Positions 1 through 64,000 of a stretch of DNA of 64,000 nt are shown piece after piece (positions within the stretch are counted from its first letter, which is position 1; each line of letters opens with the position of its first letter). This DNA comes from a virus. Taxonomy: Duplodnaviria; Heunggongvirae; Uroviricota; Caudoviricetes. Where the stretch lies: IMG/VR virus record IMGVR_UViG_2675903278_000002, one strand, 5' to 3'. The position numbers and the translations under genes were made by a program. The notes beneath the pieces are model-generated. The model was not told the origin of the DNA. It ran no database searches and worked only from the letters and a program-made list of their open reading frames with translations.

Positions 1-2256
1 CGCGTCGTAATGTATGGCGTAGAAGGCATTCGTGGTGTAAGCGCATCCGCTGTAGCAATGGGAGCTGCGGCCAGCATTTTTGATGGGATTACCACCAGCC
101 AGTTGCATGAGGCTTTGGTTAAATCTGCCGCTGATTTGATCTCACCAGAAGCACCAAATTACTCACAGGTGGCTGCCCGCCTGAACATTTTTAAAATCCG
201 CAAAGATGCCTTCGGTCGTTACGACTATCCGAACTTCTACCAACACATTGTCAAGAACGTTAACAAGGGCGTTTATGACAAGGATTTGCTGACACATTAT
301 TCGTTTGAAGAGATCGAAGAACTCGGCAATTACATTAAGCCGAAACGTGACGATCTTTTTGGCTATGCAGCTACGGTGCAGTTGCAAAGCAAATACCTCG
401 TTCAAAACCGTGTTACTGGTGAGATTCATGAGGGGCCGCAACATATCTATATGCTGGTAGGCATGTGTCTGTTCCAGAATTGGGAAGACGACTGCGCTGG
501 CAAAACACGTATGGAGATGGTCAAAGGTTTCTATGACGTTACAAGTACGTTCAAACTGTCTCTGCCCACACCAATCATGGCCGGCGTCCGTACTCCAACC
601 CGTCAGTTCTCCAGTTGTGTGCTGATTGAGTCTGGCGATAGTCTGAAAGGGATTAGTGCAGCTTCAGCCGCAATTATCGACTACGTTTCACGTCGTGCTG
701 GAATTGGTATTGGTTTTGGCCGTATCCGTGCGCTGGGCAGCGAGATCCGCAATGGTGAAGCCACCCATACCGGAGTTATTCCATTCCTGAAGCATTTCCA
801 GACGGCTGTTAAATCTTGTTCGCAAGGTGGTGTTCGTGGTGGCGCAGCAACAGCGTTTTACCCGATCTGGCATCTTGAAGTTGAAAGTCTGCTGGTGGTG
901 AAAAATAACCGTGGTATTGATGAAAACCGCGTTCGCCATCTTGATTACGGCGTCATGAGTAACCGTCTAATGTACCGTCGACTCGTCAGAAGCGAGAACA
1001 TCACTCTGTTCAGCCCGCATGATGTGCCTGATATGTACGAAGCCTTCTTCACAGACCAGGAGCTGTTTGAAAAGCTGTACCATAAATACGAAGCCGATGA
1101 TTCAATTCGCAAGAAGTCAGTACCTGCCATTGAGCTGTTCTCATCTCTGATGCAGGAACGAGCGTCCACGGGCCGAATTTATATTGCGAACGTCGATCAT
1201 ATTAACGAGCATGGCGCTTTCATTCCTGCTCTTGCACCTGTTCGCCAGTCAAACCTGTGCATGGAGATCACTCTACCCACTCGTCCACTGGCATTTACCG
1301 ACGACCCGAACGGTGAGATCGCGCTATGCACTTTATCCGCTTTTAACCTCGGAGCCATCCGTTCACTGGAGTCTCTTAAAGAGGTGGCGTTCTATGCCGT
1401 TGCTGCACTGGATTCGTTACTGGATTATCAAGACTATCCGATGGAGGCAGCCGAAGTGCCTGCCAAAGCTCGTCGTAGCTTGGGAATTGGTGTAACCAAC
1501 TTTGCTTATTACCTGGCAAAGAATGGCGTTCGTTATTCTGATACCGCTGGCAATAAACTGGTGCATGAAACGTTCGAAGCTATCCAGTATTACCTTCTTG
1601 ATGCCAGCTGCCGACTTGCTGAAGCAAAAGGTGAGTGTGACTGGTTTGAGCAGACCAAGTACGCAATTGGTCAGTTGCCGATCGACCATTACCGTTCTTC
1701 ATTAGACGAAAGTGGCGAAACCAACTTTGAGTTAAAGATGCCGTGGGAAGAACTGCGTGAACGTATTGCAAAATACGGCCTTCGCAACTCCACACTGACG
1801 GCACAAATGCCATGCGAGACTTCCAGCCAGATCACTAATTCCACCAACGGCATCGAACCGCCTCGTGGACCGGTGTCGGTGAAATCTTCTAAGGACGGCA
1901 TCGTTAAGATGGTCGTGCCTGAGTTTGAAAAACTGAAGGAACAGTATGAATACCTGTGGGATATGCCGGACAACCGCGGCTATCTGACAAAGGTGGCGAT
2001 CATCCAGAAGTTCTTTGACCAGGCTATTTCAGCCAATACCAACTATGACCCTTCTCGCTTTGAAGGCGATAAAGTCCCAATGATGACGCTACTGTCAGAT
2101 TTGCTTCTCGCCTACAAGATGGGAGTTAAAACGCTTTACTACCACAACACCAGAGATGGGGCAGGAAAGCGTGATGACGACGAACCGCAGAATCCACTGA
2201 CGCAAGCTGTAGCCGTCGAGCCAGAAGATGAGTGCGACGGAGCCTGCAAAATCTGA
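1..2256 (+). CDS. nrdA: Class Ia ribonucleoside-diphosphate reductase alpha subunit, 5'-partial (N-terminal ATP-cone region lies upstream of window)
   Basis: Frame is open from base 1. Collinear with E. coli NrdA as I know it (PTPIMAGVRTPTRQFSSCVL, CSQGGVRGGAAT, SNLCMEI, PCETSSQ, C-terminal CDGACKI tail). Confidence 0.95.
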   Translation, partial: RVVMYGVEGIRGVSASAVAMGAAASIFDGITTSQLHEALVKSAADLISPEAPNYSQVAARLNIFKIRKDAFGRYDYPNFYQHIVKNVNKGVYDKDLLTHYSFEEIEELGNYIKPKRDDLFGYAATVQLQSKYLVQNRVTGEIHEGPQHIYMLVGMCLFQNWEDDCAGKTRMEMVKGFYDVTSTFKLSLPTPIMAGVRTPTRQFSSCVLIESGDSLKGISAASAAIIDYVSRRAGIGIGFGRIRALGSEIRNGEATHTGVIPFLKHFQTAVKSCSQGGVRGGAATAFYPIWHLEVESLLVVKNNRGIDENRVRHLDYGVMSNRLMYRRLVRSENITLFSPHDVPDMYEAFFTDQELFEKLYHKYEADDSIRKKSVPAIELFSSLMQERASTGRIYIANVDHINEHGAFIPALAPVRQSNLCMEITLPTRPLAFTDDPNGEIALCTLSAFNLGAIRSLESLKEVAFYAVAALDSLLDYQDYPMEAAEVPAKARRSLGIGVTNFAYYLAKNGVRYSDTAGNKLVHETFEAIQYYLLDASCRLAEAKGECDWFEQTKYAIGQLPIDHYRSSLDESGETNFELKMPWEELRERIAKYGLRNSTLTAQMPCETSSQITNSTNGIEPPRGPVSVKSSKDGIVKMVVPEFEKLKEQYEYLWDMPDNRGYLTKVAIIQKFFDQAISANTNYDPSRFEGDKVPMMTLLSDLLLAYKMGVKTLYYHNTRDGAGKRDDDEPQNPLTQAVAVEPEDECDGACKI

Positions 2257-2261
2257 CATAT

Positions 2262-2290
2262 GGTGGGGGATATCCCCACCTTCTCTTTGA
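2262..2290 (+). terminator. Hairpin after nrdA (weak terminator or RNA stabiliser)
   Basis: GGTGGGG-gatat-CCCCACC followed by U-rich ttctctttgattt. Confidence 0.4.
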
Positions 2291-2318
2291 TTTGTAAGCC
2301 TTGTTTAAACACATAAGA

Positions 2319-2331
2319 TAACAACTTGTTT
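2319..2331. promoter_or_regulatory. Box A palindrome copy (consensus GAAAACAAnnTGTTT)
   Basis: tAACAACTTGTTT, 32 nt upstream of the nrdB ATG. Direct repeat CTTGTTTAAAC at 2300-2310 and 2325-2335. Confidence 0.55.
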
Positions 2332-2362
2332 AAACGCACCAAAAAAGAAAAAGGAAAAACAC

Positions 2363-3505
2363 ATGTCATATTCAACGTTCCGTTTGGGTGCTAATGATGC
2401 AACCAAAGAGCCTATGTTCCTCGGACAATCTGTCAACGTGGCACGTTACGATCAGCAAAAATACCGTGATTTTGAAAAGTTGATTGAACGTCAATTGTCT
2501 TTCTTCTGGCGGCCGGAAGAAGTTGATATTTCGAGCGATCGTATCGACTTCAACACGAAGCTGCGGGACCACGAACGTCACATTTTTCTGAGCAATCTCC
2601 GTTATCAAACGTTACTCGATTCAGTTCAGGGACGTAGTCCAAATGCAACGCTGCTGCCGCTTATCTCTATTCCTGAACTGGAAACGTGGGTTGAAACGTG
2701 GTCTTTCTCTGAGACTATCCATAGCCGCAGCTACACCCACATTATTCGTGGCATGGTGGACGATCCGAGCATTGTTTTTGACGGTATTGTTACGGATGAA
2801 GAAATCATCAACCGAGCGATCAGTATCTCTGCTGAATATGACAGGCTTTATGGGATGACCTGCGAGCGCCAGTCGTTAGGTGAGAAGGAATTTGAGCGTC
2901 TGTACGTAAATGAATATGGCTGGGAGCCATACCCTTTGCACCGTCAGCTTTTCCGCACGTTGGTGTCCATTAATGCGCTTGAGGCGATCCGTTTCTATGT
3001 AAGTTTTGCATGTACGTTTGCCTTTGGCGAACGGAAGTTGCTTGAGGGTAACACCAAAATTATGCGCTTTATTGCCCGTGATGAAGCTCTGCATTGCGAA
3101 GGAACTGAACGCATGATCCGCTTCATGCGTACCGGTCGCGAAGGTTTATTGTGGAAAGAGATTGCTGCTGATGAAGAAAACGTCATTTACGACACCATGA
3201 AATCAGTCGCCGAACAAGAAATGAACTGGGCAGACTATCTCTTCAAAGACGGTTCGATGATTGGTTTAAACGCGGATATTCTCAAAACCTATGTAAAATA
3301 CCGCACCAATCTGGCTATGAATCGTCTTGGCCTGAAGGCTTTATTTCCAGAGGTTACCACCGATCCGCTGGTCTGGATGAACAAGTGGTTGTTAACCGAC
3401 ACACTGCAAATTGCACCACAAGAGGCAGAGCAAAGCACATATCTGGTAGGTCAGATCGATTCTACCGTGGATAAGGCTTCTCTAAGCCAGTTTGCAGACC
3501 TGTAA
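2363..3505 (+). CDS. nrdB: Class Ia ribonucleotide reductase beta subunit
   Basis: Collinear with E. coli NrdB ([41 protein letters not shown]). Shares the leader GGAAAAACACATG. Confidence 0.95.
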
Positions 3506-3582
3506 ACCGATACAAAGCATTATGTGGCCTGGCAACGCTGGGCCACAATGGATCACAAGAATTAAGAAGGAACAAAACTAGC

Positions 3583-4452
3583 ATGAACTTTACCAAACTG
3601 ACTGACCACCTGAAACTTGCCACCGATCGACTCATTGGATTTAAGCCAGAACCATATGAGTTGCATGAAGGCCATGGTGTAGCCACTGAAAGTATTTACA
3701 AGATGGTCGATCAGTTTCATGAACTCTTCCAGCATCCGAGACGCGTTATGCCGACACCAGAGCTGCTTCGTCTCCGTGCAAGCCTGATTCATGAAGAAGC
3801 TGTAGTGGAAGGTATTCCAGCCGCAATGAATGGGGATATTGAGCAACTGCTGGATGCAATGGCCGACTTTTTATACGTTGGTGTTGGTACGATGGTCGCC
3901 ATCAAAGGTGGTATTTCTACCGGCATGACCTATTACACGCAGGAACAGAGCATTGATCGCTTTATGCAGACAATTTTTGTGCCCGGTAACACTGTTTTCG
4001 ATGATATGGCAATGCCATTTCAGGAAGCTCGTGAGGCGTCATGTATGCTCGAAGAGCTGGCAGATAAACTTGAGAACAAGACTGTTAAGGATTCTGAGCT
4101 GATTCAGGAACTGCGCCGTGTCATGAACAAAATCTATGTGGCGTGCATGATGACCTATCGACTGGCTGATTTCCTCGGTATCAATGTAGTCGAGCTGGTT
4201 GGCGAAATTCATCGGTCTAACATGACAAAATTATGGCCTGCTGATGTTGAGGAACGTCGCCAGGCTGTGGCCAACTGCAAATACGACTCTTCAGATCTGG
4301 GATTCCGCCATGCTGATGGCACCGATAAGATGATCGGTTTTCGAATTTCCGATGGAAAGATTCTGAAGTCTCCAACCTATAGTGATGTCGATTTATCCTC
4401 CTTTGTTGAGCAAGCTAAAGCCTCAGCAATGTACGGAATGATCAAAAAATAA
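3583..4452 (+). CDS. MazG-like all-alpha NTP pyrophosphohydrolase (tandem-domain)
   Basis: EExxE...D metal-binding pattern (LIHEEAVVEG...EQLLDAMADFLYV) and C-terminal EIHRSNMTKL typical of the MazG/HisE-like family. SD GAAGGA lies upstream. Confidence 0.5.
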   Translation: MNFTKLTDHLKLATDRLIGFKPEPYELHEGHGVATESIYKMVDQFHELFQHPRRVMPTPELLRLRASLIHEEAVVEGIPAAMNGDIEQLLDAMADFLYVGVGTMVAIKGGISTGMTYYTQEQSIDRFMQTIFVPGNTVFDDMAMPFQEAREASCMLEELADKLENKTVKDSELIQELRRVMNKIYVACMMTYRLADFLGINVVELVGEIHRSNMTKLWPADVEERRQAVANCKYDSSDLGFRHADGTDKMIGFRISDGKILKSPTYSDVDLSSFVEQAKASAMYGMIKK

Positions 4453-4454
4453 TT

Positions 4455-4471
4455 GTAGGTAGTTATCTATC
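4455..4471. promoter_or_regulatory. Box B palindrome-family copy (degenerate)
   Basis: GTAGGTAGTTATCTATC, 3 nt after the stop codon. Same core as the copy at 45037. Confidence 0.45.
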
Positions 4472-4515
4472 TGTGTATATTGCGTTGGCGCGTTAAATTT
4501 CTGAAACAACTATTC

Positions 4516-4548
4516 GTTTTTGGTGGCCTATGGCCACCATTTTTTTAT
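4516..4548 (+). terminator. Rho-independent terminator
   Basis: TGGTGGCC-tat-GGCCACCA followed by TTTTTTT. Confidence 0.8.
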
Positions 4549-4591
4549 CTGTCTGGTCTTGTTCTCTCAATAAATGTAAACTCACGCAATG

Positions 4592-4609
4592 AATAAGTGG
4601 TTACTTATC
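4592..4609. promoter_or_regulatory. Box B palindrome copy
   Basis: AATAAGTggTTACTTATC, 15 nt upstream of the thyA GTG start. Confidence 0.55.
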
Positions 4610-4623
4610 TTTGTGAGGTTTTT

Positions 4624-5727
4624 GTGTCACTCCTTTTGAATCGTGAGCATACGAACGGTCAGGTAACAAACGCATCGTATGCAAAAGTTATTGAGACGGT
4701 GCTTAAAAGCGGCGTGCAGGCTGATGATCGCACAGGCACTGGTACTTTAAGCACCTGCTACGTTCCCTCTTACTACATGCTTACTGGTGGGACTGTGCCG
4801 CTTATTTCTGGAAAGGCGGTAAATCTTAAGCCACTGCTTGTCGAACTTGAGTGGTATCTGAAAGGCACGGGCAACATCCAATTTCTCAAGGATAACGGCG
4901 TTAAGATTTGGGATGCATGGGCCGATGAGAATGGCGATTTGGGGCCGGTTTACGGTAAGCAGTGGCGTCGATGGGAAGATACCCGCATCGTGAGCCATAG
5001 TGAATATCTGAGCAAGATCGCTACTTTCCGTGAACGCGGGTACAAAGTCGAGGGATACCTGGGTATCAGTGAAGATCGCGTAGTGCTGTCCCGTGAAATC
5101 GATCAGCTACAGCGTATTGTCGATACACTGCGCACGAACCCTACCGATCGTCGCATCATGCTTAACGCATGGAACGTAGGCGAGCTTGAGGATATGAAAC
5201 TGCCACCTTGCCACTTTGTCTTCTCTTTGTGGAGTCGTGAGCTGGATTTTGAAACCCGTTTAACGATGGCAACTGACATTGGTCTTCAACACAGTCGCCT
5301 CGGTTATGAGTCTATCTACACCAAGATGCTATACGATCTGGAGATGGACGGCAGTGTTACTGAAACTGAACTGGATGAACTTGGAATCCCCAAACGCATC
5401 CTCAACTCCTGCCTCGTACAGCGTAGCGTAGACACTTTTGTTGGTATGCCATTCAATATTGCTGGCTATGGCATTCTCACTCATTTTCTCGCGAAGATTA
5501 CGGGTCACATGGCCGGTGCATTTGTGCATTTTGGCTTTGACGTGCATTTATACAATAACCACATGGAAAGTGTGTGTGAGCTAATGAAACGACAGGCTCC
5601 AGAGCATTCAGATCCGGTCGTTATTTTCCCTCATGAATGGTCTGAGCTGGATGATTTCAAATGGGACGATATTCTGATTCTTGGCTATGACCCTCTACCG
5701 TGGATCAAGGTTCCAGTGGCGGTGTGA
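4624..5727 (+). CDS. thyA: Thymidylate synthase homologue with two large insertions
   Basis: Motifs DRTGTGT, WADENGDLGPVYGKQWR, LPPCH, QRSVD, PFNIAGY and DVHLYNNH are present. I moved the start to GTG 4624, which has GAGG 5 nt upstream (the track starts at 4597, inside Box B). Confidence 0.85.
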   Translation: MSLLLNREHTNGQVTNASYAKVIETVLKSGVQADDRTGTGTLSTCYVPSYYMLTGGTVPLISGKAVNLKPLLVELEWYLKGTGNIQFLKDNGVKIWDAWADENGDLGPVYGKQWRRWEDTRIVSHSEYLSKIATFRERGYKVEGYLGISEDRVVLSREIDQLQRIVDTLRTNPTDRRIMLNAWNVGELEDMKLPPCHFVFSLWSRELDFETRLTMATDIGLQHSRLGYESIYTKMLYDLEMDGSVTETELDELGIPKRILNSCLVQRSVDTFVGMPFNIAGYGILTHFLAKITGHMAGAFVHFGFDVHLYNNHMESVCELMKRQAPEHSDPVVIFPHEWSELDDFKWDDILILGYDPLPWIKVPVAV

Positions 5728-5728
5728 T

Positions 5729-6142
5729 ATGGCAAGAGGTATGTATGTCTTATGCGAAATTGAAGGTGTGCTGGCAAATGCCAGCCATCGTAAATCAGTA
5801 TCTGACGCGGATGCAGGCCAGCTCATTGCCGGTGATGAACTCATTTTCCCCACCAGCCGTATGTTGCGTGGTTTTGCTCGCTCAGGGGCTGAAGTGGTGC
5901 TTATCAGTAGCCGCTCTGAAACTCTTGAAGCGCCAACTAAACGATGGCTGAAAGATTTTGGCGTTGATTATGACTGGCTTCATCTCGTACCGAATGGCAC
6001 CAGTTATGAGAAGCATATTAAGCGCACATTAGCGGAGCATAAAGGCGATCTGCTTATCGCTGCGCTGGTGCACGATCCTCGACTCCGTGCCGCTTTAGCC
6101 GACTCTCACCATCGACCGGTCATCTATGAGGTGAGCAAATGA
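5729..6142 (+). CDS. Hypothetical protein (possibly HAD-like fold, non-canonical motif I)
   Basis: ATG lies 2 nt after the thyA stop, and the stop overlaps the folA start (ATGA). MYVLCEIEGVLAN sits where HAD motif I would be but lacks DxD. Confidence 0.45.
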   Translation: MARGMYVLCEIEGVLANASHRKSVSDADAGQLIAGDELIFPTSRMLRGFARSGAEVVLISSRSETLEAPTKRWLKDFGVDYDWLHLVPNGTSYEKHIKRTLAEHKGDLLIAALVHDPRLRAALADSHHRPVIYEVSK

Positions 6143-6615
6143 AGATGATCGCTGCTGTTGGCCGTAACTATGAGATCGGCATAGCGAATGAACTCCCCTG
6201 GCGTTGTTCTACCGATCTGAAGCTATTTAAGAGACTCACCAAAAACGCCACTGTCGTTATGGGGCGTAAAACGATGGAAAGTCTCAAACGCCCTCTTCCA
6301 GAGCGTCATAACCTCGTTTTGACGCGCTCTCATGGCTTTGTACCAAATGGATTCTACCCTGCTGGTGTGGATGATGTGTTGCGATTACCAGAGCCTGTGT
6401 GGGTGATTGGCGGGGAACAAATTTACTCGCTATTCATGCCGCATGTTGAAGAGATTTGGCTCTCCCACATCGGCGTTGATGTGCCAAACGCCGATGCATT
6501 CTTCCCGGCAAGCATGATGCGTAATTTAGGCTTTGTGCCTGTTGAAACAGCTTATACCCAACGAGCCAGCGAGGAAGAGCCTGGCTTTTCGCAGATCGTA
6601 TACAGAAGGTCGTAA
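6139..6615 (+). CDS. folA: Dihydrofolate reductase
   Basis: 158 aa. Motifs IAAVGRNYEIG..LPW, VVMGRKT.ES...PLP.R.N.VLT and VIGG..IY are collinear with E. coli FolA. Confidence 0.9.
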   Translation: MKMIAAVGRNYEIGIANELPWRCSTDLKLFKRLTKNATVVMGRKTMESLKRPLPERHNLVLTRSHGFVPNGFYPAGVDDVLRLPEPVWVIGGEQIYSLFMPHVEEIWLSHIGVDVPNADAFFPASMMRNLGFVPVETAYTQRASEEEPGFSQIVYRRS

Positions 6616-7259
6616 TGGATTACCGGATTGGGATCACTGGTGCTCAGGGCAGTGGGAAAACAACCCTGGCTAAATATATCGACAAACATTACGGAATCCC
6701 TTACGTGGATGCTGGTGTCGGAAGTTTGATGAGCCGCCTCGGTGTTCGAGTAGGTGATTCTATGCCTCTATATGAGCGGCTTCAGATTCAAATGGAAATA
6801 GCAAAGCATATAGAGCTACTTACGCGTGGTGTTGAAGGCTTTGTTATCGATCGCACACCTGCTGATGTTATGGCCTACACGTTGGATTTGGTCGGCCATA
6901 CAAATGAAGATCGGTGTATTGAGTTAGCCCTCGATATCGAAAAGTTTTGCCACAAAACTGCTATTTCAAACTTTAACGCCATTGCTGGCTTACGCCCGGG
7001 AGTCGCTCTCTCAGAGCGAGATTACTTGCGATCACAACGAGCATCATTAGACCGTCTGTATGTCGCTCGTATTGATGCGTTGATGTGCGGGGAACTGACA
7101 AAAATTCACCTGCATCCGCAAAGGGGAGATCTGCAAACCTTCGTCGTTTCCAACCGATATCGCACGGTTGAAGCAAGAGCCAGATCAGTGATGAGAATGC
7201 TAGATAACGCTGTAGAAAAGATAGAAAACCGGTTCTGTGGCCGAGTGACCGTTCATTAG
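6615..7259 (+). CDS. P-loop NTPase, nucleotide-kinase-like
   Basis: Walker A GITGAQGSGKTT at the N-terminus. TAATG coupling to folA. The module context suggests a (d)NMP kinase. Confidence 0.45.
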   Translation: MDYRIGITGAQGSGKTTLAKYIDKHYGIPYVDAGVGSLMSRLGVRVGDSMPLYERLQIQMEIAKHIELLTRGVEGFVIDRTPADVMAYTLDLVGHTNEDRCIELALDIEKFCHKTAISNFNAIAGLRPGVALSERDYLRSQRASLDRLYVARIDALMCGELTKIHLHPQRGDLQTFVVSNRYRTVEARARSVMRMLDNAVEKIENRFCGRVTVH

Positions 7260-7320
7260 AAATTGTTCGCCTCTTCGACATTGCGACAATAAAACTCTCA
7301 AAATGGGTTAAGGATAAAAA

Positions 7321-7740
7321 ATGTTTAGTGAAATGTTGCTTGAAGATGAACTGGATCGGAAAACAACAGAGGCTTTGATTCGTGTAGCGGACGAACATTC
7401 CCGGTCGCTTATGAGCGATCGAGAGGCTCGTCTGGCTATTCGTGCCATATTCGAAACTGCGCAGGGGCTTGTTGGTACACAAGTGGGTGAAGCCATTAAC
7501 ATCGCCATGTCTCAGTTCAGTGAAGGCAGTAAAAAGCCTCTGTTTCCTATGCATTTGATGCTGGCTGGTGGCTCGGTGCTTTATATCTCTGTTTGTCTGG
7601 ATAGCAACCAAATCAATATTCTCAACACTGTGTCAGGTAAGTGGAAAGATCCGATTGTCTGTGAAACCAGTGAAGAAACTTTGAAAAAAGCGGCTCAATT
7701 TGTACGTAGCGCACTACTTAAGGGCGCTAAGAAGTTGTAA
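7321..7740 (+). CDS. Hypothetical protein
   Basis: 139-aa ORF with SD AAGGA upstream. No recognisable motif. Confidence 0.5.
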   Translation: MFSEMLLEDELDRKTTEALIRVADEHSRSLMSDREARLAIRAIFETAQGLVGTQVGEAINIAMSQFSEGSKKPLFPMHLMLAGGSVLYISVCLDSNQINILNTVSGKWKDPIVCETSEETLKKAAQFVRSALLKGAKKL

Positions 7741-7749
7741 GGAGTTCTG

Positions 7750-8307
7750 ATGACAACGATTGTTGCAGGCATCGATATCGAGTCTACGGGACTGGATTTC
7801 CTTGCTGGTCATAAAATTATTGAAATCGCAATTACCCGCTATGAACTGGAGACACAGAGACATATTGATAGTCTGGAGATGCGTTTTAACCCTCGCAGAA
7901 ACATAGATCCGAAAGCTCAAGCCGTTCATGGCATTTCATTGGAACAGCTCGCAGCTGAACCTTTGTTGTCAAATCATGCCAGCGAAATTGGCGCTTATAT
8001 GGGGGCATGTAGTGTGTGGGTTGCTCATAACGGCGAAGCATTTGATATACCATTTATTCGACACGAGTTTTCAGGGTATGGAGTAAGACTGCCAGAAGTT
8101 CCTGTTATAGATACTATGTTATCGGGATTGTGGGCCACAGAAGACGGTAAACGTCCCCGCCTTGAAGAGTTGGCCTTCTCTCTTGGCTTTATATACGATC
8201 ATGCCAAAGCACATAGTGCCTTATATGACACAAACTTAATGATGCAATGCTTCTTTAAGGCACGTAATAAGTACGGATTTTTTAAATTACCCTCTGAAAT
8301 TGTGTAA
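7750..8307 (+). CDS. DnaQ/DEDDh-type 3'-5' exonuclease
   Basis: Exo I GIDIESTGLD, Exo II VAHNGEAFDIPFI, Exo III HSALYDT. Confidence 0.8.
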   Translation: MTTIVAGIDIESTGLDFLAGHKIIEIAITRYELETQRHIDSLEMRFNPRRNIDPKAQAVHGISLEQLAAEPLLSNHASEIGAYMGACSVWVAHNGEAFDIPFIRHEFSGYGVRLPEVPVIDTMLSGLWATEDGKRPRLEELAFSLGFIYDHAKAHSALYDTNLMMQCFFKARNKYGFFKLPSEIV

Positions 8308-8312
8308 AACAA

Positions 8313-8349
8313 AAGCCTACTTTAAAAAGTTTAAAGTAGGCTTTCTTTT
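8313..8349 (+). terminator. Rho-independent terminator
   Basis: 13-bp stem AAGCCTACTTTAA/TTAAAGTAGGCTT followed by tctttt. Confidence 0.7.
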
Positions 8350-8465
8350 AAAGAACAGTCGCCTTTCAATCATTTCCTGCCTGTATTTAATACTTTTCCG
8401 CCTGATAGGTTTAGTCAAAATGTAGCCATCGAAACGCAAATGTAACCAAACAGAAGGAGACTTAC

Positions 8466-9275
8466 ATGAGTTCGGTTGAAAATGTAATGACAAATGATGA
8501 TCTGGACGAGCTGACAGCCATGTTGCAATCACTTGATGAACCAGTAAAAAAAGCTGCACAGGTTGAAAATACTGATGATATTGACGATCTGCTGCTCGGC
8601 CTAGATGCTGGCGTAGCCATGAGTTCTGATGATGTTGCCGAAGAACTGTTCAATGAAGAAAAAGCAGGTGATTTCAGCTCTGCTTTAAATGAGTTGGAGT
8701 TAGCGCATGAGCCTATAAACGTAATTAACGCTGAAAGTGTTGAAGCTGCCGAAAACGAGCCAGAACAATTGGGATTTATTGAGGTTGAAGAGTGTGTTGA
8801 GGTTAATGATGAATTAAAAGTTCAACAGTCAAATGATAGCAATACAAATAAAAAAGCTCGTGCTGCAAGAGGTCCTCGTTTTACTTTAAGTGATAAAGAT
8901 GATTCGTTTTTCAATAAAGCGGGCTTAGAAAAAGATATTTTCTTAGACGCTTACGATAACGCGCCTGTCAAAGCAAAGGATAAGATATTAAACCTTCTTA
9001 ATTGGTTTAGCGGAGGTCCAGATATTAGTGTTTACACGGTAATTTCCATGAGACACCTTCTCACAGAAAAGAAGGCTACAAGTAATAGTATTAAGATTGC
9101 TTTAATGAGCAATCCAGAAAAACCGTATCCGCTTAACACTGCGTCAACTCAGGCTGGGCAAATGATGGCTGTATTTCCAGCGACAGGAATTGCCGTTAGA
9201 GGCGGTGGAAATCTAACATTGAACGAAGAATCACCGATCGTTAAGAAGTTTGTCGCGGAGTACACTATTGGATGA
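8466..9275 (+). CDS. Hypothetical protein with strongly acidic N-terminal half
   Basis: SD AAGGAG upstream. The first ~125 aa are D/E-rich (ENTDDIDDLLLGLD, SSDDVAEELFNEE). Confidence 0.55.
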   Translation: MSSVENVMTNDDLDELTAMLQSLDEPVKKAAQVENTDDIDDLLLGLDAGVAMSSDDVAEELFNEEKAGDFSSALNELELAHEPINVINAESVEAAENEPEQLGFIEVEECVEVNDELKVQQSNDSNTNKKARAARGPRFTLSDKDDSFFNKAGLEKDIFLDAYDNAPVKAKDKILNLLNWFSGGPDISVYTVISMRHLLTEKKATSNSIKIALMSNPEKPYPLNTASTQAGQMMAVFPATGIAVRGGGNLTLNEESPIVKKFVAEYTIG

Positions 9276-9350
9276 CGTTCCCCTACTGAAAATAAAGCCC
9301 ATAGAGAGCTTTATAGTGCTGGGTAAGCCAATCACATACCCAGCACCACA

Positions 9351-9398
9351 AAAACGCGCCAGAGAGCTTCTCGTTTGCATTTCTGGCGCGTTTTATTT
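9351..9398 (+). terminator. Probable terminator
   Basis: CGCGCCAGA...TCTGGCGCG (9-bp stem, 18-nt loop) followed by TTTTATTT. Confidence 0.5.
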
Positions 9399-9427
9399 GA
9401 TTGCCAGACATAAAATCAAATGCAAAA

Positions 9428-9448
9428 ATAGGTATTTACTTACCTATC
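9428..9448. promoter_or_regulatory. Box B palindrome copy
   Basis: ATAGGTAtttacTTACCTATC, 11 nt upstream of the methylase ATG. Confidence 0.55.
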
Positions 9449-9458
9449 GAGAAAGAAG

Positions 9459-10052
9459 ATGATTGCAGCCGAAAAAATCAAACAGCGAAAGCGCGACAAC
9501 TCTCTTCGTGACCTCTGGAGAACACCTGACTGGCTGTTTTCTGCCATTCAACGTTATCTTGGAGTGACATTTGATGTTGACGTTGCCTGCAACAAGGACA
9601 ATGCAAAGCTGCCTAATTTCATAGGCGTTGAGCGTGATGCTTTGAAATCTGAATGGGGACAGCCAGGTACAATTGCCTTCCTCAATCCACCCTACTCCAA
9701 AATCTCCCCCTGGATTGATGCGGCTATACGTGAGCAGGCTCGCGGAGTTACAACAGTGATGCTAATTCCTCAATCCCTAGATACAAAGTGGTATGAGCGT
9801 GCAACAGAGTGTGCGAATGAGACGATTATTCTGTCTGGTGGCCGCGTAGCGTTTGTCGAGCCTGACGTCAATCTGGGTCAGGTAGAAGTAAACATCAACC
9901 CAGGTGGCAGTATGCTCGTTGTTTTTCGAGGATTCTGTCAGGACGCTGGGCACTCTATAAGCAAGATCCCTTTGGACGTCATGAAAAGTCTGGGAGGGTA
10001 TGATCCTGCGAATGTGATCAGGAAAAAAAGACCATCAAAGAAGGCTGCTTAG
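9459..10052 (+). CDS. Phage-type DNA N6-adenine methyltransferase (Dam-like)
   Basis: WRTPDWLF near the N-terminus and LNPPYS catalytic motif. The size and layout match the phage Dam family. Confidence 0.8.
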   Translation: MIAAEKIKQRKRDNSLRDLWRTPDWLFSAIQRYLGVTFDVDVACNKDNAKLPNFIGVERDALKSEWGQPGTIAFLNPPYSKISPWIDAAIREQARGVTTVMLIPQSLDTKWYERATECANETIILSGGRVAFVEPDVNLGQVEVNINPGGSMLVVFRGFCQDAGHSISKIPLDVMKSLGGYDPANVIRKKRPSKKAA

Positions 10053-10073
10053 TTTGTTCTGGCGTCTGTAATT

Positions 10074-10157
10074 AGCCTGCTTCTGTATATATAAATAACT
10101 ACATATTAATTATTAATATACGGAAGCAGGCTGTTTTGTATCAGAGACTCCAGACCT
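10074..10157. repeat. Long AT-rich hairpin element, copy A (second copy at 39559-39637)
   Basis: AGCCTGCTTCtGTATATATAAATAA...TTATTAATATACgGAAGCAGGCT followed by gttttgt. The downstream CCAGACCT is also conserved. Confidence 0.65.
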
Positions 10158-10237
10158 GAACATCACTACAGAATCCACTAGAACCCCTTCCCAGACGCTT
10201 TAAAATCGATTTTATGAATCACTTTAAGGAAACTAAC

Positions 10238-10468
10238 ATGTCATACCCGACTAATGTCGTTGCGCTCGTAGAGAGCGATTTTCTGGCCCAGGCCCGTGAA
10301 ATGATGAAAGATCGCGAGCAGGCTTTCAACTTGTACGAATGGGCAATTAAGTGCTTGCATCTTGGGGAGCATCGCGAACTTGTTGAACAGCTTTTAGGTG
10401 AGTTGATTAACGAGGTGTTTGCCTTGAATGTTCAACTACATGGTCGAGAAAATAATCAATCGAAATGA
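10238..10468 (+). CDS. Hypothetical protein
   Basis: ATG 10238 has AAGGA 7 nt upstream. The track start at 10214 remains possible. Confidence 0.45.
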   Translation: MSYPTNVVALVESDFLAQAREMMKDREQAFNLYEWAIKCLHLGEHRELVEQLLGELINEVFALNVQLHGRENNQSK

Positions 10469-10479
10469 TAGATAAGTAC

Positions 10480-10985
10480 AAACTATTCATAAAGTGAATT
10501 GTAAGTGCTAAGATCTGATAGTTTCCAGTCGTAGACTGGAGACTCGACCTGATGGGTGGGGGTAAGCGTCACTGGCGTCAGGTTTAAAAAAGCTCACTAC
10601 CAGCGTAGAACCGGTGCCGTTTAGGTGTCGGGGAAGGGGGAACCAAAGTGAGCGGAGACAAGGGTCACTTTATGATTGTCGAGTCTGGGGTGTTTCGAGA
10701 GGTTGAATCCAGTACTCCCCTTCATAAAGTGTGGGAAGATCTCGGTTCTGGGGTGCTGTCATCCATAACTTCCCAAGTCTAAGCTGGCAGTAGACTTAGG
10801 CCATAACTTTTCAGGTTATGAAACGACCAGGTTGGTGAGGGATTTTTATACTCACCTCCCTGGGAGAGTATTACCTGAAAAGACAACCTCTCACTTCGTT
10901 CGAGGTGAACTTCACTCACTTCGTTCGTTCAGTTCAGGTTTATAAAAACCTGTTCTGGGAAGTAATTTGTTTATTTTAATAATTA
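10480..10985. other. ORF-free, hairpin-dense region (candidate structured ncRNA or origin)
   Basis: No ORF of 60 aa or more in any frame. Long-range pairing AGACTCGAC (10540) with GTCGAGTCT (10678). At least 7 local hairpins. Direct repeats TTCATAAAGTG..AAGATCT x2 and TCACTTCGTTCG x2. Confidence 0.3.
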
Positions 10986-10988
10986 TTA

Positions 10989-11013
10989 ACACGCACGCGT
11001 GTGCGCACGCGCG
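10989..11013. other. 25-nt perfectly alternating purine-pyrimidine tract
   Basis: acacgcacgcgtgtgcgcacgcgcg, which has Z-DNA-forming sequence composition. Confidence 0.6.
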
Positions 11014-11052
11014 AGGAAAAAAATCGGCGCGGCGCTTGATTCAGGAGTTTAT

Positions 11053-11646
11053 ATGACGACGAAGACACCAGCCCGATCGCAAGAAAAAACTCGCAAAAAA
11101 GCCAAAAACAAAAATTCTCCCCGCACCAATTCCACAACGCCTGTCGTAGAGTTCAATCCCCAGCTTAAAACCGTGAAAATCTTCAGTGATGGCTCTTGCC
11201 TTAAAAATCCGGGTGGCCCGGGCGGTTACGGTATAGTTCTCCAGTATCGTGGTGAGGAACGCGAGTTCTCAGATGGTTTTCATAGCACCACCAATAACCG
11301 CATGGAGATGATGGGGGCACTTATCGGGCTGGAGCGTTTGAAATATCCATGCAACGTTATTTTGCACTCTGATAGCCAGTATCTGAAAAACGGCATGACA
11401 CAGTGGATGAAATGGTGGAAACGCAATGGATGGGTGACTTCTGACAAAAAACCGGTAAAGAATGTTGATCTGTGGAAGCGTCTGGATGAGGCTGCAAGTC
11501 GACATAATGTTCGCTGGAAGTGGGTTAAAGGTCACGCCGGGCATCGTGAAAATGAAATATGTGATCGACTCGCGAAGATCGCAGCTTTTTCCGCAGCAGA
11601 TATGCCTCACAAGAAAGATATTGGTTTTGTTTACAACAAGCAGTAA
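11053..11646 (+). CDS. rnhA: Ribonuclease HI with ~40-aa basic N-terminal extension
   Basis: Motifs [35 protein letters not shown] and [13 protein letters not shown] are collinear with E. coli RnhA. ATG 11053 has AGGAG upstream. Confidence 0.9.
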
Positions 11647-11663
11647 GTAAGTGTTTACCTATC
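11643..11663. promoter_or_regulatory. Box B palindrome-family copy
   Basis: GTAAGTAAGTGTTTACCTATC, which includes the rnhA stop TAA. Confidence 0.5.
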
Positions 11664-11791
11664 ATTTTAAATCATGTATCTTATCAGCGTCAGGATGACA
11701 ATGTGTCGGTAAGACACAGTTCCAGGATGGAACGAGAAAGGCGGCTGGCAATCGCCAGCCGCAACTCTTTCTGACACTGGATGGAGTCCAC

Positions 11792-12286
11792 ATGGCACGT
11801 CAAACCTATTTCACTTCTGCAACTAAACGTCCTCGTTCACTACGTCAAATTTTGGCCGAATTATTTAGCGGTCGTGTTCTGTCACGTCTTGATGAACTAG
11901 AGACTGCCGTTCGGTTGCTGAATGAACGTTTAGATAAGCAAGCGTCAGTTGTTGCGAACGTGGGGGCGATTGTTACCTCTGGTTCTTCACGCGAAGCGAA
12001 AAGTACACGGCCTTTAGTGAAGGAGAAAAACAACAAGGACAGTTCGAATGGAAAATTTTCAAAGAAAGAGGCTGAAACCAATGGCCTACGTTCTCATTAT
12101 AGTTTCACTGGCGACGATAGCCGTTCCAGCCGGCCAGAGCCTTTTGATGCCGGGTTCATCCATCACCACACCTCCGTCGACGACAATTACCACCACTCCA
12201 GTAGAGCGTCCTGTCACTCTGGATGGGATGACGGTGGATGCGATACCTCAAGTTCATCCAGTTACTCAGGATCATGCTGTGACTAA
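11792..12286 (+). CDS. Hypothetical protein (C-terminal half doubtful)
   Basis: 164-aa ORF. The last ~70 codons overlap the 12081 ORF in another frame and translate to low-complexity H/S/C/D sequence. Confidence 0.35.
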   Translation: MARQTYFTSATKRPRSLRQILAELFSGRVLSRLDELETAVRLLNERLDKQASVVANVGAIVTSGSSREAKSTRPLVKEKNNKDSSNGKFSKKEAETNGLRSHYSFTGDDSRSSRPEPFDAGFIHHHTSVDDNYHHSSRASCHSGWDDGGCDTSSSSSYSGSCCD

Positions 12287-12299
12287 GGCGGTTGTATGA
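12081..12299 (+). CDS. Small protein with N-terminal hydrophobic segment
   Basis: MAYVLIIVSLATIAVPAG... with AGAGG upstream. The stop overlaps the next start (ATGA), which supports this frame. Confidence 0.4.
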   Translation: MAYVLIIVSLATIAVPAGQSLLMPGSSITTPPSTTITTTPVERPVTLDGMTVDAIPQVHPVTQDHAVTKAVV

Positions 12300-12484
12300 A
12301 CTGGTTTTCAAATCACTTTGGAAAAATTTGGCTGGCAATTCTTGCCCTCATGGCCGCCGGTTGGGTATCGAACATTATAAAACTTGTTTGCTCTGGCGAT
12401 CTCCAGTTTCAGGCTGGTATGACCTTGGCTCGTGTTGTTGGGATTTTTGTTTTTCCAGTTGGTTCGGTACTTGGTTATTTCTGA
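12296..12484 (+). CDS. Small two-TM membrane protein
   Basis: 62 aa. Hydrophobic segments IWLAILALMAAGWV and VVGIFVFPVGSVLGYF. Confidence 0.5.
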   Translation: MNWFSNHFGKIWLAILALMAAGWVSNIIKLVCSGDLQFQAGMTLARVVGIFVFPVGSVLGYF

Positions 12485-12537
12485 CGGCTGTTAGTGCATA
12501 TGCATTGACCATCTCTGCGTAAGCAATTTATGTAATT

Positions 12538-12554
12538 AGAAAACAACTTGTTTT
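12538..12554. promoter_or_regulatory. Box A palindrome copy
   Basis: AGAAAACAACTTGTTTT, 23 nt upstream of the TerB-like ATG. Confidence 0.6.
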
Positions 12555-12577
12555 GACAAATAATAAAAGGAAAACAC

Positions 12578-13003
12578 ATGTTAGGTTTCTTCAAAAAGAA
12601 AACTCGTAAAGCTGTTATCGAAGTCAAAAAAATGGAGAACCGTGATGCGGTTGAGGCCACCGTGTGGGGCGCGTACATGATCTCCTATGCCGACGGCACA
12701 TGTGACGCAAAAGAAATTGCCATTCTTGAGAAGACAATTGCAGCTCTGCCTGCGTTTTCTCCGTTTGCTGGTGAAATTGCCCAAATGAGCGCCAATATCC
12801 GTGCTCGTTACGAAGCGTCCCCTCGTTCTGCTAATGCACAGGCTATTCGTGAGCTGTCTGATATTGCGGGTACTCCAGAGGCGGTCGATGTTCTGTGTCT
12901 GTGCCTTGATATTGCCGACCAAGACGGTATTGGCGAACAAGAAGAGCTGGCCCTGAAAAAGATCGCACAGGCGCTTCAGTTGTCACTGGATGCTTATCTC
13001 TAA
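12578..13003 (+). CDS. TerB-domain (tellurite-resistance TerB-like) protein
   Basis: DG..D..E...L pattern repeated (ADGTCDAKEIAILEK; DQDGIGEQEELALKKIAQAL), typical of TerB. Confidence 0.7.
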   Translation: MLGFFKKKTRKAVIEVKKMENRDAVEATVWGAYMISYADGTCDAKEIAILEKTIAALPAFSPFAGEIAQMSANIRARYEASPRSANAQAIRELSDIAGTPEAVDVLCLCLDIADQDGIGEQEELALKKIAQALQLSLDAYL

Positions 13004-13161
13004 TGCTTGAGAGATTCCGGCTTGTGACCGTCATTGCTCTTCTGGTGATGGCGGTGTTGGTGGATTTTACGGGAAAGATGATGTCTGTCATTTCTGATGG
13101 CGTCCTCATTGGTCTGGCGATCTACTTCGCTTATCCGCTAGTCCGTAAAGCAACGTGTTAA
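13003..13161 (+). CDS. 52-aa two-TM microprotein (not in ORF track)
   Basis: TAATG overlap with the TerB stop. I translated it by hand as MLERFRLVTVIALLVMAVLVDFTGKMMSVISDGVLIGLAIYFAYPLVRKATC. A terminator follows. Confidence 0.45.
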   Translation: MLERFRLVTVIALLVMAVLVDFTGKMMSVISDGVLIGLAIYFAYPLVRKATC

Positions 13162-13163
13162 TG

Positions 13164-13192
13164 ACAAGGGCCAAATGGCCCTTGTGTTTCGT
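13164..13192 (+). terminator. Rho-independent terminator
   Basis: ACAAGGGCC-aaat-GGCCCTTGT followed by gtttcgtt. Confidence 0.7.
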
Positions 13193-13267
13193 TGACCGAA
13201 ATAGAGAGTTTGCACCTTTACGTTTAGCTTGCTCCCCTTTTATGCCACATCACAATAAAGCCAATAA

Positions 13268-13282
13268 GAAAACAACTTGTTT
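13268..13282. promoter_or_regulatory. Box A palindrome copy
   Basis: GAAAACAACTTGTTT, 18 nt upstream of ATG 13301. Confidence 0.6.
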
Positions 13283-13300
13283 AAGCATTAGGAAAAACAC

Positions 13301-13870
13301 ATGTGCAAGAAATGCAAAGCGATAGCTGATGAACAAAACGCCTTATTCGAAGAAATGGATGCTAATGAACTGGTCAAAATGTTAGCCATTCTTCGAGGAA
13401 TAGAAGACGTTTCCATATTTGAGAGAGTGGTTACAGCACTTAATTTTGAGTCCACCTTTGAAGAGCCAACTCAGGTTGTAGCTTTAGCACATCATTTCGG
13501 TGTTCATTATCTTGCTGAAAAAGAGCGCGCTGATAAGTTGCAGGCGACTTTGGATATGGTGAGCGAGACTCAACGAACTGATGACACTAACAAGAGTGAG
13601 GCGATTATTGCCAGCAAAGATCGTGAAATTGCTGGGCTTAAATCCTCTCTAACGATGTTGATGTCTGCGTTCAATCTTATGTCTTCTCAGGCGGGTTATA
13701 AAATGCCATCACTAAACAGCGATGATCCGATGGCCGTTCGTCAGCTTTTGGGAGCAATGGCCGACCAACTCGACGACACAAAGAGTCGGCTTGAAGACAT
13801 GATGCGTGAGTTAAGCCATCGACATAACCTCGCAACACAGCCACACAAAGCCTTTCAAAGCTCTAATTGA
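13301..13870 (+). CDS. Hypothetical protein
   Basis: 189-aa ORF with the shared leader GGAAAAACACATG. Confidence 0.55.
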   Translation: MCKKCKAIADEQNALFEEMDANELVKMLAILRGIEDVSIFERVVTALNFESTFEEPTQVVALAHHFGVHYLAEKERADKLQATLDMVSETQRTDDTNKSEAIIASKDREIAGLKSSLTMLMSAFNLMSSQAGYKMPSLNSDDPMAVRQLLGAMADQLDDTKSRLEDMMRELSHRHNLATQPHKAFQSSN

Positions 13871-13925
13871 TCTGATATGGCCGCATGATCGGCCATATTG
13901 TGTTGATAAAAAACAAGGATGAAAA

Positions 13926-14207
13926 ATGGCATACGGTACAGGGATTTACAACAATAAAGGAATTAACGTTACTGGCTTCCTTACTCCTATTTTTTTTCTT
14001 GATCGATTTACTGCGTCATCAGGCTCTAAGACGTACTCCAATCCGCCACCGGGTAAATCGCTACATGCCGTGTGGTCATTGATGCCTCTTAACAACGACA
14101 ACTACATTAATTTACCTGTTCCAACAGTTACTATTAATGGAAATACGGTTAGTTGGTCAAATTTATATACGGGGCTTGGTTCTTACATATACACATACTG
14201 GGGATAA
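13926..14207 (+). CDS. Hypothetical protein (AT-rich cassette)
   Basis: 93-aa ORF with SD AAGGA upstream. Confidence 0.45.
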   Translation: MAYGTGIYNNKGINVTGFLTPIFFLDRFTASSGSKTYSNPPPGKSLHAVWSLMPLNNDNYINLPVPTVTINGNTVSWSNLYTGLGSYIYTYWG

Positions 14208-14209
14208 TT

Positions 14210-14824
14210 ATGTTCGGGATGTCAATTACTCAATCAGATGGAAGTTTGTGGATGAGTCCAGAATTTACTCCGCAAAATCTGATTAATAAAGGGACAATGT
14301 CTACATCTAAAGGTTCTGTTTTTCAAACATCAATCCCATCAAACAAATCATGCTTTTTCTTCATAAAAAGCAGTAATAAGGCGAACATGATGTTTATTCA
14401 TGAGCATAGTAACGGATACAATGCTCTCAGATTGCATCAGGTAAATGGTAGCCCCGGAACAATAACAGTTTATGCTTTTTCTGATATGGTGTTACCACAT
14501 TCTGGCTATGGCATTGCCATGTATAACAGCGCAGGCGCAATGGTGTATCACGGTGAGATGATGCCCCTTGATGCGAAACTTATCACTATTTCTGACCCTC
14601 AATTTACAATAGATATGGGGTATCCATGTGCGGTAATGCCTGCTATGGTTGGGGTATATAACTATAGACGAACCGATTACGACAGACCTGTCTATGTAAC
14701 AATGACAGGTGCAACTGGAAACCAAGTATATAACGGTCAATGGTATTCCGGTAATGTCACATGGGATATTAAGAAGATTTATACAAACAAAATTCTGGTG
14801 ATAAATACCTCCAAGTATGATTAG
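14210..14824 (+). CDS. Hypothetical protein (AT-rich cassette)
   Basis: ATG lies 2 nt after the upstream stop. 204 aa. Confidence 0.5.
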   Translation: MFGMSITQSDGSLWMSPEFTPQNLINKGTMSTSKGSVFQTSIPSNKSCFFFIKSSNKANMMFIHEHSNGYNALRLHQVNGSPGTITVYAFSDMVLPHSGYGIAMYNSAGAMVYHGEMMPLDAKLITISDPQFTIDMGYPCAVMPAMVGVYNYRRTDYDRPVYVTMTGATGNQVYNGQWYSGNVTWDIKKIYTNKILVINTSKYD

Positions 14825-14887
14825 CCAATGCCTTTATTTGAAGGATTGCCTGTTTATTTCTATTTAGTACCTTTTCATTTTTGAAAT

Positions 14888-14927
14888 AATTGCACCATTA
14901 AACAAATCACTTCTTAATGGTGCAATT
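14888..14927. promoter_or_regulatory. Perfect 14-bp inverted repeat abutting a start codon
   Basis: AATTGCACCATTAA-n12-TTAATGGTGCAATT, immediately followed by ATG 14928. Confidence 0.5.
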
Positions 14928-16613
14928 ATGAATACAGCCCTTTCCATCATCGACGATGCCAACTCAAACACTGCTATCGACTATCGGCAGGAAATGAACG
15001 TCATCCACGAAATTGTGGCCGAGTGCGAGAAAGAGATCGCCTTCATGTATCAGGTACACGACTTCGTTTATGGCGACGAACGCCACAACATGATTAATCG
15101 CCTGCTGAGACTAAACCATCGACCAGATGAAGATCGCTCGCGTTTAAATCGAGGTTGGTTGGATAAAGTCGATCTGGAATGGGTGAAACAGAATATTTGG
15201 GCCGAGTACTGGAGGAAGGTCACGGACATGACTAACGTTTTGCTGATCATGCCAGCTTCCCGTCGAGATGAGTGGCGCGAGCAGTTTATAGAGGGCAAAC
15301 AGGAAGTCATCAAAACTGACAGAACCGGCTACCAGATGAAGGTTAAAGAGTTCGTTGGTGTACCGGAGTTCAAAGCAGAAACGGTCATACCCACGATGCT
15401 TAATTTGCTGAATGACAGGCACAAATATCTCTCTGAGCGCGTGTATGGCTTGTTTAAGGCGCTGAGTCCTGCGCACAAGACAAATAAGACAAACGGTTTC
15501 AGCGAACGTCTGATAATCGCTGACTGCATTTCTGATTTCTGGCGGGACAGCGTTAGTGTGAACTATCGCAAAGAGGACTATATCGACGATCTGCGTGTCT
15601 TGCTTCATTTCTTCGCGCACAAAGAATTTATTACCATCAACCGCACTGCTGAGGTGCTATCAGCTGCGTATCGGGCAAACGACTGCCAGACCGGTGACTG
15701 GATGAACGTCGATGGAAATCTAATGCGCGTGAAGATGTTCAAGAACGGCAACGTTCACTTTGAAATACATCCTGACGTGGCCTGGAAGTTGAATGAGGTG
15801 CTGGCTTACAGTATGCCTGCTGCAATCCCCGCGCCATGTCGCACCGCGCCAAAAACACGGGCACCAAAGCAGTTCGGGTTAATCCAGAAGACGATCTCCG
15901 TGCCGGTTCGCACTGCGCTTCGTGACGGGCGATTAAGCAAAGACAAAGGCGTATGGTACTTCTCTGATTCAGCTCTCCAGAAGTCGCAGGTGGAAGAGCT
16001 TGAGCGCACACTGAGCTTCATTGGCGGCGTGCAGGAGAAAAAGCACTGGCAGTTCCCGTATGAGATCGGCCATACGCTAAATACGATTGTGGCTACCGGA
16101 TTAATACCGGATACAAAATCACACCAGTTCTACCCTACCCCACGCTTGATTGCTGAGTACGTTGCCAGAGCCACTGAATTGAAGTCTGGTGAGAAGCTGC
16201 TGGAGCCTCAAGCCGGACGTGGGGATCTTCTGGCCTATATCAACGCCGATCTGGAAGATGTTACCTGCATAGAAATCGCACCTCTCTTCGCTGATATCCT
16301 GCGCGGAAAAGGGTATACGAACACGATTTGCTGCGACTTCATAAAGTGGTCTGAGGACAACGTAGGTTATCAGTTCGACAAAATCGTTATGAACCCGCCG
16401 TACTCGCTTGGTCGTCATAGAGAGCACACGCTGGCTGCGCTGGGGCATCTGAAAGTCGGCGGGCGTCTTGTAGCAGTATTGCCGGGCACTGCGCCAATAC
16501 TGGACTGGATGACGATGGATAATTACGTTTATGCCAGAGGGAAGTCGTTTACCAACGAGTTTGAAGACACAGGGATCACAGTCAGCGTATACGTTTTCAA
16601 ACGCGTTAAATGA
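14928..16613 (+). CDS. Two-domain protein: N-terminal domain of unknown function plus C-terminal SAM-dependent amino-methyltransferase (N6-A/N4-C type)
   Basis: Motif I LEPQAGRGDL and motif IV MNPPY in the last ~170 aa. Confidence 0.75.
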   Translation: MNTALSIIDDANSNTAIDYRQEMNVIHEIVAECEKEIAFMYQVHDFVYGDERHNMINRLLRLNHRPDEDRSRLNRGWLDKVDLEWVKQNIWAEYWRKVTDMTNVLLIMPASRRDEWREQFIEGKQEVIKTDRTGYQMKVKEFVGVPEFKAETVIPTMLNLLNDRHKYLSERVYGLFKALSPAHKTNKTNGFSERLIIADCISDFWRDSVSVNYRKEDYIDDLRVLLHFFAHKEFITINRTAEVLSAAYRANDCQTGDWMNVDGNLMRVKMFKNGNVHFEIHPDVAWKLNEVLAYSMPAAIPAPCRTAPKTRAPKQFGLIQKTISVPVRTALRDGRLSKDKGVWYFSDSALQKSQVEELERTLSFIGGVQEKKHWQFPYEIGHTLNTIVATGLIPDTKSHQFYPTPRLIAEYVARATELKSGEKLLEPQAGRGDLLAYINADLEDVTCIEIAPLFADILRGKGYTNTICCDFIKWSEDNVGYQFDKIVMNPPYSLGRHREHTLAALGHLKVGGRLVAVLPGTAPILDWMTMDNYVYARGKSFTNEFEDTGITVSVYVFKRVK

Positions 16614-16633
16614 TAGGTAAATACTTACCTAAT
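16613..16633. promoter_or_regulatory. Box B palindrome copy
   Basis: ATAGGTAAatacTTACCTAAT, starting within the methylase stop (TGATAGG). Confidence 0.55.
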
Positions 16634-16674
16634 TTGTGTAAGAATGTAGTTACTAAACGATAAGAGAAAAACAC

Positions 16675-17379
16675 ATGAACAACCTCCAGTTAGAGCATTT
16701 TAACGTCACAGGCCATTCTGATTTTCCTTTCAAGTTTACATTGAAAGGTTATGCAGAGGATGCGGTAGGCCAGATCATTATTGATAAAGGCATCGTTAAG
16801 TTTGAGGGGGATTTTGATGAATCCGCGAAAACATTCATAGACTTCGTTGCCAAACGTTGGAGCGAGCAATGGAAAAACCTGGAAAAGCGCGCCAATGAGT
16901 TTGATCGGTTCATGGATGCAATGGATACAGCAAAAGAGGCTCTTGATGCCGGGACTCCGTTAGATCTGGAGTCACTTTTCAACGGCGAAGTGGCCTCTGC
17001 GATGTTCGCCACCATGTTCGCGGGTGAGTTCGTCCGCAGCGGTGCCAAAAACTACCTTGAGCTGGATTACAACGTCCCTGCAATTGGCGATTTCGTCGTT
17101 ACCATCCAACGCAAAGAAGGTAAGACGCCAGGTGAACGCGTCGCAGAACTTGAGGCTGTTGTGGATCAGCGTAACGGAGAGTGTGACCGTTTGATCAACG
17201 AGCTTCATGCACTTCGGGAAGAAAGAATATGCGCGGGTAGCAATACACGTAATGCAGCGGATATCTACTTCCAGTTAGTTGAGGAATGCCAGATTCCACC
17301 AGGCGGCTCTCTTGTCGATTACGTCAGACATTTAATGACGGAAGTTAACTCCAGCCATAAAGATGGTGAGGTGCGCTGA
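16675..17379 (+). CDS. Hypothetical protein
   Basis: 234 aa. Shared leader GAGAAAAACACATG. Confidence 0.55.
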   Translation: MNNLQLEHFNVTGHSDFPFKFTLKGYAEDAVGQIIIDKGIVKFEGDFDESAKTFIDFVAKRWSEQWKNLEKRANEFDRFMDAMDTAKEALDAGTPLDLESLFNGEVASAMFATMFAGEFVRSGAKNYLELDYNVPAIGDFVVTIQRKEGKTPGERVAELEAVVDQRNGECDRLINELHALREERICAGSNTRNAADIYFQLVEECQIPPGGSLVDYVRHLMTEVNSSHKDGEVR

Positions 17380-17759
17380 TGTTTGGCATTGACGCACAGC
17401 GTATAGCCGCTTTTGCAAAAAGCCCTCTTGATAATCCCTTGTCTCGTAGTGAGCAAATGGAGCTGGCAAGGCTTTTTCTTCACATTCAAAAACAGGCAGA
17501 CGTTTTCAATAACATGCCTGATCAACCTATTCTGGATGGTCACATCCAGATGGTCATTAACAGTCATGAGAAAGGCTGGGCTGCAATCGTCCCCTGCACA
17601 ATTACATACAAGTTGGCGAAAGAGGTTCAAGAGTTTCGAAAAGTCAGCGTCGAATCAGAGTCTACCAAAGCCGCAATAAACACTCTTATTCGCATGGGGT
17701 TCACATGGGACGGTGGAGCTTACTGGCAAGCGCCTCAACCCATTTTATACGGCAATTAG
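17379..17759 (+). CDS. Hypothetical protein
   Basis: ATGA overlap with the upstream gene. Confidence 0.5.
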   Translation: MFGIDAQRIAAFAKSPLDNPLSRSEQMELARLFLHIQKQADVFNNMPDQPILDGHIQMVINSHEKGWAAIVPCTITYKLAKEVQEFRKVSVESESTKAAINTLIRMGFTWDGGAYWQAPQPILYGN

Positions 17760-17897
17760 GCGCTACAAATCCTTCTGCATGAATAAATAAAGGCCATAAC
17801 TTATGGCCTTAAATAAATTGTTTTCTACATTTTCTTATTTGTGAAAATAAACCAGCACTTGGTAGTGCTTATGTAACAGCAAAGAAGAGAAAAACAC

Positions 17898-18353
17898 ATG
17901 AGTAACAAAATCGAAAATCCCGTAGTTCTCATTCACAAGCGCGAGAACCACGACTCCTATGCGGTGGCGATCACCAATGGGAGTCACGATTTTTACGATG
18001 GCCTGCTAATGGCCTCAGTGTCGCCTGATGAGGCAGACAACTCTTTTGCCGTCTTCGCTATGGTTGGTTACTACATGGCTGCTGAAATTGAGAAGTTGCG
18101 GGCGCAGAGAGACGCATTAGCGGCGGAGAATGCAGCCCTGAAAGAATCTGAGCGAGCATTCGATGCGATGTGTGCCGAGGAACACGGAGATAATTGGGTT
18201 AGCGAATTAACGGAGACTCCAGCCACCGATGCTTTTCTGGCTGAAGTACGTGCGCAGGGCGTGGAGATGTTTGCTGAGTGCGCATACACACTTGAACATC
18301 ATGATCACGCAGTAGCTTTTGCCGCTGAGCTTCGTACAGGAAATAAACAGTGA
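17898..18353 (+). CDS. Ead/Ea22-like protein
   Basis: Coiled-coil KLRAQRDALAAENAALKE plus ETPATDAFLAEVRAQGVE, which I recall from lambdoid Ea22-like proteins. Shared leader GAGAAAAACACATG. Confidence 0.5.
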   Translation: MSNKIENPVVLIHKRENHDSYAVAITNGSHDFYDGLLMASVSPDEADNSFAVFAMVGYYMAAEIEKLRAQRDALAAENAALKESERAFDAMCAEEHGDNWVSELTETPATDAFLAEVRAQGVEMFAECAYTLEHHDHAVAFAAELRTGNKQ

Positions 18354-18916
18354 ATGAGATTTACTACCTGACGTTACGTGAACGTTATTCACCAAAACCA
18401 GCGCCTAAATGCTCTGTTTGTGGCGAGGAAATGTCAATACAGCGCATATCTGGAGCACATGTTGTTTATGCCTGTTCCGGTGAGAGTGATGACGGATATT
18501 TTAAGATAGGGCGTACTTTTGCAGATGAACATTATGAAAAATCACGCGTAACAGTAGTTGATGATAGTGATCCCGATGTGATTGCACTGCTGGACGAACT
18601 GGATAAAAGACAGCAACACATCCGACGTCTTGAGCAGGAGAACGTAGAGATGGCCCTAACGCTTGAGAAACTGCGTGTTGAGCTGGAGACCGTTAAACAG
18701 CGGGAAAAGGATCTGTTTATGGAAAATGTTCGACTTAAGTCAGGTATAGCAGGTCTGATACACCTCGGTATTCGATATGCGAATGTCGAAGTCATGAAAA
18801 TAGCTGGAGATGCCCAGCTTTCTACTCCCTGTACTGACAGCATCATAAACAGTATTGCATCAGGCGTTTTCACCAAAGAGGGTCAGCATTATGAGAACAG
18901 TAGAAGTTCGCGCTGA
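18350..18916 (+). CDS. Ead/Ea22-like protein (Cys-pair plus coiled coil)
   Basis: GTGA overlap with the upstream gene. CSVCGEEM...YAC, followed by a leucine-rich coiled coil. Confidence 0.45.
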   Translation: MNEIYYLTLRERYSPKPAPKCSVCGEEMSIQRISGAHVVYACSGESDDGYFKIGRTFADEHYEKSRVTVVDDSDPDVIALLDELDKRQQHIRRLEQENVEMALTLEKLRVELETVKQREKDLFMENVRLKSGIAGLIHLGIRYANVEVMKIAGDAQLSTPCTDSIINSIASGVFTKEGQHYENSRSSR

Positions 18917-19076
18917 AGATGTAACCCCAGGTGATGTGGTCATAACATCTAAAGGCAAACGATGTGCGGTTAAATCTTTCTGGATGGAAGGTGACAAAGT
19001 GACTCTGTTCGGTACGGATGGTTCCGAAACGGATTATGACTACGACGAATTGCTTGTTGTTGAGAGAGCTGCCTAA
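18891..19076 (+). CDS. Small hypothetical protein
   Basis: ATG 18891 has GAGGG 8 nt upstream. 61 aa. Confidence 0.4.
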   Translation: MRTVEVRAEDVTPGDVVITSKGKRCAVKSFWMEGDKVTLFGTDGSETDYDYDELLVVERAA

Positions 19077-19834
19077 TGACCACCTTAACCAAAGAACAGT
19101 TAATCTCCCATGCACGCGAAAGCGTTAGTTATCTGGAAGACTTGAAAGGACGTGTTAGTAAAGAAGGTGCGGACTGCAAAGTTGTTATTGAGATGGTTGC
19201 ACGAGATCTAAAACTGGCACGAATTGCACTGGCCTCGCTTGAGGCAAAACCAATAGGTGCATTCCACATTGCAGAACAGCAAGTTGACGGCACAAGTGAC
19301 TACCTCAAGGATGGAGAATGGCCTATTGATAATGGGACAATTGAAGTATACGCCGCCCCTCCAGTGCCAGTAGTACCGGAAGAAAAACCAATGCCTAACG
19401 CTCTAAGCATGCTTGAAAGAGAGATCACACAACTGATTGGTGATGCGCAGGAAGCCACTGTTACTGGCTATGAGTTAATCGCTGAAGCTTGGCGTTTGAT
19501 GGATGGACAAGACCCTAAAACCAGCGATTGGCATAGCAAGGCTTCGAAGTATTTAAATTCCAATATTGTAGAAAAAGTTGATGATGACCGTATTGAGGCT
19601 GTTAAGGCCGTTTTGCGTAGACTGGCTGGCAACCATCCGGATTTTCCGGATAGTTCCCAACAATCGCCCAAGAAAAGCGTAAAAACCACTCTGGAAAGAG
19701 GCTATCTTGAGGCCGCATTAAAGATTAAGCCGGGCCATACGCTAGGCGTCATTGATGCCATGTTGGTTCATGAAATGGCGAAGGCTTTATTGCCGCTGGT
19801 GGCTGATAAAATTCCGAATAAGGCCGATATCTGA
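19076..19834 (+). CDS. Hypothetical protein
   Basis: TAATG coupling to the upstream gene. 252 aa. Confidence 0.5.
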   Translation: MTTLTKEQLISHARESVSYLEDLKGRVSKEGADCKVVIEMVARDLKLARIALASLEAKPIGAFHIAEQQVDGTSDYLKDGEWPIDNGTIEVYAAPPVPVVPEEKPMPNALSMLEREITQLIGDAQEATVTGYELIAEAWRLMDGQDPKTSDWHSKASKYLNSNIVEKVDDDRIEAVKAVLRRLAGNHPDFPDSSQQSPKKSVKTTLERGYLEAALKIKPGHTLGVIDAMLVHEMAKALLPLVADKIPNKADI

Positions 19835-19845
19835 TCACCATGCTA

Positions 19846-19876
19846 AAATCCCCTCAATTCACAGAGGGGATTTTTG
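19846..19876 (+). terminator. Rho-independent terminator
   Basis: 10-bp stem AAATCCCCTC/GAGGGGATTT followed by TTTTT. Confidence 0.8.
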
Positions 19877-19879
19877 TAT

Positions 19880-20146
19880 ATGTTGCATAGAGTTTTATGG
19901 AAAAGCGTTATTGTCGGCGCGATACTGGCTATATCTGGGTGTGCAATGGTGCAATACAACGACGGTGAAAAGGTAAGCATACAGTCAGATGGTTGGTATG
20001 GCCTGGATAGCCTGCAAAAAACCGCAGATAAAGCCTGTCAGCAATATGGGAAGTCTAAAGCAGTATATCAGCATAGCGCGAACGCTAACCCTAATCTTGC
20101 GCCCGGTTCGGGTGTTCAGAATACCATCTGGAAATGTGAGCCTTAA
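19880..20146 (+). CDS. Small lipoprotein
   Basis: Signal peptide with lipobox [12 protein letters not shown]. 88 aa from ATG 19880. Confidence 0.6.
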
Positions 20147-20148
20147 AT

Positions 20149-20400
20149 ATGAGCGACTGGAATATTGCAGCTAAAAGTCAGGAAGAACGGGATAAGGTTA
20201 ACGTTGATCTGGCTGCCAGCGGTGTGGCGTACAAAGAGCGATTGAACATACCTGTCATAGCTGAACAGGTAGCCCGCGAGCAACCAGAGAACCTGCGCAC
20301 CTATTTCATGGAACGGTTACGGCACTACCGGCAGTTAAGCCTCCAGTTGCCAAAAGGAAGCCATCCGGTGTATCAGAACGAGGATGCACCAAGAAAATAA
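20149..20400 (+). CDS. Hypothetical protein
   Basis: 83-aa ORF starting 2 nt after the upstream stop. Confidence 0.5.
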
Positions 20401-20407
20401 CGGCAAG

Positions 20408-20776
20408 ATGGGGAAGACATTAAACATGCTTAACTATCACGACAACACGCGTTCTATGCAGACAATCCGCACCAATACAGCGGTGGTCGATAGCTTTCCT
20501 GTACATACTCAAGGCCGTGAAGATACCGTGGAAGTGCGACGCATGTTGTGTCGCCGGTCACCAGGCCACCAGCACTTCATCGTAACGTTTAAAAGCGATG
20601 TAGAGCGCGCCGAGAAAATCTCTAACTCCACATCTCTGGTTAGTCCGTTGGCGGAGGTTATTGTGCGCAACAATAAGGCGCGCTTTGTCCTTGAGGAGCA
20701 TCATTCTGATTTTAATGAAAAAATTGAGTCAAGCATTTTGCAATATATGAATGGCAAGTTCACGCCACCAATGTGA
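20408..20776 (+). CDS. Hypothetical protein
   Basis: The start is uncertain (20384, 20408 or 20426). Confidence 0.4.
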   Translation: MGKTLNMLNYHDNTRSMQTIRTNTAVVDSFPVHTQGREDTVEVRRMLCRRSPGHQHFIVTFKSDVERAEKISNSTSLVSPLAEVIVRNNKARFVLEEHHSDFNEKIESSILQYMNGKFTPPM

Positions 20777-20837
20777 TTAGCCCCCAGCGTGGCGCGCCTG
20801 CAAACCCCGCTTTCACAAACTATGCCTTTTCAATGTA

Positions 20838-20857
20838 TACTGTATGAATAAACAGTA
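20838..20857. promoter_or_regulatory. LexA (SOS) box
   Basis: TACTGTATGAATAAACAGTA matches CTGT-N8-ACAG and overlaps a TATACT -10-like hexamer. Confidence 0.85.
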
Positions 20858-20875
20858 TCATTGAGGTAAAACGCT

Positions 20876-21265
20876 ATGGGCTTCCCTTCTCCTGCGGCGG
20901 ATTATGCAGAGAGCCGTATTTCTCTTGATCAGCAACTAATCAGACATCCTTCAGCGACCTACTTCATGCGGGCAGCTGATAGTCATCATCGTGAGGGAAT
21001 ATTACAGGGTGCATTGCTGGTGGTCGATTCCTCACTTACCCCGGTTGATGGTTCTCTGCTTGTATGCGCTCTGGATGGGGAATATCGCGTAAAAAGATAC
21101 CGGAAGTACCCACGTCAGCATCTGGAGGATTTAAGAACCGGTAAGAAGGAAGCATTGCCAAAGGATGACGATGGATGCACGGGCAGCAATGCCGTGTTTG
21201 GTGTGATCACTCACATTATCAACGACGCAAGAAGTGGCGAGTTTGATGATTGTCCCGTGATGTAG
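20876..21265 (+). CDS. umuD: UmuD'-like protein (pre-truncated UmuD homologue, P1 HumD-like)
   Basis: Begins MGFPSPAADY..., which matches E. coli UmuD from its Cys24/Gly25 cleavage site onward. HPSATYF is conserved, and the Ser (ADS) and Lys (VKR) positions are retained. Confidence 0.85.
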   Translation: MGFPSPAADYAESRISLDQQLIRHPSATYFMRAADSHHREGILQGALLVVDSSLTPVDGSLLVCALDGEYRVKRYRKYPRQHLEDLRTGKKEALPKDDDGCTGSNAVFGVITHIINDARSGEFDDCPVM

Positions 21266-21276
21266 GAGAACTGATT

Positions 21277-21301
21277 AGGCGGTGCATTGCACCGCCTTTT
21301 T
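21277..21301 (+). terminator. Rho-independent terminator
   Basis: GGCGGTGC-att-GCACCGCC followed by TTTTT. It ends 1 nt before the mrp stop codon. Confidence 0.8.
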
Positions 21302-21302
21302 A

Positions 21303-22403
21303 TCACACTGCGCGGAATGCGATTTCGCCAGGTATTACTTCACCTTGCCAATACATTTGGGCAGCAACGCGATCTGCGAGGTCACGATAAATAGCCGTAA
21401 ATTCGCTATCTGGACGACTAATAACGGTTGGTGTTCCGTTATCCAGATCTTCACGAAGAGAGATATGAAGTGGCATTTGGCCTAACAACTGCGTGTTGTA
21501 TTTCTCGGCCAGTTTCTGTGCGCCACCGGTGCCAAAAATTGGCTCGTGATGACCGCAGTTACTGCAAATATGCACACTCATGTTTTCGACGATACCCAGT
21601 ACCGGCACTTCGACTTTTTCGAACATCACAATGCCTTTCTTCGCATCGATCAGCGCGATGTCTTGCGGCGTAGTTACCACAACCGCACCAGTTACAGGAA
21701 TGTTCTGCGCCAGCGTCAACTGAATATCACCAGTGCCCGGCGGCATATCGAGAACGAGATAGTCCAGATCAGGCCATAGAGTTTCCTGCAACATCTGCAT
21801 CAGCGCCTTGCTGGCCATCGGTCCACGCCACACCATTGCATTGTCGTCGGTGACCAGATAACCAATAGAGTTGGTTGCCAGGCCATGAGACATGATAGGT
21901 GCCATGTGAGTACCGTCCGGTGAGGTTGGACGTTGGTTTTCCGCGCCCAGCATGGTTGGAATTGATGGACCATAGATATCGGCATCCAAAATACCAACTT
22001 TCGCACCTTCAGCAGCCAACGCCAGTGCCAGATTTACCGCCGTGGAGGATTTACCTACGCCGCCCTTGCCTGAGCTGACGGCGATAATGTTCTTAACGCC
22101 ATTAATGCCTGGTTGGTTTTTGACGCGCTTAAGCGTGGCAATGTTGTACGACAGCTTCCAGTCAATAGCCTTTGCGCCAGTGATACGGAGCAGATCACCA
22201 CTACATTGCTCTTTCAGGTCTTCAAAAGGCTTATTCCACACGAAAGGCATGATTAGTTCGACATGCAGTGTGTCATCCATCAACGCAACATGGTGTAACG
22301 CTTTAAGCGTAGTCAGGTTGTGTTTCAGGGTTGGGTGCTGAAAATTAGCCAGCGTACCGGCTACCATTGCTCTCAGGGCATCCGGCGATTTGGACTCGCT
22401 CAT
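21303..22403 (-). CDS. mrp: Fe-S cluster carrier ATPase Mrp/ApbC (host-type)
   Basis: 366 aa. Nearly collinear and identical to E. coli Mrp as I recall it (AVSSGKGGVGKSS, CSNCGHHEPIFG). Confidence 0.95.
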   Translation of the reverse strand: MSESKSPDALRAMVAGTLANFQHPTLKHNLTTLKALHHVALMDDTLHVELIMPFVWNKPFEDLKEQCSGDLLRITGAKAIDWKLSYNIATLKRVKNQPGINGVKNIIAVSSGKGGVGKSSTAVNLALALAAEGAKVGILDADIYGPSIPTMLGAENQRPTSPDGTHMAPIMSHGLATNSIGYLVTDDNAMVWRGPMASKALMQMLQETLWPDLDYLVLDMPPGTGDIQLTLAQNIPVTGAVVVTTPQDIALIDAKKGIVMFEKVEVPVLGIVENMSVHICSNCGHHEPIFGTGGAQKLAEKYNTQLLGQMPLHISLREDLDNGTPTVISRPDSEFTAIYRDLADRVAAQMYWQGEVIPGEIAFRAV

Positions 22404-22560
22404 CCCGTCTCCTTTATTTTAATTTGCGCAATTGTCGCCTTGTAGTGTACTCCAGCTACGACATTTAATCATTTATGAGAAATGCTGTTATCACATGGCA
22501 GACATAAGGCCATTTTGTTACTATCAAGCCCCTTTTCACTACAAAGAAGTAATGCCTACT

Positions 22561-24594
22561 ATGACCCAAGTCGCGAAGAAAATTCTGGTGACGTGCGCGC
22601 TGCCGTACGCTAACGGCTCAATCCACCTCGGCCATATGCTGGAGCACATCCAGGCTGATGTCTGGGTTCGTTACCAGCGAATGCGCGGCCACGAGGTTAA
22701 TTTCATCTGTGCCGACGATGCCCACGGTACGCCGATCATGCTGAAAGCACAGCAGCTTGGTATCACACCGGAGCAGATGATTGGCGAAATGAGTCAGGAA
22801 CACCAGACTGATTTCGCAGGCTTTAACATCAGCTATGACAACTATCACTCGACGCACAGCGAAGAGAACCGTCAGTTGTCTGAGCTTATCTATACTCGCC
22901 TGAAAGAGAACGGTTTTATTAAAAACCGCACTATCTCTCAGTTGTACGACCCGGAAAAAGGCATGTTCCTGCCGGATCGTTTTGTAAAAGGCACCTGCCC
23001 GAAATGTAAAGCGCCAGATCAATACGGCGATAACTGTGAAGTCTGCGGCGCAACATATAGCCCGACTGAATTGATCGAGCCGAAATCGGTGGTTTCTGGC
23101 GCTACCCCGGTAATGCGTGATTCCGAACACTTCTTCTTTGATCTGCCTTCTTTCAGCGAAATGTTGCAGGCATGGACCCGCAGCGGCGCGTTGCAGGAGC
23201 AGGTGGCGAACAAAATGCAGGAATGGTTTGAATCCGGCCTGCAACAGTGGGATATCTCCCGAGATGCGCCTTACTTCGGTTTTGAAATTCCGAACGCGCC
23301 GGGCAAATATTTCTACGTCTGGCTGGACGCGCCGATTGGCTACATGGGTTCCTTCAAGAATCTGTGCGACAAGCGCGGCGATACCACCAGCTTCGATGAA
23401 TACTGGAAGAAAGACTCCACCGCCGAGCTGTACCACTTCATCGGTAAAGATATTGTTTACTTCCACAGCCTGTTCTGGCCTGCCATGCTGGAAGGCAGCA
23501 ACTTCCGCAAGCCGACCAACCTGTTTGTTCACGGCTATGTGACGGTGAACGGCGCGAAGATGTCCAAGTCTCGCGGCACCTTTATTAAAGCCAGCACCTG
23601 GCTGAATCATTTTGACGCCGACAGCCTGCGTTACTACTACACTGCGAAACTCTCTTCGCGCATTGATGATATCGATCTCAACCTGGAGGATTTCGTTCAG
23701 CGCGTGAATGCCGATATCGTGAACAAAGTGGTTAACCTGGCCTCCCGTAATGCAGGCTTTATCAACAAGCGTTTTGACGGCGTGCTGGCAAGCGAACTGG
23801 CTGACCCGCAACTGTACAAAACCTTTACTGATGCCGCTGAAGTGATTGGCGAAGCATGGGAAAGCCGCGAATTTGGTAAAGCTATCCGTGAAATCATGGC
23901 ATTGGCTGACCTGGCTAACCGCTATGTCGATGAACAGGCTCCGTGGGTGGTGGCGAAGCAGGAAGGACGCGATGCCGATCTGCAGGCGATTTGCTCTATG
24001 GGCATTAACCTGTTCCGCGTGCTGATGACGTACCTGAAGCCGGTACTGCCGAAACTGACTGAACGTGCAGAAGCATTCCTGAATACAGAACTGACCTGGG
24101 ATGGTATCCAGCAACCGCTGCTGGGCCATAAAGTAAATCCGTTCAAGGCACTGTATAACCGCATCGATATGAAGCAGGTTGAAGCACTGGTGGAAGCATC
24201 CAAAGAAGAAGTGAAAGCCACAGCCGCACCGGTAACTGGCCCACTGGCTGACGACCCGATTCAGGAAACTATCACCTTTGACGACTTCGCCAAAGTTGAC
24301 CTGCGCGTGGCGCTGATTGAAAACGCAGAGTTTGTAGAAGGTTCTGACAAACTGCTTCGCCTGACGCTGGATCTCGGTGGTGAAAAGCGTAATGTCTTCT
24401 CAGGCATCCGTTCCGCTTATCCAGATCCACAGGCACTGATTGGTCGTCACACCATTATGGTGGCTAACCTGGCACCACGTAAAATGCGCTTCGGTATCTC
24501 TGAAGGCATGGTGATGGCTGCTGGCCCCGGCGGGAAAGATATCTTCCTGTTAAGCCCGGATGCTGGTGCTAAACCTGGCCACCAGGTTAAGTAA
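22561..24594 (+). CDS. metG: Methionyl-tRNA synthetase (host-type, full length)
   Basis: 677 aa from ATG 22561 ([25 protein letters not shown]..., KMSKS). Only scattered substitutions relative to E. coli K-12 MetG as I recall it. The track ORF start at 22432 is upstream read-in. Confidence 0.97.
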
Positions 24595-24613
24595 TTAAAC
24601 AACCTCTCTTCGC

Positions 24614-24641
24614 AATGCCCGGCAACACGCCGGGCATTTTC
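24614..24641 (+). terminator. Rho-independent terminator of metG
   Basis: ATGCCCGGC-aacac-GCCGGGCAT followed by TTTT. Confidence 0.85.
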
Positions 24642-24677
24642 ATATAGACACAATCCCTTCTGATTTACACAGTACCT

Positions 24678-24692
24678 AAAACAATTTGTTTT
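24678..24692. promoter_or_regulatory. Box A palindrome copy
   Basis: AAAACAATTTGTTTT. The extended context AACAATTTGTTTTCTGCCTT is shared with the copy at 29301. Confidence 0.6.
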
Positions 24693-24727
24693 CTGCCTTT
24701 TGTTGATGGAGATAATAAACCACATAA

Positions 24728-24743
24728 GAAAACAACTTGTTTT
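24728..24743. promoter_or_regulatory. Box A palindrome copy
   Basis: GAAAACAACTTGTTTT, 12 nt upstream of ATG 24756. Confidence 0.6.
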
Positions 24744-24755
24744 GGAGTGGTTGAA

Positions 24756-25055
24756 ATGTTGAACATTACCCAAGCCTACCAGGTGGCATTGATCAGCTCA
24801 TCTCATACATCAGAGGAAGATGCTCGCCGATTCATGATCGCAAGCAATGAGCTGGATTGGGTTTCACAAATTGAGTACGGTTGCATTGTCCACGCCGGGT
24901 TACAGGACGATGACTGGAAAGATGAGTTGCGTCGATATGGTATATCCGAGGGCGCGATTGCGAACATTCAGAAAGTACTTGATGTAGGCTTTGACTCTGT
25001 ACATTTTGATTGTGGTGCACCGGTCGTTGAAGGGCTAGAGTGCTGGCAATGGTAA
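24756..25055 (+). CDS. Hypothetical protein
   Basis: ATG 24756 has GGAG 8 nt upstream. 99 aa. Confidence 0.5.
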   Translation: MLNITQAYQVALISSSHTSEEDARRFMIASNELDWVSQIEYGCIVHAGLQDDDWKDELRRYGISEGAIANIQKVLDVGFDSVHFDCGAPVVEGLECWQW

Positions 25056-25091
25056 TCCGGCAATCGCTTCATACTAGACAACGGAGAATTT

Positions 25092-25277
25092 ATGCTTAAA
25101 GAAGACTCATATCTACTAAAGGCGCTTGAAATGCGTGGCGTTGAACCTACAGTGAAAAACGCTCACGATATCTACCTTCAGTTTTCACCGGAGCTGAAAC
25201 GGTTCATAAATCAATACGGGGTTAATGACTCAAGTGTTAAAGCAATGATAGATGATGAATTAGACCATCTCATCTAA
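25092..25277 (+). CDS. Small hypothetical protein
   Basis: 61 aa. SD GGAGA upstream. Confidence 0.45.
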   Translation: MLKEDSYLLKALEMRGVEPTVKNAHDIYLQFSPELKRFINQYGVNDSSVKAMIDDELDHLI

Positions 25278-25429
25278 TCGTTTCCTATGATAATGGTTTT
25301 CACTTTGAGATTGTTATTTTTCATAGCTAAAGCTGATGTTTGTGGAAGGTGGATTGATAAACGGATGCGTATTTAGGTTATACAAGTGAGAAAATTGATA
25401 ATATATAAACGCGATTTTTATGTGATGGA

Positions 25430-25999
25430 ATGGATGTGATGGAAACCCAGAACCAACAAACAAAACCTCTGAATAACATTTATGCGTGGATTCTAGCGTT
25501 CATGCCTTTCTTCTTTGGAGTATCGCCGGAAGAGTATACCAATTACGCTATTATAATTGGGGGTGTAACTACCATCGGTTTGTTAGTAGCTGACAGAATG
25601 GCTCTATCGGAGTCTGGCTGTGAACCACCTTCAATTCTATGGGGGGTATTCCTCCTGCCTGTCTATCTCTGGAAGCGCGCGACTATTACAAAAGGCAGCA
25701 GAGTGCCATTTATCATAATCGTTGCGTCGCTGGCTTGGATTATCTTCATCGGCATCCCACACAAGGACGAGGTTGCTCTTGAAGAAGCAGCCTGCCCTCT
25801 CGTGACAACTATTCTGAAAGAGAATAACGGTTCGACTGCACCAAAATGTATGAAGGTGACAATAGAGGACAAGGTGACGGATAAGTTCTATAGAGCAACG
25901 GCTACACTAGACAATGGTAATGACATTAACATTACTCTGGAACTTACCGGCGACAGGAACTTCTACGTCCGTGTTCCAAATGTTTATCTGAACAACTAA
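25430..25999 (+). CDS. Membrane protein (about 4 TM segments plus soluble C-terminal domain)
   Basis: Hydrophobic segments IYAWILAFMPFFF, AIIIGGVTTIGLLV, ILWGVFLLPVYLW and FIIIVASLAWIIFIGI. Lies in AT-rich surroundings. Confidence 0.5.
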   Translation: MDVMETQNQQTKPLNNIYAWILAFMPFFFGVSPEEYTNYAIIIGGVTTIGLLVADRMALSESGCEPPSILWGVFLLPVYLWKRATITKGSRVPFIIIVASLAWIIFIGIPHKDEVALEEAACPLVTTILKENNGSTAPKCMKVTIEDKVTDKFYRATATLDNGNDINITLELTGDRNFYVRVPNVYLNN

Positions 26000-26099
26000 C
26001 GGTTGCAACTTATTGATAATGGCGGTCACAATTTGATTCTTTTCTATAAGAACCCGTTGATCGCCACTACTCCCCTCCCATACCAGCAATCACATCATT

Positions 26100-26870
26100 A
26101 AATATCAATAGGTTATGGTTGTTTATACAAATAAGAAAACAACTAAATAACAGATCAACGAAACGTCAACGCTTTCACCCGATTTGGTCTAAAAAATTGA
26201 CGTTTTCACACATCACTTCTTATACCCGTAACTCTACGCAGCAGACATCGCCACAGCGTCCAATTTTCACCACAGACGACCCAACACACTACCAACAAAA
26301 ACACACGCTCAAAATCGCTCCCGTTGCGTTACACAACCATATAAACAACTTATTTTCAGGCATAACAAAACAACTAAATAACACACATGCCATTTCCAAA
26401 AACAACCAACCTCTTTATGGCAGGCTACCGAAAAGACCCACCTCTTCTCCCCAGGCTACCGGACAACCAACCTAACTTTCACAGGCAATCCGAAAACATT
26501 CATACGCGCGATACCCACGACACGCCATTACCCAAACAGCGAAGAAACACCAGAATCACTGAACCCCCAACGAAGCCTGTAACCGCAAGGCTTCTCTCAA
26601 TCCCAAAAGACACGAAACAGAACAATCACGGGAAACGCCATTACCCAACACACGAATAACTACAAAAGCCCTTCACGCACTCCAGACAAACAACTCAAAC
26701 ACAATAACGAAAGGAATCGCCCACCTGCCATTACTCCATACACGGAGAAGAACAATCACCAAAACGACGAGAACACCCCATAGAAGAACCACCGCAAAAC
26801 GAACGAAACCACATACACCGACAGAGAGAACAACACACCCAATTCACCAACAGAATTAGTCGCCGTATAG
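26100..26870 (+). other. A+C-skewed, G/T-poor non-coding tract
   Basis: By hand count, about 100 G in 780 nt, and 70-80% A+C in the lines I counted. Track ORFs here translate to low-complexity T/P/Q/N/H sequence. Confidence 0.6.
26421..26510 (+). repeat. Three tandem ~30-bp repeats (CAGGCTACCGnAnAAnCCnACCT...)
   Basis: Units start at 26421, 26452 and 26482. A related triplet lies at 30416-30500. Confidence 0.6.
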
Positions 26871-26981
26871 AACGTTCTGGAAGGAGTGAGTGTTAACGTC
26901 CATAGAGAGGTTGAGACAGATAAAACACGAATAAAACACAACATGTATAGCGAAGAAGCCAGGTATGTATAAGTGGGGAGA

Positions 26982-27007
26982 GAAGGAGGGGTGTCGCCTC
27001 CTTTTTC
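26982..27007 (+). terminator. Rho-independent terminator closing the A+C-rich tract
   Basis: AAGGAGG-ggtgtcg-CCTCCTT followed by TTT. Confidence 0.6.
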
Positions 27008-27069
27008 GTATTTATTCAACTCCTGATTTTACCCCCCGTAACACCCCTACGGTCAGCCTTCGGTCCATA

Positions 27070-27205
27070 CAGGGAAAAGGCTGCATCCCGCTACAGAAAC
27101 GGCTGGGTTGCCTTCGGGGAACGGCTGGAGGTTTTCAGGGAAACGGTCGAGTTGCCTGTGTGGATTTCGGGAAAAGGCTCGATGCCGGTTCAGGAACGGT
27201 GGCGT
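27070..27205 (+). repeat. Iteron-like array: six direct repeats (G/C)GGAAA(A/C)GGCT
   Basis: The GG anchor of each repeat falls at 27079, 27101, 27123, 27145, 27176 and 27198, giving spacings of 22, 22, 22, 31 and 22 bp. Confidence 0.7.
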
Positions 27206-27342
27206 ACCGGTATAGCGTGAGGGAGAGTTGCGGCTGTCCACCTGTAATGTGCGGGAAGAAGAGAGGCGCTCACGTGCAGGCGAACTTACTTACCGCTGGA
27301 TTCCCTCTGAATGCCCAGCTACAGCGTAATTGTGCCAGACAG

Positions 27343-27489
27343 TCAGCGGGTCACAATCGATTTCAGTAGGTTTTCGGGGAGAAGAAAATTCTGCCCACCA
27401 GCCCTGCGGCGCGCGTAGAGCAGAATATCGTAAATACTGGTTCCGTGTCGTTCCCGGATACTCACTACCCAGCCTGGCTTTCCCGACAT
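27343..27489 (-). CDS. Possible 48-aa basic protein
   Basis: Internal ATG has AAAGGA 4 nt upstream and gives MSGKPGWVVSIRERHGTSIYDILLYARRRAGGQ... It is divergent from the 27583 gene. The track start at 27546 lies inside Box A. Confidence 0.3.
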   Translation of the reverse strand: MSGKPGWVVSIRERHGTSIYDILLYARRRAGGQNFLLPENLLKSIVTR

Positions 27490-27536
27490 AAAATCCTTTT
27501 CCGCCTTTGTCTTATTGCGATAATAACACCAACAAG

Positions 27537-27551
27537 TAAACAACATGTTTA
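27537..27551. promoter_or_regulatory. Box A palindrome copy
   Basis: TAAACAACATGTTTA, preceded by GATAATAACACCAACAAG (a shared -10-like context). Confidence 0.6.
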
Positions 27552-27582
27552 GACGTTATATAAACGAAGTGAGGATGAAGAG

Positions 27583-27801
27583 ATGATTAAGATGCCTGTG
27601 ACGGTTGAGGTGTGGGGCGTGGATTCCCTGGCTGAGTGTCTGGATGCAGTGGGGCCGGAGTTGTACCGCAAGTTGTGGTCGTTCGTCCCGGCAGAAGGGG
27701 AATCGCCCAAAGGGAAGGATATCTGGCACCTGCTGAGTGAAGATGAAAAGCGGGAGCTGGTGGACGCGGTACACAGCGAGTTCCCGGGCGACGAAGATTA
27801 A
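27583..27801 (+). CDS. Small acidic hypothetical protein (cassette 1)
   Basis: 72 aa. GAGGA lies 7 nt upstream. Confidence 0.5.
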   Translation: MIKMPVTVEVWGVDSLAECLDAVGPELYRKLWSFVPAEGESPKGKDIWHLLSEDEKRELVDAVHSEFPGDED

Positions 27802-27806
27802 GAGTG

Positions 27807-27830
27807 AGGCCACCAGCACGGTGGCTTTTG
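27807..27830 (+). terminator. Rho-independent terminator
   Basis: GCCACC-agcac-GGTGGC followed by TTTT. Confidence 0.7.
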
Positions 27831-27912
27831 TCGCTATTAACCTCCGGGCAGCGCAGCACCGTAACGATATACTTTGTGGCCGTTTTCTTACTGGTATTGT
27901 TTACGCAATTCA

Positions 27913-27927
27913 GAAAACAACATGTTT
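27913..27927. promoter_or_regulatory. Box A palindrome copy
   Basis: GAAAACAACATGTTT, 12 nt upstream of ATG 27940. The ~65-bp upstream context is duplicated at 28352-28411. Confidence 0.6.
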
Positions 27928-27939
27928 AAGGATTGCGTT

Positions 27940-28269
27940 ATGTTTGCAAATATCGACATCAACCAAATCAAGAAAATGACTCAAAAAGAGTTTGACCAGT
28001 TTTATGAGTTAGAAGGTTGGTCTTCCACTCTGATCAATTCGCGGTGGGTGCTTGAGCTGATGACTCGTGATGACGCACCTGCTTTGATGATTTGCGACAT
28101 GGGTGAAGATGCTGACTTTATGGATATGAGCGAATTTTGTGTGGACACATACAACCGCAGCCAGAAGTACTACTTCACATGCGATAGCGAAAATGACGTG
28201 ATTTCTAAGGTCTATCTTCACCTCGTCCAGCATTGGGACGTTCAGGAGTTTCTTGAAGTATTCGAGTAA
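27940..28269 (+). CDS. Small acidic hypothetical protein (cassette 2)
   Basis: ATG 27940 has AAGGA 7 nt upstream. 109 aa. Confidence 0.5.
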   Translation: MFANIDINQIKKMTQKEFDQFYELEGWSSTLINSRWVLELMTRDDAPALMICDMGEDADFMDMSEFCVDTYNRSQKYYFTCDSENDVISKVYLHLVQHWDVQEFLEVFE

Positions 28270-28278
28270 CCCCAACCA

Positions 28279-28304
28279 AAGCCAGCATTGCTGGCTTAAT
28301 TTCT
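28279..28304 (+). terminator. Hairpin terminator (weak U-tract)
   Basis: AAGCCAGC-att-GCTGGCTT followed by aatttctc. Confidence 0.5.
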
Positions 28305-28396
28305 CTATAGCCGCAGGGAAGAACCTGCATATCGCTCATGCACCTGATCAATATGCTTTGTAGCCGTTTTCTTACTGGTATTATTTACGCCATTGA

Positions 28397-28411
28397 GAAA
28401 ACAAGTTGTTT
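28397..28411. promoter_or_regulatory. Box A palindrome copy
   Basis: GAAAACAAGTTGTTT, 11 nt upstream of ATG 28423. Confidence 0.6.
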
Positions 28412-28422
28412 ACGGAGTTGTG

Positions 28423-28734
28423 ATGAAAAAATCATTGGTTCTTGGTCTGGACAAAGACCAGAAGAGAAAAGAGAAGCCTGCGCTGGTTGCTCAATTAACT
28501 TTGCTGGACATCGTTGCCAATGGAACCTCTATTCGTCTGTTCCGTGAAACAGCGGTGTCTTTCGATAAAAACACCTTTACTCGTTATGTAATGAATGTTC
28601 GTCGCCAGCGTGGAAAAGGCTGGGTGGCATTTCAAAGAATGTGGCCGGAACATCAGCTCGAACTGGCTTTGATGGAAGTTAACCGCGTGGCCCAGCAAGA
28701 GATTCAGAGAGCATCAGTGATGGCAATAGCCTGA
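28423..28734 (+). CDS. Small basic hypothetical protein (cassette 3)
   Basis: ATG 28423 has GGAG 5 nt upstream. 103 aa. Confidence 0.5.
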   Translation: MKKSLVLGLDKDQKRKEKPALVAQLTLLDIVANGTSIRLFRETAVSFDKNTFTRYVMNVRRQRGKGWVAFQRMWPEHQLELALMEVNRVAQQEIQRASVMAIA

Positions 28735-28768
28735 TAATGTGCAAGTGGTAATTAGTCGACAGTACGAC

Positions 28769-28797
28769 AGCCCCGCCATCCTTACGGGGCTTTTTTG
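28769..28797 (+). terminator. Rho-independent terminator
   Basis: GCCCCG...CGGGGC followed by TTTTTT. Confidence 0.85.
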
Positions 28798-28801
28798 TAT
28801 T

Positions 28802-28817
28802 GTAAGTACATACTTAT
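28802..28817. promoter_or_regulatory. Box B palindrome copy
   Basis: GTAAGTACATACTTAT. This is the only cassette in the array that carries Box B instead of Box A. Confidence 0.55.
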
Positions 28818-28860
28818 GATCATAGAATATAAAAATAACCAAAACACTACGGAGAGTGAA

Positions 28861-29256
28861 ATGACCGTTAAACGCGAAAAACTGACAGTTGATGTTTACT
28901 ATGCCTCTGAAACCGCCGAAGGTAAGAATGTGGCAAAAATCACCGTTGTTACGTACAACACCGAAACTGGTGCCGAAGTCCAGGCCAGTACGATCGTGCG
29001 TAAAGGTGATGCCTCCGACGGCGAGTACGCGACTCAATACCAGTCCATTCTCGATGCAACTGACCCGCTGCTGCTGAAAATCGAGAACTACTTCCGCCAG
29101 GTTGATGAAGAGGTGTTTGAAACCATGATGAATATGGTTAACACCGTATTCGCCTCCAACCTGAATACCAACACTACCTGGATTGGTCAGTACGGCCTGC
29201 GCATTACCTCTGGCATTCCTGCCGACACCTTAATCCCTGAAAGCGTATTCGCTTAA
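28861..29256 (+). CDS. Hypothetical protein (cassette 4)
   Basis: ATG 28861 has GGAG 6 nt upstream. 131 aa. Confidence 0.5.
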   Translation: MTVKREKLTVDVYYASETAEGKNVAKITVVTYNTETGAEVQASTIVRKGDASDGEYATQYQSILDATDPLLLKIENYFRQVDEEVFETMMNMVNTVFASNLNTNTTWIGQYGLRITSGIPADTLIPESVFA

Positions 29257-29264
29257 TCCTCTTT

Positions 29265-29292
29265 AAATGGCGCGTAAACCGCGCCATTTTCT
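29265..29292 (+). terminator. Rho-independent terminator
   Basis: AATGGCGCG-taaac-CGCGCCATT followed by TTTC. Confidence 0.8.
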
Positions 29293-29300
29293 TATGCCCG

Positions 29301-29315
29301 ATAACAATTTGTTTT
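29301..29315. promoter_or_regulatory. Box A palindrome copy
   Basis: ATAACAATTTGTTTT. Confidence 0.55.
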
Positions 29316-29373
29316 CTGCCTTATCTGATTTGTGAAAATGATTTCACTGAAGCAACTTAATAAGGAAACCATC

Positions 29374-29748
29374 ATGGGACTTGATATCTATATCGAGACA
29401 CAGCCTAAAAACGATCTGAATAACGAGGCATCCAGAAAGCAGGTTGCTTACTTCCGTAAGTTCAATGCGCTCGTTGGGTGGATGGAGCGCAACGTAGGTG
29501 AAGTCGAAAATTGTGAGCTTTTAGAATTAACGATGAATGACATTTGTTTTCTGAAGGCTCATTTGATGCACATAAACGAAAGTAATTGCGAAGAGTACTT
29601 GCCTACCCGGGAAGGTTTTTTCTTCGGCAGTCAGGAGTACGATGAAGGTTACTGGCATGATGTGGGGCAGTTGAAAGAGCTTGTGGAAGATCTGATTAAG
29701 AACCACGACTTTCACAATAACAGACTGACCTTCTGCGCCTGGTGGTAA
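29374..29748 (+). CDS. Hypothetical protein (cassette 5)
   Basis: ATG 29374 has AAGGA 7 nt upstream. Begins MGLDIYIETQ... 124 aa. Confidence 0.5.
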   Translation: MGLDIYIETQPKNDLNNEASRKQVAYFRKFNALVGWMERNVGEVENCELLELTMNDICFLKAHLMHINESNCEEYLPTREGFFFGSQEYDEGYWHDVGQLKELVEDLIKNHDFHNNRLTFCAWW

Positions 29749-29750
29749 AT

Positions 29751-29894
29751 ATGGGCGATTTCAAGAAACGCCTGAAGGAAAGAGCCGAGATGGTCAGAAA
29801 GCAAAACGCCTCTTCTGTCATCAGATACGCAAGGCAGTTTAGTCGCAACAACAAATCAGTTGAGGAAAAGATCCTTAGCGTAATCGGTCGATAA
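29751..29894 (+). CDS. 47-aa basic microprotein (not in ORF track)
   Basis: ATG lies 2 nt after the upstream stop. I translated it by hand as MGDFKKRLKERAEMVRKQNASSVIRYARQFSRNNKSVEEKILSVIGR. Confidence 0.4.
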   Translation: MGDFKKRLKERAEMVRKQNASSVIRYARQFSRNNKSVEEKILSVIGR

Positions 29895-29901
29895 TTATTA
29901 A

Positions 29902-29921
29902 GGCCACCAGCATTGGTGGTC
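29902..29921 (+). terminator. Conserved GGCCACCA/TGGTGG hairpin (no U-tract)
   Basis: The context ATTAAGGCCACCAgcatTGGTGGtCTTAAATGAC is nearly identical to that at 30367-30400. Confidence 0.45.
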
Positions 29922-30049
29922 TTAAATGACTTTTAATAACCGAAGGTTAGTTTGAAACCTGGCTATCAACTTCCAGAACCTTTCTTGTGTATTCAGCCTG
30001 TATTAACTTCTTTTATGCCTTATCTACACTGCGATAATTACACCAACAA

Positions 30050-30064
30050 GAAAACAACATGTTT
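30050..30064. promoter_or_regulatory. Box A palindrome copy
   Basis: GAAAACAACATGTTT, preceded by GATAATTACACCAACAAG. Confidence 0.6.
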
Positions 30065-30083
30065 ACGCAGTGAGGATATGCTC

Positions 30084-30365
30084 ATGACTGATTTCACCAT
30101 TACCCCTAAAGCACAAAATGTATTTCTTGAATCATGGCTGGACTTGCCGGAAACAGAACAGCAAGAAATGGATCATGTGGATTATGACGAGCAGGTAAGC
30201 ACGCGATTCTTCCACTTTGAGGGATGCGTTTACGACATTGCTGACTTCATGCGAGATGACCGCTTCCCTGAATGGCACGCCAGTTATCCACTAAACGCCT
30301 TTGCCATGCTGATGATCCGTGTGGATGATTCAGGGGATACCATCGACATCGGTCTGCTCCACTAA
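30084..30365 (+). CDS. Small acidic hypothetical protein (cassette 6)
   Basis: ATG 30084 has GAGGA 7 nt upstream. 93 aa. Confidence 0.5.
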   Translation: MTDFTITPKAQNVFLESWLDLPETEQQEMDHVDYDEQVSTRFFHFEGCVYDIADFMRDDRFPEWHASYPLNAFAMLMIRVDDSGDTIDIGLLH

Positions 30366-30370
30366 AGATT

Positions 30371-30394
30371 AAGGCCACCAATGCTGGTGGCCTT
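30371..30394 (+). terminator. Conserved hairpin (perfect 10-bp stem, no U-tract)
   Basis: AAGGCCACCA-atgc-TGGTGGCCTT. Confidence 0.45.
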
Positions 30395-30415
30395 AAATGA
30401 CCATCCTGTTTCCCG

Positions 30416-30500
30416 CAGGCTAAAAACACCAACCTCTTACCTCCAGGCAACCGACAAACCCACCTGTTCCCGTCCGGCTACCGCAACTTTCCACTTTGAC
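30416..30500 (+). repeat. Three tandem ~29-bp repeats related to those at 26421-26510
   Basis: CAGGCTAAAAACACCAACCT.., CAGGCAACCGACAAACCCACCT.., CCGGCTACCGCAACTTTCCAC. Units start at 30416, 30444 and 30474. Confidence 0.55.
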
Positions 30501-30534
30501 GCCTTATTCGTACAACGATAATTAACACCAACAA

Positions 30535-30549
30535 GAAAACAATTTGTTA
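30535..30549. promoter_or_regulatory. Box A palindrome copy
   Basis: GAAAACAATTTGTTA, preceded by TTGACG-n15-GATAAT (sigma70-like). Confidence 0.6.
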
Positions 30550-30569
30550 TTTACGATAAGGAATTAATC

Positions 30570-31052
30570 ATGAATTTTATCGCTACTGTAAACGCACCCG
30601 CACATGGCAATATCGCTGTAACGTTCTCTGACATTGAAAAACGAGTACTTGGTGCATGGCGCGACAATGAGACGGTAGAACTGTCAGCACAAGAAAAATG
30701 CATTATTGCACGCGACATCATTGGCAATCGTCGTTACTCGCGGGTATTTGAGAAAGCGTATGTGGTAAATTCTGGGTTCGGAACGTTCGTCTTTCCGGTG
30801 CGCTCCGGGCGATTCTGCCAGTCCAAGCTGATTGAGTTCGCTACGCAGATTTCTGTCTGGATTAAAACTCAATCGTCGTTCAAATTTTCCGACGATGAAG
30901 CAGTATCGCAGGGGATGCGGATCGCCAACAATGCGATTAAATGCAAAAACATTACGTATACCGCTGGCGTTGATACATGGAAACTGTTTTGCGCTAACTT
31001 TATGCTGAATGTATACGCAAGCAACCGCATCCACATCCTTGATGGCGTGTAA
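30570..31052 (+). CDS. Hypothetical protein (cassette 7)
   Basis: 160 aa. SD AAGGA upstream. Confidence 0.5.
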   Translation: MNFIATVNAPAHGNIAVTFSDIEKRVLGAWRDNETVELSAQEKCIIARDIIGNRRYSRVFEKAYVVNSGFGTFVFPVRSGRFCQSKLIEFATQISVWIKTQSSFKFSDDEAVSQGMRIANNAIKCKNITYTAGVDTWKLFCANFMLNVYASNRIHILDGV

Positions 31053-31058
31053 CTGAGA

Positions 31059-31084
31059 AGAGGGCCAGAAACGGCCCTTTCTCT
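31059..31084 (+). terminator. Rho-independent terminator
   Basis: AGGGCC-agaaac-GGCCCT followed by TTCTC. The loop contains the iteron core CAGAAACGGC. Confidence 0.6.
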
Positions 31085-31099
31085 ATAGCCACCAGCTGC

Positions 31100-31180
31100 C
31101 GCAGGGAAATTTTCAGAAACGGCGAGGAACGTATTCATAAGCCGACGGGAAACGGCCAGGATTTTTTCGGGAAACGGCTG
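31100..31180 (+). repeat. Second iteron-like set (GGGAAACGGC family)
   Basis: GCAGGGAAAT, CAGAAACGGCG, CGGGAAACGGCC and CGGGAAACGGCTG. The last two are 22 bp apart. Confidence 0.55.
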
Positions 31181-31279
31181 CATTCGCCTTTATGTAGAAA
31201 AAAACATCGGGAAGCTGGTGGAATCCAACCAGCGGTTGTCGGACAGGCGAGCGGGGAAAATTATGATGACTTTCGTCGC

Positions 31280-31590
31280 CTGAGACATCCAGATTTCTTT
31301 CGTAGCATAATCACATACGTGATTAAGTGGTGTGATTATGTGAAAAATCACGCGCACATAATACGCGAGCGGATACGGAACAAAACAAAATGCCGATCCG
31401 CGCCGACAAATAAACGCGGATCACATAGCAAGAATAAAAGCCAATGATTAGCCATACGTTATAGCGCAATATAACGCATTTTAAGCGCGTTAATGTGCTA
31501 AGTAATGGGTATGTACTGGTAAGGATATAAAAGCGCGTCTATGGCGTTATTTTGGCGCTTATTTTTATGTTGTTGGAGTGAGTTAAAGAC
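31280..31590. other. ORF-free AT-rich region with nested inverted repeats
   Basis: CATAATCACA (31306) pairs with TGTGATTATG (31331), enclosing AATCAC-atac-GTGATT. GATCCGCG (31395) pairs with CGCGGATC (31415). Confidence 0.45.
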
Positions 31591-31593
31591 AAT

Positions 31594-31664
31594 AAAAAAC
31601 GCGCCATCATTGGCGCGCTATGGTGGGAGTATTGGAAACGAAAAAAGCGCCCATAGTGGGCGCT
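31594..31664 (-). terminator. Tandem rho-independent terminators for the minus-strand module
   Basis: Read on the minus strand: AGCGCCCA-cta-TGGGCGCT+TTTTTT, then CGCGCCA-atga-TGGCGCG+TTTTTT. Confidence 0.8.
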
Positions 31665-31669
31665 CGATT

Positions 31670-31900
31670 TTATTTGTGTAAACTGATTTTAAATCCCATT
31701 TCTACAAACGCTTTTAACATTAAAAATATATCAGCGTCGTTGATTCCAATATCCGAACGCTCAATATCATTTAATAAATCAATTTTACGCGTTGTTTCAT
31801 CGATAAACTCGACTGAGCGCCCAGCGTAACCAGCGATCCCAGCGATGCGATTAACAAAATATTCATTGCGCACGTTAACGCCAGCGATAAGAACAAACAT
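31670..31900 (-). CDS. Hypothetical protein
   Basis: 76-aa ORF, AT-rich. Confidence 0.45.
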   Translation of the reverse strand: MFVLIAGVNVRNEYFVNRIAGIAGYAGRSVEFIDETTRKIDLLNDIERSDIGINDADIFLMLKAFVEMGFKISLHK

Positions 31901-31921
31901 GATAAAGCTCCTTAAAAAAAA

Positions 31922-32125
31922 TTAAATAGAATTTTGAAGTTTTCCGATTAATGCGCTTAAACGTAAGTATTCACGTTTGCGCTTGCAATCTCGCTTGCTG
32001 TTGAGCAAATCAGAAAACGTAAAATTTAATTGGTCGCGTTGCGCGATCAAATCATCGATTAATTCCAGTTTATAAGCGCGATACTTTGCGCGATATTCCG
32101 CGCGGATCTTGTCATAGCTGACCAT
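31922..32125 (-). CDS. Hypothetical coiled-coil protein
   Basis: Start moved to ATG 32125, which has AAGGAG 8 nt upstream. The track start at 32170 would read through a hairpin. Confidence 0.45.
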   Translation of the reverse strand: MVSYDKIRAEYRAKYRAYKLELIDDLIAQRDQLNFTFSDLLNSKRDCKRKREYLRLSALIGKLQNSI

Positions 32126-32173
32126 TTTTAAAGCTCCTTTAAAGCGCCCACTATGGGCGCTTGATTCCATTAA

Positions 32174-32824
32174 TTACGCTTTGAAAGCATCAGCTAAATA
32201 ATTGTAGAAATCATTTTTAATGAAGCGATATTGCTGAGTACCAGCTTTCGCGCTCCCAGCTCCTTTGACTTTTTCAACAAGTCCAAGACGTTCGCAAAGA
32301 TTGATCAACTGGTTGGCTTGAGTATAGCCAGCGTCCAATTTAATTTCGCACGCTTTTTTCGCTTCATTCATTAAATCGAAAACAGCGCCATTGGTGAACG
32401 TGTCGATCTCGTCGTTAATCATATCGATTAATGCGAATACACGAGATCCGGACATATCAGCGACGGAATAAACACACTTTCCAGCTTTAATGGATTTAAC
32501 CAGATAAACCAGTTTTTCCAGAGAATAACTATTAGTCATTGCATCACGGAAAAATACTTCTGGCGCTTGTTTGCTTGCTTTGATCGCATAGTAGAAAACA
32601 GAGCACAATTTTTCGTCTTCTACAGCGTTTACAACGTTGTTGATGAAGTAAGCAAGTTTAGTGGTTGCAGCTTGCATATTTGCTTTGTCTGCTTTGGTGT
32701 GCGTGCCATTTTTATAATGTTCGTTATATGTTTGAGTTGCCAGATCTGCTTTTTCGCGCAGTTCATCGGATACAATGGAAGCAGCTTCAATGATGGATTT
32801 TTTAGAAATGATAATGTTAGCCAT
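32174..32824 (-). CDS. Hypothetical protein, 216 aa
   Basis: SD AAGGAAAAA upstream. No motif recognised. Confidence 0.55.
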   Translation of the reverse strand: MANIIISKKSIIEAASIVSDELREKADLATQTYNEHYKNGTHTKADKANMQAATTKLAYFINNVVNAVEDEKLCSVFYYAIKASKQAPEVFFRDAMTNSYSLEKLVYLVKSIKAGKCVYSVADMSGSRVFALIDMINDEIDTFTNGAVFDLMNEAKKACEIKLDAGYTQANQLINLCERLGLVEKVKGAGSAKAGTQQYRFIKNDFYNYLADAFKA

Positions 32825-32889
32825 GATAATTTTTCCTTATGTAAATTTAAAATTTATTGTCGTTAGCGTCTTCGCTTTCGACGAGTTCA

Positions 32890-32917
32890 ATTATCGATAT
32901 GCGAAAAAAGATTGCAA
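32890..32917 (-). promoter_or_regulatory. Sigma70-like promoter for the 32824 gene
   Basis: On the minus strand: TTGCAA-n16-GATAAT. Confidence 0.5.
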
Positions 32918-33065
32918 GTGTTTTTTTTAAATTTTTTGCAGGGATGAAAGTCCTAGAAATAAAAGCGAGATCGTCGAAGGTGTTCCCTAAATAAATAATT
33001 GATTGCGGCTTTAGACCTTATATATATTTAGGTTATTTGATTTGTAGATATAAAGAAGTGATGTG

Positions 33066-33097
33066 AAAAATAATAACCGGACTTAGCCGGTTATTAA
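33066..33097 (-). terminator. Rho-independent terminator
   Basis: On the minus strand: TAATAACCGG-ctaagt-CCGGTTATTA followed by TTTTT. Confidence 0.8.
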
Positions 33098-33107
33098 CCT
33101 TATAGAT

Positions 33108-33416
33108 TTATTGAACAGACTCTACAGCCTTACGATTGGTGTCAAATAGCGCATCAACGAACTGTGCCGATGACTCGCTAGATTCGCAATCCAACATTGC
33201 CCGTTCTTCATTTGCCACTTTCTTACACAGTTCCACATTCTCACCTATCGCTTTTCCTGCTTTTACGGCTGCCGAAAATTGATACATGCAAACTGATACA
33301 TTCTGAGACGTTGAGCACACGTCATTCATCAGCGACTGAATGACAGGCTTATAGTCCATTGCATTTGCCGCAACTGAGCAAAGTAAAAATAATGGTGGTA
33401 ACAATATCGATTTCAT
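33108..33416 (-). CDS. Secreted Cys-containing small protein
   Basis: Signal peptide MKSILLPPLFLLCSVAANA. 102 aa. Confidence 0.55.
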   Translation of the reverse strand: MKSILLPPLFLLCSVAANAMDYKPVIQSLMNDVCSTSQNVSVCMYQFSAAVKAGKAIGENVELCKKVANEERAMLDCESSESSAQFVDALFDTNRKAVESVQ

Positions 33417-33419
33417 AAC

Positions 33420-33944
33420 TCAAAAAGGCAAAATTCGTTCAACCCAATCGAACAAAACAACTATTTTTCTACCGTTCTCGACACGTAGTGTAACCTGACA
33501 AGCATCTGCGCCTGCTGACACCCCCTCAATTTCACGGCCATCCGCCATGTACACCCTTATAGATTTGTTTGCTTTGTAGGCTTGGTTGCAAATTGCAAAA
33601 AAATCGCGGCGTGATGGCCGATTATCGACATAATCAGGGTGAACTGTTAGTCGACCTTTGAAATCGTGAGCGATACTGTCAACCACACCTGATTCAATTG
33701 TACTAATGCGTTCAAGTGGGAGCCTTATACGATTTTCTTTGTCAAAAGGGGCTGGGCAAAGGTCAACTTTGTTACGAGATGGCATGAGGCCATAAACGTA
33801 CATGCAAAACGCCTGGCCATCTTCGAGAGTGACCCTTACAGGAATTTGTTCTCTGCGCCAGAACATCAGTAGTTTTTCAACGTTAGTGTAATCTCGCGGC
33901 CAGAGTTCAGCTTGGATACCGTAGGTAATATCTTTGGTTGTCAT
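33420..33944 (-). CDS. Hypothetical protein (two beta-rich halves, possibly Sm-like)
   Basis: Start uncertain (33944 or 34022). Segments VRVTLEDGQAFCMYVYG and IRVYMADGREIEGV...VTLRVENGRKIVVLFDWVERI. Confidence 0.45.
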   Translation of the reverse strand: MTTKDITYGIQAELWPRDYTNVEKLLMFWRREQIPVRVTLEDGQAFCMYVYGLMPSRNKVDLCPAPFDKENRIRLPLERISTIESGVVDSIAHDFKGRLTVHPDYVDNRPSRRDFFAICNQAYKANKSIRVYMADGREIEGVSAGADACQVTLRVENGRKIVVLFDWVERILPF

Positions 33945-33948
33945 ATCA

Positions 33949-34413
33949 TCACAGAGTTGTTGGCAGAATGTCGATGTCACCAGAATTGCTGGTAAACACC
34001 CTGAACGCTTTTGTGTCTCCATTCTTCAGAGTCGTTTCTCGCTCTTGACGAGCGGGGTTTAGAGCACATAAACCTGCACCTTCAAGAGATGCACCCACAA
34101 TTAATTCTCCGGCATTTAAATGGAAAGTCGCTTTTTCGCCTGTAGCCAGTTTTGCGACAGTTTCGCCGTTGATGAAAATGGAAGCATCACATCCAGCTCC
34201 TACAAAACCTGTGTCTCTCATTACCACCAACGTAGCTGGCGCTGCGCTTTGATACTTGAACACTTTGGCCTGCGGTGCTGGTTTGGCGTCATGGATTGAT
34301 ATTGGGTGTGATTGGCACGCGGCAAGCATCAACACTGGTAACGTTAGTAGAGGGAGAAGCGAGTATTTCATGATAGTTTTAGAACAGAAAGTGAACAGTA
34401 TGGGAGACTTCAT
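33949..34413 (-). CDS. Lipoprotein
   Basis: Lipobox LPVLMLAA-C. GGGAGA SD lies before ATG 34413. Confidence 0.6.
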   Translation of the reverse strand: MKSPILFTFCSKTIMKYSLLPLLTLPVLMLAACQSHPISIHDAKPAPQAKVFKYQSAAPATLVVMRDTGFVGAGCDASIFINGETVAKLATGEKATFHLNAGELIVGASLEGAGLCALNPARQERETTLKNGDTKAFRVFTSNSGDIDILPTTL

Positions 34414-34439
34414 CTTTGTCTCCCTAATTGATAGCGTGA

Positions 34440-34718
34440 TTATTTTAATCTGCTTAATAGCGTTTCGAGATCTTCCTTTGTCATATTAGAGTTCTCATAG
34501 ATACGCATGATTTTCTCACGAGTCTTAGCGGAAGCCCCGACAGAAGATATAACCTTGTCAAAGTCGGCCATTGTCAATTGTTCCAGAATGGTATTTATGA
34601 CTTCAGCCTTAGACATTTTGATATTTTTTTCTTTTAGTTTCACTTGAAACTTTCCAAGTTTGTCATTGGCCTTATCAGACAATGCTACCTGACAGTAAGT
34701 TGTTTTCTTTTCACTCAT
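34440..34718 (-). CDS. Hypothetical protein
   Basis: 92 aa. Starts 2 nt after the helicase stop. Confidence 0.5.
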   Translation of the reverse strand: MSEKKTTYCQVALSDKANDKLGKFQVKLKEKNIKMSKAEVINTILEQLTMADFDKVISSVGASAKTREKIMRIYENSNMTKEDLETLLSRLK

Positions 34719-34720
34719 AA

Positions 34721-36280
34721 CTAATCTCGTTTCAGAACTCCAAAATCGAATGCTCCATCAATAGGCAATACACCTTCTGCAAAGCCAGGTGTGGTGTCGA
34801 TGATGTGTTTTCGCTCATAAGAGTGAGACAACAGGTATTTGTTGCTAATGTCAATGAAATCAGTGATAAAACACACGTTTGCCTGATTTTTTTTGGCTCG
34901 TAAGCCACGACCGACACGCTGCCTCATTTCAACTTCTGCTTTTCCACCACCAGCCAGAATGACCGCACCAACGCTTGGCACATCAACACCGACATCCAGA
35001 ATAGTCGAGCCTATTAAAACATCTATTTCGCCAGACGCTAAACTGTTCAGCTTTGCTTGCCTTGTCGCCTGGTTCGATTCCCCATAGATGAAGTCAACTT
35101 TAAGACCTGACTCCTTCATCATCTCCATCAGGATTTGCCCGTGGCGTTTAAGACGAACCAGAGTCATGCAATTGAGAGAATGTTGCTTATAGAGCAATGC
35201 TTCGCGCACAATGGCCTCGTTACGTCCCAAATTATACACGATCCCCAACTGATAAGCCTTTTGGTAGGCTGTGCTCATACCTACTCTAAAATTAAGGTGT
35301 TTGTTGGCAAGTTCCGCCTTGATTCTGACCTCGTCTGGCTTGTAAGCAACTTTATGATAAAGGAAGTACGGTTTTGCCAGAATGCCTCGATCAATCAGGT
35401 ACTTTTCTGTGACTTTAATTTCAATTCGACCGGCCACAGCCATCAGACGCATGTTGGCTTCTGTAGAATCCTTCATGAACGGCGTGGCCGTAAGCGCCAG
35501 ACGATAGTCTGCGTTCACACATAATCTGGCAATGTCATAGAAATTAGAGCCTGAAGACTCATGCGCTTCTTCCAGAATAAGCAGAGACACACTTGAAAGG
35601 AAGCGTTTCACCAACTCCCGACGTTTGAGGTGGTAGCTTTTCTTATCTGGTGTTGCATCGCGTGGTGGTTCTTCGAGGAAACTTGCAAGAGTTTGAACTG
35701 TAGCGACGTTGATATGTCGTGATACCTGGAACTCACCCGAGCCAATGACTCCAACCTTTTGGTCTTTTAACCACGGTTCGCCATTTTCGGCGCGGTAGTC
35801 GATGGATCTCTGGAAGTTTTCGGCCATTTGAAACATCAGAACAGAGCGGGTTGTTAAAAATAATGTCATTCGACCGATACGTGCAGCTGCTTTGCAGGCA
35901 ACGTTAGATTTCCCGCCACCAGTAGCGATCTGCGCAATCATCATTCCCTCTCGAACCAGTGTTTCCACAGTCTGATCCTGATACGCATAATCAGGATTGT
36001 ATGGGAATGGGTTAACCGCCGGATTTGGTTTACCAAGCGCCGGGGCTTTGTCTTTGCGGATATGAACACATTTGATGCCCGCCTTGTTCAAGTTCGCCGC
36101 TACAGGCTTGGCAAAGCCAGCAGGGAACGAGTTTTTACTCCAGTTGAACATCGTGCTTGTGCCCTTCCAGTCGCCAGTCTCGACTTCGTAGCTCAACATT
36201 TGCTGCACCAGTTGCTTTACCTTGTCATCTGCGCCAGAAATAAGCGCATTTACTGCGTTAGATACAATCCGAACAGTCAT
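34721..36280 (-). CDS. Superfamily-2 DEAD/DEAH-type helicase
   Basis: Motif I IATGGGKS, motif II LLILEEAHE, motif III LTATP, motif VI QRVGRGLR. Confidence 0.8.
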   Translation of the reverse strand: MTVRIVSNAVNALISGADDKVKQLVQQMLSYEVETGDWKGTSTMFNWSKNSFPAGFAKPVAANLNKAGIKCVHIRKDKAPALGKPNPAVNPFPYNPDYAYQDQTVETLVREGMMIAQIATGGGKSNVACKAAARIGRMTLFLTTRSVLMFQMAENFQRSIDYRAENGEPWLKDQKVGVIGSGEFQVSRHINVATVQTLASFLEEPPRDATPDKKSYHLKRRELVKRFLSSVSLLILEEAHESSGSNFYDIARLCVNADYRLALTATPFMKDSTEANMRLMAVAGRIEIKVTEKYLIDRGILAKPYFLYHKVAYKPDEVRIKAELANKHLNFRVGMSTAYQKAYQLGIVYNLGRNEAIVREALLYKQHSLNCMTLVRLKRHGQILMEMMKESGLKVDFIYGESNQATRQAKLNSLASGEIDVLIGSTILDVGVDVPSVGAVILAGGGKAEVEMRQRVGRGLRAKKNQANVCFITDFIDISNKYLLSHSYERKHIIDTTPGFAEGVLPIDGAFDFGVLKRD

Positions 36281-36325
36281 AAACCTCTTTCCTTAGTGCC
36301 TTTTGTATGTTATTTGGCTATTATA

Positions 36326-36345
36326 ATAAGTAAGTGATTACTTAG
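36326..36345. promoter_or_regulatory. Box B palindrome copy in the divergent helicase/ParB-like intergenic region
   Basis: ATAAGTAAgtgaTTACTTAG. Confidence 0.55.
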
Positions 36346-36362
36346 TGGATTGTAGCAATAAA

Positions 36363-37043
36363 ATGGATGTAAAAATCACGATTTTGCAGGTTGATGTTGC
36401 CAACCTTCGCCCGAATACCTGGAACACCAATTCGGTTGGTGCGCAGAATTTTGAAAAACTGAAAGGTTCTATCGAAAAATTGGGCTTTTTTAAGCCAATT
36501 TTGGCTCGTGAACTTGAAGATGGATTTTTTGAAATCCTCGGCGGTGAACATCGCTGGCGTGCTGCTATTGAGCAAGGAATTTCAACGGTTCCGGTGCTTT
36601 CTGTGGGCAAAATTAGCGATGTCGTAGCTAAACAGATGTCACTGGTGGACAACGAGCGATACGGTGAAGACGACCAAATCGCATTGCAACGCTTCATTGA
36701 AGAAATTCAGTCAGAACTTGACTATCAACTGTCTGAAATCGCCCCGTATGACGACGAAATCTCGATGGTTTTAGCAAAAGAGGCGGCAATCGACCTTGAA
36801 GCACTGGAGGCGTTGTCTCGTGGTAGTGATGAGCCTGTCGATACCGACAAACGAGAGAAAACCGAACGTGTGGGTGCGGAACATCAGACCATGCGCTTCA
36901 AAGTAACTTTCGATGCGTCAGATCGTGTTGCAGAAACCATAAAAAACATCATCAAAGAGCAGGCTATTAACACCGGTAATGAAATGGAGAACGCTGGTGA
37001 GGCTCTGGTGTGGCTGGTCGACTACTACAAGGAGCGTATGTAA
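36363..37043 (+). CDS. ParB/Srx-fold (ParB N-terminal domain) protein 1
   Basis: PILARELEDGFFEILGGEHRWRAA carries the GxxHR ParB box. The start is either ATG 36363 or GTG 36345. Confidence 0.7.
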   Translation: MDVKITILQVDVANLRPNTWNTNSVGAQNFEKLKGSIEKLGFFKPILARELEDGFFEILGGEHRWRAAIEQGISTVPVLSVGKISDVVAKQMSLVDNERYGEDDQIALQRFIEEIQSELDYQLSEIAPYDDEISMVLAKEAAIDLEALEALSRGSDEPVDTDKREKTERVGAEHQTMRFKVTFDASDRVAETIKNIIKEQAINTGNEMENAGEALVWLVDYYKERM

Positions 37044-37711
37044 TGACCAAAAAGTTTGAAATCGTATATCGCGACCCGGCAGATCTTATTCCCTATGAGA
37101 TGAATGCCAAAAAGCATGATGAACAGCAGATCAGAGATTTGGCCGCAGCCATTAAAAAGCGCGGATTTGACCAGCCAATTACGGTCGATAAGAACGACGT
37201 AATTATTACTGGCCACGGCCGCCGTGAGGCTGCAATTTTTGCTGGACTTGAGCGCGTACCGGTTATTGTTCGTGATGATCTGAGTGATGACGAGGTTCGT
37301 GCGAAGCGCCTTGAAGATAACCGACTTGCCAGCATTGATTACGATGCAATTAAGCTACAGAAAGAGCTTGAGTCGCTTGTTCTGGACGATATTGAGGTTT
37401 TCGGCTTTGAAGAGCGTGAGTTGAATGTTCTCGTTGGCAGTATGACAGAAGAAATGGACACCGACTCGCTAGTTATCGATCTTGGCGAAGAAACTAAACG
37501 ACAGAAGGATGAACACACCGAGATCAGTCGTGAAGTTGCAGCGGAAGAAGTACGTGTTGTCGACGTATTGGGCTTTAAAACGCTCCCTGCTGGCTCTGCC
37601 ATTGTTGTTGGTGATTTGCTTGCCCATATGGAAGAAATGACGGGAGAAAGCGGGGTAGACGCATTTGTGGCATATGCGGAGAAGATCTCTTCCGGGGAGA
37701 TGGCTGCATGA
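37043..37711 (+). CDS. ParB-like nuclease-domain protein 2
   Basis: TAATG coupling with AAGGAG upstream. Motifs QPITVDKNDVIITGHGRREAA and VPVIV. Confidence 0.7.
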   Translation: MTKKFEIVYRDPADLIPYEMNAKKHDEQQIRDLAAAIKKRGFDQPITVDKNDVIITGHGRREAAIFAGLERVPVIVRDDLSDDEVRAKRLEDNRLASIDYDAIKLQKELESLVLDDIEVFGFEERELNVLVGSMTEEMDTDSLVIDLGEETKRQKDEHTEISREVAAEEVRVVDVLGFKTLPAGSAIVVGDLLAHMEEMTGESGVDAFVAYAEKISSGEMAA

Positions 37712-38373
37712 GCAAATACATCATCAACGTATCGTTTCAGACACGCGTAAATAAAACCACGCGCACGTTGGAAATCGCTGAGTCGTTCGGGCTTGGCCTG
37801 GACGAAAAAGAGTGGACGCTTTACGACAATCTGGAGCTGGAAGTGAAGCAGGGCGATGTGGTGTACATCACCGGCCAATCCGGTTCCGGCAAATCCGTTG
37901 TGCTGCGCGAGTTGCAACGACAGATGAAGGATGAAGGGCTGTCTGTAGCCTCCATCGATGATTTTACCTTCGATAATGAGGTTAACGTCATCGATCAGTT
38001 GGGCAAAACGACCAGTGATGCGCTTGGGTTGTTATCTATGGCTGGTCTGAACGATGCATATCTGTTTGTTCGCAAGCCTTCTGAAATGTCAGACGGCCAG
38101 AAATATCGTCTCAAGATTGCCAAACTGATTGAGTCAGGCGCTAAAGTATGGGCTGCTGACGAGTTCGGCGCTGTTCTCGACCGTGTAACCGCTCAGGTTG
38201 TGGCGTCTAACCTCCAGCGTGCCGCTCGAAAGGTTGGTGCGACGGTAATGGTGGCGACGACTCACGAAGACCTGAAGAACGCGCTGCGCCCTGATATGCA
38301 GATCACCAAGCACTACAAAGAACGCGTGAAGGTGGAATATCACAATGGTAGTCATGATGAGGTCCATTCATGA
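37708..38373 (+). CDS. Soluble ABC-type ATPase
   Basis: Walker A GQSGSGKS, signature MSDGQKYR, Walker B VWAADEF, H-loop TTHE. ATGA overlap with the upstream gene. Confidence 0.75.
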   Translation: MSKYIINVSFQTRVNKTTRTLEIAESFGLGLDEKEWTLYDNLELEVKQGDVVYITGQSGSGKSVVLRELQRQMKDEGLSVASIDDFTFDNEVNVIDQLGKTTSDALGLLSMAGLNDAYLFVRKPSEMSDGQKYRLKIAKLIESGAKVWAADEFGAVLDRVTAQVVASNLQRAARKVGATVMVATTHEDLKNALRPDMQITKHYKERVKVEYHNGSHDEVHS

Positions 38374-39260
38374 CGGACATCATCATTAAACGCTACCGCC
38401 CTGAAGAGTTTCCGCGTCATCTGGACTTTCTGGAGCGAATGACTGTTACAAAGGGAACTGTAGAGGACTGGCACGCTCTTAAGTCGCTTCACTACAAAAC
38501 AGACGGCAAACCTTTCGCGCCAACTTACTATCGCTGCGAACTTGATGACCGTCTGGTGGGCGTCGTGGTTATGGCTTACCCGAAACTACTGTTGGCACCT
38601 CGCCACCGCATGTTTCCTAAGTTGAAACCAACCACTAATACCACCGTGGCTAACCAGTACTGGGGTCGGTACGTGAATAACAACTTTGCGGTGATCAGTC
38701 GCTCAGTTGTGGATACTCAGTATCGTGGCGTAGGCGTCTCTTATAGAATGATTAACCTGGTTAGCAGGATGCATGACCGGCCAATCATTGAGATCCAGTC
38801 CTCGATGAGCAAATACAATCCCTTCGCCATGAAAGCAGGGTTTAAGTTCATCCGCCCTGAGCGACCGAAGAGCTATGAAAGTGCACTGCGTGTGTTCCAG
38901 CGCCATTTCCGCTCCGACCCGGGTGATAACGAGGCGATCGTCAAAGAGTTGTTCGCTATGAGCGAGTCTCGTCGTCGCCGTGCGCTGCGCGATTTGGTGG
39001 CGGACTACCATAAGAACAGTTCCCTGGCAAAAGCTGGGCGGAATCGTGGCACGACGATTCAGGACATTGCCGACAGTCTGGTGGACGAGGCCAGCATTGT
39101 GAAGCTGCTCAAGGACATTCACAACCTGAGCTTTACGTCTCCGTTGTATGGTGTGTACCGAAACCCTGACTTTGGCCGTCGACTGCCTGACACGCTGCCA
39201 CTGCTGGCATTCGACAAACAACCTTTGGATAAACCGTTAGAAATTGCTTTACCGGCATAA
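38370..39260 (+). CDS. Hypothetical protein with GNAT-like acetyltransferase core
   Basis: ATGA overlap with the upstream gene. VDTQYRGVGVSYRMI resembles GNAT motif A (Q/RxxGxG/A). Confidence 0.45.
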   Translation: MTDIIIKRYRPEEFPRHLDFLERMTVTKGTVEDWHALKSLHYKTDGKPFAPTYYRCELDDRLVGVVVMAYPKLLLAPRHRMFPKLKPTTNTTVANQYWGRYVNNNFAVISRSVVDTQYRGVGVSYRMINLVSRMHDRPIIEIQSSMSKYNPFAMKAGFKFIRPERPKSYESALRVFQRHFRSDPGDNEAIVKELFAMSESRRRRALRDLVADYHKNSSLAKAGRNRGTTIQDIADSLVDEASIVKLLKDIHNLSFTSPLYGVYRNPDFGRRLPDTLPLLAFDKQPLDKPLEIALPA

Positions 39261-39269
39261 GGATTTGCC

Positions 39270-39536
39270 ATGACGTTAACCGACAAACAAAAGGACATCA
39301 TCAAAACGCTCAATCTCGGTTATGAGCGAGGTCATCTACTTGACCTGGACGAATTGCTTGAAGTTTTGCCGTACAAGACAACCAAGCAAAGTATCCAGTT
39401 CTCAATTCGCGCTCTGATAAAAAAGGGGCTGGTGGAGAAAGGGCATACGCGCCAACGCAGTGACAATCGCTATCACCGCCGGACTCTTGGGTTAACCACT
39501 TTAGGTCGAGCCAAAGCGAAGTTACTGGTGATGTAA
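39270..39536 (+). CDS. Small winged-helix (MarR-like) DNA-binding protein
   Basis: 88 aa, with TKQSIQFSIRALIKKGLVEK. Confidence 0.5.
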   Translation: MTLTDKQKDIIKTLNLGYERGHLLDLDELLEVLPYKTTKQSIQFSIRALIKKGLVEKGHTRQRSDNRYHRRTLGLTTLGRAKAKLLVM

Positions 39537-39558
39537 TCGGTCTGGGAGCTTATTTAAA

Positions 39559-39637
39559 GACCTGCATCTGTATATATAAATAATAAGTAACTTATTAAAT
39601 ATATACGGAAGCAGGCTTCGTAAGACATGCCAGACCT
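39559..39637. repeat. Long AT-rich hairpin element, copy B
   Basis: GACCTGCATCTGTATATATAAATAATAAGT-a-ACTTATTAAATATATACGGAAGCAGGCT, plus the conserved CCAGACCT. The centre contains a Box B-like AATAAGTAACTTATT. Confidence 0.65.
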
Positions 39638-39651
39638 AATTAAACACCCCA

Positions 39652-39666
39652 GAAAACAAGTTGGTT
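39652..39666. promoter_or_regulatory. Box A palindrome copy (degenerate)
   Basis: GAAAACAAGTTGGTT. Confidence 0.5.
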
Positions 39667-39676
39667 AGCAGATGCA

Positions 39677-39692
39677 GTAAACAAGTTGTTTT
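39677..39692. promoter_or_regulatory. Box A palindrome copy
   Basis: GTAAACAAGTTGTTTT, 39 nt upstream of the terS ATG. Confidence 0.6.
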
Positions 39693-39721
39693 AGAGCGCA
39701 TGGACGCGCTCTGTGTGTTTT
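39693..39721 (+). terminator. Leader hairpin upstream of the packaging operon (terminator-like)
   Basis: AGAGCGC-atggac-GCGCTCT followed by gtgtgTTTT. The U-tract is not contiguous with the stem. Confidence 0.4.
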
Positions 39722-39731
39722 AGAGGGATCT

Positions 39732-40364
39732 ATGACGGTCGAAAAAGACGAGGTAAAAACTCGCCTGACACCAGCGGAGTGGGCCGAAGCTGAAGCCAAA
39801 TGGACGTCAGGCGAATATACACTCTCAAAGCTGGAGGAAGAGTACGGCATTCGTCGTGAAACACTCTCCAGACATTTCAAAAAGCGAGGATTAGAGAAAG
39901 GCGCGGACTCTGTTGGGAAGATGGTTCGTGAGTCTCTTAAATCTGACGCAGAGCTTCGCGCTAAAGCCCGTGCGGAAAAGATAGAAGAACGTCGTACACG
40001 TTATGACGGCTGGGCGTATGCGTTGGGGCAGATGGTGATGGTCGAAGTCACTACGGCCAAACGTGAGGGTAAGCCTTTAGGGGCGATTGAGGATTCTCTC
40101 AAGAGCTTACAGAGAGCCAGTAATACCCTTGCAAAATGCTTTGAAGTTTCGTCCAAAGCATTGGGCATGGATCATGCGGAAAATGACGAGGAAGAAATTC
40201 CGAACCTGGTATTTGGTGAGCTTACGCCTTCCCAGGTGGCGAAATTACGTCAGGAAGACGACGAGCCTGAAATCATCGATGACGAATTGCTTGAGACGTT
40301 GGAAGAAGAAGCTCTAAGCGAATTTGATGCGACAGATGATGGAAGTGAAGGGGAGGACGAATAA
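39732..40364 (+). CDS. Terminase small subunit (putative)
   Basis: Lies immediately upstream of, and is ATGA/TAATG-coupled to, the large subunit. N-terminal HTH-like LSKLEEEYGIRRETLSRHFKKRG and an acidic C-terminus. Confidence 0.65.
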   Translation: MTVEKDEVKTRLTPAEWAEAEAKWTSGEYTLSKLEEEYGIRRETLSRHFKKRGLEKGADSVGKMVRESLKSDAELRAKARAEKIEERRTRYDGWAYALGQMVMVEVTTAKREGKPLGAIEDSLKSLQRASNTLAKCFEVSSKALGMDHAENDEEEIPNLVFGELTPSQVAKLRQEDDEPEIIDDELLETLEEEALSEFDATDDGSEGEDE

Positions 40365-41620
40365 TGGCAATCCCGTCCTCGCTCAGTCTTGTGCAACTGC
40401 ATTCTGGACAGATGAAAGTCTTCCAGTCTCCGCATCGATTTAAAGTTGTTTGTGCTGGTCGACGCTGGGGAAAATCCCGGTTGTCGATCTCCACTATTAT
40501 TCGTGCGGCGGCAAAGGAAAAAAAGCAAAGAGTCTGGTATGTCGCTCCTACTTACCAGATGGCTCGCCAGATTTTGTGGGACGATCTACAGGAAGTTCTG
40601 CCTCGTAAGTGGGTTAGGAAAAAGAACGACACCACGATGACAATCGTGTTGAAGAACGGTTCGGAGATCGCCCTCAAAGGTGCTGATAAGCCTGACACTC
40701 TGCGCGGCGTAGCGTTGCATTTTGTAGTGCTTGATGAATTTCAGGATATGAAGGCTGACACCTGGTACAAGGTGTTACGACCTACTCTTTCATCGACACG
40801 CGGCGGTGCACTGATCATTGGTACGCCAAAAGGCTTCTCGGAATTTCACAAACTGTGGACTATAGGCCAGAACGTAGAGCTGCAAACAAAGGGACAGTGG
40901 AAGAGCTGGCAGTTTGTAACTGCCGATTCTCCGTTTGTACCTACGGCGGAAATTGAAGCTGCTAAGAACGATATGGACCCGAAATCGTTCGCTCAGGAGT
41001 ACCTGGCGAGCTTTGAGAACATGTCCGGGCGCGTTTACTACCCGTTCGATCGTAACGTGCATGTAAAACCGCTTCAGTTCAACCCTCGGTTGCCTATATG
41101 GGTAGGGCAGGACTTCAACATTGACCCGATGTCTTCAGTAATTTTGCAACCTCAGCCAAATGGTGAGCTATGGGCAATTGATGAATTGGTGCTCTTTTCC
41201 TCTAACACGGCAGAGGTTTGTGATGAGCTTGAGAGACGCTTCTGGCGCTGGAAATCACAGATAACGGTATTTCCAGATCCGGCAGGTGCTTATCGCCAAC
41301 ATGCTCGCGGGGAGTCTGACGTCGACATATTCAAAGAGAAGGGATTCTTACGTGTCGATTATTCGAAAAAGCACCCGCCAATTGCGGATCGTGTTAATGC
41401 TGTTAACCGAATGCTGATGACCGCATCTGGAGATATCCGGCTGTATATCGATCCGAAGTGCAAGCATTTGATTGATTCACTGGAAAAAGTCATCTACAAG
41501 CCTGGAACACGAGATATGGATAAGACAGGTGGCATTGAGCATAGTGCAGACGCATTGGGCTATCCAGTACATCGTAGGTATCCAGTCAAAAACCGTGTTA
41601 TTCTTGGTGGTTCTCGATAG
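40364..41620 (+). CDS. Terminase large subunit
   Basis: Walker A-like VCAGRRWGKS, Walker B HFVVLDEFQD, and a C-terminal nuclease-type DPAG region. Confidence 0.85.
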   Translation: MAIPSSLSLVQLHSGQMKVFQSPHRFKVVCAGRRWGKSRLSISTIIRAAAKEKKQRVWYVAPTYQMARQILWDDLQEVLPRKWVRKKNDTTMTIVLKNGSEIALKGADKPDTLRGVALHFVVLDEFQDMKADTWYKVLRPTLSSTRGGALIIGTPKGFSEFHKLWTIGQNVELQTKGQWKSWQFVTADSPFVPTAEIEAAKNDMDPKSFAQEYLASFENMSGRVYYPFDRNVHVKPLQFNPRLPIWVGQDFNIDPMSSVILQPQPNGELWAIDELVLFSSNTAEVCDELERRFWRWKSQITVFPDPAGAYRQHARGESDVDIFKEKGFLRVDYSKKHPPIADRVNAVNRMLMTASGDIRLYIDPKCKHLIDSLEKVIYKPGTRDMDKTGGIEHSADALGYPVHRRYPVKNRVILGGSR

Positions 41621-41638
41621 GTAAGTAATTATCTAAGG
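41617..41638. promoter_or_regulatory. Box B palindrome-family copy
   Basis: ATAGGTAAGTAATTATCTAAGG. Its TAG is the terL stop codon, and it lies 9 nt before the portal ATG. Confidence 0.55.
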
Positions 41639-41646
41639 TTATTCAA

Positions 41647-43221
41647 ATGGAATTGAACGACAAACAAATTAAGGATCTGGTGGCGCGACGCCACCCGGAA
41701 TACGAAAAGAAAAAAGAACATTGGGACTTCCTCGCCAGCACTTACGCTGGCGGGCGTGGTTGGTTTACAGACAATATCTTTCGTTACTTTAAAGAGGGAG
41801 ATCAGGAGTTTAAGGAGCGAGTTGAACGTGCTTATCGCTTCAACCACACTCGTGAGGTGGTAAACCTCATCAACAAATATCTCTTTAAAGAAGACATTCA
41901 TAGAAATATCGAAGAGGCACCAGAGCAGATCCGCAATTTCTGGAAACGTGCGACTCGCCAGAATGCCTCTATTGACTCATTTATGGCCGCTATTGATTTG
42001 CAGTCGTCTATTTACGGTCGCATATGGGTTGTTGTCGATAGCACGATGAGTGGTGATGTTGAGTCAGTAGCTGACGAGAAAAAGAAAGATGCTCGCGCCT
42101 ACGCCTACTGGATTTCACCTCAGCAAATGCTGGATGTGGCATGGGACGACGACGGGAATATGTTGTGGGCGTTAATTGTGGAAGTCGCTCGTGATGACGC
42201 AGATCCTTTTACTTCTACAGGTCAGGAATACCAACGTTATCGTCTGTGGACACAAAACGAGTGGTATCTGTTCCGTGAGGAAGTGAAGAAGGGCGCTGGT
42301 GGAGCAGGTCGCCGTCAGGCAAAAGTTATTTTAGAGGATAGCGGTGAGCATAATCTCGGCGTAGTTCCTGTGTTTCCTGTTGATTGTATTGGAGAAAGTG
42401 AATCACCGTATTTCAGCCCATCGTTGATCGATGATATCGCTTATCTTGATCGTGCGGTTGCAAACTATCTGTCAAACCTTGATGCCATTATTCAGGATCA
42501 GACATTTAGCCAGTTGGCTATACCGGTACAGTCGCTTTTACCTGGTGATGAAAACCACACTAAAGTGCTTGAAATGGGCACAAAGCGAGTATTCACCTAC
42601 GATTCTGAAGGTGGAAACCAGCCGTTTTATCTGTCACCAGACCCGAAACAAGCTCAGATGATCATCACTACGATTAAGACGGTGATTAACGAAATCTACC
42701 ATTCAGTTGGTGTAGCTGGTGAGCGAACGAAGCAGGACAACGCACAGGGAATCGATAATTCATCTGGTGCCGCAAAAATGTATGACTTCCAGCGTGTAAA
42801 TAGCTTGCTTGTCACAAAAGCAGAGCGTCTGGAAAGGGCTGAACGCCAAATCATGCTACTGGTTGCGAAATGGATGGGGGTAGATCTGGACGAAGACCAC
42901 TCTTTAATTGCGTATCCAGAAAGTTTCGATATTCGTGGCCTTACTGATGAATTTTCTGTTGCCGAGAAACTGTCATTACTTCAGGCACCGGACTCTGTAC
43001 GTCGTCACCAGATGGAAATGCTTATTGAGAAGATTTTCCCGAACATTACTGAGGCGATGAAAAAGGAATTTGATAAAGATCTCTTGAATTTTCCTCCAAA
43101 AAATGATCTAAATACCCTTGAAAATAAGTCAGTACTTACTTATGATCGTGGTGCAGCCCAAGAAAGCGGGCAAGATCAACCCCGAGGGAATGGGGACTCA
43201 TCTACTCAAGAGAACGAGTGA
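41647..43221 (+). CDS. Portal protein
   Basis: 524 aa, directly downstream of the large terminase. The call rests on size and synteny. Confidence 0.75.
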   Translation: MELNDKQIKDLVARRHPEYEKKKEHWDFLASTYAGGRGWFTDNIFRYFKEGDQEFKERVERAYRFNHTREVVNLINKYLFKEDIHRNIEEAPEQIRNFWKRATRQNASIDSFMAAIDLQSSIYGRIWVVVDSTMSGDVESVADEKKKDARAYAYWISPQQMLDVAWDDDGNMLWALIVEVARDDADPFTSTGQEYQRYRLWTQNEWYLFREEVKKGAGGAGRRQAKVILEDSGEHNLGVVPVFPVDCIGESESPYFSPSLIDDIAYLDRAVANYLSNLDAIIQDQTFSQLAIPVQSLLPGDENHTKVLEMGTKRVFTYDSEGGNQPFYLSPDPKQAQMIITTIKTVINEIYHSVGVAGERTKQDNAQGIDNSSGAAKMYDFQRVNSLLVTKAERLERAERQIMLLVAKWMGVDLDEDHSLIAYPESFDIRGLTDEFSVAEKLSLLQAPDSVRRHQMEMLIEKIFPNITEAMKKEFDKDLLNFPPKNDLNTLENKSVLTYDRGAAQESGQDQPRGNGDSSTQENE

Positions 43222-43229
43222 TAAGTAAC
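43218..43229. promoter_or_regulatory. Box B half-site
   Basis: GTGATAAGTAAC, containing the portal stop TGA. Confidence 0.35.
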
Positions 43230-43242
43230 AAAAGGAATTTTT

Positions 43243-44130
43243 ATGAATCTGTGGCAAATGCTTTTGGCCCGTCGTGGTCTGATGGATGTCGCTGAAGCGC
43301 ATGAGCGTGGAGGCGCTGGCGGTGTAGCTGCTGATAATGAGCAGAGTACACAAGATCCTGACAAACAGGGTGAACAAAAAGAGCAGCCGAAGGGCGATGA
43401 CGAATACGCTGGCATGACTCAGGAAGAGTTACTGGCCGAACTTCGTAAAACCAAGAAAGCTGGTGCTGAACTGCTGAAGGAGAACATGAAGCGCAAAGAG
43501 AAAGAGCGCACATTGGCCGATCAGCTTGCTCAGTACGGTGATATCGATCCGGCTCGTGCTCGCCAGCTTTTAGAAGCTGAACAGGCCGCAGAAAACGCAC
43601 GTCGTGAGGCGGAGCAAGCTGAACTGGAGCGTCGTGGTGAGTTCGATGCTGTTAAAAAACAGATGATCGAAGCACACCAGGCAGAGCTGGCACAGCGTGA
43701 CGAACGTTATGCAGCACTGGAAAGTGAAAACGCATCACTGAAATCTCAATTAGTCGAGATGACCGTGGGCGCTTCCTTCAGTAACTCTCTCTTCCTACGT
43801 GACAAAGTTCTGATGACCCCGGCAAAAGCCCGCGTGATCTACGGTTCTCATTTTGAAGTGGGTGAAGACGGTAGCGTAGTGGGTTATGACAAACCGGCAG
43901 GTCACAAAGAACGAGCTGTTCTGGTTGACGGTGAAGGTAAGCCGTTGCCGTTTGAATCCGCGATTGAACGCATTGTGCGGGCAGATCCGGAAGCTGACGC
44001 ATTGATGCGTAGCGAAGCCAAGCAGGGTGTAGGCTCACATTCCAAATCGACCTACACAATATCCCAACCGAAGAACAAGTCGACTATGGATAAGTTGGCC
44101 TCCGGTCTGGGGAAAATTGGACTTAAGTAA
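43243..44130 (+). CDS. Scaffolding protein (putative)
   Basis: Lies between the portal and capsid genes. E/A/K/Q/R-rich coiled coil. Confidence 0.65.
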   Translation: MNLWQMLLARRGLMDVAEAHERGGAGGVAADNEQSTQDPDKQGEQKEQPKGDDEYAGMTQEELLAELRKTKKAGAELLKENMKRKEKERTLADQLAQYGDIDPARARQLLEAEQAAENARREAEQAELERRGEFDAVKKQMIEAHQAELAQRDERYAALESENASLKSQLVEMTVGASFSNSLFLRDKVLMTPAKARVIYGSHFEVGEDGSVVGYDKPAGHKERAVLVDGEGKPLPFESAIERIVRADPEADALMRSEAKQGVGSHSKSTYTISQPKNKSTMDKLASGLGKIGLK

Positions 44131-44155
44131 CATCTAAATCAAAGGGAATTGATAG

Positions 44156-45031
44156 ATGCCATTACTGCGTGAAGAAGCTGAAAAGCTGTCTAACAACGAA
44201 CTTGAACAGGGTGTGATCGAAACTATCATCGATCGCGATGACCTGTTTGCCATCCTGCCTTTTATGAAAATTAATTCAAAGGCATATCTGTACAACCGTG
44301 AAAAAACGCTGAGTGAAGCTACCTTCATCGACGTTAACGACACCATCCCTGAAGGTGCAGCAACCTTCGAAGAATGCGTTGCGAAACTGCGTATTCTGGC
44401 TGGTGACGTAGACGTTGATAAATTCCTGGCGACCACTATGGCCGACACCAACAACCAGTTGGCTATTCAGGTTCGTCAGAAAGTTAAAGGTCTGGCTCGT
44501 GCGTTCCGTCGCAACCTGATTTTGGGTGACTCCAGCTCCAACAACAAGGCGTTTGACGGCATTCCACGCCTGATGCACGCAGATCAGAAGATCGATATCG
44601 CCGGTGCATCTATGACTTTCTCTATGTTCGACGAACTGGTCGATGCGGTGAAAGATCTTGGTGCTGACTGCATCATGATGCGTTCAGAGCACCTGCGTGC
44701 TTACCGTGCGCTGCTGCGTACAGTAAACGTAGGTCCGTCTGAAATCATGATGGAGAACTTCGGTCGTCCGATGCTGTGTCATAACGGCGTTCCGTTCATC
44801 ATCAACGACTTCATCCCGACCGATTCTGGCAAAGCAAGCATCTACTGCCTGCATCTGTCAGAAGAGAACGGCGTTACTGGTCTGTATGGCGGCGACAACG
44901 CAGGTATCGTTGTTGAAAACATTGGTACTGTACAGAACAAAGACGCAGTACGTACCCGTGTGAAGTGGTACTGCTCTCTGGCGAATAAGCACGATAAGGC
45001 TATCGCTGCACTGACCAATGTAAAAATTTAA
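44156..45031 (+). CDS. Major capsid protein (HK97-fold type)
   Basis: 291 aa, between the scaffold gene and a strong terminator. The call rests on position and composition. Confidence 0.8.
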   Translation: MPLLREEAEKLSNNELEQGVIETIIDRDDLFAILPFMKINSKAYLYNREKTLSEATFIDVNDTIPEGAATFEECVAKLRILAGDVDVDKFLATTMADTNNQLAIQVRQKVKGLARAFRRNLILGDSSSNNKAFDGIPRLMHADQKIDIAGASMTFSMFDELVDAVKDLGADCIMMRSEHLRAYRALLRTVNVGPSEIMMENFGRPMLCHNGVPFIINDFIPTDSGKASIYCLHLSEENGVTGLYGGDNAGIVVENIGTVQNKDAVRTRVKWYCSLANKHDKAIAALTNVKI

Positions 45032-45036
45032 TCAGT

Positions 45037-45060
45037 GTAGTAGATAAGTAGTTATCTATG
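45037..45060. promoter_or_regulatory. Box B palindrome-family copy
   Basis: GTAGTAGATAAGTAGTTATCTATG. Confidence 0.5.
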
Positions 45061-45062
45061 TT

Positions 45063-45092
45063 AAAGGGTGGGCTATACGCCCACCCTTTTTG
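45063..45092 (+). terminator. Rho-independent terminator after the capsid gene
   Basis: GGGTGGGC-tatac-GCCCACCC followed by TTTTT. Confidence 0.9.
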
Positions 45093-45104
45093 TAGGAGCG
45101 AGAA

Positions 45105-46025
45105 ATGCCAGAACAAAAGATGAAGATTACGGAAGAGGCATTTTCGGATTTTACGGGGCATATGTGCCGTGCCGGATTTACCAATTCTATCTCCGATCAA
45201 CCTTTAACTGAGCGGCAACAAAGTCAGCTATCTGCTTGTTTGCAGGCGGTTCCCCTCTCCCAATCCGTAAACATAACCCCGGCTTCACCGTCAGTTTTGG
45301 TTGGGAAAACTGTTCAACTTAGTGCAGGTATTAGTATGGGTAAGAGTGCCAGTTCATTCACCTGGAAGTCAGCCAATGACCAAATTGCAACCGTTAACGG
45401 CACTGGATTAGTAACTGGCGTAGCACCAGGCAAAGTAAAAATTACTGCAACTGATCAGGAAACCCAGCTTTCCGCTTCAGTGGAAGTCACCGTAAATCCG
45501 GTAGCCGTTCAATCCGTAACGGTAACGCCAGAATCAACGTCTGTTGAGAAAGGGAAATCAGTCAGTCTGAAAGCGAATGTTCAGCCGTCAAATGCGACGA
45601 ATAAGGCTGTTACCTGGTCTTCCAAAAATGAAGATAAGGCAACGGTAGACCAGAGCGGGAACGTTACTGGTGTAGAAGTTGGCACTGCGACGATTGAGAT
45701 CGTTTCCCAAGATGGCAGCAAAAAGGCAACTGCAACGGTGGAAGTAACTGCGCCTGTTGTGGCTGTTACCGGCGTCGAAATCGACCCAAATAGCACAACC
45801 GTTGAGGCAAACAAAACTGTTCAGCTGACCGCAAATGTCGAGCCGGCAGGAGCAACAAATAAAACCGTTACTTGGGAATCCAAAAATACCGAGTTTGCAA
45901 CGGTGGATAGCGAAACCGGTGTTGTAACTGGCGTTGCGGCTGGTACTGCCACAATCGAGGTTACTACCCAAGATGGTAGCCACAAAGCGACAGCGACCGT
46001 AGAAGTCACTGCTGCACAGGAATAA
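45105..46025 (+). CDS. Ig-like (Big_2-type) triple-domain protein, probable capsid decoration
   Basis: Three repeats of the pattern V.V.P.S..V..GK.V.L.A.V.P..ATNK.V.W.S.N...ATVD..G.VTGV..G.A.I. Confidence 0.7.
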   Translation: MPEQKMKITEEAFSDFTGHMCRAGFTNSISDQPLTERQQSQLSACLQAVPLSQSVNITPASPSVLVGKTVQLSAGISMGKSASSFTWKSANDQIATVNGTGLVTGVAPGKVKITATDQETQLSASVEVTVNPVAVQSVTVTPESTSVEKGKSVSLKANVQPSNATNKAVTWSSKNEDKATVDQSGNVTGVEVGTATIEIVSQDGSKKATATVEVTAPVVAVTGVEIDPNSTTVEANKTVQLTANVEPAGATNKTVTWESKNTEFATVDSETGVVTGVAAGTATIEVTTQDGSHKATATVEVTAAQE

Positions 46026-46069
46026 TCAATATTGGGCGGCGAAAGCCGCCCATGTAGAGAGAATGCGTT

Positions 46070-46504
46070 ATGAAACCAGCAAAAATTGTTTTATTAGAAC
46101 CGCAATTTTCCGGTTATTCGGGAATGTTGTGCGGCGTTCAGTTCGAGAACGGGGTGTCCGTAGCGGAGTTGCCTTTTATCGATCAGCAAAGGATTTGTGC
46201 CTCAATGCGAGCATCAACAGTCGAGGGCAAAAATGTTTCTCCGTCTGCCGCATACAGTGATCGTGGCGAGTTGACCGCAGACCTGATTACCGAGCCAGCA
46301 GCACCTGACATTGTGCCAATGAAACGTGGGACACCAGATGAACCGGCCAAACAGATCCAGACTTTCACACGAGAAGAGTTGGAGTCAATTGCAGACAATG
46401 AAGGCATTGCCGGTCTACGTGTGATTGGTAATCAGGTTGGTGTCAAAGCGAAAGGAATTGTCGAGATGATTGAAGGCATCCTGAAAGCACAAGGCGGTGA
46501 GTAA
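46070..46504 (+). CDS. Hypothetical head-module protein
   Basis: 144 aa. Has a C-terminal HeH/Rho-N-like segment FTREELESIADNEGIAGLRV. Confidence 0.5.
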   Translation: MKPAKIVLLEPQFSGYSGMLCGVQFENGVSVAELPFIDQQRICASMRASTVEGKNVSPSAAYSDRGELTADLITEPAAPDIVPMKRGTPDEPAKQIQTFTREELESIADNEGIAGLRVIGNQVGVKAKGIVEMIEGILKAQGGE

Positions 46505-47337
46505 TGGCGCAGATCGACTCGTATCGTAGCGGTGAAGCTGTTTCCCTTTCATTTGCCTTCAACGTGCTGGATATCGAATCTGCTACCTACACAGTAAAGG
46601 ACAGCACCGGGGCTATTCTCGTTGATGGCGAGCCGCTAGAAATTACCAGCGGTCAAATGTCGATTCCGGTTGTCGTGTCGGCTGAATATAACCAGCTCTC
46701 TGAGAAAGAACGCGATCTGCGGTACGTCATTGTGAAGGCTGTTGCATCGGGTCTGACGCATGAAGAGCGGCAAATGTATGTTCTGCTGAATAGTTTTGAA
46801 CTGTCGATACCAGAACAGTCGTTTGCAACTGTCGCTGATGCTCAAATGCAAGCGATCGATATGCTGAATGGGGACACTTTGCTGTCGGATGGTGAAGGCT
46901 TAATGCGCAAGCGTCTCATTGAGGCTACCAGACGAATTAAAACTTTACCGTTCTCAATCCGCAAAATTCTACGTATCGACTTTGACCGATACGATCGCCC
47001 TCAAAATATGCTGAATGTGTATGACATTCCGTGGGGAGCAGATGGAGCGTACCGGCATGATTTAGTCGATTGGGAAAAGATGACGCAGGAGAAGTTTGAA
47101 GAGTTCCCTGACTACTTCAAAGAAGCGTTGATGCTTGCCGTTGTCAACGAAGCGTGTGAGATCGCAAATGGCAATGATGTTGCCGCAGCACGAGAGGATG
47201 GCATTTTGTCAGAGTCAATCGGTGAAACAACCAACATGTACCGTACCGGTAAAGCTGCAAACGTGCATGTGGCTCGCAGTACCTGGCGCTTGCTGGTCAG
47301 TTACATCAACAACCGTATGATTGTTCGCCGTGCGTAA
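46504..47337 (+). CDS. Hypothetical head-completion/connector protein
   Basis: TAATG coupling. The call rests on synteny only. Confidence 0.45.
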   Translation: MAQIDSYRSGEAVSLSFAFNVLDIESATYTVKDSTGAILVDGEPLEITSGQMSIPVVVSAEYNQLSEKERDLRYVIVKAVASGLTHEERQMYVLLNSFELSIPEQSFATVADAQMQAIDMLNGDTLLSDGEGLMRKRLIEATRRIKTLPFSIRKILRIDFDRYDRPQNMLNVYDIPWGADGAYRHDLVDWEKMTQEKFEEFPDYFKEALMLAVVNEACEIANGNDVAAAREDGILSESIGETTNMYRTGKAANVHVARSTWRLLVSYINNRMIVRRA

Positions 47338-47416
47338 CGCCAGTCGCATTATTTACTTTTGGTCGAAAGGGTTTTTGGCCAGTAATGAGAGCGACCGACA
47401 ACAACAGAGAGAGAGC

Positions 47417-47761
47417 ATGAATATTTCGTGGCAAACAGAAATTGCGATCTACCGCTTTGGCGCAAAGAACGTTTACGGCGAGGCGCAATTACAATTCGTC
47501 AGGAAGACGAATGTCGGCGTGGTTAAGTTCGAACAGAGTAATGAGAAATCGTCAGTTCGTGCTGATAGCTCTGGTAGTCGTGGTAAGGCGAGTCTGGAGC
47601 TGTTTGATGCTGTGTTAGTTGTCCCTTTAGAAGCGGCTGTACAACTTGATGATGTGCTGATCCTTGAAGGTCAAAAATTAAAGGTGTCCAGTGTTCATCG
47701 CCGCTGGGGGCTACGAGGAAGACCTGGGCATCTTGAAGTAGGGGCGAATATATGGGTCTGA
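47417..47761 (+). CDS. Hypothetical head-tail joining protein
   Basis: ATG 47417 follows a purine-rich AGAGAGAGAG stretch. The call rests on synteny only. Confidence 0.45.
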   Translation: MNISWQTEIAIYRFGAKNVYGEAQLQFVRKTNVGVVKFEQSNEKSSVRADSSGSRGKASLELFDAVLVVPLEAAVQLDDVLILEGQKLKVSSVHRRWGLRGRPGHLEVGANIWV

Positions 47762-48225
47762 AATACGATGCGCATCAGTTCAAACGTGCGGGGAATCGAC
47801 TCAACAACAGCCAGAAAGCATTTAAGCGATATCTTATCCGGGACATGGAAAAGCTGGCGCGTTTGGTTGAGCGTCTCAGCCGTGCAATGGCCCCGCTGGA
47901 AACCGGATCTCTGGAGACAGCCATCTTTGCCAGGGTGATTAAAGAAGGTTATTCAGGGCTGCGTATTGAGCTTTCTGTGTCTGGAGCAAAACCACGTCAG
48001 GGGCATCCGGGCGTAGAAGTAGGTGACTATGCTAAGTACATGGAGCTGGGTAAATACCGACTCGGTTATCTTTCTCGAATGAAGAACGTGACAAACCCAC
48101 CAATTGCCGGTGTTAAACCCCGTGTTGGGCCACACTTTCTGGAAAGAGCGGTGGAAATTAGCGAGAAGCAGTTCTCAGAAGCGATTCTTGAGGCTGCCAG
48201 AAAAGCCGGATTTACGAGAGGTTAA
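47752..48225 (+). CDS. HK97 gp10-like tail-completion protein
   Basis: GDYAKYMELG...GPHFLERAV resembles the gp10-family motif (YA.YVEFG...PFLRPA). Confidence 0.6.
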   Translation: MGLKYDAHQFKRAGNRLNNSQKAFKRYLIRDMEKLARLVERLSRAMAPLETGSLETAIFARVIKEGYSGLRIELSVSGAKPRQGHPGVEVGDYAKYMELGKYRLGYLSRMKNVTNPPIAGVKPRVGPHFLERAVEISEKQFSEAILEAARKAGFTRG

Positions 48226-48226
48226 T

Positions 48227-48610
48227 GTGTTTATTGAAGCGTTTGCAAGTTTGATGCAGAAGGCAAAGATTGGCACGGTCGGGACTGACATTTTCTGTCA
48301 CTACTTGCCTGCCAATGTGAAATCTGGCGTCCTGCTTATTAACCCAAATACCGGCATCAGCATCGATCATGAGCTACAGGGCTTTTATCACGAATCATTC
48401 ACAATCATTGTGCGTGGTTCGTCAATTACTACGACGGTTGAGAAAGCCCATAAAATCATTGAGATGTTTCCAGTAGAGGAAACGGAATCTGGTGGTGTTT
48501 ATTTTCGACTTGTACGACCGATGGCGATGCCAATCATTTATCCCAAAAATGATGGGGCATTAATAGAAGCAGGCATTCCTGTTGAATTTGCTGGCTATTT
48601 ATTGAATTAA
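48227..48610 (+). CDS. Tail terminator-like protein (gpU position)
   Basis: GTG 48227 has GAGAGG 6 nt upstream. 127 aa, immediately before the tube gene. Confidence 0.5.
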   Translation: MFIEAFASLMQKAKIGTVGTDIFCHYLPANVKSGVLLINPNTGISIDHELQGFYHESFTIIVRGSSITTTVEKAHKIIEMFPVEETESGGVYFRLVRPMAMPIIYPKNDGALIEAGIPVEFAGYLLN

Positions 48611-48617
48611 CTCAATT

Positions 48618-48636
48618 GGTAAGTATATACTTACTA
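48618..48636. promoter_or_regulatory. Box B palindrome copy (perfect)
   Basis: GG-TAAGTATATACTTA-CTA, a perfect 14-bp palindrome. Confidence 0.6.
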
Positions 48637-48684
48637 TTAGCGCAATGAATGCGTAGAATTAACGGAAAAAGGAGTTTTCCATCA

Positions 48685-49431
48685 ATGTCTAATACCCATG
48701 TAAAAAACATCAAACTTGGTGCCTGTAAGGTGTCGTTTGGTGGTGTGGATTTGGGTTACACCAAAGGTGGTGTTCAGGTTGAAGTAGCCACTGAAACGCT
48801 GAAAGTCACCGTCGATCAGTTGGGGCAGACCGTAATTTCCGAATTAGTTCAGGGGCGCAACATTACCATCACCGCGCCTCTGGCTGAGTCTGTACTCCAA
48901 AACATGGTTGACCTGATGCCTGGTTCTACTCTGAGCGAAGATGACAACTCTGTCACGATCACATCTGCACAGGGCGTTAACCTGATTGATGTGGCGAAGG
49001 AGCTGGTTCTGACTCCGCAGGACACCACCGACTATGTGTTGACCATCCCGAAAGCGGCAACCGCGGGCAACTTCACTATGACCTACCAGTCTGATGATGT
49101 TCGTGTGTTCTCTGTTCAGTTCAGCGCATACCCGGATGATGAAGGCGTTCTGGGCAAAATGAGCGGTCCTAAACCGGTAAAAACTGTGTCGATCTCACCG
49201 GAATCTCCAACCGTAAAAGCTGGAGAAACTGTGCAACTGACAGCCGAAATCACTCCAGCTGATGCCGCAGACAAAACCGGTGTTTGGGAATCCGAAGACC
49301 AGGAAAAGGCCACGGTAGATCAAACGGGTCTGGTACGTGGTGTGGCGCAGGGTTCTACAAATATCTCCTTCACCAGCAATAGCGGTGGTAAGAAGGCAAC
49401 TAAGTCAGTAACGATTAACCCCGCAGATTAA
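48685..49431 (+). CDS. Major tail tube protein with C-terminal Ig-like (Big_2) domain
   Basis: AAGGAG upstream (the track start at 48649 remains possible). The C-terminus ISPESPTVKAGETVQLTAEITPADAADKTGVWESEDQEKATVDQTGLVRGV is Big_2-like. A terminator follows. Confidence 0.75.
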   Translation: MSNTHVKNIKLGACKVSFGGVDLGYTKGGVQVEVATETLKVTVDQLGQTVISELVQGRNITITAPLAESVLQNMVDLMPGSTLSEDDNSVTITSAQGVNLIDVAKELVLTPQDTTDYVLTIPKAATAGNFTMTYQSDDVRVFSVQFSAYPDDEGVLGKMSGPKPVKTVSISPESPTVKAGETVQLTAEITPADAADKTGVWESEDQEKATVDQTGLVRGVAQGSTNISFTSNSGGKKATKSVTINPAD

Positions 49432-49444
49432 TCAGTAATTAAGC

Positions 49445-49470
49445 AGAGGCTCAGGATGGGCCTCTCTTTT
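49445..49470 (+). terminator. Rho-independent terminator after the tube gene
   Basis: AGAGGC-n9-GCCTCT followed by CTTTT. Confidence 0.7.
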
Positions 49471-49486
49471 AAAAGGATTTTAACCA

Positions 49487-49804
49487 ATGACCAAATTACT
49501 CGATCTCGATTCCATTCTGCCTCCGAAGAAAAGCATCAAATTTGGCGGTCAGGAATATCCCATCGTTGAAATGACGGTAGGTCTGTTCGTTTCCATCAAG
49601 CAGATGGAAGGCAAAGATCTCATGAACATGTCTCCTGTTGAGCAAGTGACAGCTTATGCAGATCTGGTTCGTAAGGTTATCCCTTCAGTACCTGACGAAG
49701 TTCTTGAAAAACTGACTGTTCCGCAACTCCAGCAGATCTTCACCTTCGCTATGGAAGTGATTGATGAAGAAAACGAAAAAGCGGCTGGCGAAGGGGCAAA
49801 GTAA
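49487..49804 (+). CDS. Tail assembly chaperone (gpG-like)
   Basis: 105 aa with an acidic C-terminus. Lies between the tube and tape-measure genes. Confidence 0.7.
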   Translation: MTKLLDLDSILPPKKSIKFGGQEYPIVEMTVGLFVSIKQMEGKDLMNMSPVEQVTAYADLVRKVIPSVPDEVLEKLTVPQLQQIFTFAMEVIDEENEKAAGEGAK

Positions 49805-50154
49805 TTTCCCGCGATGAATCCGGGACAAGGACCGTCTCAATAGATCTCGGATTCTATTTCAGTCGTGTAGTTGCTCACTACGCCGTGTCGCCATTAGAGC
49901 TACTGAACGTTCCTCTCACGATGTTCTGGATGCTCAGTCGCAATATAGACCGTCTGCGTGCGGAAGAGGATGTCCGCAACTTACAAGTCGCTCGTGCGTC
50001 CCAGGCGGATGGCGAGGCTGTGAAGGCGTTCATGGAGGGTTTGCAACTCAGGATTGGAAGACCAGTCGTAACAGATAAAGTCTACGATCCAAGCCAGGAT
50101 AAGGCAGACCCTGACGCCAAAGAGCAACTGATGCAAATATTTGGCAGAGGATGA
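49768..50154 (+). CDS. -1 frame extension (gpT-like part of a G-T fusion chaperone)
   Basis: This frame is -1 relative to the G frame and is open from 49768. The two frames overlap over 49768-49804. The ORF ends 8 nt before the tape-measure ATG. Confidence 0.55.
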   Translation, partial: RKRKSGWRRGKVISRDESGTRTVSIDLGFYFSRVVAHYAVSPLELLNVPLTMFWMLSRNIDRLRAEEDVRNLQVARASQADGEAVKAFMEGLQLRIGRPVVTDKVYDPSQDKADPDAKEQLMQIFGRG

Positions 50155-50161
50155 CAAGGGA

Positions 50162-53100
50162 ATGTCACAAAACGTAGAGTTTATCCTGTCGCTGGAAGAC
50201 AAACAGTTTACAGCGTCAATCGATCGTGCGGGGAAACTGCTTACTCGATTTGGTGAGCAGGTAACAAAGCCTGCTCAAAAAATCCAAACCTTTGAACGCT
50301 CTTTGGGTTCGGTCGCCCGTATCATTGGCGTTCTGGAAAGCAAGCTCGATTCTACGGCAGATAAACTACAGGATGTAGCTGCCGGTTTTGAGCTTGCTTC
50401 AGATGCTACGCGTAAAATGCGTGGCAACATCACCAGCCTCAATTCTGGTCTTAAAGCCCTGATTGAGCGCGTCGATACGACAACTTCTTCAGTAGATAAA
50501 CTCACCGCGTCATTACGTAAAGTGCAATCAGAGCTAAATGATTTCTCTGATTGGGCGACCTATGCAAGCAAAAGCGCAAGCCGCTTTGGTACGGAGGTCA
50601 AAGAAGCCTCTGCGTCCGTGAGTGGCATGAATACGCGCCTTAATACCACGACGAAGCGACTCAGTAATTGGGGTGTCACAACGAGTCAGGCTGCCGAGGG
50701 ACTGAAAAAGGTTCGTGAGCAGATGGACGAAGTTATCGGACGTCAGCAACTGATTAGCAAGCCGGTACGCGTTCGTACATCTGGAAGTGGCGATGGTGGT
50801 AGCGGGCGGCGTAGCGGCGCTTCTGGCCATAGCGGTAAAAGTAACGAAGGAGGTATGTTCTCTGGCCTTCGTGGCAACATTTTCCTGCTTGGCGAGATCG
50901 GAGATGCAGCCAGAACGGTTACTGACATCATGTTTGGGTGGCAGAAGCCTATTGTTGAAGCTGCGGCCGAAATGGAACGTATGCGGGTGATGCTTCGAGG
51001 GTTGAATAAGGAGAAGTCCAACCCGGGCCAGGCTGCCGCTGATGATATGAAGTACATCGTAGACATGGCGCAAAATGCGCCGTTCGCGATGCAGGCGTTA
51101 ACAGATTCCTTCGTGAAGTTTCGTTCTGCTGGCTTAGATCCAACCGATGGTTCTCTGAAGGCGCTGGTGGACTCCGTTGCTCGTTTTGGTGGTGATAGTG
51201 AGCTGTTGAAACGTGCGGCTGTGGCCGTTCAGCAGATGTCCGGTAAGGGCGTTGTGTCAATGGAAGAGCTACGTCAGCAATTAGGTGAAGCCGTTCCTAA
51301 CGCGATGCAGGCAATGGCAGACGCCGCAGGCATCACTATGGGGGAACTGACTAAAGCCGTTGCCAGCGGTACGGTTGAGGCAAAACAGGCGTTGTCTCTG
51401 ATGTTTGTTGGTCTGCGTGCGGAGAATGAGAACGCAGCGAAAGACATGATGCAAACCTACACAGGTGCGCTGGCGCAACTTCAGACGTCATTCACGTTAT
51501 TTGCTGATCGGGTTGGTCAGGCCGGATATCTGGATTCTCTATCGAAGGGGATGAAAGAACTGGCTTCAATCATGAATAGCGCCGAAGGGATTTCGTTTGC
51601 CAATTCTTTAGGCTCGGGGTTAACGACGGCAATCGATGGGTTGCGTCAGCTTGCTCAATGGTTAGCAAAGAACCAAGAGCTGGTAATTAATCTCGGTAAG
51701 GTCGTGGCCGCGATGGTTGCGTTCAAACTGATGCGAGCAGGGATCATGGGGGTAGTTGGCGCAGGCAGCCAGATGGTTAGCACCTTTGCCACGATGGCGA
51801 CCGCCATACAGACCCCATTTAACCTCGGCGCTACAGCAGTAACCCGATTCAATCGTGCGGCACGTATGGGGCTGGCTCCGATCCCCTCTCTTATTTTCGC
51901 CATCCGTGGGGCGATTACGGGGCTTAAAGGCGCTTTTGCTGGATTAACGGCGTTCATTGCGGCAAACCCTATAGGGGCAGCATTTACAGTCGCCACTGTA
52001 GCTGTTGCTGGCCTAATCACGTACATGACCATGCTCCGCAGCGAAACTTCAAAGGTCGTTGACGAGATTAGGAAAATACCAGAGGCGATGACGGCGGCCA
52101 AACGTGCACAAATGGCCGACCGCGCAGAAAAGCTCGAAAAGCAGATTCTTGCTGATCAACGAGCATTAAAAACTGGTGAGGGTGTTAATTACGTATCTAA
52201 CTCTGCCGGTGTTATTACTCACAAAGAGTCGAAGGCTGACATCGAAGCACGCCTGAAAAAAAATCAGGAAGAGTATCAAAAGATAACCGGCACGATAGCT
52301 CTTGGTGACGGCGCTGTAGCAAAGCGTTTGGCTAAAGAGGCTGCCGAATCTCAGATTGAGAAAATTCGAGCGGAAAACCAGATTTTCGCGGCAACATTCG
52401 TGAAAGCCCGGCAAGAGGCTCTGGATAAGATCCAGAAAATCAATGATGACGGTTCACTTTCAGATGACGAAAAGAACAAGCTATTGGCACCGTTACGTGA
52501 AACGGTAAACAAAAGCTATCTGGAGCCTGCGCAAAAACTGGTTGATTCACTTTCTTCTCGTAAGAATGCGACCGAGAAGCAAATTGCGACTCTTAATGAT
52601 CAGCTTGAAAAAGCCAAAAAGGATGGAAATACCGAGCAGATCCAGAAACTGCAAGGCAGTATTCGTGGTTATCAGGAGCATTTGGAAGCCGTTGCTCAGG
52701 AGCTGACTCAGGCAGAGTTCGAGAGAGATAACGCGGCCAAAACTGGTAAGGGCGTAATGTCAAACCAGGGGACTGTTCTTGGGTTAGGTACAACTGATAA
52801 AGCTGCTCAGAAGGCGTTGGCGCAATATATGCGAAACCAGATGGATTCTGCGACTTATCAGCGTACTTTGCCTGACGGCACTCCGATGATGGACTTCGAA
52901 GGTAAGCCGATTATTGGGCCTAAACAACTCAAGACGCAGCTTAATTTGCAGAAAGCATCCAGTGCCAGCTCTCTGGAGAAAATGAGCGATGAAGAGCGTG
53001 CCGCAGCCATTGCCGCACTTACTAAAGCTCGTGAACAGGATGCAGCAGCTGCCGAGAAAGCAGCCCAACGATCAGCTAACGCCTCGCAGCGTGCGGCCAA

Positions 53101-54733
53101 GAAGGAACAGGCAGCGCAACAGAAACTGGCAGCCGGATACCAGAAGGCTCTGGACAAAGCTGATCAGCTTATGGGGCAAATGGGTGAAAGCTCTAAGGCT
53201 ACGGTATCGTTTGATCAGTCTCTTCGCGATACAACGAAATCGCTGACAGATTTGGCTAATGCGGTACCTAACGAGTTCATCACTCAAGAGATGATCGACA
53301 AGGCGAAAAAACGTCTTGAAGACCTCAAAAATGCGACACCTGAATATCGCGAGATGTTTAATCGCCGCAATGTTGAGCAGATGATCTCCACTTGGGCACC
53401 GGAGGCGGATTCCATTATTAGTGCTGGCTATACGCCGTCTCGCGAAGAGAAAGTTGCTGATTTCGAAGACACCTACAACCGCAATCTCAAAGCGTTGATA
53501 GAACTTCGTGATAAGGCGTCTGATCCTAAAGTTGTGGCGCTTTATACAAAGAAAATCAATCAACTGATTGCTGCTGGCAATACCGCGCTTATTAAAGAGA
53601 CGGGGACTGCGACGCAGAAGTTGGCACTGGAATACGAAAATCTGGCAGAGCAGATCGAAAGCACCTGGACTGATTTGTTTAGTGGCTTAACTGATGTCCT
53701 GACTGATTTCGTTATTAACGGGAAGATGAGCTTCTCCAGCCTATCTCAGTCCATTTTGAAAGATATCACCAATATGGTCGTGAAGTCGCAGATCACGCTG
53801 CCTCTAATGAACATGTTGGGGATGGGAACCACCGCAGCTGGTAGTTCACAGAGTGGTAATTTGCTCACCGGGGTTGCTTCCGCAGTTGCCAATCAAGGTG
53901 TGCGCATAAGCAACACTGTTAATGGCGACAAGTCGGTAGGAGAAGCCACGAAGGAGACGTCCAGTTCGGTAACTGGATTGGGGCAAACGACACAGCAGAC
54001 CACCAGCGCAATTGGCACAGCAACAAATGCGATTGGTAGCTGGGTATCAGGGCTATTTAATAGCACCGAAGCCAAAGATGCTGAGACAAAAGCAGTGAAG
54101 GACTCCATCTTCTCGATGCAGAACCTCAGCTCTGTTACCGGCGCTCTGTCTGCCGCGTTTGCAATGCTTGGAGCTAATGCTTCCGGCTCTGGTAATAAGT
54201 GGTTGAATTTCGGCGCGACAGTTGCATCTGGTTTGGTTTCAGTATGGGCTGGTGGTGGATTCGATGGATTGATGTCCGGTTCTTCTGGCTCAACTTCCGG
54301 GTTCAACAATCTGACCAGTTCTGCTGCCGATGGCACGAATGGTATTCCTGCAATTCCGAAGTTTGCAAATGGTGGCATATTCGGAAAAGACGGCGTGATC
54401 CCGCTCCGGGCATACCAGAAAGGCGGTATCGCCAACTCACCTCAATTGGCGTTGTTTGGGGAAGGCGATATGAATGAGGCGTATGTTCCATTGCCTGATG
54501 GTCGAACAATCCCTGTAACGCTCAGTACCGATGGTATGAGTGGAGGAGGAAATGTTCTTTCTCCGGTATCAATTGAGATCAACGTCCATAGTGACGGTAG
54601 CACAACTGAATCCGGCGATACAGAAAGCATATGGAACAATGCCGCTCAACGGATGAAAGCAATCGCGCTTGAGACTATCGCTCAAGAGAAACGCCCTGGC
54701 GGATCACTCAACCCAAACACTCAACGTAACTAA
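50162..54733 (+). CDS. Tail tape measure protein
   Basis: 1523 aa from ATG 50162. Long helical A/Q/K/E-rich sequence with central hydrophobic segments. Synteny supports the call. Confidence 0.9.
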   Translation: MSQNVEFILSLEDKQFTASIDRAGKLLTRFGEQVTKPAQKIQTFERSLGSVARIIGVLESKLDSTADKLQDVAAGFELASDATRKMRGNITSLNSGLKALIERVDTTTSSVDKLTASLRKVQSELNDFSDWATYASKSASRFGTEVKEASASVSGMNTRLNTTTKRLSNWGVTTSQAAEGLKKVREQMDEVIGRQQLISKPVRVRTSGSGDGGSGRRSGASGHSGKSNEGGMFSGLRGNIFLLGEIGDAARTVTDIMFGWQKPIVEAAAEMERMRVMLRGLNKEKSNPGQAAADDMKYIVDMAQNAPFAMQALTDSFVKFRSAGLDPTDGSLKALVDSVARFGGDSELLKRAAVAVQQMSGKGVVSMEELRQQLGEAVPNAMQAMADAAGITMGELTKAVASGTVEAKQALSLMFVGLRAENENAAKDMMQTYTGALAQLQTSFTLFADRVGQAGYLDSLSKGMKELASIMNSAEGISFANSLGSGLTTAIDGLRQLAQWLAKNQELVINLGKVVAAMVAFKLMRAGIMGVVGAGSQMVSTFATMATAIQTPFNLGATAVTRFNRAARMGLAPIPSLIFAIRGAITGLKGAFAGLTAFIAANPIGAAFTVATVAVAGLITYMTMLRSETSKVVDEIRKIPEAMTAAKRAQMADRAEKLEKQILADQRALKTGEGVNYVSNSAGVITHKESKADIEARLKKNQEEYQKITGTIALGDGAVAKRLAKEAAESQIEKIRAENQIFAATFVKARQEALDKIQKINDDGSLSDDEKNKLLAPLRETVNKSYLEPAQKLVDSLSSRKNATEKQIATLNDQLEKAKKDGNTEQIQKLQGSIRGYQEHLEAVAQELTQAEFERDNAAKTGKGVMSNQGTVLGLGTTDKAAQKALAQYMRNQMDSATYQRTLPDGTPMMDFEGKPIIGPKQLKTQLNLQKASSASSLEKMSDEERAAAIAALTKAREQDAAAAEKAAQRSANASQRAAKKEQAAQQKLAAGYQKALDKADQLMGQMGESSKATVSFDQSLRDTTKSLTDLANAVPNEFITQEMIDKAKKRLEDLKNATPEYREMFNRRNVEQMISTWAPEADSIISAGYTPSREEKVADFEDTYNRNLKALIELRDKASDPKVVALYTKKINQLIAAGNTALIKETGTATQKLALEYENLAEQIESTWTDLFSGLTDVLTDFVINGKMSFSSLSQSILKDITNMVVKSQITLPLMNMLGMGTTAAGSSQSGNLLTGVASAVANQGVRISNTVNGDKSVGEATKETSSSVTGLGQTTQQTTSAIGTATNAIGSWVSGLFNSTEAKDAETKAVKDSIFSMQNLSSVTGALSAAFAMLGANASGSGNKWLNFGATVASGLVSVWAGGGFDGLMSGSSGSTSGFNNLTSSAADGTNGIPAIPKFANGGIFGKDGVIPLRAYQKGGIANSPQLALFGEGDMNEAYVPLPDGRTIPVTLSTDGMSGGGNVLSPVSIEINVHSDGSTTESGDTESIWNNAAQRMKAIALETIAQEKRPGGSLNPNTQRN

Positions 54734-54775
54734 CTATCGACTGCCCCGACCGGGGCAGTCTCACAAGGATGTGAG

Positions 54776-55111
54776 ATGGAAAGACAAACGTTTAATTGGT
54801 ATCCAGATTACGAATCTGAAAAGAGCGTAAAACCGAATGTAACGGTACTTAATTTTGGTGATGACTACGAGCAGCGACAGGCTCAAGGTCTTAATCGTAT
54901 TAAAGAAGAATGGTCGTTAACCTTTACCAGATCATACAACGAAATTAATGCAATCGATGACTTCCTGACTGAGCGAGCAGGCGTTGAGTCGTTCTATTGG
55001 GTTAATCCAAGAGGAAAACGGATTGTAGTTGTATGTGACAGTCATACGGTCAAGCGATATCAGGGGTACTGTGTCTTAACTGCTACATTCAGACAAGTAT
55101 TTGAGGCTTAA
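54776..55111 (+). CDS. Minor tail protein, lambda gpM-like
   Basis: 111 aa. Alignable to gpM (..V.FGD.Y.QR...GLN......W.L.F......E...I..FL...G...F.W.P). Confidence 0.8.
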   Translation: MERQTFNWYPDYESEKSVKPNVTVLNFGDDYEQRQAQGLNRIKEEWSLTFTRSYNEINAIDDFLTERAGVESFYWVNPRGKRIVVVCDSHTVKRYQGYCVLTATFRQVFEA

Positions 55112-55117
55112 GTATCT

Positions 55118-55143
55118 GGATAAGTAAGTACTAATTTACTATC
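55118..55143. promoter_or_regulatory. Box B palindrome-family copy
   Basis: GGATAAGTAAGTACTAATTTACTATC. Confidence 0.5.
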
Positions 55144-55193
55144 ATTGTGGCGCTGACAGGATGTTAGCGCCTACTTATTTCAAGGATGAAACA

Positions 55194-55892
55194 ATGGGAA
55201 TTAAAGCTGATATTCAGAGCTTATCTCCCTCTGCACTCATTGAGTTGTTCGTACTGGATATGTCGAACACAACTTCAGGGGGGAAGTTATTCTTCCACGC
55301 CGGAACAAACGAACTGATGCAACCTGTCGTCTGGCAAGGAGTGACATACGAGCCGTGGCCAATCAAAGCATCAGGCTTTGACAAAACTGGCCAGGGAACG
55401 TTGCCACGTCCAAAAATTCAGGTATCGAACTTTGCCGGAACCGTCTCTGCGGAAGTTCAGGCGAACGACGATCTTGTTGGCTGCCGCATTATTCGCAAGA
55501 TGACGCTGGCTCGCTTCCTCGATGCCGTTAATTTTAAAGACGGCAACCCAACAGCAGATCCAAACCAACATTTCCCGGATGAAATGTGGTTTATCGAACA
55601 GAAAACTCTCGAAACTCATCAGGTTGTCGAGTTTGAATTGTCCAGTGTGTTCGATTTGATGGGGGTGCAACTGCCGTATCGTCAGATCATTAAAAACACC
55701 TGCCCGTGGAAATACCGAGGGCCAGAATGCGGCTATACCGGTCCATATTTCGACAAAAATAACCAGCAGACGTCTATGTCTGGTGCTGATTACTGCACAA
55801 AACGTTATGACGCCTGTAATGCGCGTCGGAATTATTTTGCCAACGGAGTGATCCATTTTGGCGGGTTTATTGGAGCTACGCGATATGGGTAA
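55194..55892 (+). CDS. Minor tail protein, lambda gpL-like
   Basis: 232 aa from ATG 55194, the same length as gpL. ARFLDAVNF and C.W.YRG.ECGY.GP (Fe-S Cys cluster) are conserved. Confidence 0.85.
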   Translation: MGIKADIQSLSPSALIELFVLDMSNTTSGGKLFFHAGTNELMQPVVWQGVTYEPWPIKASGFDKTGQGTLPRPKIQVSNFAGTVSAEVQANDDLVGCRIIRKMTLARFLDAVNFKDGNPTADPNQHFPDEMWFIEQKTLETHQVVEFELSSVFDLMGVQLPYRQIIKNTCPWKYRGPECGYTGPYFDKNNQQTSMSGADYCTKRYDACNARRNYFANGVIHFGGFIGATRYG

Positions 55893-56682
55893 TAAAGCAA
55901 TCCCTGAGCTTGGCTCTGATGTTATGCAGCAAATCTATCTCTGCGCCATAAATCGCTACCCTAATGAAGCGTGTGGCTTTCTGGTGAGAACTAATGGCGA
56001 CAAATATCGCTTTATGGAAGCGCGAAATGTTTCGGAGAACCCGCAGAACACTTTTGTAATGCACGTTGACGACATTATGGCGGCAGAGGATGCAGGTGAC
56101 GTAATCGCAATCTGGCATTCACATACTGATGAATCAGCAGAAGCATCTGATGCCGATCGTGCAGGCTGTGAAGCGACGGAAGTTCCGTGGATGATTCTGG
56201 CTATTCGCAAGAATGTTGAGGGAGATGCCCCTTTCCATTTTAGCGAGATGAATGTGATCACACCTGATGGTTTCGAAATGCCATACCTGGGTAGACCGTA
56301 TGTATTTGGCGTATTCGATTGCTGGATGTTGTGTCGGGACTATTTGAAGCGTGAGTTTAACGTCGAGCTTAACCCGAACGCACACCTGCATATTCCATCG
56401 TGGTACACCGGCGATAACGACATTCTCGACCAGAACTACCGAAACGAGGGATTGGTACGGCTTGCGCCTGGAACAGAGCCTCAACGTGGGGACGTCTTCT
56501 TTATTCAATACGGGAAAATGCCAGATCACTGCGCGGTTTATATCGGCGATGGAATGATTCTTCATCACCAGATCGACCGTCTTAGTTGTCGTGCTTATTA
56601 CGGCGGAATGTATCAGAAACATACGACGCATCACTTGCGTCACAGAGACTTGCTCAAGGGAGATGAGACGTGTCTGAGTTAG
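55885..56682 (+). CDS. Tail tip assembly protein, lambda gpK-like (MPN/JAMM plus NlpC/P60)
   Basis: EACGFLV...WHSHT..S...S..D matches JAMM, and FDCWMLCRDY...H matches NlpC/P60. Confidence 0.85.
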   Translation: MGNKAIPELGSDVMQQIYLCAINRYPNEACGFLVRTNGDKYRFMEARNVSENPQNTFVMHVDDIMAAEDAGDVIAIWHSHTDESAEASDADRAGCEATEVPWMILAIRKNVEGDAPFHFSEMNVITPDGFEMPYLGRPYVFGVFDCWMLCRDYLKREFNVELNPNAHLHIPSWYTGDNDILDQNYRNEGLVRLAPGTEPQRGDVFFIQYGKMPDHCAVYIGDGMILHHQIDRLSCRAYYGGMYQKHTTHHLRHRDLLKGDETCLS

Positions 56683-57263
56683 TTCATGTGCAGCTTGGCG
56701 GCCCTATGGCCAAACATTTTGGCCGCCACTGGCATCTAAAGGTGCGCAATACAAAACAGGCTCTGGATTTAATTGAGGCCAACAAGCCTGGGTTTAAAGC
56801 ATGGATGAAGCGCAATATCAAAACCTATGACCGTTACCACATCCAGATCACCAATAAACAGGGCCACAAGTGGTCTGTTGACGAAAGTGAATATCAGATG
56901 ATGGGGCAGTCTGACAACATTGCCAAAATCCGCATTACACCTGTTCCGCGAGGAAGCGGTGGATCTGCTTTTGGGTGGTTTCAGACGGTAGTAGGGGCCG
57001 CTTTGTTGGTTGTATCGGCGGTAGTGATGCCTGCTTTAGCACCTCTCGGTTTGTCACTGATGATGGGCGGCATATCACAAATCATATCGCCGCAAGCCAC
57101 TAACGAAAGTGTGAGACAGGCAGATAACTCGAACTCTTATTATTTCGACGGCCCTCAAAATACAGAAAACCAGGGCAACCCAGTACAACTTATCTATGGC
57201 GAGGAAATTCTGGTTGGCTCACAGGTTGTGAGTTCTTCAATCACGATTGACCAGCTAATGTAA
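56670..57263 (+). CDS. Tail assembly protein, lambda gpI-like
   Basis: GTG start overlapping the K-like gene. Gly-rich hydrophobic core, with QLIYGEEILVGSQVVS matching gpI VLYGEMRVGSRVVS. Confidence 0.8.
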   Translation: MSELVHVQLGGPMAKHFGRHWHLKVRNTKQALDLIEANKPGFKAWMKRNIKTYDRYHIQITNKQGHKWSVDESEYQMMGQSDNIAKIRITPVPRGSGGSAFGWFQTVVGAALLVVSAVVMPALAPLGLSLMMGGISQIISPQATNESVRQADNSNSYYFDGPQNTENQGNPVQLIYGEEILVGSQVVSSSITIDQLM

Positions 57264-57280
57264 ACAAGGATTTTTTGAAC

Positions 57281-60200
57281 ATGGAACAGTTCAAGAAGAA
57301 AAAGCTACCGCTGTTTATTGCCGGTGCGGGTGGTAAAAAAAGCAGCAAAAGCTCCAGCCGTACACCGGTTGAAGCCGACGATACCGTAAATTCTCGTGCA
57401 ATGGCCGCTATCCTCGATCTTCTTGGGGAAGGGGTAATTGGCGGCTTAGTAAATGGCGCAAGATCTATTTTTATCGACGATCTGCCGATTGTAAATGAAG
57501 ACGGTTCCTCCAACTTCAGCGGAATCACATGGGATTTTCGCGACGGTTCACAAGACCAGACTCCAATGTCTGGCTTTGATTTCGTTGAAACGCCTAAATC
57601 CGTCAATATCCAGTTAAAAAAAACACATTATGTAACGGTTTCAATCGATAACGATGAAGCTGATCGGGTTCGTGTCATCATGAAGTTTCCTTCTTTGCGA
57701 AGCATAGATAAAAAAACTGGTGACACGAACGGTACGACTGTTGAGTACAAGTTCCAGATAGCAAATGGCGACTCAACATTTGTAGATGTGGTCGCTGAAG
57801 GTGAAAAAAGCGTTGGCATTAAGCTAACAGCAAAGAAGACCGGCGTTTATTACCGTAGCTATGAGCTGAAGCTGCCTAAGCCTGGACGAGCATACAAGGT
57901 TCGTGTGGTCCGTATTACCGATGATAACAGTAGCCAGTATCTCTATAACGATACATGGGTGGATTCAATCGGGGAAATTGTCGATACACCGATGAACTAT
58001 CCAAACTCTGTTTTGGTTGGATTGAAGGTAAACTCTGAGCAATTCGGCAGCACCATGCCATCTCGCTCTTATCTGGTGCGTGGCCTAAAAATTCGAGTAC
58101 CTTCAAACTATAACGAGTCCAGTAACACTTACGCTGGGGTATGGGATGGCACTTTTAAGCTGTTGTCTTCTTCGAACCCCGCGTGGATTCTCTTTGATTT
58201 GCTGACCAATGCTCGATATGGCCTTGGTCAGTATGTGTCGGAATCTATGATTGACCTTGGCCAGTTGTACCAGATTGGTCGATATTGTGACGAAGAGGTC
58301 GATGATGGCTTTGGTGGCAAAGAGAAACGCTTTGCAATCAATACGCAGATCACCAGTCGACAGGACGCATACCGGCTAATTCAGGATATTGCCGGAGCAT
58401 TCCGCGGCATGGTGTTTTGGGCTGGTGGGATGGTTAACATCATGCAGGATAGCCCATCAGATCCGGTAATGATGTTTACCAACTCTAACGTCAAAGATGG
58501 ATTGTTTACCTATAAAGGTTCTGCGCGTAAAGATCGCCCATCCGTTGCGCTCGTAACCTACAACAACAAGGAGGACGGTTATAAGCAAAACATCGAGTAC
58601 GTCGAAGATCAGGACGCAATGCGCCGTTATGGTGAGCGTAAAACAGAAGTCGTAGCATTTGGCTGTACAAGCCGAGGGCAGGCTCACCGAGTTGGTTTGT
58701 GGCTTTTATATACCGCCAGAATGGAGTCGGATGTAATTACATTTACTGCCGGCTTAGACGCGTCATTTCTGATGCCTGGTGAAACCGTTCTGATTCAGAA
58801 CAAATATCGCGCAGGCAAACGTAACTCAGGTCGAATTGTGGCGTTTACCAAAAACAGCGTCACACTCGATGCGCCTGTGTCGTTAGCCAAAGGCGGCTGC
58901 TTTATTCGAATACTGAATCAGGAAGGCAAAATCGTTGAACGCGATGTTCTTGAAACTGGCGAAAATATAACAAAAGTTACGTTTTCAAAAGCCCTGTCTT
59001 CGGCTGAAACGCCTGTTTTGAACGGCGTCTGGACTATTACAGAACCAGACCTCGAACCTATGCGCGTTCGCATCGTTAACATCGCGCAGGGGGAAACGCC
59101 GGGTAGCTTTGACATCACCGCTGTTGAGAACAATCCGTCTAAATATGAGGCAATCGACAATGGTGCAACGCTGATCCCGCAGAATACGACGGTATTGGAC
59201 CCAACTTACTCCAAGCCATCTAATTTGCAAATCACTGAAGGGACTTATCTCTCAAGCCCGGGCAACCTGTCAGTAAAACTGACTGCAACATGGGAAGGGA
59301 AATCTCCAGAGTATTGGATCAGTTGGCGACGTTCTGATGAAAACAATGTATCGAACTGGCAATCGGCGCGTGTAACCGAAGAGCAATACGAAATCGTTAA
59401 TGTCGCGGAGAATGGACGCTACGACTTCCAGCTGTATGCGGTTTCATTCAACGGTAAAAAAACAGAGATTATCAGTGCCGTTTATCAGGTGTTGGGCACA
59501 ATGACACCGCCGGATTCCCCAACGTCATTAACGGCCGTTGGAGACTATCGTAATGTGATACTGAATTGGGTTAATCCAGATTCGGTAGACCTTGATCACA
59601 TTAATGTTTACGCATCCCAGACCAACAATCTGGATACGGCGAAACTGATCGCAGAGTCTGCAAGCACCACCTTTACACATGCTGGTCTTGGGGATAGCGA
59701 AACGTGGTATTACTGGGTTCGAGCATCGAACAAGCGAGGTATGTTAAGTCCTCCGAACTCAAACTTGGGTACAGAGGCGACAACTCGCGATGTACTGTCG
59801 TTCCTGACTGGCAAAATTACATCTTCCGAGCTTGGTCAGGCTCTGCTTGAGGACATCAACAGCAAAGCCTCTCAAGAAGCAGTTGACGAGTTAAATGAGC
59901 ATATCAACCAGAGCGTCGAATCTTTGGAGGGGGCGGTAAACGACGTTAAGGAAGATATAGCTGAATTAGATCAGCAGTTCAGCGATAACCTCGCGGATTT
60001 TGAAATAAAATTCAACGAGCGTAGCGATGCTTTGGAGAACGCACAAACCGAGCTTAAAGGTGAGGTTTCGGCAACGATCGACAAGGTCAATGAAGCGTTT
60101 GAAAAAATTGATGCTACTGATGCTGCAATTGTTGAAATCGAAAACACCGTATCTGAACACGATAAAGCTCTCGCTAATACAGTCGAGGCAATAAAGGCTG

Positions 60201-62008
60201 CAAGAGATGAAGCGGCGGCTCTTATTGCTAAGGAAAGCGAGGCTCGTGTTGAAGGCGATGCTGCAAACGCTAAACAACTGGAAGTGTTGCAGTCAACGGT
60301 AGAGGAAAGCTCCGCTGCCGTTGAAGAAATGAAAAAGACGGTTGCAGAGGTCGATCGTGCCAGTGCAGAACTGACTACGAACATTGAGGCGTTAGCCAAA
60401 ACAAATATTGACCTGGCTCTTCGTCAAGATGAAGACCAGCACAAGCAGATGGTCAATAACGCGAAGATCGCAACAACACAGAAAACCTTTGCTGATGATA
60501 TGTCTGCAATGGCCACGAAGGTTGAGGAAATTCGCGTAGAAATTGGCGAAGACATTAAGGCCAGTATTCTGGAAGAGTCCACCGCTCGTGCCGATGGCGA
60601 TGAAGCGTTGGCAAAGCGTGTCACTCAGCTGCAATCTAAGTTTGAAGGAGATATCAGCGCGGCGATTAGTACAGAGCAGGAGGCTCGTACATCTGCCGAT
60701 GAAGCTCTGACGACACAGATCACTCAGCTTGAGTCGAAAGTAAGCAACGATATCGTCGCAGCTATTAAGGAAGAGCAAGAAGCCCGAGCAACGGAAGATT
60801 CGGCTCTGGCAAGCCAGATCACCCAACTTCAGGCAAAGGTTGATGATGATATTTCTGCTGCAATACGTAGTGAGCAGGAGGCCCGAGCAAGCGGGGACTC
60901 TGCGTTAGCCAAACAAATAAACCAGCTTCAGTCAAAGGTTGACGGTGATATATCCGCTGCCATCACTCAGGAGCAGGAGGCCAGAGCAAGTGCTGACCAG
61001 GCGCTCTCACGAGAAATTAACAGCCTGCGAGCACAAACCGGAACTGATATTGCCGCAGCGGTTGCTGTAGAGACAAAAGCAAGGACTGATGCCGATAGTG
61101 CATTGTCTACCCAGATTACGTCTCTTACAGCAAAAGCTAATGATCTCGAGGCGTCTCTTGCCAGAGAAACAACGGCTCGTGCAGATGGTGATACCGCTTT
61201 AACAAAAGAGGTTTCAAGTTTAAAAGCACAGACAGCGAAAGATATTAGTGCGGCCGTTGCAGTTGAAACGCAGGCTCGAACTGATGCTGACTCGGCGTTG
61301 TCGTCTCAGATCACCAAGCTGACCTCTCAATACAAAGAGGATATTAAAGCGGCTGTAGCAACCGAAACGAAAACGCGTACAGAGCAAGATGCTGCATTGG
61401 CGACTCAAATCACAAACTTAGAGTCTCAAACGGCAGCCAACATTTCCGCGGCGGTAACAACTGAAACGACAGCGAGAACGCAGGCAGATAATGCTCTGAG
61501 TGGGCGAATCGATACTCTGAAAGCAGAGGTGGATGGAAATACCGCGACAATTCAACAGCAGGCAACAGCTATTGCTGATACCAACAAAAAAGTATCAACC
61601 GCGTGGACGTTGAAAATGGAGACTTCAACGAGCGGAGGGCAGAAGTATGTTGCCGGTATTGCGCTTGGTATTGACACCACTGGGCTATCTCAGTTTTTGG
61701 TTCAGGCGGACAGGTTTGGTTTGGTCAACTCTGTTAACGGGAAGATCACAACGCCATTTGTTATCGAAAACAGTATCGCCTATATGAATGGAGCGTATAT
61801 CAAGGATGGCACAATCACCAATGCAAAAGTAGGCGATCTGCAATCTACCAATTTTGTTAGCGGTAGATCTGGATGGCGGTTCGGCAAAAATGGAACGCTT
61901 GAGATCAACGGTAATAGCGGCGGCAATGGGCGATTGGTTATAAATGGTCAGCGGATTGACGTTTATGACGATAACAACGTCCTACGAGTAAGAATTGGCC
62001 GTCTGTGA
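57281..62008 (+). CDS. Central tail fibre / host-specificity protein, lambda gpJ-like, with inserted coiled-coil repeat array
   Basis: The N-terminal ~850 aa is J-like, with an FN3-type segment. The C-terminus KYVAGIALGIDTTG...FLVQADRFGL is J-like. The start is ATG 57281 or TTG 57275. Confidence 0.9.
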   Translation: MEQFKKKKLPLFIAGAGGKKSSKSSSRTPVEADDTVNSRAMAAILDLLGEGVIGGLVNGARSIFIDDLPIVNEDGSSNFSGITWDFRDGSQDQTPMSGFDFVETPKSVNIQLKKTHYVTVSIDNDEADRVRVIMKFPSLRSIDKKTGDTNGTTVEYKFQIANGDSTFVDVVAEGEKSVGIKLTAKKTGVYYRSYELKLPKPGRAYKVRVVRITDDNSSQYLYNDTWVDSIGEIVDTPMNYPNSVLVGLKVNSEQFGSTMPSRSYLVRGLKIRVPSNYNESSNTYAGVWDGTFKLLSSSNPAWILFDLLTNARYGLGQYVSESMIDLGQLYQIGRYCDEEVDDGFGGKEKRFAINTQITSRQDAYRLIQDIAGAFRGMVFWAGGMVNIMQDSPSDPVMMFTNSNVKDGLFTYKGSARKDRPSVALVTYNNKEDGYKQNIEYVEDQDAMRRYGERKTEVVAFGCTSRGQAHRVGLWLLYTARMESDVITFTAGLDASFLMPGETVLIQNKYRAGKRNSGRIVAFTKNSVTLDAPVSLAKGGCFIRILNQEGKIVERDVLETGENITKVTFSKALSSAETPVLNGVWTITEPDLEPMRVRIVNIAQGETPGSFDITAVENNPSKYEAIDNGATLIPQNTTVLDPTYSKPSNLQITEGTYLSSPGNLSVKLTATWEGKSPEYWISWRRSDENNVSNWQSARVTEEQYEIVNVAENGRYDFQLYAVSFNGKKTEIISAVYQVLGTMTPPDSPTSLTAVGDYRNVILNWVNPDSVDLDHINVYASQTNNLDTAKLIAESASTTFTHAGLGDSETWYYWVRASNKRGMLSPPNSNLGTEATTRDVLSFLTGKITSSELGQALLEDINSKASQEAVDELNEHINQSVESLEGAVNDVKEDIAELDQQFSDNLADFEIKFNERSDALENAQTELKGEVSATIDKVNEAFEKIDATDAAIVEIENTVSEHDKALANTVEAIKAARDEAAALIAKESEARVEGDAANAKQLEVLQSTVEESSAAVEEMKKTVAEVDRASAELTTNIEALAKTNIDLALRQDEDQHKQMVNNAKIATTQKTFADDMSAMATKVEEIRVEIGEDIKASILEESTARADGDEALAKRVTQLQSKFEGDISAAISTEQEARTSADEALTTQITQLESKVSNDIVAAIKEEQEARATEDSALASQITQLQAKVDDDISAAIRSEQEARASGDSALAKQINQLQSKVDGDISAAITQEQEARASADQALSREINSLRAQTGTDIAAAVAVETKARTDADSALSTQITSLTAKANDLEASLARETTARADGDTALTKEVSSLKAQTAKDISAAVAVETQARTDADSALSSQITKLTSQYKEDIKAAVATETKTRTEQDAALATQITNLESQTAANISAAVTTETTARTQADNALSGRIDTLKAEVDGNTATIQQQATAIADTNKKVSTAWTLKMETSTSGGQKYVAGIALGIDTTGLSQFLVQADRFGLVNSVNGKITTPFVIENSIAYMNGAYIKDGTITNAKVGDLQSTNFVSGRSGWRFGKNGTLEINGNSGGNGRLVINGQRIDVYDDNNVLRVRIGRL
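60584..61570 (+). repeat. Ten tandem 99-bp (33-aa) repeats inside the J-like gene
   Basis: Unit starts at 60584, 60683, 60782, 60881, 60980, 61079, 61175, 61274, 61373 and 61472. Unit consensus AR..(G/A)D.AL..QI..L.SKV..DISAAI..EQE. Confidence 0.85.
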
Positions 62009-62038
62009 TGGTGGAAAAAAAATTTTATATCGGTAAAA

Positions 62039-62059
62039 ATAGGTAAGTATTTACTTAAT
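62039..62059. promoter_or_regulatory. Box B palindrome copy
   Basis: ATAGGTAAGTATTTACTTAAT, followed by the hairpin GGCGGG-n9-CCCGCC and AAGGAG. Confidence 0.55.
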
Positions 62060-62101
62060 GGCGGGCAAGGATAACCCGCCAAATCAAGGAGCATATTCAA
62101 C

Positions 62102-64000
62102 ATGTGGTACAGGGAAGGTACTATCACATTTACACAGGGTAGCAATACTCTGGTTGGGGCAGGGACAGCCTGGAACGTAACAGCTAATGGTGTGTTGCCG
62201 GGGATGATCGTCATTGGCCCCGACAATAAGCTGTATGAGATCAAGCGCGTAATAAGCGATACGAATATTGTTCTCTCAGAACCTTATACCGGCGAAACTC
62301 AGTCTGAGGTTCCGTGCCGAATCATTACGACCTATGAAGGCGACTTAACACAGTTTAGCGCGCGCTTTACAGCACTAATGTCGCGTATGTCGGCTGATTC
62401 CAAGTCTATGCGCAGTTGGTTGACTGCTCTGGATGAGGTGACAATCGAGCGTGAAGACGGTACAGAAGTAACCGTTAAGCCGCTAATGCAGATCGTCAAC
62501 GAGCACAACGAAAACGTTGAGTGGTATAAAAATAACACTGACGCGATTGATGCTGCTGGCGACAAAGCTCGTGAGGCGGCGGCCAGTGCTGCCGCAGCAG
62601 CAGAAAGCGCCAATACCGCTGGAGAAAAAGCCTCTCAAGCGTCTCAAAGTGCATCCGCTGCGGCATCCTCACAAAGTGCCGCAAGTGCGAGTGCAACTGC
62701 TGCGAAAAAATCTGAAACGAATGCCGCAGCGTCACAACAATCAGCAGCCACTTCTGCATCCACCGCGACCACGAAAGCGTCAGAAGCTGCCACCTCAGCC
62801 CGGGATGCGGCGGCCTCAAAAGAGGCAGCGAAATCATCAGAAACGAACGCATCCTTGAGCGCCAGTAGCGCAGCTTCCTCGGCAACGGCGGCAGGAAATT
62901 CCGCGAAGGCGGCAAAAACGTCCGAGACGAACGCCAGGTCTTCTGAGACGGCAGCGGGACAGAGCGCCTCAGCTGCGGCAGGCTCAAAAACAGCGGCTGC
63001 GTCGTCTGCCAGTGCCGCGTCAACAAGTGCCGGGCAGGCCTCAGCCAGTGCCACCGCCGCCGGAAAATCGGCAGAAAGTGCCGCATCGTCTGCTTCAACA
63101 GCCACAACGAAGGCTGGCGAAGCCACTGAACAGGCCAGCGCAGCAGCGAGGTCTGCTTCCGCAGCGAAGACATCCGAAACGAACGCGAAAGCGTCGGAAA
63201 CCAGCGCAGAATCATCAAAAACGGCTGCCGCATCGTCCGCCAGTTCGGCGGCGTCATCGGCATCATCTGCGTCTGCTTCAAAAGATGAGGCGACCAGACA
63301 GGCGTCAGCAGCGAAGGGCAGTGCCACGACGGCATCCACGAAAGCAACAGAGGCGGCAGGCAGTGCGACGGCAGCATCTCAGAGCAAAACTACTGCTGAA
63401 TCCGCTGCGACCCGTGCGGAAGCTGCTGCTGATCGTGCTGAAGAGATTGCCGGTGCAGTTGCGATGGAAGACGCAAGCCTTACAACTAAAGGTGTTGTGA
63501 AACTTAGCAGTGCTGTTGATAGCACCAGTGAATCGCTGGCCGCAACGCCAAAAGCAGTTAAAGCAGCCAATGACAATGCGAATAGCAGGGTGCCATCTAA
63601 CCGAAAAGTTAACGGAAAAGCATTGACTGCGGATATAACATTAACGCCGAAAGATATTGGTACTTTAAATTCAGTAACGATGTCTTTCTCTGGCGGGGCT
63701 GGGTGGTTCAAACTGGCTACGGTTACCATGCCACAAGCGAGTTCCATCGTTTACATCGCATTGATTGGTGGCGCTGGTTACAACGTCGGTTCCCCACATC
63801 AGGCAGGCATTTCAGAACTGGTTCTACGAGCAGGCAATGGAAACCCCAAAGGAATTACCGGGGCTTTGTGGAAGCGTACAGCCGTCGGATTAACGAATTT
63901 CGCCTGGATCAACACATCCGGCGATACATATGATATTTACGTTGAGATTGGCAATTATGCGACGAGTGTAAATATCCATTGGGATTGTACTGCAAATGCG
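62102..64000 (+). CDS. Side tail fibre protein, 3'-partial (runs off the window; absent from the ORF track)
   Basis: My hand translation from ATG 62102 is open for 633 codons to base 64000. It begins MWYREGTITFTQGSNTLVG..., has a long Ala/Ser/Thr-rich helical region, and then SLAATPKAVKAANDNANSRVPSNRKVNGKAL, a motif common in lambda Stf/P2 H-type fibres. Confidence 0.85.
   Translation, partial: MWYREGTITFTQGSNTLVGAGTAWNVTANGVLPGMIVIGPDNKLYEIKRVISDTNIVLSEPYTGETQSEVPCRIITTYEGDLTQFSARFTALMSRMSADSKSMRSWLTALDEVTIEREDGTEVTVKPLMQIVNEHNENVEWYKNNTDAIDAAGDKAREAAASAAAAAESANTAGEKASQASQSASAAASSQSAASASATAAKKSETNAAASQQSAATSASTATTKASEAATSARDAAASKEAAKSSETNASLSASSAASSATAAGNSAKAAKTSETNARSSETAAGQSASAAAGSKTAAASSASAASTSAGQASASATAAGKSAESAASSASTATTKAGEATEQASAAARSASAAKTSETNAKASETSAESSKTAAASSASSAASSASSASASKDEATRQASAAKGSATTASTKATEAAGSATAASQSKTTAESAATRAEAAADRAEEIAGAVAMEDASLTTKGVVKLSSAVDSTSESLAATPKAVKAANDNANSRVPSNRKVNGKALTADITLTPKDIGTLNSVTMSFSGGAGWFKLATVTMPQASSIVYIALIGGAGYNVGSPHQAGISELVLRAGNGNPKGITGALWKRTAVGLTNFAWINTSGDTYDIYVEIGNYATSVNIHWDCTANA

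Follow-up and report, generated by a model that had tools for sequence, protein, structure and literature searches.

The closest described relatives of the DNA analysed here are the SSU5-like phage-plasmids, whose type members, the Salmonella phage SSU5 and the S. Typhi plasmid pHCM2, have the same backbone (a DUF4942 gene of about 90% identity, thyA, dhfr, rnhA, and dam) and a variable island at the same place, downstream of the DUF4942 gene. Another member, Cyrano (= pLF82), is a proven phage-plasmid which forms virions, is induced by ciprofloxacin, is present at about 5.5 copies per cell, and has an mrp homologue that has been listed as a moron (PMC9928086). That homologue is annotated as ‘septum site-determining protein MinD’. 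The block of genes considered below is already annotated in public records; discussion of it is another matter, as we found none of metG, MetRS, or mrp as host-derived genes in the papers covered on SSU5-like, pHCM2, pLF82, p09EL50, and pECOH89 elements.

The window, which is the whole stretch of 64,000 nucleotides that was analysed, matches pM-64-197, an SSU5-like phage-plasmid of E. coli, at 100% identity (20000-26000 compared). This plasmid encodes repA, nrdAB, thyA, dhfr, dnaE, primase, helicase, ligase, integrase, tail genes, ParB-type genes, and blaCTX-M-64. It groups with the SSU5-like phage-plasmids by its shared backbone and by combining plasmid replication and partition genes with phage structural genes, with virion production known from its close relative Cyrano. 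Cyrano/pLF82, pECOH89, p09EL50, and PhiR41_1 resemble the window in backbone and in the order humD-mrp-metG (96-98% identity), whereas pM-64-197 differs from them in carrying blaCTX-M-64 and other neighbouring cassettes. The palindrome GAAAACAAnTTGTTT has 20 sites in the window at one mismatch or fewer (0.09 expected), including 12539, 13268, 24677/24679, and 24728, and is therefore found on both sides of the mrp-metG block. Together with the identity to pM-64-197, this bears out the view, first taken from the letters of the sequence, that both flanks belong to one phage element of SSU5/pHCM2 type.

We propose, as a probable though by no means certain reading, that the block (Table 1) is an auxiliary cargo of the Escherichia SSU5-like phage-plasmids, derived from a chromosome, captured once long ago, and maintained by selection.

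Table 1 The mrp-metG block and its surroundings (positions in the window)
Feature	Position	Strand	Evidence or remark
Variable accessory island	17106..24678	n/a	ead/Ea22-like genes, P1-type hot + humD, mrp-metG
hot, DNA polymerase III theta subunit homologue, P1-type flank gene	20149..20400	+	NF008207, 104.7 bits; PF06440
humD, UmuD'-like translesion polymerase subunit	20876..21265	+	NF051876 HumD equivalog, 219.7 bits (cutoff 120)
Terminator-like hairpin and T-tract after humD	21277..21301	+	9-bp stem with 7 GC pairs, then TTTTT
mrp/apbC, Fe-S cluster carrier P-loop NTPase, 366 aa, intact	21303..22403	-	NF008669; PDB 8zkc
Divergent mrp-metG intergenic region	22404..22560	n/a	Homologous to chromosomal ones by alignment
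metG, methionyl-tRNA synthetase, 677 aa, intact	22561..24594	+	NF001100; flanking phage early genes in the same orientation
Block-specific downstream spacer with terminator-like hairpin	24595..24678	+	GCCCGGC-AACAC-GCCGGGC at 24617-24635, then ATTTTCAT
Backbone operator/promoter cassette, two AAACAAnTTGTTT palindromes	24679..24746	+	Backbone homology resumes here on the right
First backbone ORF right of the block, DUF5983 family, 102 aa	24747..25055	+	PF19419, 48.9 bits

The borders of the block are sharp. On the left, the sequence-only reading had described a UmuD'-like gene and an abrupt junction, and both descriptions are accurate: the gene matches the HumD equivalog, its stop codon (21263-21265) is followed by the hairpin, and a single nucleotide lies between the end of the hairpin (21301) and the mrp stop codon (21303-21305). 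The hot-humD segment is about 90% identical to that of phage P1. humD adjoins the block in the window's own plasmid, and among relatives the left neighbour may be humD, a truncated humD, der, or other genes. Since plasmids that have metG next to other left neighbours share only the last ~10 nt (CCTTTTTA) of the hairpin segment, the block must start, on its left, no farther than about 10 nt from the mrp stop. On the right, chromosomal homology stops at 24595, and the spacer that begins there is conserved in all metG-bearing relatives and missing from plasmids with an empty site. The spacer hairpin, which a consensus terminator scan missed because its T-tract is short, bears on the earlier claim that metG kept its native terminator: there is indeed a hairpin at the position of the chromosomal terminator, but it is not homologous to the K-12 terminator, and retention of the E. 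coli element is rejected at the level of sequence. In the relative pNT1F34-108k (L085) the entire island is missing, with 14000-17105 of the window aligning to 2850-5955 and 24679-25277 to 6001-6599, and only about 45 nt in between; the DUF5983-family ORF is found in this and one other empty-site relative (L084). In pTB212 a DUF4145 gene occupies the slot of the block. As noted from the sequence beforehand, no flanking direct repeats, IS element, or integrase are seen at the borders.

At 95% identity or above, the block is matched by 189 plasmid records; it is also found at 94.8% on an E. marmotae plasmid, and in three sequenced phages (Cyrano/pLF82, PhiR41_1, and CMS-2020a). Nearly all of the plasmids that bear it are of 100-125 kb and non-mobilizable. 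In 5426 complete E. coli genomes, it was located at 224 places on plasmid records (~4%), a prevalence which counts database records and is biased toward clinical and livestock isolates. In 163 complete E. coli genomes the right junction is present from end to end and, among the matches listed, every fully covering record is plasmid-sized, while chromosomes align over only the last 56 nt of metG (21% of the query). Could the block instead result from chimeric assembly, or be the native mrp-metG locus inside the remains of a chromosomal prophage? We found no evidence in favour of either and consider both refuted for practical purposes: identical or nearly identical junctions recur in some 160-220 independently assembled complete genomes and in the three phage genomes, and the K-12 mrp-metG locus is flanked by yehE and yehF, not by phage genes.

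Within the family, records with the backbone DUF4942 gene number 211 in Escherichia/Shigella, 185 in Klebsiella, 81 in Enterobacter, 47 in Salmonella, and 24 in Citrobacter. Of the Escherichia/Shigella plasmids with this backbone, about nine-tenths bear the block, pNT1F34-108k and pTB212 being among the few that do not, and the plasmid-type block was found in none of the backbone relatives from the other four genera. pHCM2 and the Klebsiella relative examined have other cargo in the island in place of mrp-metG, and SSU5 itself is not among the phage matches to the block region. Hence a second MetRS gene on a mobile element, which had been called unusual, is in fact the norm in the Escherichia clade of the SSU5-like family.

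Both genes are complete and of host type, as had been claimed. Mrp, an Fe-S cluster carrier of the NUBPL-type P-loop NTPases, is a full-length ApbC equivalog (NCBIfam NF008669, scoring 759.3 bits where the cutoff is 348 and aligning to positions 5-369 of the 369 in the profile) which matches PDB 8zkc at E = 5e-236 and has an intact deviant Walker A motif (GKGGVGKS at 112) and cluster-binding CxxC motif (CSNC at 280). MetG, a class I aminoacyl-tRNA synthetase of the dimeric E. coli type, is likewise a full-length equivalog (NCBIfam NF001100, scoring 1019.8 bits where the cutoff is 587 and aligning to positions 3-676 of the 676 in the profile), its 677 residues being counted from ATG 22561 within an ORF whose longest form begins at TTG 22432. 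Its HLGH (22) and KMSKS (333) motifs, both zinc knuckles (CPKC at 146 and CEVC at 159), and the C-terminal tRNA-binding/dimerisation domain (PF01588 at 581-674, TIGR00399 at 543-677) are all in place. Each product is an ordinary and apparently active enzyme, giving the cell another MetRS and another Fe-S cluster carrier, and nothing suggests a new function for either.

Compared with K-12, only 8 of the 677 MetRS residues differ (98.8% identity), mostly toward ancestral enterobacterial residues and at a distance from the catalytic motifs, and Mrp is 94.8% identical, with 14 of its 21 differing positions in the N-terminal 86 residues. The earlier description of scattered substitutions thus suits the proteins but not the DNA, where identity is 94.1% for metG and 82.3% for mrp. 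The synonymous divergence, which had been put forward as a check, is 1.59 for mrp (dN 0.030; dS of K-12 against Citrobacter 1.20), which puts mrp at a Citrobacter-like distance from E. coli, and 0.29 for metG, and GC3 is 0.52 in the plasmid mrp (0.62 in K-12 mrp) and 0.61 in the plasmid metG. The intergenic region, described earlier as native, is homologous to chromosomal ones but nearer to the Citrobacter type than to that of K-12; 8 of 9 plasmid copies differ in it at 0-1 positions, and the E. coli type has replaced it in none. A genome-contig scan for the donor lineage of mrp and metG gave chromosomal loci only, with a best chromosomal mrp match of 82.7% (Citrobacter werkmanii), and a large protein search, in a database clustered at 90% identity, distinguishes nothing closer than about 95% in amino acids. 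mrp could have diverged this far because its donor was distant, or because it has long resided on the element and drifted in composition. In either case, the suggestion that the block is a relic of aberrant excision or transduction can stand for an ancient origin only, because a copy with an mrp dS of about 1.6 from K-12 did not come from the present host.

metG is Escherichia-like and a mosaic of plasmid-type and E. coli-type tracts in which the informative sites form contiguous K-12-type runs. The metG of an S. sonnei plasmid includes a 344-nt run identical to K-12 (P ~3e-6), and in the window 23386-23760 is 96-98.4% identical to E. coli chromosomes, compared with 90-95% for 23761-24594. From such contiguous tracts it follows that recombination between plasmid and chromosome occurs at metG, and the alignments indicate gene conversion from the host gene.

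This recombination, along with some 94% identity to host metG over 2 kb, is what speaks for the block being a homology arm, selected because it lets the element integrate through RecA at the mrp-metG locus, or mobilise or transduce chromosomal DNA there. We regard that as improbable. Recombination takes place, but no cointegrate junction on a chromosome is seen among the right-junction matches listed, and chromosomal mrp-metG sequence occurs at essentially one place per genome. In addition, mrp, with its 82% identity, would recombine poorly, and the element is already equipped with a replicon, partition (ParB-type) genes, and an integrase. A stretch that served as homology and nothing else could also do so with broken reading frames, yet omega here is near 0.

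The same pattern of substitution argues for selection on the products. Pairwise comparisons of plasmid mrp copies give 9-35 synonymous differences and 0-2 nonsynonymous ones, and 8 of 9 copies encode the same Mrp protein; for plasmid metG, omega is 0.005-0.04, a value that partly reflects imported chromosomal sequence already purified by selection. Judged by these substitutions, both plasmid genes are under strong purifying selection. A neutral hitch-hiker, brought in without function by a single aberrant recombination or transduction event and handed down by descent alone, would be compatible with the relatives that do without the block and with the weak transcription of plasmid metG in LF82 lysogens, and neither MetRS nor Mrp is known to be required for any phage function. 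Such a relic, however, would hardly keep both reading frames intact in almost all of about 200 copies or remain in place while both its neighbours were repeatedly swapped in a recombination-prone island, and we hold it to be as doubtful as the homology arm. Of the three meanings originally offered for the block, a selected function is therefore the best supported, given its retention in about nine-tenths of backbones, the shuffled neighbours, and an omega near zero.

In LF82, the expression value of mrp (CYRAN_99) is 92 against a prophage median of about 10 (9-fold above background), and that of metG (CYRAN_100) is 16 (~1.6-fold). The native intergenic region and hairpins are present in the block, and the natural relatives without it show that it is dispensable. 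Read-through from humD as what drives metG was rejected for the SOS-only condition, as humD climbs to log2 11-12 in LF82 inside macrophages while metG falls.

Taken together, these observations lead us to the following scenario for the selected cargo that we favour. The unit mrp/apbC, native divergent intergenic region, metG, and terminator would have been taken from an enterobacterial chromosome, most likely in a single ancient capture, have entered the variable early/accessory island, and then, under selection, have persisted across the Escherichia/Shigella part of the SSU5-like family. In lysogens, mrp would be transcribed in moron-like fashion and metG, which is oriented with the phage early genes, only weakly; the plasmid metG would probably top up Met-tRNA charging when demand rises or host supply falters, for example in lytic growth or under stress. 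Since metG is still about 94% identical to the host gene, it recombines repeatedly with the chromosomal copy, and such gene conversion would keep plasmid metG Escherichia-like as mrp drifted to about 82% identity and a lower GC3.

A bolder version is that plasmid metG behaves as a mobile form of an essential gene, passed back and forth continuously with the chromosomes of E. coli, Shigella, E. albertii, E. fergusonii, and E. marmotae, and that with mrp (and der in some plasmids) it forms a phage-carried translation-maintenance module. Such a module would keep phage proteins being made, or shield the lysogen, whenever Met-tRNA charging comes under attack, as from AtaT-type toxins or host shut-off. 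We put this joint claim forward as unlikely. In a rival reading, MetRS and Mrp (and, in a few plasmids, Der) might buffer translation against toxins or defences that deplete Met-tRNA, the element's own AtaT-like GNAT toxin being one candidate. pM-64-197 does encode a DUF1778/GNAT pair outside the window, whose toxin best matches 6gts (1.4e-79) and also matches the AtaT structures 6gtp and 7chd (~2.6e-78 to 3.1e-78), codes that appear in the AtaT paper (PMC7595197), and three related plasmids have a host-type der adjoining mrp-metG. AtaT acetylates Met-tRNAfMet, but among other aminoacyl-tRNAs and with broad specificity (PMC7595197), and an extra MetRS is not obviously able to undo acetylation. 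Moreover, neither the window nor the whole plasmid has a tRNA-Met gene to partner MetRS, the tRNAs of the plasmid being Ser, Thr, and Asn (in a scan of the window, no Rfam family reached its gathering threshold). As the case consists of co-occurrence, a link between the toxin and plasmid metG is speculation, and a counter-measure of this kind is very unlikely.

About 4% of complete E. coli genomes hold a second, plasmid-borne gene for an essential tRNA synthetase. Were this copy active, metG would be neither strictly single-copy nor chromosome-bound in carrier strains, with a bearing on essentiality screens, metG-linked antibiotic tolerance, and MetRS inhibitors. In addition, the contrast between a host-like metG and a drifted mrp provides a clean natural example of identity gating gene conversion between a mobile element and a chromosome, and the presence of the block offers an easy way to recognise the Escherichia branch of SSU5-like phage-plasmids, elements that spread CTX-M beta-lactamases as well.

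How does the block compare with other second copies of aminoacyl-tRNA synthetase (aaRS) genes? Acquired second aaRS genes are a known resistance mechanism, for which NCBIfam holds dedicated MupA/MupB models, and like the resistant IleRS MupA and MupB, plasmid metG is a second copy of an essential synthetase gene on a mobile element, in this case one that also carries blaCTX-M-64. Resistance-type copies are highly divergent from the housekeeping enzyme, whereas the plasmid MetRS is 98.8% identical to it, with unchanged catalytic motifs and mostly ancestral differences outside them. Without marked divergence at the inhibitor site, a MupA-like resistant enzyme is rejected on sequence, and a resistant second synthetase against a drug or toxin is highly improbable as the reason for the block; any resistance conferred might come from a dosage effect alone.

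A closer parallel is with phage morons and auxiliary metabolic genes, including the aaRS genes of giant viruses and large phages, which are likewise host-derived and not needed for the phage cycle. As with these, the block has a putative regulatory region and terminator of its own, lies in a variable region, and is dispensable in natural variants. The synthetases of giant viruses are reported as anciently diverged (PMC11304981). The block differs from viral aaRS genes in that its MetRS is nearly identical to the host enzyme, a likeness probably kept up by gene conversion, and in that it travels on a temperate phage-plasmid of about 110 kb.

Here, we favour the reading that the mrp-metG block is auxiliary cargo kept by selection, with a benefit that we infer. 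This is based on both genes encoding intact, ordinary enzymes, on their expression in E. coli LF82, and on their orientation, metG being read in the direction of the phage early genes around it and mrp in the opposite one. As the sequence-only reading had claimed, mrp and metG are full-length genes within phage DNA: both products match curated equivalogs from end to end (for MetG, NF001100 with 1019.8 bits, where the cutoff is 587; for ApbC/Mrp, NF008669 with 759.3 bits, where it is 348), have the expected Pfam architectures, and retain every signature motif: MetRS has HLGH, KMSKS and its two Zn knuckles, and Mrp has GKGGVGKS and CxxC. At the few positions where MetRS departs from K-12, it mostly has the ancestral enterobacterial residue (e.g. 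T275/T276); in Mrp, the differences are concentrated within the N-terminal 86 residues. Nothing in either sequence points to a new activity. The G+C content of the block is 51%, versus 45-47% in its flanks.

Features of the block, its surroundings and related elements (positions in the window unless a record is named)
Feature	Position	Strand	Remark
hot-humD module	20149-21265		
humD stop codon	21263-21265	+	left of block
Hairpin and T-tract	21277-21301	+	between humD and mrp stop codons
mrp/apbC	21303-22403	-	366-aa ORF
metG	22561-24594	+	677-aa ORF counted from ATG
Palindrome GAAAACAAnTTGTTT, left part of window	2317, 12539, 13268, 17811		
Palindrome GAAAACAAnTTGTTT, right edge of block	24677/24679 (range 24677-24693), 24728		
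Palindrome GAAAACAAnTTGTTT, further right	26343, 27913, 28397, 29300, 30050, 30535, 39652, 39677		
G-poor stretch	26150-26870		nearly G-free on plus strand
Imperfect ~30-nt repeats	26399-26495, 30394-30487		ACCNACCTCTT...CAGGCTACCG
DUF4145 gene	pTB212 5436-6179	-	between humD and cassette
der	NZ_CP146383.1 2271-3743		E. marmotae plasmid; also NZ_CP148383.1, NZ_CP072690.1
DUF1778/GNAT toxin-antitoxin pair	pM-64-197 32818-33616		outside the window

The carrier is an SSU5-like phage-plasmid. From 20000 to 26000 the window matches pM-64-197, a plasmid of E. coli (NZ_MT773672.1; 111 kb, IncFIB-typed, non-mobilizable), at 100% identity. This plasmid has repA and ParB-type genes; dnaE, primase, helicase and ligase; nrdAB, thyA and dhfr; tail genes and an integrase; and, in addition, three tRNAs and ISEcp1-blaCTX-M-64. 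The humD-mrp-metG order recurs at 96-98% identity in the sequenced phages Cyrano (pLF82 of E. coli LF82), PhiR41_1 and CMS-2020a, of which Cyrano forms virions, is inducible with ciprofloxacin and is present at ~5.5 copies per cell (PMC9928086).

Could the block be an artefact, or belong to the chromosome? An assembly chimera was ruled out, as 163 complete E. coli genomes cover the right junction in full, from the end of metG through the spacer to the cassette, and the block occurs in hundreds of records. A chromosomal prophage surrounding the native locus was also ruled out: among the records listed, all those covering the full junction are plasmid-sized, the listed chromosomes align only over the last 56 nt of metG, and the K-12 locus lies between yehE and yehF, with no phage genes. 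The block matches 208 plasmid records, 189 of them at >=95% identity; these are nearly all 100-125 kb and come from E. coli, Shigella, E. albertii, E. fergusonii and E. marmotae. The 5426 complete E. coli genomes contain 224 copies on plasmids, and the chromosomal copy is kept in every genome. In all, 557 plasmid records contain the backbone DUF4942 gene (Escherichia/Shigella 211, Klebsiella 185, Enterobacter 81, Salmonella 47, Citrobacter 24, Cronobacter 6). Plasmid-type mrp-metG is confined to the Escherichia/Shigella set, where about nine-tenths of the DUF4942 records have it. The few Salmonella and Klebsiella matches listed are chromosome-like records at 82-84% identity. Separately, CP170191.1, labelled as the Enterobacter hormaechei strain B56 chromosome, has metG and mrp DNA 100% identical to E. 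coli K-12 MG1655, which suggests a mislabelled or contaminated record.

The two genes have discordant histories. Compared with K-12, metG is 94.1% identical in nucleotides and 98.8% in amino acids (dN 0.006, dS 0.29), and mrp 82.3% and 94.8% (dN 0.030, dS 1.59); between K-12 and C. werkmanii, mrp has a dS of 1.20 and metG one of 0.74. The distance of plasmid mrp from E. coli matches that of Citrobacter or Salmonella, its GC3 is 0.52 versus 0.62 in K-12 (metG 0.61), and the mrp-metG intergenic region looks closer to that of Citrobacter than to that of K-12. That region hardly varies between plasmid copies, with an E. coli-type replacement in none. The plasmid metG copies are strikingly mosaic: over the 101 informative sites (positions at which K-12 and most plasmid copies disagree), K-12 alleles form long contiguous runs in individual copies, such as a 344-nt run identical to K-12 in an S. 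sonnei plasmid (approximate P = 3e-6). Within the window, metG is 96-98.4% identical to E. coli chromosomes at 23386-23760 and 90-95% at 23761-24594. The simplest reading of these patterns is that the block would have been captured once, long ago, from a lineage outside present-day Escherichia or early enough for mrp to have drifted, and that host alleles would then have converted metG repeatedly while mrp grew too divergent to recombine.

Recombination with the chromosome is therefore real. The sequence-only reading had suggested, as one possibility, a homology arm allowing integration. Integration as the selected purpose of the block is not supported: no cointegrates were seen among the right-junction records listed for complete E. 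coli genomes, the reading frames are intact and strongly constrained, and the element is equipped with maintenance functions of its own. A neutral relic conflicts with an omega near 0 (0.005-0.04 for metG among nine plasmid/phage copies, where mrp shows 9-35 synonymous and 0-2 nonsynonymous differences and the Mrp protein is identical in eight) and with retention of the block despite turnover of its neighbours.

The left junction proved as abrupt as first described, with a single base between the T-tract and the mrp stop codon, and the sequence common to all carriers extends from ~10 nt past the mrp stop to ~84 nt past the metG stop, just before a palindrome cassette. The palindrome GAAAACAAnTTGTTT (the "Box A" of the sequence-only reading) has 20 sites in the window at <=1 mismatch, against 0.09 expected, and lies upstream of many small early ORFs. 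Its presence on both sides of the block bears out the claim that both flanks are part of one element. It is probably an operator for a phage regulator, and its sites mark cassette boundaries where cargo modules appear to be swapped. The relative pNT1F34-108k is without all of 17106-24678, its backbone DUF4942 gene almost adjoining the cassette that starts at 24679; pTB212 keeps humD and has a DUF4145 gene in place of mrp-metG; and pHCM2 and one Klebsiella relative have unrelated cargo in the same island. (A few kb upstream of the DUF4145 gene, pTB212 also has a gene for a type I restriction-modification M subunit.) Elsewhere among metG-bearing plasmids, the place to the left may be taken by an unrelated gene, a host-type der or a truncated humD. 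These comparisons place the block as one cassette in a recombination-prone cargo region, apparently built of repeated operator/promoter units. The full-length der (ribosome-biogenesis GTPase Der/EngA), which lies directly left of mrp-metG in three phage-plasmids of the family, is ~92% identical to the chromosome-sized E. coli records that the plasmid collection lists. It is a further case, rarer than mrp-metG, of an essential gene tied to translation being captured into the same slot. On the left flank, hot and humD are ~90% identical to phage P1 on an SSU5-type backbone; the neighbourhood is therefore mosaic, and the likeness shows that the two main phage-plasmid families of E. coli have exchanged modules.

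To the right lies a G-poor stretch of ~700 nt, conserved at 94% in Cyrano, with no annotated CDS in pM-64-197 (GC skew -0.31 and AT skew +0.35 over 26001-27000). It contains imperfect repeats that recur near 30400; candidate roles include those of a leader, a binding array or a non-coding RNA.

What might the two products do? The mrp homologue is counted among the morons of LF82 lysogens, its expression being 9-fold above the prophage background (PMC9928086), and plasmid metG is only ~1.6-fold above that background. Inside macrophages metG falls while humD rises (log2 11-12, versus ~7 in LB). The mrp homologue, CYRAN_99, is annotated in the Cyrano record (OV696614) as "septum site-determining protein MinD", the name under which it entered the moron list (PMC9928086), but is in fact an ApbC equivalog. 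We favour mrp as a putative Fe-S carrier expressed in lysogeny and metG as a likely spare MetRS. A resistant second enzyme conflicts with the near-identity of plasmid MetRS to the host enzyme (98.8%). More speculative is a link between plasmid MetRS and the element's own AtaT-like toxin. The GNAT toxin of pM-64-197 matches AtaT structure entries, slightly better than KacT (best match 6gts, 1.4e-79; 6gtp and 7chd, ~2.6e-78 to 3.1e-78), and PMC7595197 describes AtaT as acetylating aminoacyl-tRNAs, Met-tRNAfMet among them.

Annotations of plasmid mrp and metG already exist in the Cyrano genome and in public records by the hundred, and the literature and family papers searched, a set outside which most subscription journals fall, held no discussion of them. 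As far as we found, three points are apparently undescribed: that the block marks a lineage, that its two genes differ in history, and that metG is a gene-conversion mosaic. In kind, the block joins what is known: phages with host-derived auxiliary cargo and, for plasmid metG, a second aminoacyl-tRNA synthetase on a mobile element.

Follow-up and report, generated by a model that had tools for sequence, protein, structure and literature searches.

The locus analyzed here finds its closest described counterparts in Rho-dependent terminators and their rut sites, such as lambda tR1 (rutA/rutB) and trp t′. Rho loads on naked RNA that carries a C>G "bubble" and YC dimers, and a rut site requires only about 80 nt. 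As in those systems, the RNA of our tract is rich in C, poor in G, weakly structured, and untranslated, its effect would be confined to one orientation, and no hairpin-plus-U-tract is needed where the RNA signal is lost; unlike rut sites of about 80 to 100 nt, the tract spans some 700 to 760 nt, keeps its length and architecture across genera, and has strongly enriched sequence-specific repeats, and its Rho dependence is only predicted. Its location, where accessory genes of a mobile element border on it, also recalls Rho-mediated polarity and the silencing by Rho of prophages or other horizontally acquired DNA. A Rho-antagonizing C-rich RNA is known as well: RARE, a short element in the regulated mgtCBR mRNA leader of Salmonella, traps Rho and sets a precedent for C-rich RNA that engages this factor, although trapping or action in trans by the tract is hypothetical.

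Other classes of RNA also invite comparison. Sponge RNAs (CsrB/CsrC/RsmZ for CsrA; CrcZ for Hfq/Crc) are likewise noncoding and unstructured and carry many short motifs in one orientation; the tract differs from them in that it shows no enrichment of GGA or of AANAANAA/ARN, no consensus promoter, and no RNA accumulation in lysogens, and its motifs GCCAUUAC and CAGGCUACCG have no known reader. The P1/P7 c4-icd-ant, P4 CI, and N15 CA RNAs share with the tract a phage-plasmid setting, an untranslated leader, internal repeats, and premature termination linked to Rho; an immunity RNA of the P1 c4 or P4 CI type was nevertheless rejected, since no Rfam family matched (the only two hits at an E value of ≤1 over positions 20000 to 34000 were chance matches outside the tract) and the repeat/anti-repeat pairing energy equaled that of shuffled controls. 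An intrinsic terminator, with its stem and T run, ends the tract without accounting for it.

The window, that is, the whole 64,000-nt stretch of DNA that was analyzed, is an SSU5/pHCM2-type phage-plasmid, in which the tract lies between variable accessory genes (metG, apbC, and small genes in the window, each of them on the + strand) and conserved small genes preceded by "Box A" elements (Table 1). We found the tract in 243 complete E. coli genomes, plasmid-borne every time, and in 839 PLSDB plasmids from six or more genera; among the E. coli genomes, its count of 243 compares with 242 for the adjacent genes and 216 for the terminase gene. Conserved and near-universal in the family, the tract belongs to the core of SSU5-type enterobacterial phage-plasmids. 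A search for distant relatives of a neighboring protein family returned just 11 members, all close. A link with conjugative leading regions, drawn from a Klebsiella plasmid copy (L012) beside psiA, was rejected; that copy is simply truncated, presumably by an insertion-sequence end.

Table 1. Features of the tract and its flanks (positions in the window)
Feature	Position	Strand	Remarks
Conserved block right after the upstream stop codon	26010–26068	+	Near-invariant in 42 nonredundant relatives; sequence to its left wholly different between them
Half "Box A," copy 1, ATAAGAAAACAACTAAATAACA	26131–26152	+	Keeps the AAGAAAACAAC half, without the TGTTT half; block conserved in relatives
Promoter-like block	26155–26226	+	TCAACG twice (26155–26160, 26166–26171), TTGACG (26197–26202), 17-nt spacer, TTATAC (26220–26225); conserved, promoter-like in layout, below the sigma-70 consensus
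Core A+C-rich, G/T-poor untranslated tract, predicted Rho-loading (rut-like) zone	26156–26855	+	Composition, C/G runs, weak folding, no period-3 signal, skew kept in 42 relatives
Box A palindrome, degenerate here as AAACAACTTATTT	26343–26355	+	Perfect AAACAAGTTGTTT in most relatives
Half "Box A," copy 2	26362–26383	+	Identical to copy 1; exact 16-nt repeat at 26368–26383
Three tandem 30- to 31-nt units, AAAAGACCCACCTCTTnnnnCCAGGCTACCG type	26400–26491	+	Two with CAGGCTACCG, third degenerate, CAGGCAATCC
Dispersed GCCATTAC-core repeats	26523–26760	+	At about 26523, 26636, and 26726; SSU5-type relatives have six, positions fixed
Best-conserved part of the A/C domain, ATCGCCCACCTGCCATTACTCCATACACGGAGAAGAACAATCACCAAAACGACGAGAACA	26716–26775	+	Nearly invariant in Escherichia, Salmonella, Enterobacter, and Klebsiella copies
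G-rich return segment	26856–26981	+	Bias ends, G 29%; insertion of about 45 nt in the window's lineage
Intrinsic terminator, GAAGGAGG GGTGTCG CCTCCTTTTTC then GTATTTATT	About 26982–27007	+	10-pair stem (4 G-C), T run
Adjacent G-rich noncoding domain	27040–27215	+	Repeats and hairpins; within the same 1.6-kb unannotated gap

The one-strand bias of the tract is real. An earlier note on this DNA had counted by hand about 100 G in 780 nt and put A+C at 70 to 80% in the lines counted; our counts agree, with about 101 G in the 781 nt from 26100 to 26880 (A, 39.3%; C, 31.2%; G, 12.9%; T, 16.5%) and 72.6% A+C (G, 12%; T, 15%; C, 33%; C/G, about 2.7) in the most biased 700-nt segment, the core tract of Table 1, which sits 7.2 standard deviations over the window mean (mean, 49.9%; standard deviation, 3.1%; next extreme, 59%). 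When skew was computed quantitatively, GC skew fell to −0.57 and AT skew rose to +0.65 within the tract. An amino/keto bias of at least 64% per 700 nt was found in 2 of 138 unrelated phage and bacterial loci (1.04 Mb). C/G was at least 2 in every 78-nt segment across 26183 to 26560 (378 nt) and 26573 to 26770 (198 nt); these two runs are longer than any others of the kind on both strands of the 64 kb and are a property of the + strand RNA only; the density of YC was 0.141 in the tract versus 0.098 in the whole window. Because the + strand trend genome-wide is G over C, the tract runs against its background.

Loss of the skew in relatives had been named beforehand as a finding that would speak against the earlier account; instead, the strand bias was kept in all 42 nonredundant relatives, with 66 to 73% A+C and a length of about 760 nt (757 to 761 nt) at an identity of only 65 to 70%. 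Changes between A and C made up 25% of events in the tract versus 15% in flanking noncoding DNA, and T-to-G changes made up 13% versus 32%. Tract identity (0.64 to 0.71) exceeded identity at third codon positions (0.39 to 0.53) in equally diverged neighboring genes. Composition is conserved here, and not sequence alone.

The tract is noncoding. Its period-3 substitution power was 0.1- to 4.5-fold the median, versus 28- to 140-fold in five neighboring genes; many frame-breaking indels, of 1 nt or of other lengths not divisible by three, separate the tracts of relatives; and PGAP annotates no gene there in any RefSeq copy examined. The open reading frames at 26119 to 26475 and 26387 to 26659 show no codon-level conservation, and the earlier judgment that they are low-complexity artifacts is therefore correct; a conserved protein-coding frame, another finding named in advance as contrary, was looked for by the period-3 test and the indels and was not found. 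The + strand RNA is nearly structure-free, with a minimum free energy (MFE) of −71 kcal/mol over 631 nt (about −0.11 per nt) versus −161 kcal/mol for the minus strand RNA; the consensus fold is sparse, and the folding z-score is only −1.5 to −1.8.

At the upstream junction, the stop codon of the preceding gene occupies 25997 to 25999, and the conserved block that follows it holds TTGATA (TTGACA in relatives), TATAAG (26045 to 26050), and an imperfect 8-bp inverted repeat, TGGCGGTCA (26020 to 26028) and TGATCGCCA (26058 to 26066). No T run follows this hairpin, which is therefore not an intrinsic terminator; the block may be a hairpin that shields the 3′ ends of upstream transcripts, or a protein site. 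The motif GGCGGTCAC in this block fits only the first six bases of what we take to be the RfaH ops consensus. In seven relatives (L002 to L007 and L009), the upstream stop codon lies 0 to 29 nt from the block; the nearest annotated upstream gene in the Klebsiella copy L010 is on the opposite strand, so read-through from a neighbor is not universal. Between 24594 and 26980, no + strand intrinsic terminator was found except for one weak hairpin within an open reading frame at 25484, and scans of the window and SSU5 copies gave none at the junction between upstream gene and tract; upstream transcripts would therefore enter about 700 nt of tract RNA.

RNA-seq data for LF82/Cyrano lysogens (PMC9928086, supplementary table) bear on what becomes of such transcripts, the Cyrano tract being 96% identical to that of the window. 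CYRAN_102, whose end lies 3 nt short of the homologous region, had log2 values of 5.6 to 9.2, and CYRAN_103, which corresponds to window positions 26119 to 26475, had values of 2.32 to 4.27, at or near the floor in 10 of 10 lysogen samples (PMC9928086). This amounts to a 10- to 80-fold drop in signal, with no intrinsic terminator in between, which would apply to the + strand RNA if the libraries were strand-specific. The low CYRAN_103 signal could equally reflect upstream transcripts stopping at 26010 to 26068 by another mechanism.

Three roles had been put forward in the earlier note, an "extreme Rho-loading or insulator region," a protein-sponge RNA, and a strand-biased replication element; the first fits best because the tract is untranslated, keeps C/G at 2 or more over hundreds of nucleotides, is nearly free of structure, and coincides with the 10- to 80-fold drop in lysogen signal. 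Tentatively, we read the tract as a conserved, noncoding, orientation-specific Rho-loading insulator or transcription barrier, a role predicted from sequence that we hold to be quite possible, if somewhat short of probable; we infer both Rho as the agent and insulation as the selected function. Under the proposed mechanism, transcripts of an upstream gene that ends within 30 nt of the tract with no intrinsic terminator there, as in most relatives (not L010), would continue into RNA that is untranslated, C-rich, G-poor, and nearly unstructured; Rho would load on this RNA and then chase and release RNA polymerase; the unstructured 3′ ends would be trimmed by exonucleases, possibly back to the conserved hairpin at 26020 to 26066; and the terminator at 26982 to 27007 would act as a back-stop in the window's lineage. 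The tract shows sequence-level properties of a rut site, in that it is not translated, offers at least about 80 nt of C-rich, G-poor RNA with YC dimers, and has little RNA structure; that it extends over 700 nt, does not vary in length or in where its repeats lie, and has a near-invariant core of 60 nt suggests an additional or different function.

Rho loading leaves the repeats unexplained. The internal GCCATTAC-type repeats, placed by the earlier note at about 26524, 26637, and 26726, were recovered at 26524, 26637, and 26727; a core HMM built from relatives matches only these three sites in the window, and CCATTAC is enriched over dinucleotide shuffles in seven lineages (z, +8 to +26). The copies show no 10.5-bp helical phasing, though their positions are conserved. 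The idea, formed by eye, that the cores are decayed Box A promoter modules received no support from nhmmer in either direction. The 31-nt units vary from two to four copies among relatives (L044 and L047 have one extra, and L052 has one fewer), and the same type of unit appears again at 30401 to 30483 (four matches in the window versus 0.05 expected), just upstream of a Box A promoter; in SSU5, the counterpart of that site is flanked by a divergent repressor-like gene, and + strand transcription there is unlikely. This recurrence suggests that at least the 31-nt sub-element has a role as DNA, and the GCCATTAC cores and 31-nt units probably bind a further factor.

Such a factor also figures in the first alternative, which we consider unlikely: the tract would be a discrete long noncoding RNA, made only early in infection or at induction from the TTGACG-N17-TTATAC or Box A region, that would serve in trans to decoy or soak up Rho (RARE-like trapping), an FljA-family regulator, or a protein reading GCCAUUAC and CCCACCUCUU..CAGGCUACCG units. 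Conservation at the head of the tract is promoter-shaped, the TTGACG and TTATAC hexamers being invariant across the 42 relatives and their spacer variable, with zero indels, but a scan for sigma-70-consensus promoters found none on the + strand of the window, SSU5, or Klebsiella copies, and the best −10 candidates miss a key position (TTATAC, with a 17-nt spacer, has T instead of A at position 2; TATACC, with an 18-nt spacer, has C instead of T at position 6). A conserved Box A operator, perfect in most relatives, lies inside the tract, and the strongly enriched repeats stand in one orientation only, at conserved positions. The + strand terminator reported earlier is present and ends the unit in the window's lineage, but it is not the conserved end of the tract: it occurs in that lineage and a few others only, and at the homologous SSU5 and Klebsiella sites the hairpin region persists in the consensus fold with no + strand terminator called. 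Lysogen silence is as expected for a repressed lytic function; with neither a consensus promoter nor a terminator outside a limited set of lineages, and with floor signal in the 10 lysogen samples, the discrete transcript of about 0.9 kb suggested by the earlier note is not supported. An FljA-family protein (PF03614; E = 2.5e-84) is encoded 7 kb away, at 33420 to 34022, and FljA has been reported to act posttranscriptionally (PMC2652032). Compared with dinucleotide shuffles, the tracts of seven lineages show no enrichment of the Hfq and CsrA motifs expected of a sponge (GGA, A.GGA, AANAANAA, and four consecutive ARN triplets, z from −1.0 to +1.6; three consecutive ARN triplets, at most +2.0), the tract has no Rfam match, and antisense targets of the conserved core inside the window include no outlier, a 10-nt match at 46499 being at chance level. 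A separate candidate, CTCTTATAC as a recurrent promoter element, was rejected (6 matches versus 8.6 expected).

We give a similarly low likelihood to action of the tract as DNA, either as a binding-site array (cis-regulatory, decoy, or handcuffing) or as an R-loop-primed lytic origin for which the G-rich iteron-like repeats at 27072 to 27199 would be the initiator site. The 31-nt units have a spacing of three helical turns and a variable copy number, and they recur upstream of the Box A promoter at 30401 to 30483, beside the divergent repressor-like gene in SSU5; a site array, however, needs no one-strand bias between its sites, and the GCCATTAC copies lack helical phasing. Three repeats 44 to 53 nt apart (GGGAAAAGGC ... 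GGAAACGG) flank the tract in the G-rich domain at 27040 to 27215, which also has two small UNCG-type hairpins, and the element encodes RNase HI, a UvsW-like helicase, DnaE, a DnaB-like helicase, and ligase. A toolkit of this type is used by the R-loop origins of T4 and ColE1. Yet C-rich RNA on a G-rich template does not have the polarity that favors R-loops, no minus strand promoter was found, and the cumulative skew switches (minimum) at a divergent region near plasmid coordinate 1259 rather than at the tract. As for features of an iteron-type origin, three-turn spacing was found only in the 31-nt units. The repA gene and plasmid origin are 26 kb distant, and on reading the sequence we saw no DnaA box conserved in relatives, no GATC cluster, and no AT-rich unwinding element; the first three of these observations also leave a plasmid replication element unsupported. 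Two further ideas were rejected as well: for the G-rich domain as a structured RNA, the MFE is no better than that of shuffles (z, +0.97), and for long-range pairing of the C-rich 31-nt units with the G-rich return segment at 26856 to 26981, duplex energies equaled or were worse than those with shuffled G-rich sequence in all lineages.

A combination of these themes, in which a dedicated C-rich RNA module of about 0.7 kb manipulates Rho, seems to us rather improbable; such a structure-free RNA might be made in bulk at lytic onset and titrate or trap Rho, with genome-wide antitermination, or, once Rho is overwhelmed, form an R-loop from which RNase HI and the UvsW-like helicase, both encoded by the element, would make a lytic replication primer, with GCCAUUAC and the 31-nt repeats as specificity determinants. 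Just as doubtful is the view that the tract is an expanded, decaying intermodule spacer without function, built of duplicated leader or spacer units and owing its composition to A/C-rich leaders. Box A leaders are indeed A/C-rich (e.g., ACACCAACAAGAAAACAAC), a smaller A/C-rich spacer with 31-nt units exists at 30401 to 30483, in the window's lineage both the Box A and the adjoining −10-like element are degenerate, and the terminase gene evolves more slowly than the tract. Against this view, the tract is present in essentially all family members, keeps its composition, length (757 to 761 nt), and repeat positions across genera at 65 to 70% identity, and has an identity above that of third codon positions; HMM searches did not support the cores as homologs of Box A promoter modules. 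That the tract encodes a low-complexity protein rich in Thr, Pro, Asn, Gln, His, and Lys, as annotated in phage Cyrano (CYRAN_103), is highly improbable and, for practical purposes, refuted by the present data: + strand open reading frames of 118 and 90 amino acids are present, one of them annotated in OV696614, but chance frames are likely because the composition is stop-poor, start codons are not conserved, and the missing period-3 conservation, the frame-breaking indels, and the silence of PGAP in all RefSeq copies examined were described above.

Phage-plasmids of the SSU5/pHCM2 type are frequent in clinical Escherichia, Klebsiella, Enterobacter, and Salmonella, have resistance genes among their cargo, and are almost unstudied in their regulation; the tract is among the few noncoding elements that they retain universally, is unannotated in the RefSeq records examined, and offers a clean case in which selection acts on the base composition of one strand rather than on sequence. 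If it is a Rho-dependent insulator, arbitrary accessory genes could be taken up upstream without upsetting the conserved regulatory module, and inhibition of Rho by bicyclomycin or phage Psu-like proteins is predicted to de-repress that module. A dedicated factor that binds the repeats, or action of the RNA on Rho in trans, would make the tract a phage regulatory RNA of a new type.

The Box A elements of the tract belong to a larger set. The degenerate copies that the earlier note had recognized at the start of the tract proved to be two identical halves (26131 to 26152 and 26362 to 26383), and the altered third copy that it placed at 26343, AAACAACTTATTT, is indeed a one-mismatch copy of the palindrome AAACAACnTGTTT. 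At up to two mismatches, this palindrome occurs 43 times in the window versus 9.9 expected, and the copies of its family lie mostly 14 to 40 nt upstream of + strand start codons.

The A+C-rich, G- and T-poor untranslated tract on the + strand is a genuine non-coding element, conserved, unannotated and strongly non-random. The skew and low G content claimed for it in an earlier note, made from the sequence alone, are borne out by 12.9% G and 70.5% A+C over 26100-26880; the repeats listed there were all found, and a scan finds a terminator-like hairpin at the + strand terminator it placed at 26982-27007. The bias peaks over the 700 nt of 26156-26855, with 72.6% A+C; the window as a whole averages 49.9 +/- 3.1%, its next extreme is 59%, and only 2 of 138 loci in 1.04 Mb of unrelated background reached 64% in any 700-nt window. 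The + strand of the whole plasmid has more G than C, so the tract runs counter to its background; the bias gives way at 26856 to a G-rich segment, beyond which lies the terminator. The sole unrelated locus in that background with a stronger bias, a chance pick-up, was L172 from Candidatus Portiera aleyrodidarum (NC_018677.1; amino/keto strand bias 0.777 over 700 nt, ~1620-2320).

The 1.1 kb around the tract is matched at up to 99.6% identity by E. coli plasmids of ~100-115 kb, at 94.6-97.3% by Escherichia phage Cyrano and related phages, at 70% by Salmonella phage SSU5, and by 839 plasmids in PLSDB (Klebsiella, Escherichia, Enterobacter, Salmonella, Citrobacter, Cronobacter and others), nearly all of IncFIB type and non-mobilizable; these matches identify the window as an SSU5/pHCM2-type phage-plasmid. 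In its full annotation, the best match has phage structural genes, as expected for the type, and a replisome of its own (dnaE, a DnaB-like helicase, ligase, RNase HI and a UvsW-like helicase). The tract belongs to the core of the family: it occurs in 243 complete E. coli genomes, with no chromosomal match, compared with 242 for the adjacent conserved genes and 216 for the terminase gene. The palindrome Box A, AAACAAnnTGTTT, has 43 copies in the window at up to 2 mismatches (9.9 expected), mostly 14-40 nt 5' of + strand start codons and ~13 nt 3' of a GATAAT element.

Best supported among the readings is the leading idea of the earlier note, Rho loading or insulation, in the form of an unusually long rut-like insulator with conserved architecture; we propose tentatively that the tract is an orientation-specific one. 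Long untranslated RNA that is C-rich, G-poor and unstructured is the canonical loading substrate of Rho. The + strand RNA of 26230-26860 has a minimum free energy of -71 kcal/mol over 631 nt, against -161 for the complementary RNA; C/G is at least 2 in every 78-nt window across 26183-26560 and 26573-26770, and neither strand of the 64 kb has longer runs of this kind; and YC dimers are enriched (0.141 versus 0.098 in the window). No + strand intrinsic terminator was found between 24594 and 26980, except one weak hairpin within an ORF. Per-gene values for 10 samples are given in a re-analysis of RNA-seq of E. coli LF82, which carries the phage-plasmid Cyrano, whose tract is 96% identical to that of the window (PMC9928086, supplementary table). 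CYRAN_102, which ends 3 nt 5' of the start of homology, stood at log2 5.6-9.2, against 2.32-4.27 for CYRAN_103 (window 26119-26475), where 2.32 is the floor; CYRAN_104 (window 26965-27369) gave 2.6-4.7, and Box A genes 3' of the tract reached 7.8 (PMC9928086). In lysogens, then, the tract is essentially silent despite an expressed gene reading directly into it. Transcripts from the variable accessory genes upstream would be halted ahead of the conserved Box A-controlled genes, with Rho as the putative agent and insulation as the trait presumably kept by selection; the closing terminator, called in the window's lineage and not in the SSU5 and Klebsiella copies scanned, would be a back-stop in some lineages.

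Features of the tract and its surroundings (window positions)
Feature	Position	Strand	Remarks
Nearly invariant block	26010-26068	+	right behind the upstream stop codon; imperfect 8-bp inverted repeat without U tract
Half Box A, then two TCAACG repeats	3' of 26010-26068	+	
TTGACG-N17-TTATAC	26197-26225	+	invariant hexamer pair, promoter-shaped
Box A palindrome	26343		perfect in most relatives, degenerate in window; second half Box A after it
Three 30-31-nt tandem units	26400-26491		2-4 copies among relatives
GCCATTAC cores	tract body		three in window; six in SSU5-type copies, at fixed positions 405, 547, 637, 682, 723, 775
Nearly invariant 60-nt segment	26716-26775	+	
G-rich non-coding domain	27040-27215		directly 3' of tract; three repeats 44-53 nt apart
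Box A copies	2319, 12541, 13270, 24679, 24730, 26343, 27538, 27915, 28399, 29302, 30052, 30537, 39654, 39679		palindrome AAACAAnnTGTTT
S24 peptidase, HumD/UmuD-like	20876-21265		host-type gene
apbC	21303-22403	minus	full-length host-type gene
metG (methionyl-tRNA synthetase)	22432-24594		full-length host-type gene
FljA-family protein	33420-34022	minus	PF03614, E 2.5e-84; weak Hfq-like hit also

The insulator model leaves three features unexplained, since a rut site needs neither a constant length, nor set positions for the GCCATTAC cores (z +8 to +26 versus shuffles), nor a 60-nt invariant core. There is a minority chance that the element is instead something new, such as an R-loop origin, or a regulatory RNA that is Rho-directed or factor-specific. 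A noncoding RNA or protein sponge of the lytic phase would be in keeping with promoter-shaped conservation, an internal operator and repeats in a single orientation, but we consider it unlikely: scans of the tract's + strand in the window, SSU5 and one Klebsiella copy gave no sigma-70-consensus promoter, the terminator is not conserved, and known sponge motifs are not enriched, so that the sponge suggested earlier finds no support in its Hfq/CsrA form. Rfam gave no family match for the tract, and no antisense targets were found within the window. The G-rich domain carries repeats of the form GGGAAAAGGC ... GGAAACGG and two small hairpins with loops of UUCG, UACG or UGCG by lineage, all UNCG-type, and a double change (CGGU/ACCG to CGGG/CCCG) in one stem; its overall fold was not better than shuffles. 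Long-range pairing of the C-rich units with the G-rich segment at the 3' end of the tract was likewise no better than with shuffled sequence. No relatedness of the GCCATTAC cores to Box A promoter modules was detectable, and CTCTTATAC was rejected as a recurrent element. Relative to the window's 31-nt units, two IMG/VR relatives (L044, L047) have one more and a third (L052) one fewer; locus L014 lacks ~93 nt of the core-repeat region.

An array of sites acting at the DNA level, or an R-loop lytic origin, is likewise improbable in our view. The tract's 31-nt units, of the CCTCTTnnnnCCAGGCTACCG type, recur at 30401-30483 (4 window matches, 0.05 expected), within a 160-nt spacer of C/G at least 2 that has a bidirectional terminator (30369-30396) on one side and the Box A promoter of the gene at 30570-31052 on the other. 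This array is conserved in SSU5 and a Klebsiella-type copy; in SSU5 the units adjoin a divergent repressor-like gene, and since + strand transcription is unlikely there, a DNA-level reader is suggested, at least for this sub-element. A site array or lytic origin would also suit the repeats on the flank and the toolkit of RNase HI and UvsW. Such a reading, however, leaves the one-strand bias between the sites unaccounted for; the RNA polarity is the unfavorable one for an R-loop, and the array is distant from repA, which lies at 65.6 kb in the best-match plasmid, where the tract maps to 92.3 kb, a separation that also deprives the plasmid-replication idea of support. Because 30401-30483 is also a run of C/G at least 2, A/C-rich spacers with 31-nt units may alternatively be a general inter-module device.

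A neutral expanded spacer is quite improbable, as the conservation data speak against it. The earlier note had proposed checking whether the skew persists in relatives, and all 42 keep it (A+C 66-73%, G 12-18%): the base composition itself is conserved. Length is 755-761 nt in most relatives and ~700 nt in the E. coli subgroup to which the window belongs, and the representative relatives compared are 57-71% identical to the window. Pairwise identity of the tract (0.64-0.71) exceeds that of third codon positions in similarly diverged neighboring genes (0.39-0.53) and falls below that of their first plus second positions (0.78-0.85). A<->C changes make up 25% of substitution events versus 15% in flanking noncoding DNA, and T->G changes 13% versus 32%, a spectrum tilted toward retaining A and C; because the alignment is imperfect, its support for conserved composition is modest.

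That the tract codes for protein is effectively excluded, as the earlier note had held: per-column variability among the 42 relatives (a non-redundant set, <97% identical) has no period of 3 (0.1-4.5 times the median spectral power, against 28-140 times for five neighboring genes aligned by the same procedure), many indels are of 1 nt or not multiples of 3, and PGAP leaves a 1.6-kb gap (26000-27583) in all RefSeq copies examined, ORFs or hypothetical proteins being annotated here only in the phage records of Cyrano and SSU5 and in a small number of the GenBank plasmid records listed.

On the 217-kb IncFIB/IncHI1B K. pneumoniae plasmid pC51_001 (NZ_CP042482.1; L012, 3001-3735), a copy of the region's first ~730 nt lies ~2 kb from psiA; pursued as a lead, this copy proved to be a truncated one, apparently cut by an insertion-sequence end, and it shows large Klebsiella plasmids to contain scattered fragments of SSU5-type elements. 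Downstream in the window, a long + strand gene block and a minus strand block converge at 31350-31670, in a 1.1-kb gap without ORFs that has at least five terminator-like hairpins clustered on both strands and, at 31591-31657, a sub-threshold Rfam match to Hrs1 (E 0.048).

FljA is described as a post-transcriptional repressor (PMC2652032), and the Cyrano gene for the FljA-family protein, CYRAN_114, is expressed in lysogens at log2 4.2-8.1 (PMC9928086, supplementary table). We infer that Box A may be read by this protein, either as DNA or as RNA. The Salmonella fliC leader presumably holds a similar motif, CAAGTTGT. Host-type genes are present full-length on the phage-plasmid (20876-24594), and the S24 peptidase homolog in Cyrano ranks among the top-expressed lysogen genes, with log2 values up to 12.3 (PMC9928086, supplementary table).

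Follow-up and report, generated by a model that had tools for sequence, protein, structure and literature searches.

Two conserved iteron-like repeat arrays in 22-bp phase, without a detectable initiator gene in cis, in phage-plasmids of the SSU5/pHCM2 type

Phased iteron arrays that bracket genes are known from plasmids P1 (incC/incA) and F (ori2/incC). In phage P4, two clusters of an initiator-binding repeat, ori and crr, are located several kb apart and are both needed in cis. Arrays of direct repeats are also found in centromeres, such as R1 parC, pB171 parC1/parC2 and pBtoxis tubC, although the repeat units of type Ib/II centromeres are usually shorter than 22 bp. Centromeres of type Ib/II are located beside the parA/parM operon, of which they are also the operator, and their repeats are bound by a small adaptor of the RHH/wHTH kind. 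To our knowledge, the cis-acting biology of SSU5/pHCM2-type phage-plasmids is essentially unmapped beyond RepA and ParA. The locus described here resembles the iterons flanking plasmid rep genes (those of RepFIB in the present element, P1 incC/incA and F ori2/incC) in displaying two direct-repeat arrays with a phase of 21–22 bp around a set of genes and in the variable number of copies. It differs from them in that the arrays are unrelated to the iterons of the resident RepA and that no recognisable rep gene is located in between. It also shares with P4 ori/crr the presence of two clusters of the same repeat, kb apart, on a phage-plasmid-like element. The P4 repeats, however, are octamers of mixed orientation which are bound by the alpha primase-helicase, while nothing ties the helicase/primase of the present element to the arrays. 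Similarly to pB171 parC1/parC2, two repeat clusters flank genes, and the sopC-like sites of N15 represent a case of partition sites that are placed among the phage genes of a phage-plasmid and affect transcription too. In contrast to both of these centromeres, the arrays are not located beside par genes, and the motif of the par promoter is a different one.

The analysis was done on a stretch of 64,000 nucleotides, hereafter called the window. The 7 kb around the arrays displayed 95–96% identity to Escherichia phages Cyrano (= plasmid pLF82), PhiR41_1 and CMS-2020a, and more distant matches were obtained with SSU5-type elements of Klebsiella and Salmonella. Because of these matches, the source of the window is assigned to an E. 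coli phage-plasmid of the SSU5/pHCM2/Cyrano type, which agrees with the phage-plasmid lifestyle proposed by a first-pass annotation made from the letters of the window. The window corresponds to about 4.6–68.6 kb in the record of the complete relative PhiR41_1, where the two arrays are found at 31.6 and 35.1 kb. The absence of rep and parA genes next to the arrays had been pointed out in the same annotation and was verified by locating both genes in PhiR41_1. The RepA gene (PF01051, Rep_3-type) occupies positions 104369–105463 and parA is located at 73.2 kb, both outside the window, as is a module of DnaB-like helicase/primase at 76–78.7 kb.

Six direct repeats had been reported with GG anchors at 27079, 27101, 27123, 27145, 27176 and 27198. 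The matches of the pattern RGRAAMGGY at 27073, 27095, 27117, 27139, 27170 and 27192, all on the + strand, reproduced these anchors and their spacings of 22, 22, 22, 31 and 22 bp (array 1). Units 4 and 5 are separated by a 9-bp insert. A second set of repeats and a copy in the loop of a terminator were also recovered, with four matches between 31067 and 31178 (31067 in the terminator loop, 31115, 31148 and 31170), the final pair being 22 bp apart (array 2). Counted from the loop copy, the spacings of array 2 are 48, 33 and 22 bp. Isolated copies, likewise reported before, were found at about 26629 and 28316. The whole window contains 14 matches of the pattern, from which 13 are on the + strand and ten belong to the two clusters. 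The Poisson chance of finding at least six copies within 130 bp is about 6e-18, a value obtained by our own arithmetic from the background rate outside the arrays, the figure given by the script being 0 through underflow. In none of 200 shuffles were four copies chained at exactly 22 bp, and no shuffle contained even two copies in the 22-bp register. Both the clustering of the motif and its exact 22-bp register are far beyond chance. The coordinates of the arrays and of the surrounding features are given in Table 1. The copy located inside a cassette gene is outside the arrays and is probably conserved as coding sequence.

Table 1. Coordinates (window numbering) of the repeat arrays and of the features around them
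Feature	Position	Strand	Remarks
Intrinsic-terminator-like hairpin at the end of an A/C-rich stretch, directly 5' of array 1	26980..27007	+	
Conserved block from the hairpin to array 1	27008..27065	+	ATTCAAS-N12/13-CCCCCGTAAC ... CCTACGGTC
Array 1, six head-to-tail 22-bp units	27066..27206	+	Phase kept in relatives
GRAAMGG cores of array 1	27074, 27096, 27118, 27140, 27171, 27193	+	
Degenerate trailing copies	27219..27261	+	GAGGGAGAG at 27219-27227 and GCGGGAAGAAG at 27251-27261, in a purine-rich stretch
Eight small genes between the arrays	27583..31052	+	All eight proteins without Pfam match above threshold
Motif copy inside the conserved cassette gene 28423-28734	28612..28620	+	
Last gene of the block, 160 aa, phrog_1641	30570-31052	+	Invariably adjoins array 2
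Terminator of the conserved 160-aa gene	31055..31085	+	Loop = motif copy CCAGAAACGGCC at 31066-31077
Inverted pair of Chi octamers around array 2	31089..31221	.	CCACCAGC at 31089-31096 and GCTGGTGG at 31214-31221
Array 2	31101..31183	+	Degenerate copy CAGGGAAAT at 31102-31110; full copies at 31115, 31148 and 31170

The repeat unit had initially been described as 11 bp long. An alignment of 55 distinct units from eight relatives retained the core of that description and extended the informative span to about 13 bp plus a separate CC. Around GRAAMGG, the informative positions are -2 to +10 (about GGGAAACGGCTGG), and the CC is located at +14/+15. The GRAAMGG core is preceded by G at both -2 and -1 and followed by C at +7 and G at +10, with a purine at +9 in 54 of the 55 units. 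Such a profile, with about 13 contiguous informative bp and CC at +14/+15, is as expected of the footprint of a protein over two major grooves. Past array 1, the sequence GGGACGG was found at a distance of 28 bp from unit 6 in SSU5 and pHCM2-like elements, and at 37–38 bp from the last full unit in Klebsiella elements.

Conservation of the repeats in relatives was one of the points on which, as named beforehand, the first-pass reading could fail. Ten relatives from five host genera were compared, and both arrays were present in all of them. The elements of Escherichia, Salmonella, Enterobacter, Cronobacter and Klebsiella agree in where the arrays are located, in their orientation and in their exact phase, array 1 following the conserved hairpin and block, and array 2 following the terminator of the 160-aa gene. 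The same spacing, 22-22-22-31-22, was found in E. coli-type, SSU5, pHCM2-like, Enterobacter and Cronobacter elements. The pattern of array 2, (45-48)-33/34-22, is also conserved and is always located directly 3' of the 160-aa gene. A query of 386 bp over array 1 matched 714 PLSDB plasmids, from the hosts Klebsiella, Escherichia, Enterobacter, Salmonella, Citrobacter and Cronobacter, and 12 phage records. Across an alignment of 190 nt between E. coli-type and SSU5-type clades, a single terminal gap column was detected (a single-base deletion in one sequence); the motif columns are invariant and the spacers diverge. The number of copies in array 1 varies from 3 to 7 and changes by whole 22-bp units, with three copies in one Cronobacter-type element, four in others, five in PhiR41_1, and six to seven elsewhere. 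In the complete genome of PhiR41_1, motif clusters were found only at the two homologous places, with no third cluster. Such a pattern of conservation is the one to which purifying selection leads when it acts on binding sites kept in phase.

Both arrays are located in convergent intergenic zones, each just past an intrinsic + strand terminator. The opposite side is occupied by the 3' end of a small minus-strand ORF in the case of array 1, and by the terminators of a leftward operon in the case of array 2. The block between the hairpin and array 1 is the best conserved portion of the intergenic region (positions 9–95 of the query at 80–85% identity even in Klebsiella). No convincing match to a sigma-32-like or sigma-70 promoter was found in this block on either strand, and a tentative minus-strand promoter was discarded, as the SSU5 type does not have it. 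The Chi pair at array 2 is present in nearly every clade compared, the left octamer as one-base variants in SSU5 and Cronobacter. The possible 48-aa basic protein noticed beside array 1 (27343–27489, minus strand) does exist as an ORF (pI 10.9). Its product is an unlikely partner of the array because it is not conserved across the family, a different gene being found in its place in SSU5 and no PGAP call in the relatives examined. Several known types of sites were also considered for the arrays. A LexA box (CTG-N10-CAG) was found at one junction only, and sites for IHF and DnaA were not supported. Packaging sites (pac or cos) are usually located within or beside terS; with a distance of 9–13 kb between the arrays and terS, this function was judged unlikely. 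A Rho-utilisation site on the C-rich minus strand leaves the conservation of a specific 13-bp motif unexplained.

The genes bracketed by the arrays are mostly expressed at a low level in the transcriptome of Cyrano lysogens (PMC9928086 S1 table). Six promoter regions within the block or at its edge carry the palindrome AAACAA-NN-TTGTT, from which 12 sites were counted in the window against 0.26 expected. The 160-aa protein encoded by the last gene is basic (pI 9.2) and confined to the family of SSU5-type phage-plasmids. A confident structure model was obtained for it, with no match to a solved fold or to a DNA-binding fold.

The first-pass annotation had suggested plasmid iterons or type Ib/II centromeres. 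The iteron-like character was retained, the repeats being phased and unidirectional; the assignment to the plasmid initiator was not, since RepA has its own, unrelated iterons. In PhiR41_1, at least 11 copies of ACCGCTGACAGCATAC flank repA on both sides, with a 21-bp spacing in the densest runs. It is highly improbable that the arrays are iterons or copy-control (incA-like) sites of the resident Rep_3/RepFIB-type RepA. Rep iterons typically have such an array form and a 22-bp phasing, and IncFIB is the type assigned to the elements, but the ACCGCTGACAGCATAC repeats are unrelated to GGGAAACGGCTGG, no GRAAMGG cluster is found at repA, and the arrays (31.6 and 35.1 kb) are distant from repA (104.4–105.5 kb). 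On account of the true iterons at repA and their different sequence, this assignment was rejected. In the related IncpKPHS1 plasmids, iterons are also placed beside repA (PMC6735626). A type Ib parC/parH-like centromere for ParA (223 aa) and its 119-aa partner, made of two clusters far from par, appears unlikely as well, and no positive evidence was obtained for the centromere role. Such a centromere would fit the two-cluster layout of direct repeats that is known from other centromeres, and also the fact that no obvious repeat array is located beside parA in PhiR41_1. However, parA is about 40 kb away from the arrays and its promoter contains neither a motif copy nor a GRAAMGG cluster. Upstream of parA, the palindrome AAACAA-NN-TTGTT was found (AAACAAGTTGTTT; read AAGAAAACAAGTTGTTTC), as in the cassette promoters. 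With its 12 sites in the window, it is a more natural candidate for a dispersed par operator/centromere, as in N15. The 366-aa P-loop ATPase encoded nearby is of the Mrp/NBP35 type (PF10609).

The arrays might also act through a product rather than as DNA. Two phage records carry the annotation of a 134-aa ORF with an ATG start (26965–27369, CYRAN_104 in Cyrano), which runs across array 1. Its start falls within the terminator hairpin, however, and annotators disagree on its length (270 nt vs 405 nt), while no gene was called by PGAP at this place in the RefSeq plasmids examined. In addition, unit indels of 22/23 bp and 44 bp in relatives break the frame, and the 22-bp period is not divisible by three. 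The ORF is thus considered non-coding, and the chance that the arrays are protein-coding is practically nil. An RNA element is given more weight, but is still regarded as rather unlikely. In such an element, the GGRAAMGG repeats of the + strand transcript, placed in short GC stems or between them, would be recognised by an RNA-binding protein, which may be a tandem-Hfq-like homologue of FljA or else CsrA or Hfq of the host. The element would serve as a sponge or would regulate early transcripts as a module at their 3' end. The strand bias of the motif (13 of 14 copies on the + strand, co-directional with the flanking genes) and the beginning of both arrays at or just after + strand terminators are in line with it. 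A FljA-family gene (PF03614; 33423–33944, minus strand) is located 2.3 kb to the right and is syntenic in nearly every relative examined, non-flagellate Klebsiella included; the AlphaFold model of the protein displays two tandem Sm/Hfq folds. Moreover, one CsrB repeat reads TTTCAGGGAAAGGC, which is nearly identical to a unit. A model obtained with RNAalifold from nine sequences had 98.9% of cells paired and five compensatory pairs, but the structure was derived from the same nine sequences, four of the five pairs go back, in essence, to one divergence between two clades, and covariation contributes little (a term of -2.8 kcal/mol). Helix 1, the longest of the model, pairs two invariant segments and is not maintained in the Klebsiella clade that keeps the array. 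Folding of array 1 was no better than that of shuffled sequences (z of -0.04 and +0.18 for the minimum free energy of the two strands), the z of -1.8 for array 2 is driven by its terminator, and the search of the array region in Rfam gave no match even at E<=10. The GGA is missing from unit 2 in most clades, AAMGGC being the conserved part. Conservation of the 22-nt period to the single nucleotide is also unlike such RNA sites, for which we know of no such property. The fliC leader is a known target of FljA; the 10-mer AGCCGACGGG shared by array 2 and the E. coli fliC 5'UTR is at chance level, with at least nine other equally good 10-mer matches of this leader elsewhere in the window. In the transcriptome of Cyrano lysogens, expression is close to the local background for the ORF covering array 1 and at the detection floor for the A/C-rich stretch 5' of array 1 (PMC9928086 S1 table), which argues against the RNA element as far as lysogens are concerned. 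CsrB/RsmZ sponge RNAs also contain repeated GGA motifs, at intervals of roughly 10–30 nt. The arrays differ from them by a strictly fixed period, a unit devoid of GGA, the lack of stable hairpins and of any Rfam match, and by not being abundant in lysogens. A CsrA sponge was rejected, as GGA is not the conserved feature, hairpins are missing and the signal in lysogens is near background.

Viral contigs were scanned for three GRAAMGG cores 22 bp apart, which means that core and period were imposed on the matches. The scan delivered SSU5-type elements, many unrelated tandem repeats, and arrays reading GCCGAATGGAAACGGC(N6). Among the approximately 25 repeat families inspected, only the latter, which belong to lambdoid O genes, were informative. 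They are located within ORFs of 290–370 aa and are followed by AT-rich ACAGATC repeats. These ORFs match the annotated DNA replication protein O of lambdoid phages of Providencia, Shigella and E. coli, while the matching ORF of Klebsiella phage ST405-OXA48phi1.2 (MK416007) is annotated as hypothetical only. The O gene of that phage contains seven such units in a 22/45-bp register. In IMG/VR contig L019, the gene next to the O-type ORF encodes the lambda replication protein P (PF06992, E = 2.6e-63). The GGAAACGGC arrays in lambdoid O genes are, by these matches, classical lambda-type origin iterons. Those compared here (MK416007; L019, L025, L071 and L111) resemble the phage-plasmid arrays in being head-to-tail with 4–7 units and a 22-bp period, in the core (T/G)GGAAACGGC followed by N6 and GCC (layout GGC-N6-GCC), and in a short dyad (GCC/GGC or CCG/CGG) around an A-rich asymmetric centre. 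The plan of the O-iteron unit is GGAAACGGC (9) + N6 + GCCGAAT (7) = 22, to be compared with, for example, AGAAACGGC TGGGTT GCCTTCG in the present element. The lambdoid arrays sit inside the initiator gene and are followed by an AT-rich ACAGATC unwinding region, whereas those of the phage-plasmid occupy intergenic DNA at two places separated by 4 kb, and array 1 lacks an AT-rich element at its side. Downstream of the lambdoid O gene comes lambda P or a helicase, whereas the phage-plasmid has no detectable O-like protein; N6 is A-rich in the former and G/T-rich in the latter. Outside the core, the similarity of the position weight matrices reached z=2.4 against column-permuted controls (p about 0.009, uncorrected for the approximately 25 families), a likeness which is suggestive, not decisive. 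The N-terminal domain of O was not found in the window or in the complete PhiR41_1 by tblastn (E>0.4), hmmsearch (E>0.4) or hhalign (probability of at most 5.7%), and the best tblastn 'hit' was the translation of array 1 itself. The element may still encode an initiator without homology to O.

Orphan lambda-O-type iterons, kept as a weapon against a foreign O initiator or as a hook for it, are an improbable explanation of the arrays. As a weapon, about 10 sites on each of about 5 plasmid copies would act by titration: lambdoid phages with GGAAACGGC iterons, whether co-infecting or co-resident, would lose their unstable O-type initiator to these sites, and their replication would be blocked. 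Cloned ori-lambda iterons exert this titration effect experimentally (PMC3349717, PMC4488673). As a hook, the arrays would recruit the foreign O initiator, and the phage-plasmid would be replicated upon induction of the other prophage. At the DNA level, this type of O was found in 2–6 of 5426 complete E. coli genomes.

We cautiously favour a reading in which a sequence-specific protein other than RepA would bind the arrays as duplex DNA, each array being a phased set of iteron-class sites. Candidates for this protein are the 160-aa phrog_1641 protein, the basic 103-aa phrog_5125 protein, two ParB-N proteins encoded at 36.3–37.7 kb, the 246-aa protein encoded upstream of the helicase, and the 119-aa partner of ParA. 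Repeats, phase, conservation, gain and loss of units, and the fact that the arrays differ from the RepA iterons and from the par promoter were observed directly, and from there we infer the binding of a protein, its cooperativity, the pairing of the arrays and their role. In support of DNA sites, the same genome displays a classical iteron layout with 21-bp spacing at repA, and independent 22-bp-phased GGAAACGGC arrays elsewhere are the origin iterons of lambdoid O genes. Iteron origins are generically recognised by at least three direct repeats of about 17–22 bp in helical phase, and array 1 contains six units at 22 bp. The predicted site of roughly 18 bp, GGGAAACGGC-N6-GCC, recurs every 22 bp, that is about two helical turns, so that bound protomers would be placed on one face of the helix. 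The spacings of 22 and 31–34 bp would correspond to about 2 and 3 turns. The protomers may then polymerise head-to-tail into a cooperative nucleoprotein filament, and most likely the two arrays, in the same orientation and 4 kb apart, would pair by looping or handcuffing and thereby loop out the repressor-controlled early block.

Provided that the arrays are protein-binding DNA, the leading candidate, although short of an even chance, would be a role in RepA-independent replication, as an auxiliary or second origin, as an enhancer similar to P4 crr or as an initiator sink. With a somewhat lower probability, the arrays might form a boundary of transcription at the early block or a platform for its regulators; a partition site is doubtful and any other role more doubtful still. 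Apart from one at 31339, the region 25.9–31.3 kb was free of DnaA boxes. Array 1 has flanks of 55–60% GC, with no AT-rich unwinding element next to it. The 40-bp stretch richest in AT is the cassette promoter at about 27520. A 55-bp AT-rich palindrome, at about 75.1 kb in PhiR41_1, precedes the 246-aa gene and the DnaB-like helicase/primase module, and represents a better candidate for a lytic origin than the arrays.

The feature is real and conserved, and its novelty resides in orphan paired iteron arrays without a detectable initiator gene in cis. Phage-plasmids of the SSU5/pHCM2 type are widespread in clinical Enterobacteriaceae, and published surveys have reported resistance genes carried by phage-plasmids of this kind. 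The arrays offer a small and precise target for deletion, pull-down and incompatibility work. Initiator decoys against lambdoid phages, if true, would represent a new kind of conflict between mobile elements. Being independent of the plasmid replicon, the pair of arrays suggests that these elements have another DNA-protein machine, which may work as an origin (lytic or auxiliary), in partition, or as a complex at the boundary of the early genes.

Counted over the whole window, the palindrome AAACAA-NN-TTGTT(T) has 12 sites, where 0.26 would be expected. The small genes of the cassette block, which lie between the two arrays of 22-bp-phased repeats (arrays 1 and 2), carry it in their promoter regions, and it is also present in the parA promoter of PhiR41_1, a complete Escherichia phage relative. 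These sites were likened to the C1 operators of P1 and the dispersed centromeres of N15, and they are probably operators for a global repressor or for a partition adaptor.

A different type of phased repeat, ACCnACCTCTT-N7-CAGGCTACCG, forms two sets of three repeats each with a phase of 30-31 bp. The second set is located directly upstream of the promoter of a conserved 160-aa gene, and the repeats are kept in SSU5 and Klebsiella elements too. The Chi octamer GCTGGTGG is present in 22 copies in both orientations over the whole window (1.5 expected), seven of them inside the 3.8-kb cassette block (27395-31221). Two of the octamers (29904 and 30383) are contained in terminator stems. Array 2 is flanked by an inverted Chi pair (31089 on the minus strand, 31214 on the plus strand), which was found in nearly all clades compared.

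To the left of array 1, a stretch of about 770 nt (26200-26980) is extremely A/C-rich and G-poor on the plus strand, with a GC skew down to -0.57 and an AT skew up to +0.65. Crowded with repeats, among them three to five occurrences of GCCATTACCCAA, it stops at a terminator (26980-27007). An ORF is called here in phage records and none by PGAP; in lysogen RNA-seq the signal equalled the detection floor. The stretch could be a long unstructured ncRNA, possibly acting as a sink for Hfq or Rho, or an element working at the DNA level. GATC sites are absent from the 1.9 kb comprising this stretch and array 1 (26153-28032), compared to a window mean of one per ~230 bp.

Features of the window and of PhiR41_1.
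Feature	Position	Strand	Remarks
AAACAA-NN-TTGTT(T) sites	2320, 12541, 13270, 24679, 24730, 27538, 27915, 28399, 29303, 30052, 30537, 39679		
AAACAA-NN-TTGTT(T) copy	PhiR41_1, L004 (stretch of its sequence) 23098-23118		upstream of parA
ACCnACCTCTT-N7-CAGGCTACCG sets	26399-26495; 30394-30487		
Promoter of A/C-rich stretch	26197-26232		sigma-70-like, TTGACG-N18-TATACC
Mrp/NBP35-type P-loop ATPase and methionyl-tRNA synthetase genes	21303-24594		PF10609 (ATPase)
160-aa basic protein	30570-31052	+	phrog_1641; immediately upstream of array 2 in every case
Bidirectional terminator hairpin cluster	31535-31665		between array 2 and leftward operon
FljA-family protein	33423-33944	-	PF03614, repressor of phase-1 flagellin
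Two tandem ParB-N-domain proteins	36345-37711	+	232 and 233 aa
AT-rich near-perfect palindrome, 55 bp	PhiR41_1 75115-75169 (L004 25115-25169)		CCTGCTTCCGTATATAT...ATATATACAGAAGCAGG; outside window

An Rfam match to Hrs1 in the terminator cluster remained below threshold (28 bits, gathering score 56) and is most likely a terminator artefact. In PhiR41_1, the 55-bp palindrome lies directly upstream of genes for a 246-aa protein, a DnaB-like helicase and a primase, and is a candidate lytic origin.

The ParB-N pair sits ~5 kb to the right of array 2 and is followed by an ORF called ABC-type ATPase in relatives. The Mrp/NBP35-type ATPase, annotated as MinD/ParA-like, and a methionyl-tRNA synthetase of full length are encoded by divergent genes; expression of the ATPase was reported in lysogens of the close relative Cyrano (PMC9928086). 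The phrog_1641 protein is restricted to SSU5-type phage-plasmids; its structure was modelled confidently (pLDDT 86.5, pTM 0.73), and comparison of the model with solved structures gave no significant match.

The FljA-family gene is kept in nearly all relatives examined, including elements of non-flagellate Klebsiella. The AlphaFold model of its product (pLDDT 85) displays two Sm/Hfq-like domains in tandem, and the top Foldseek matches were all Hfq. Together, this conservation and the predicted fold suggest that the protein has an RNA target encoded by the phage-plasmid itself.
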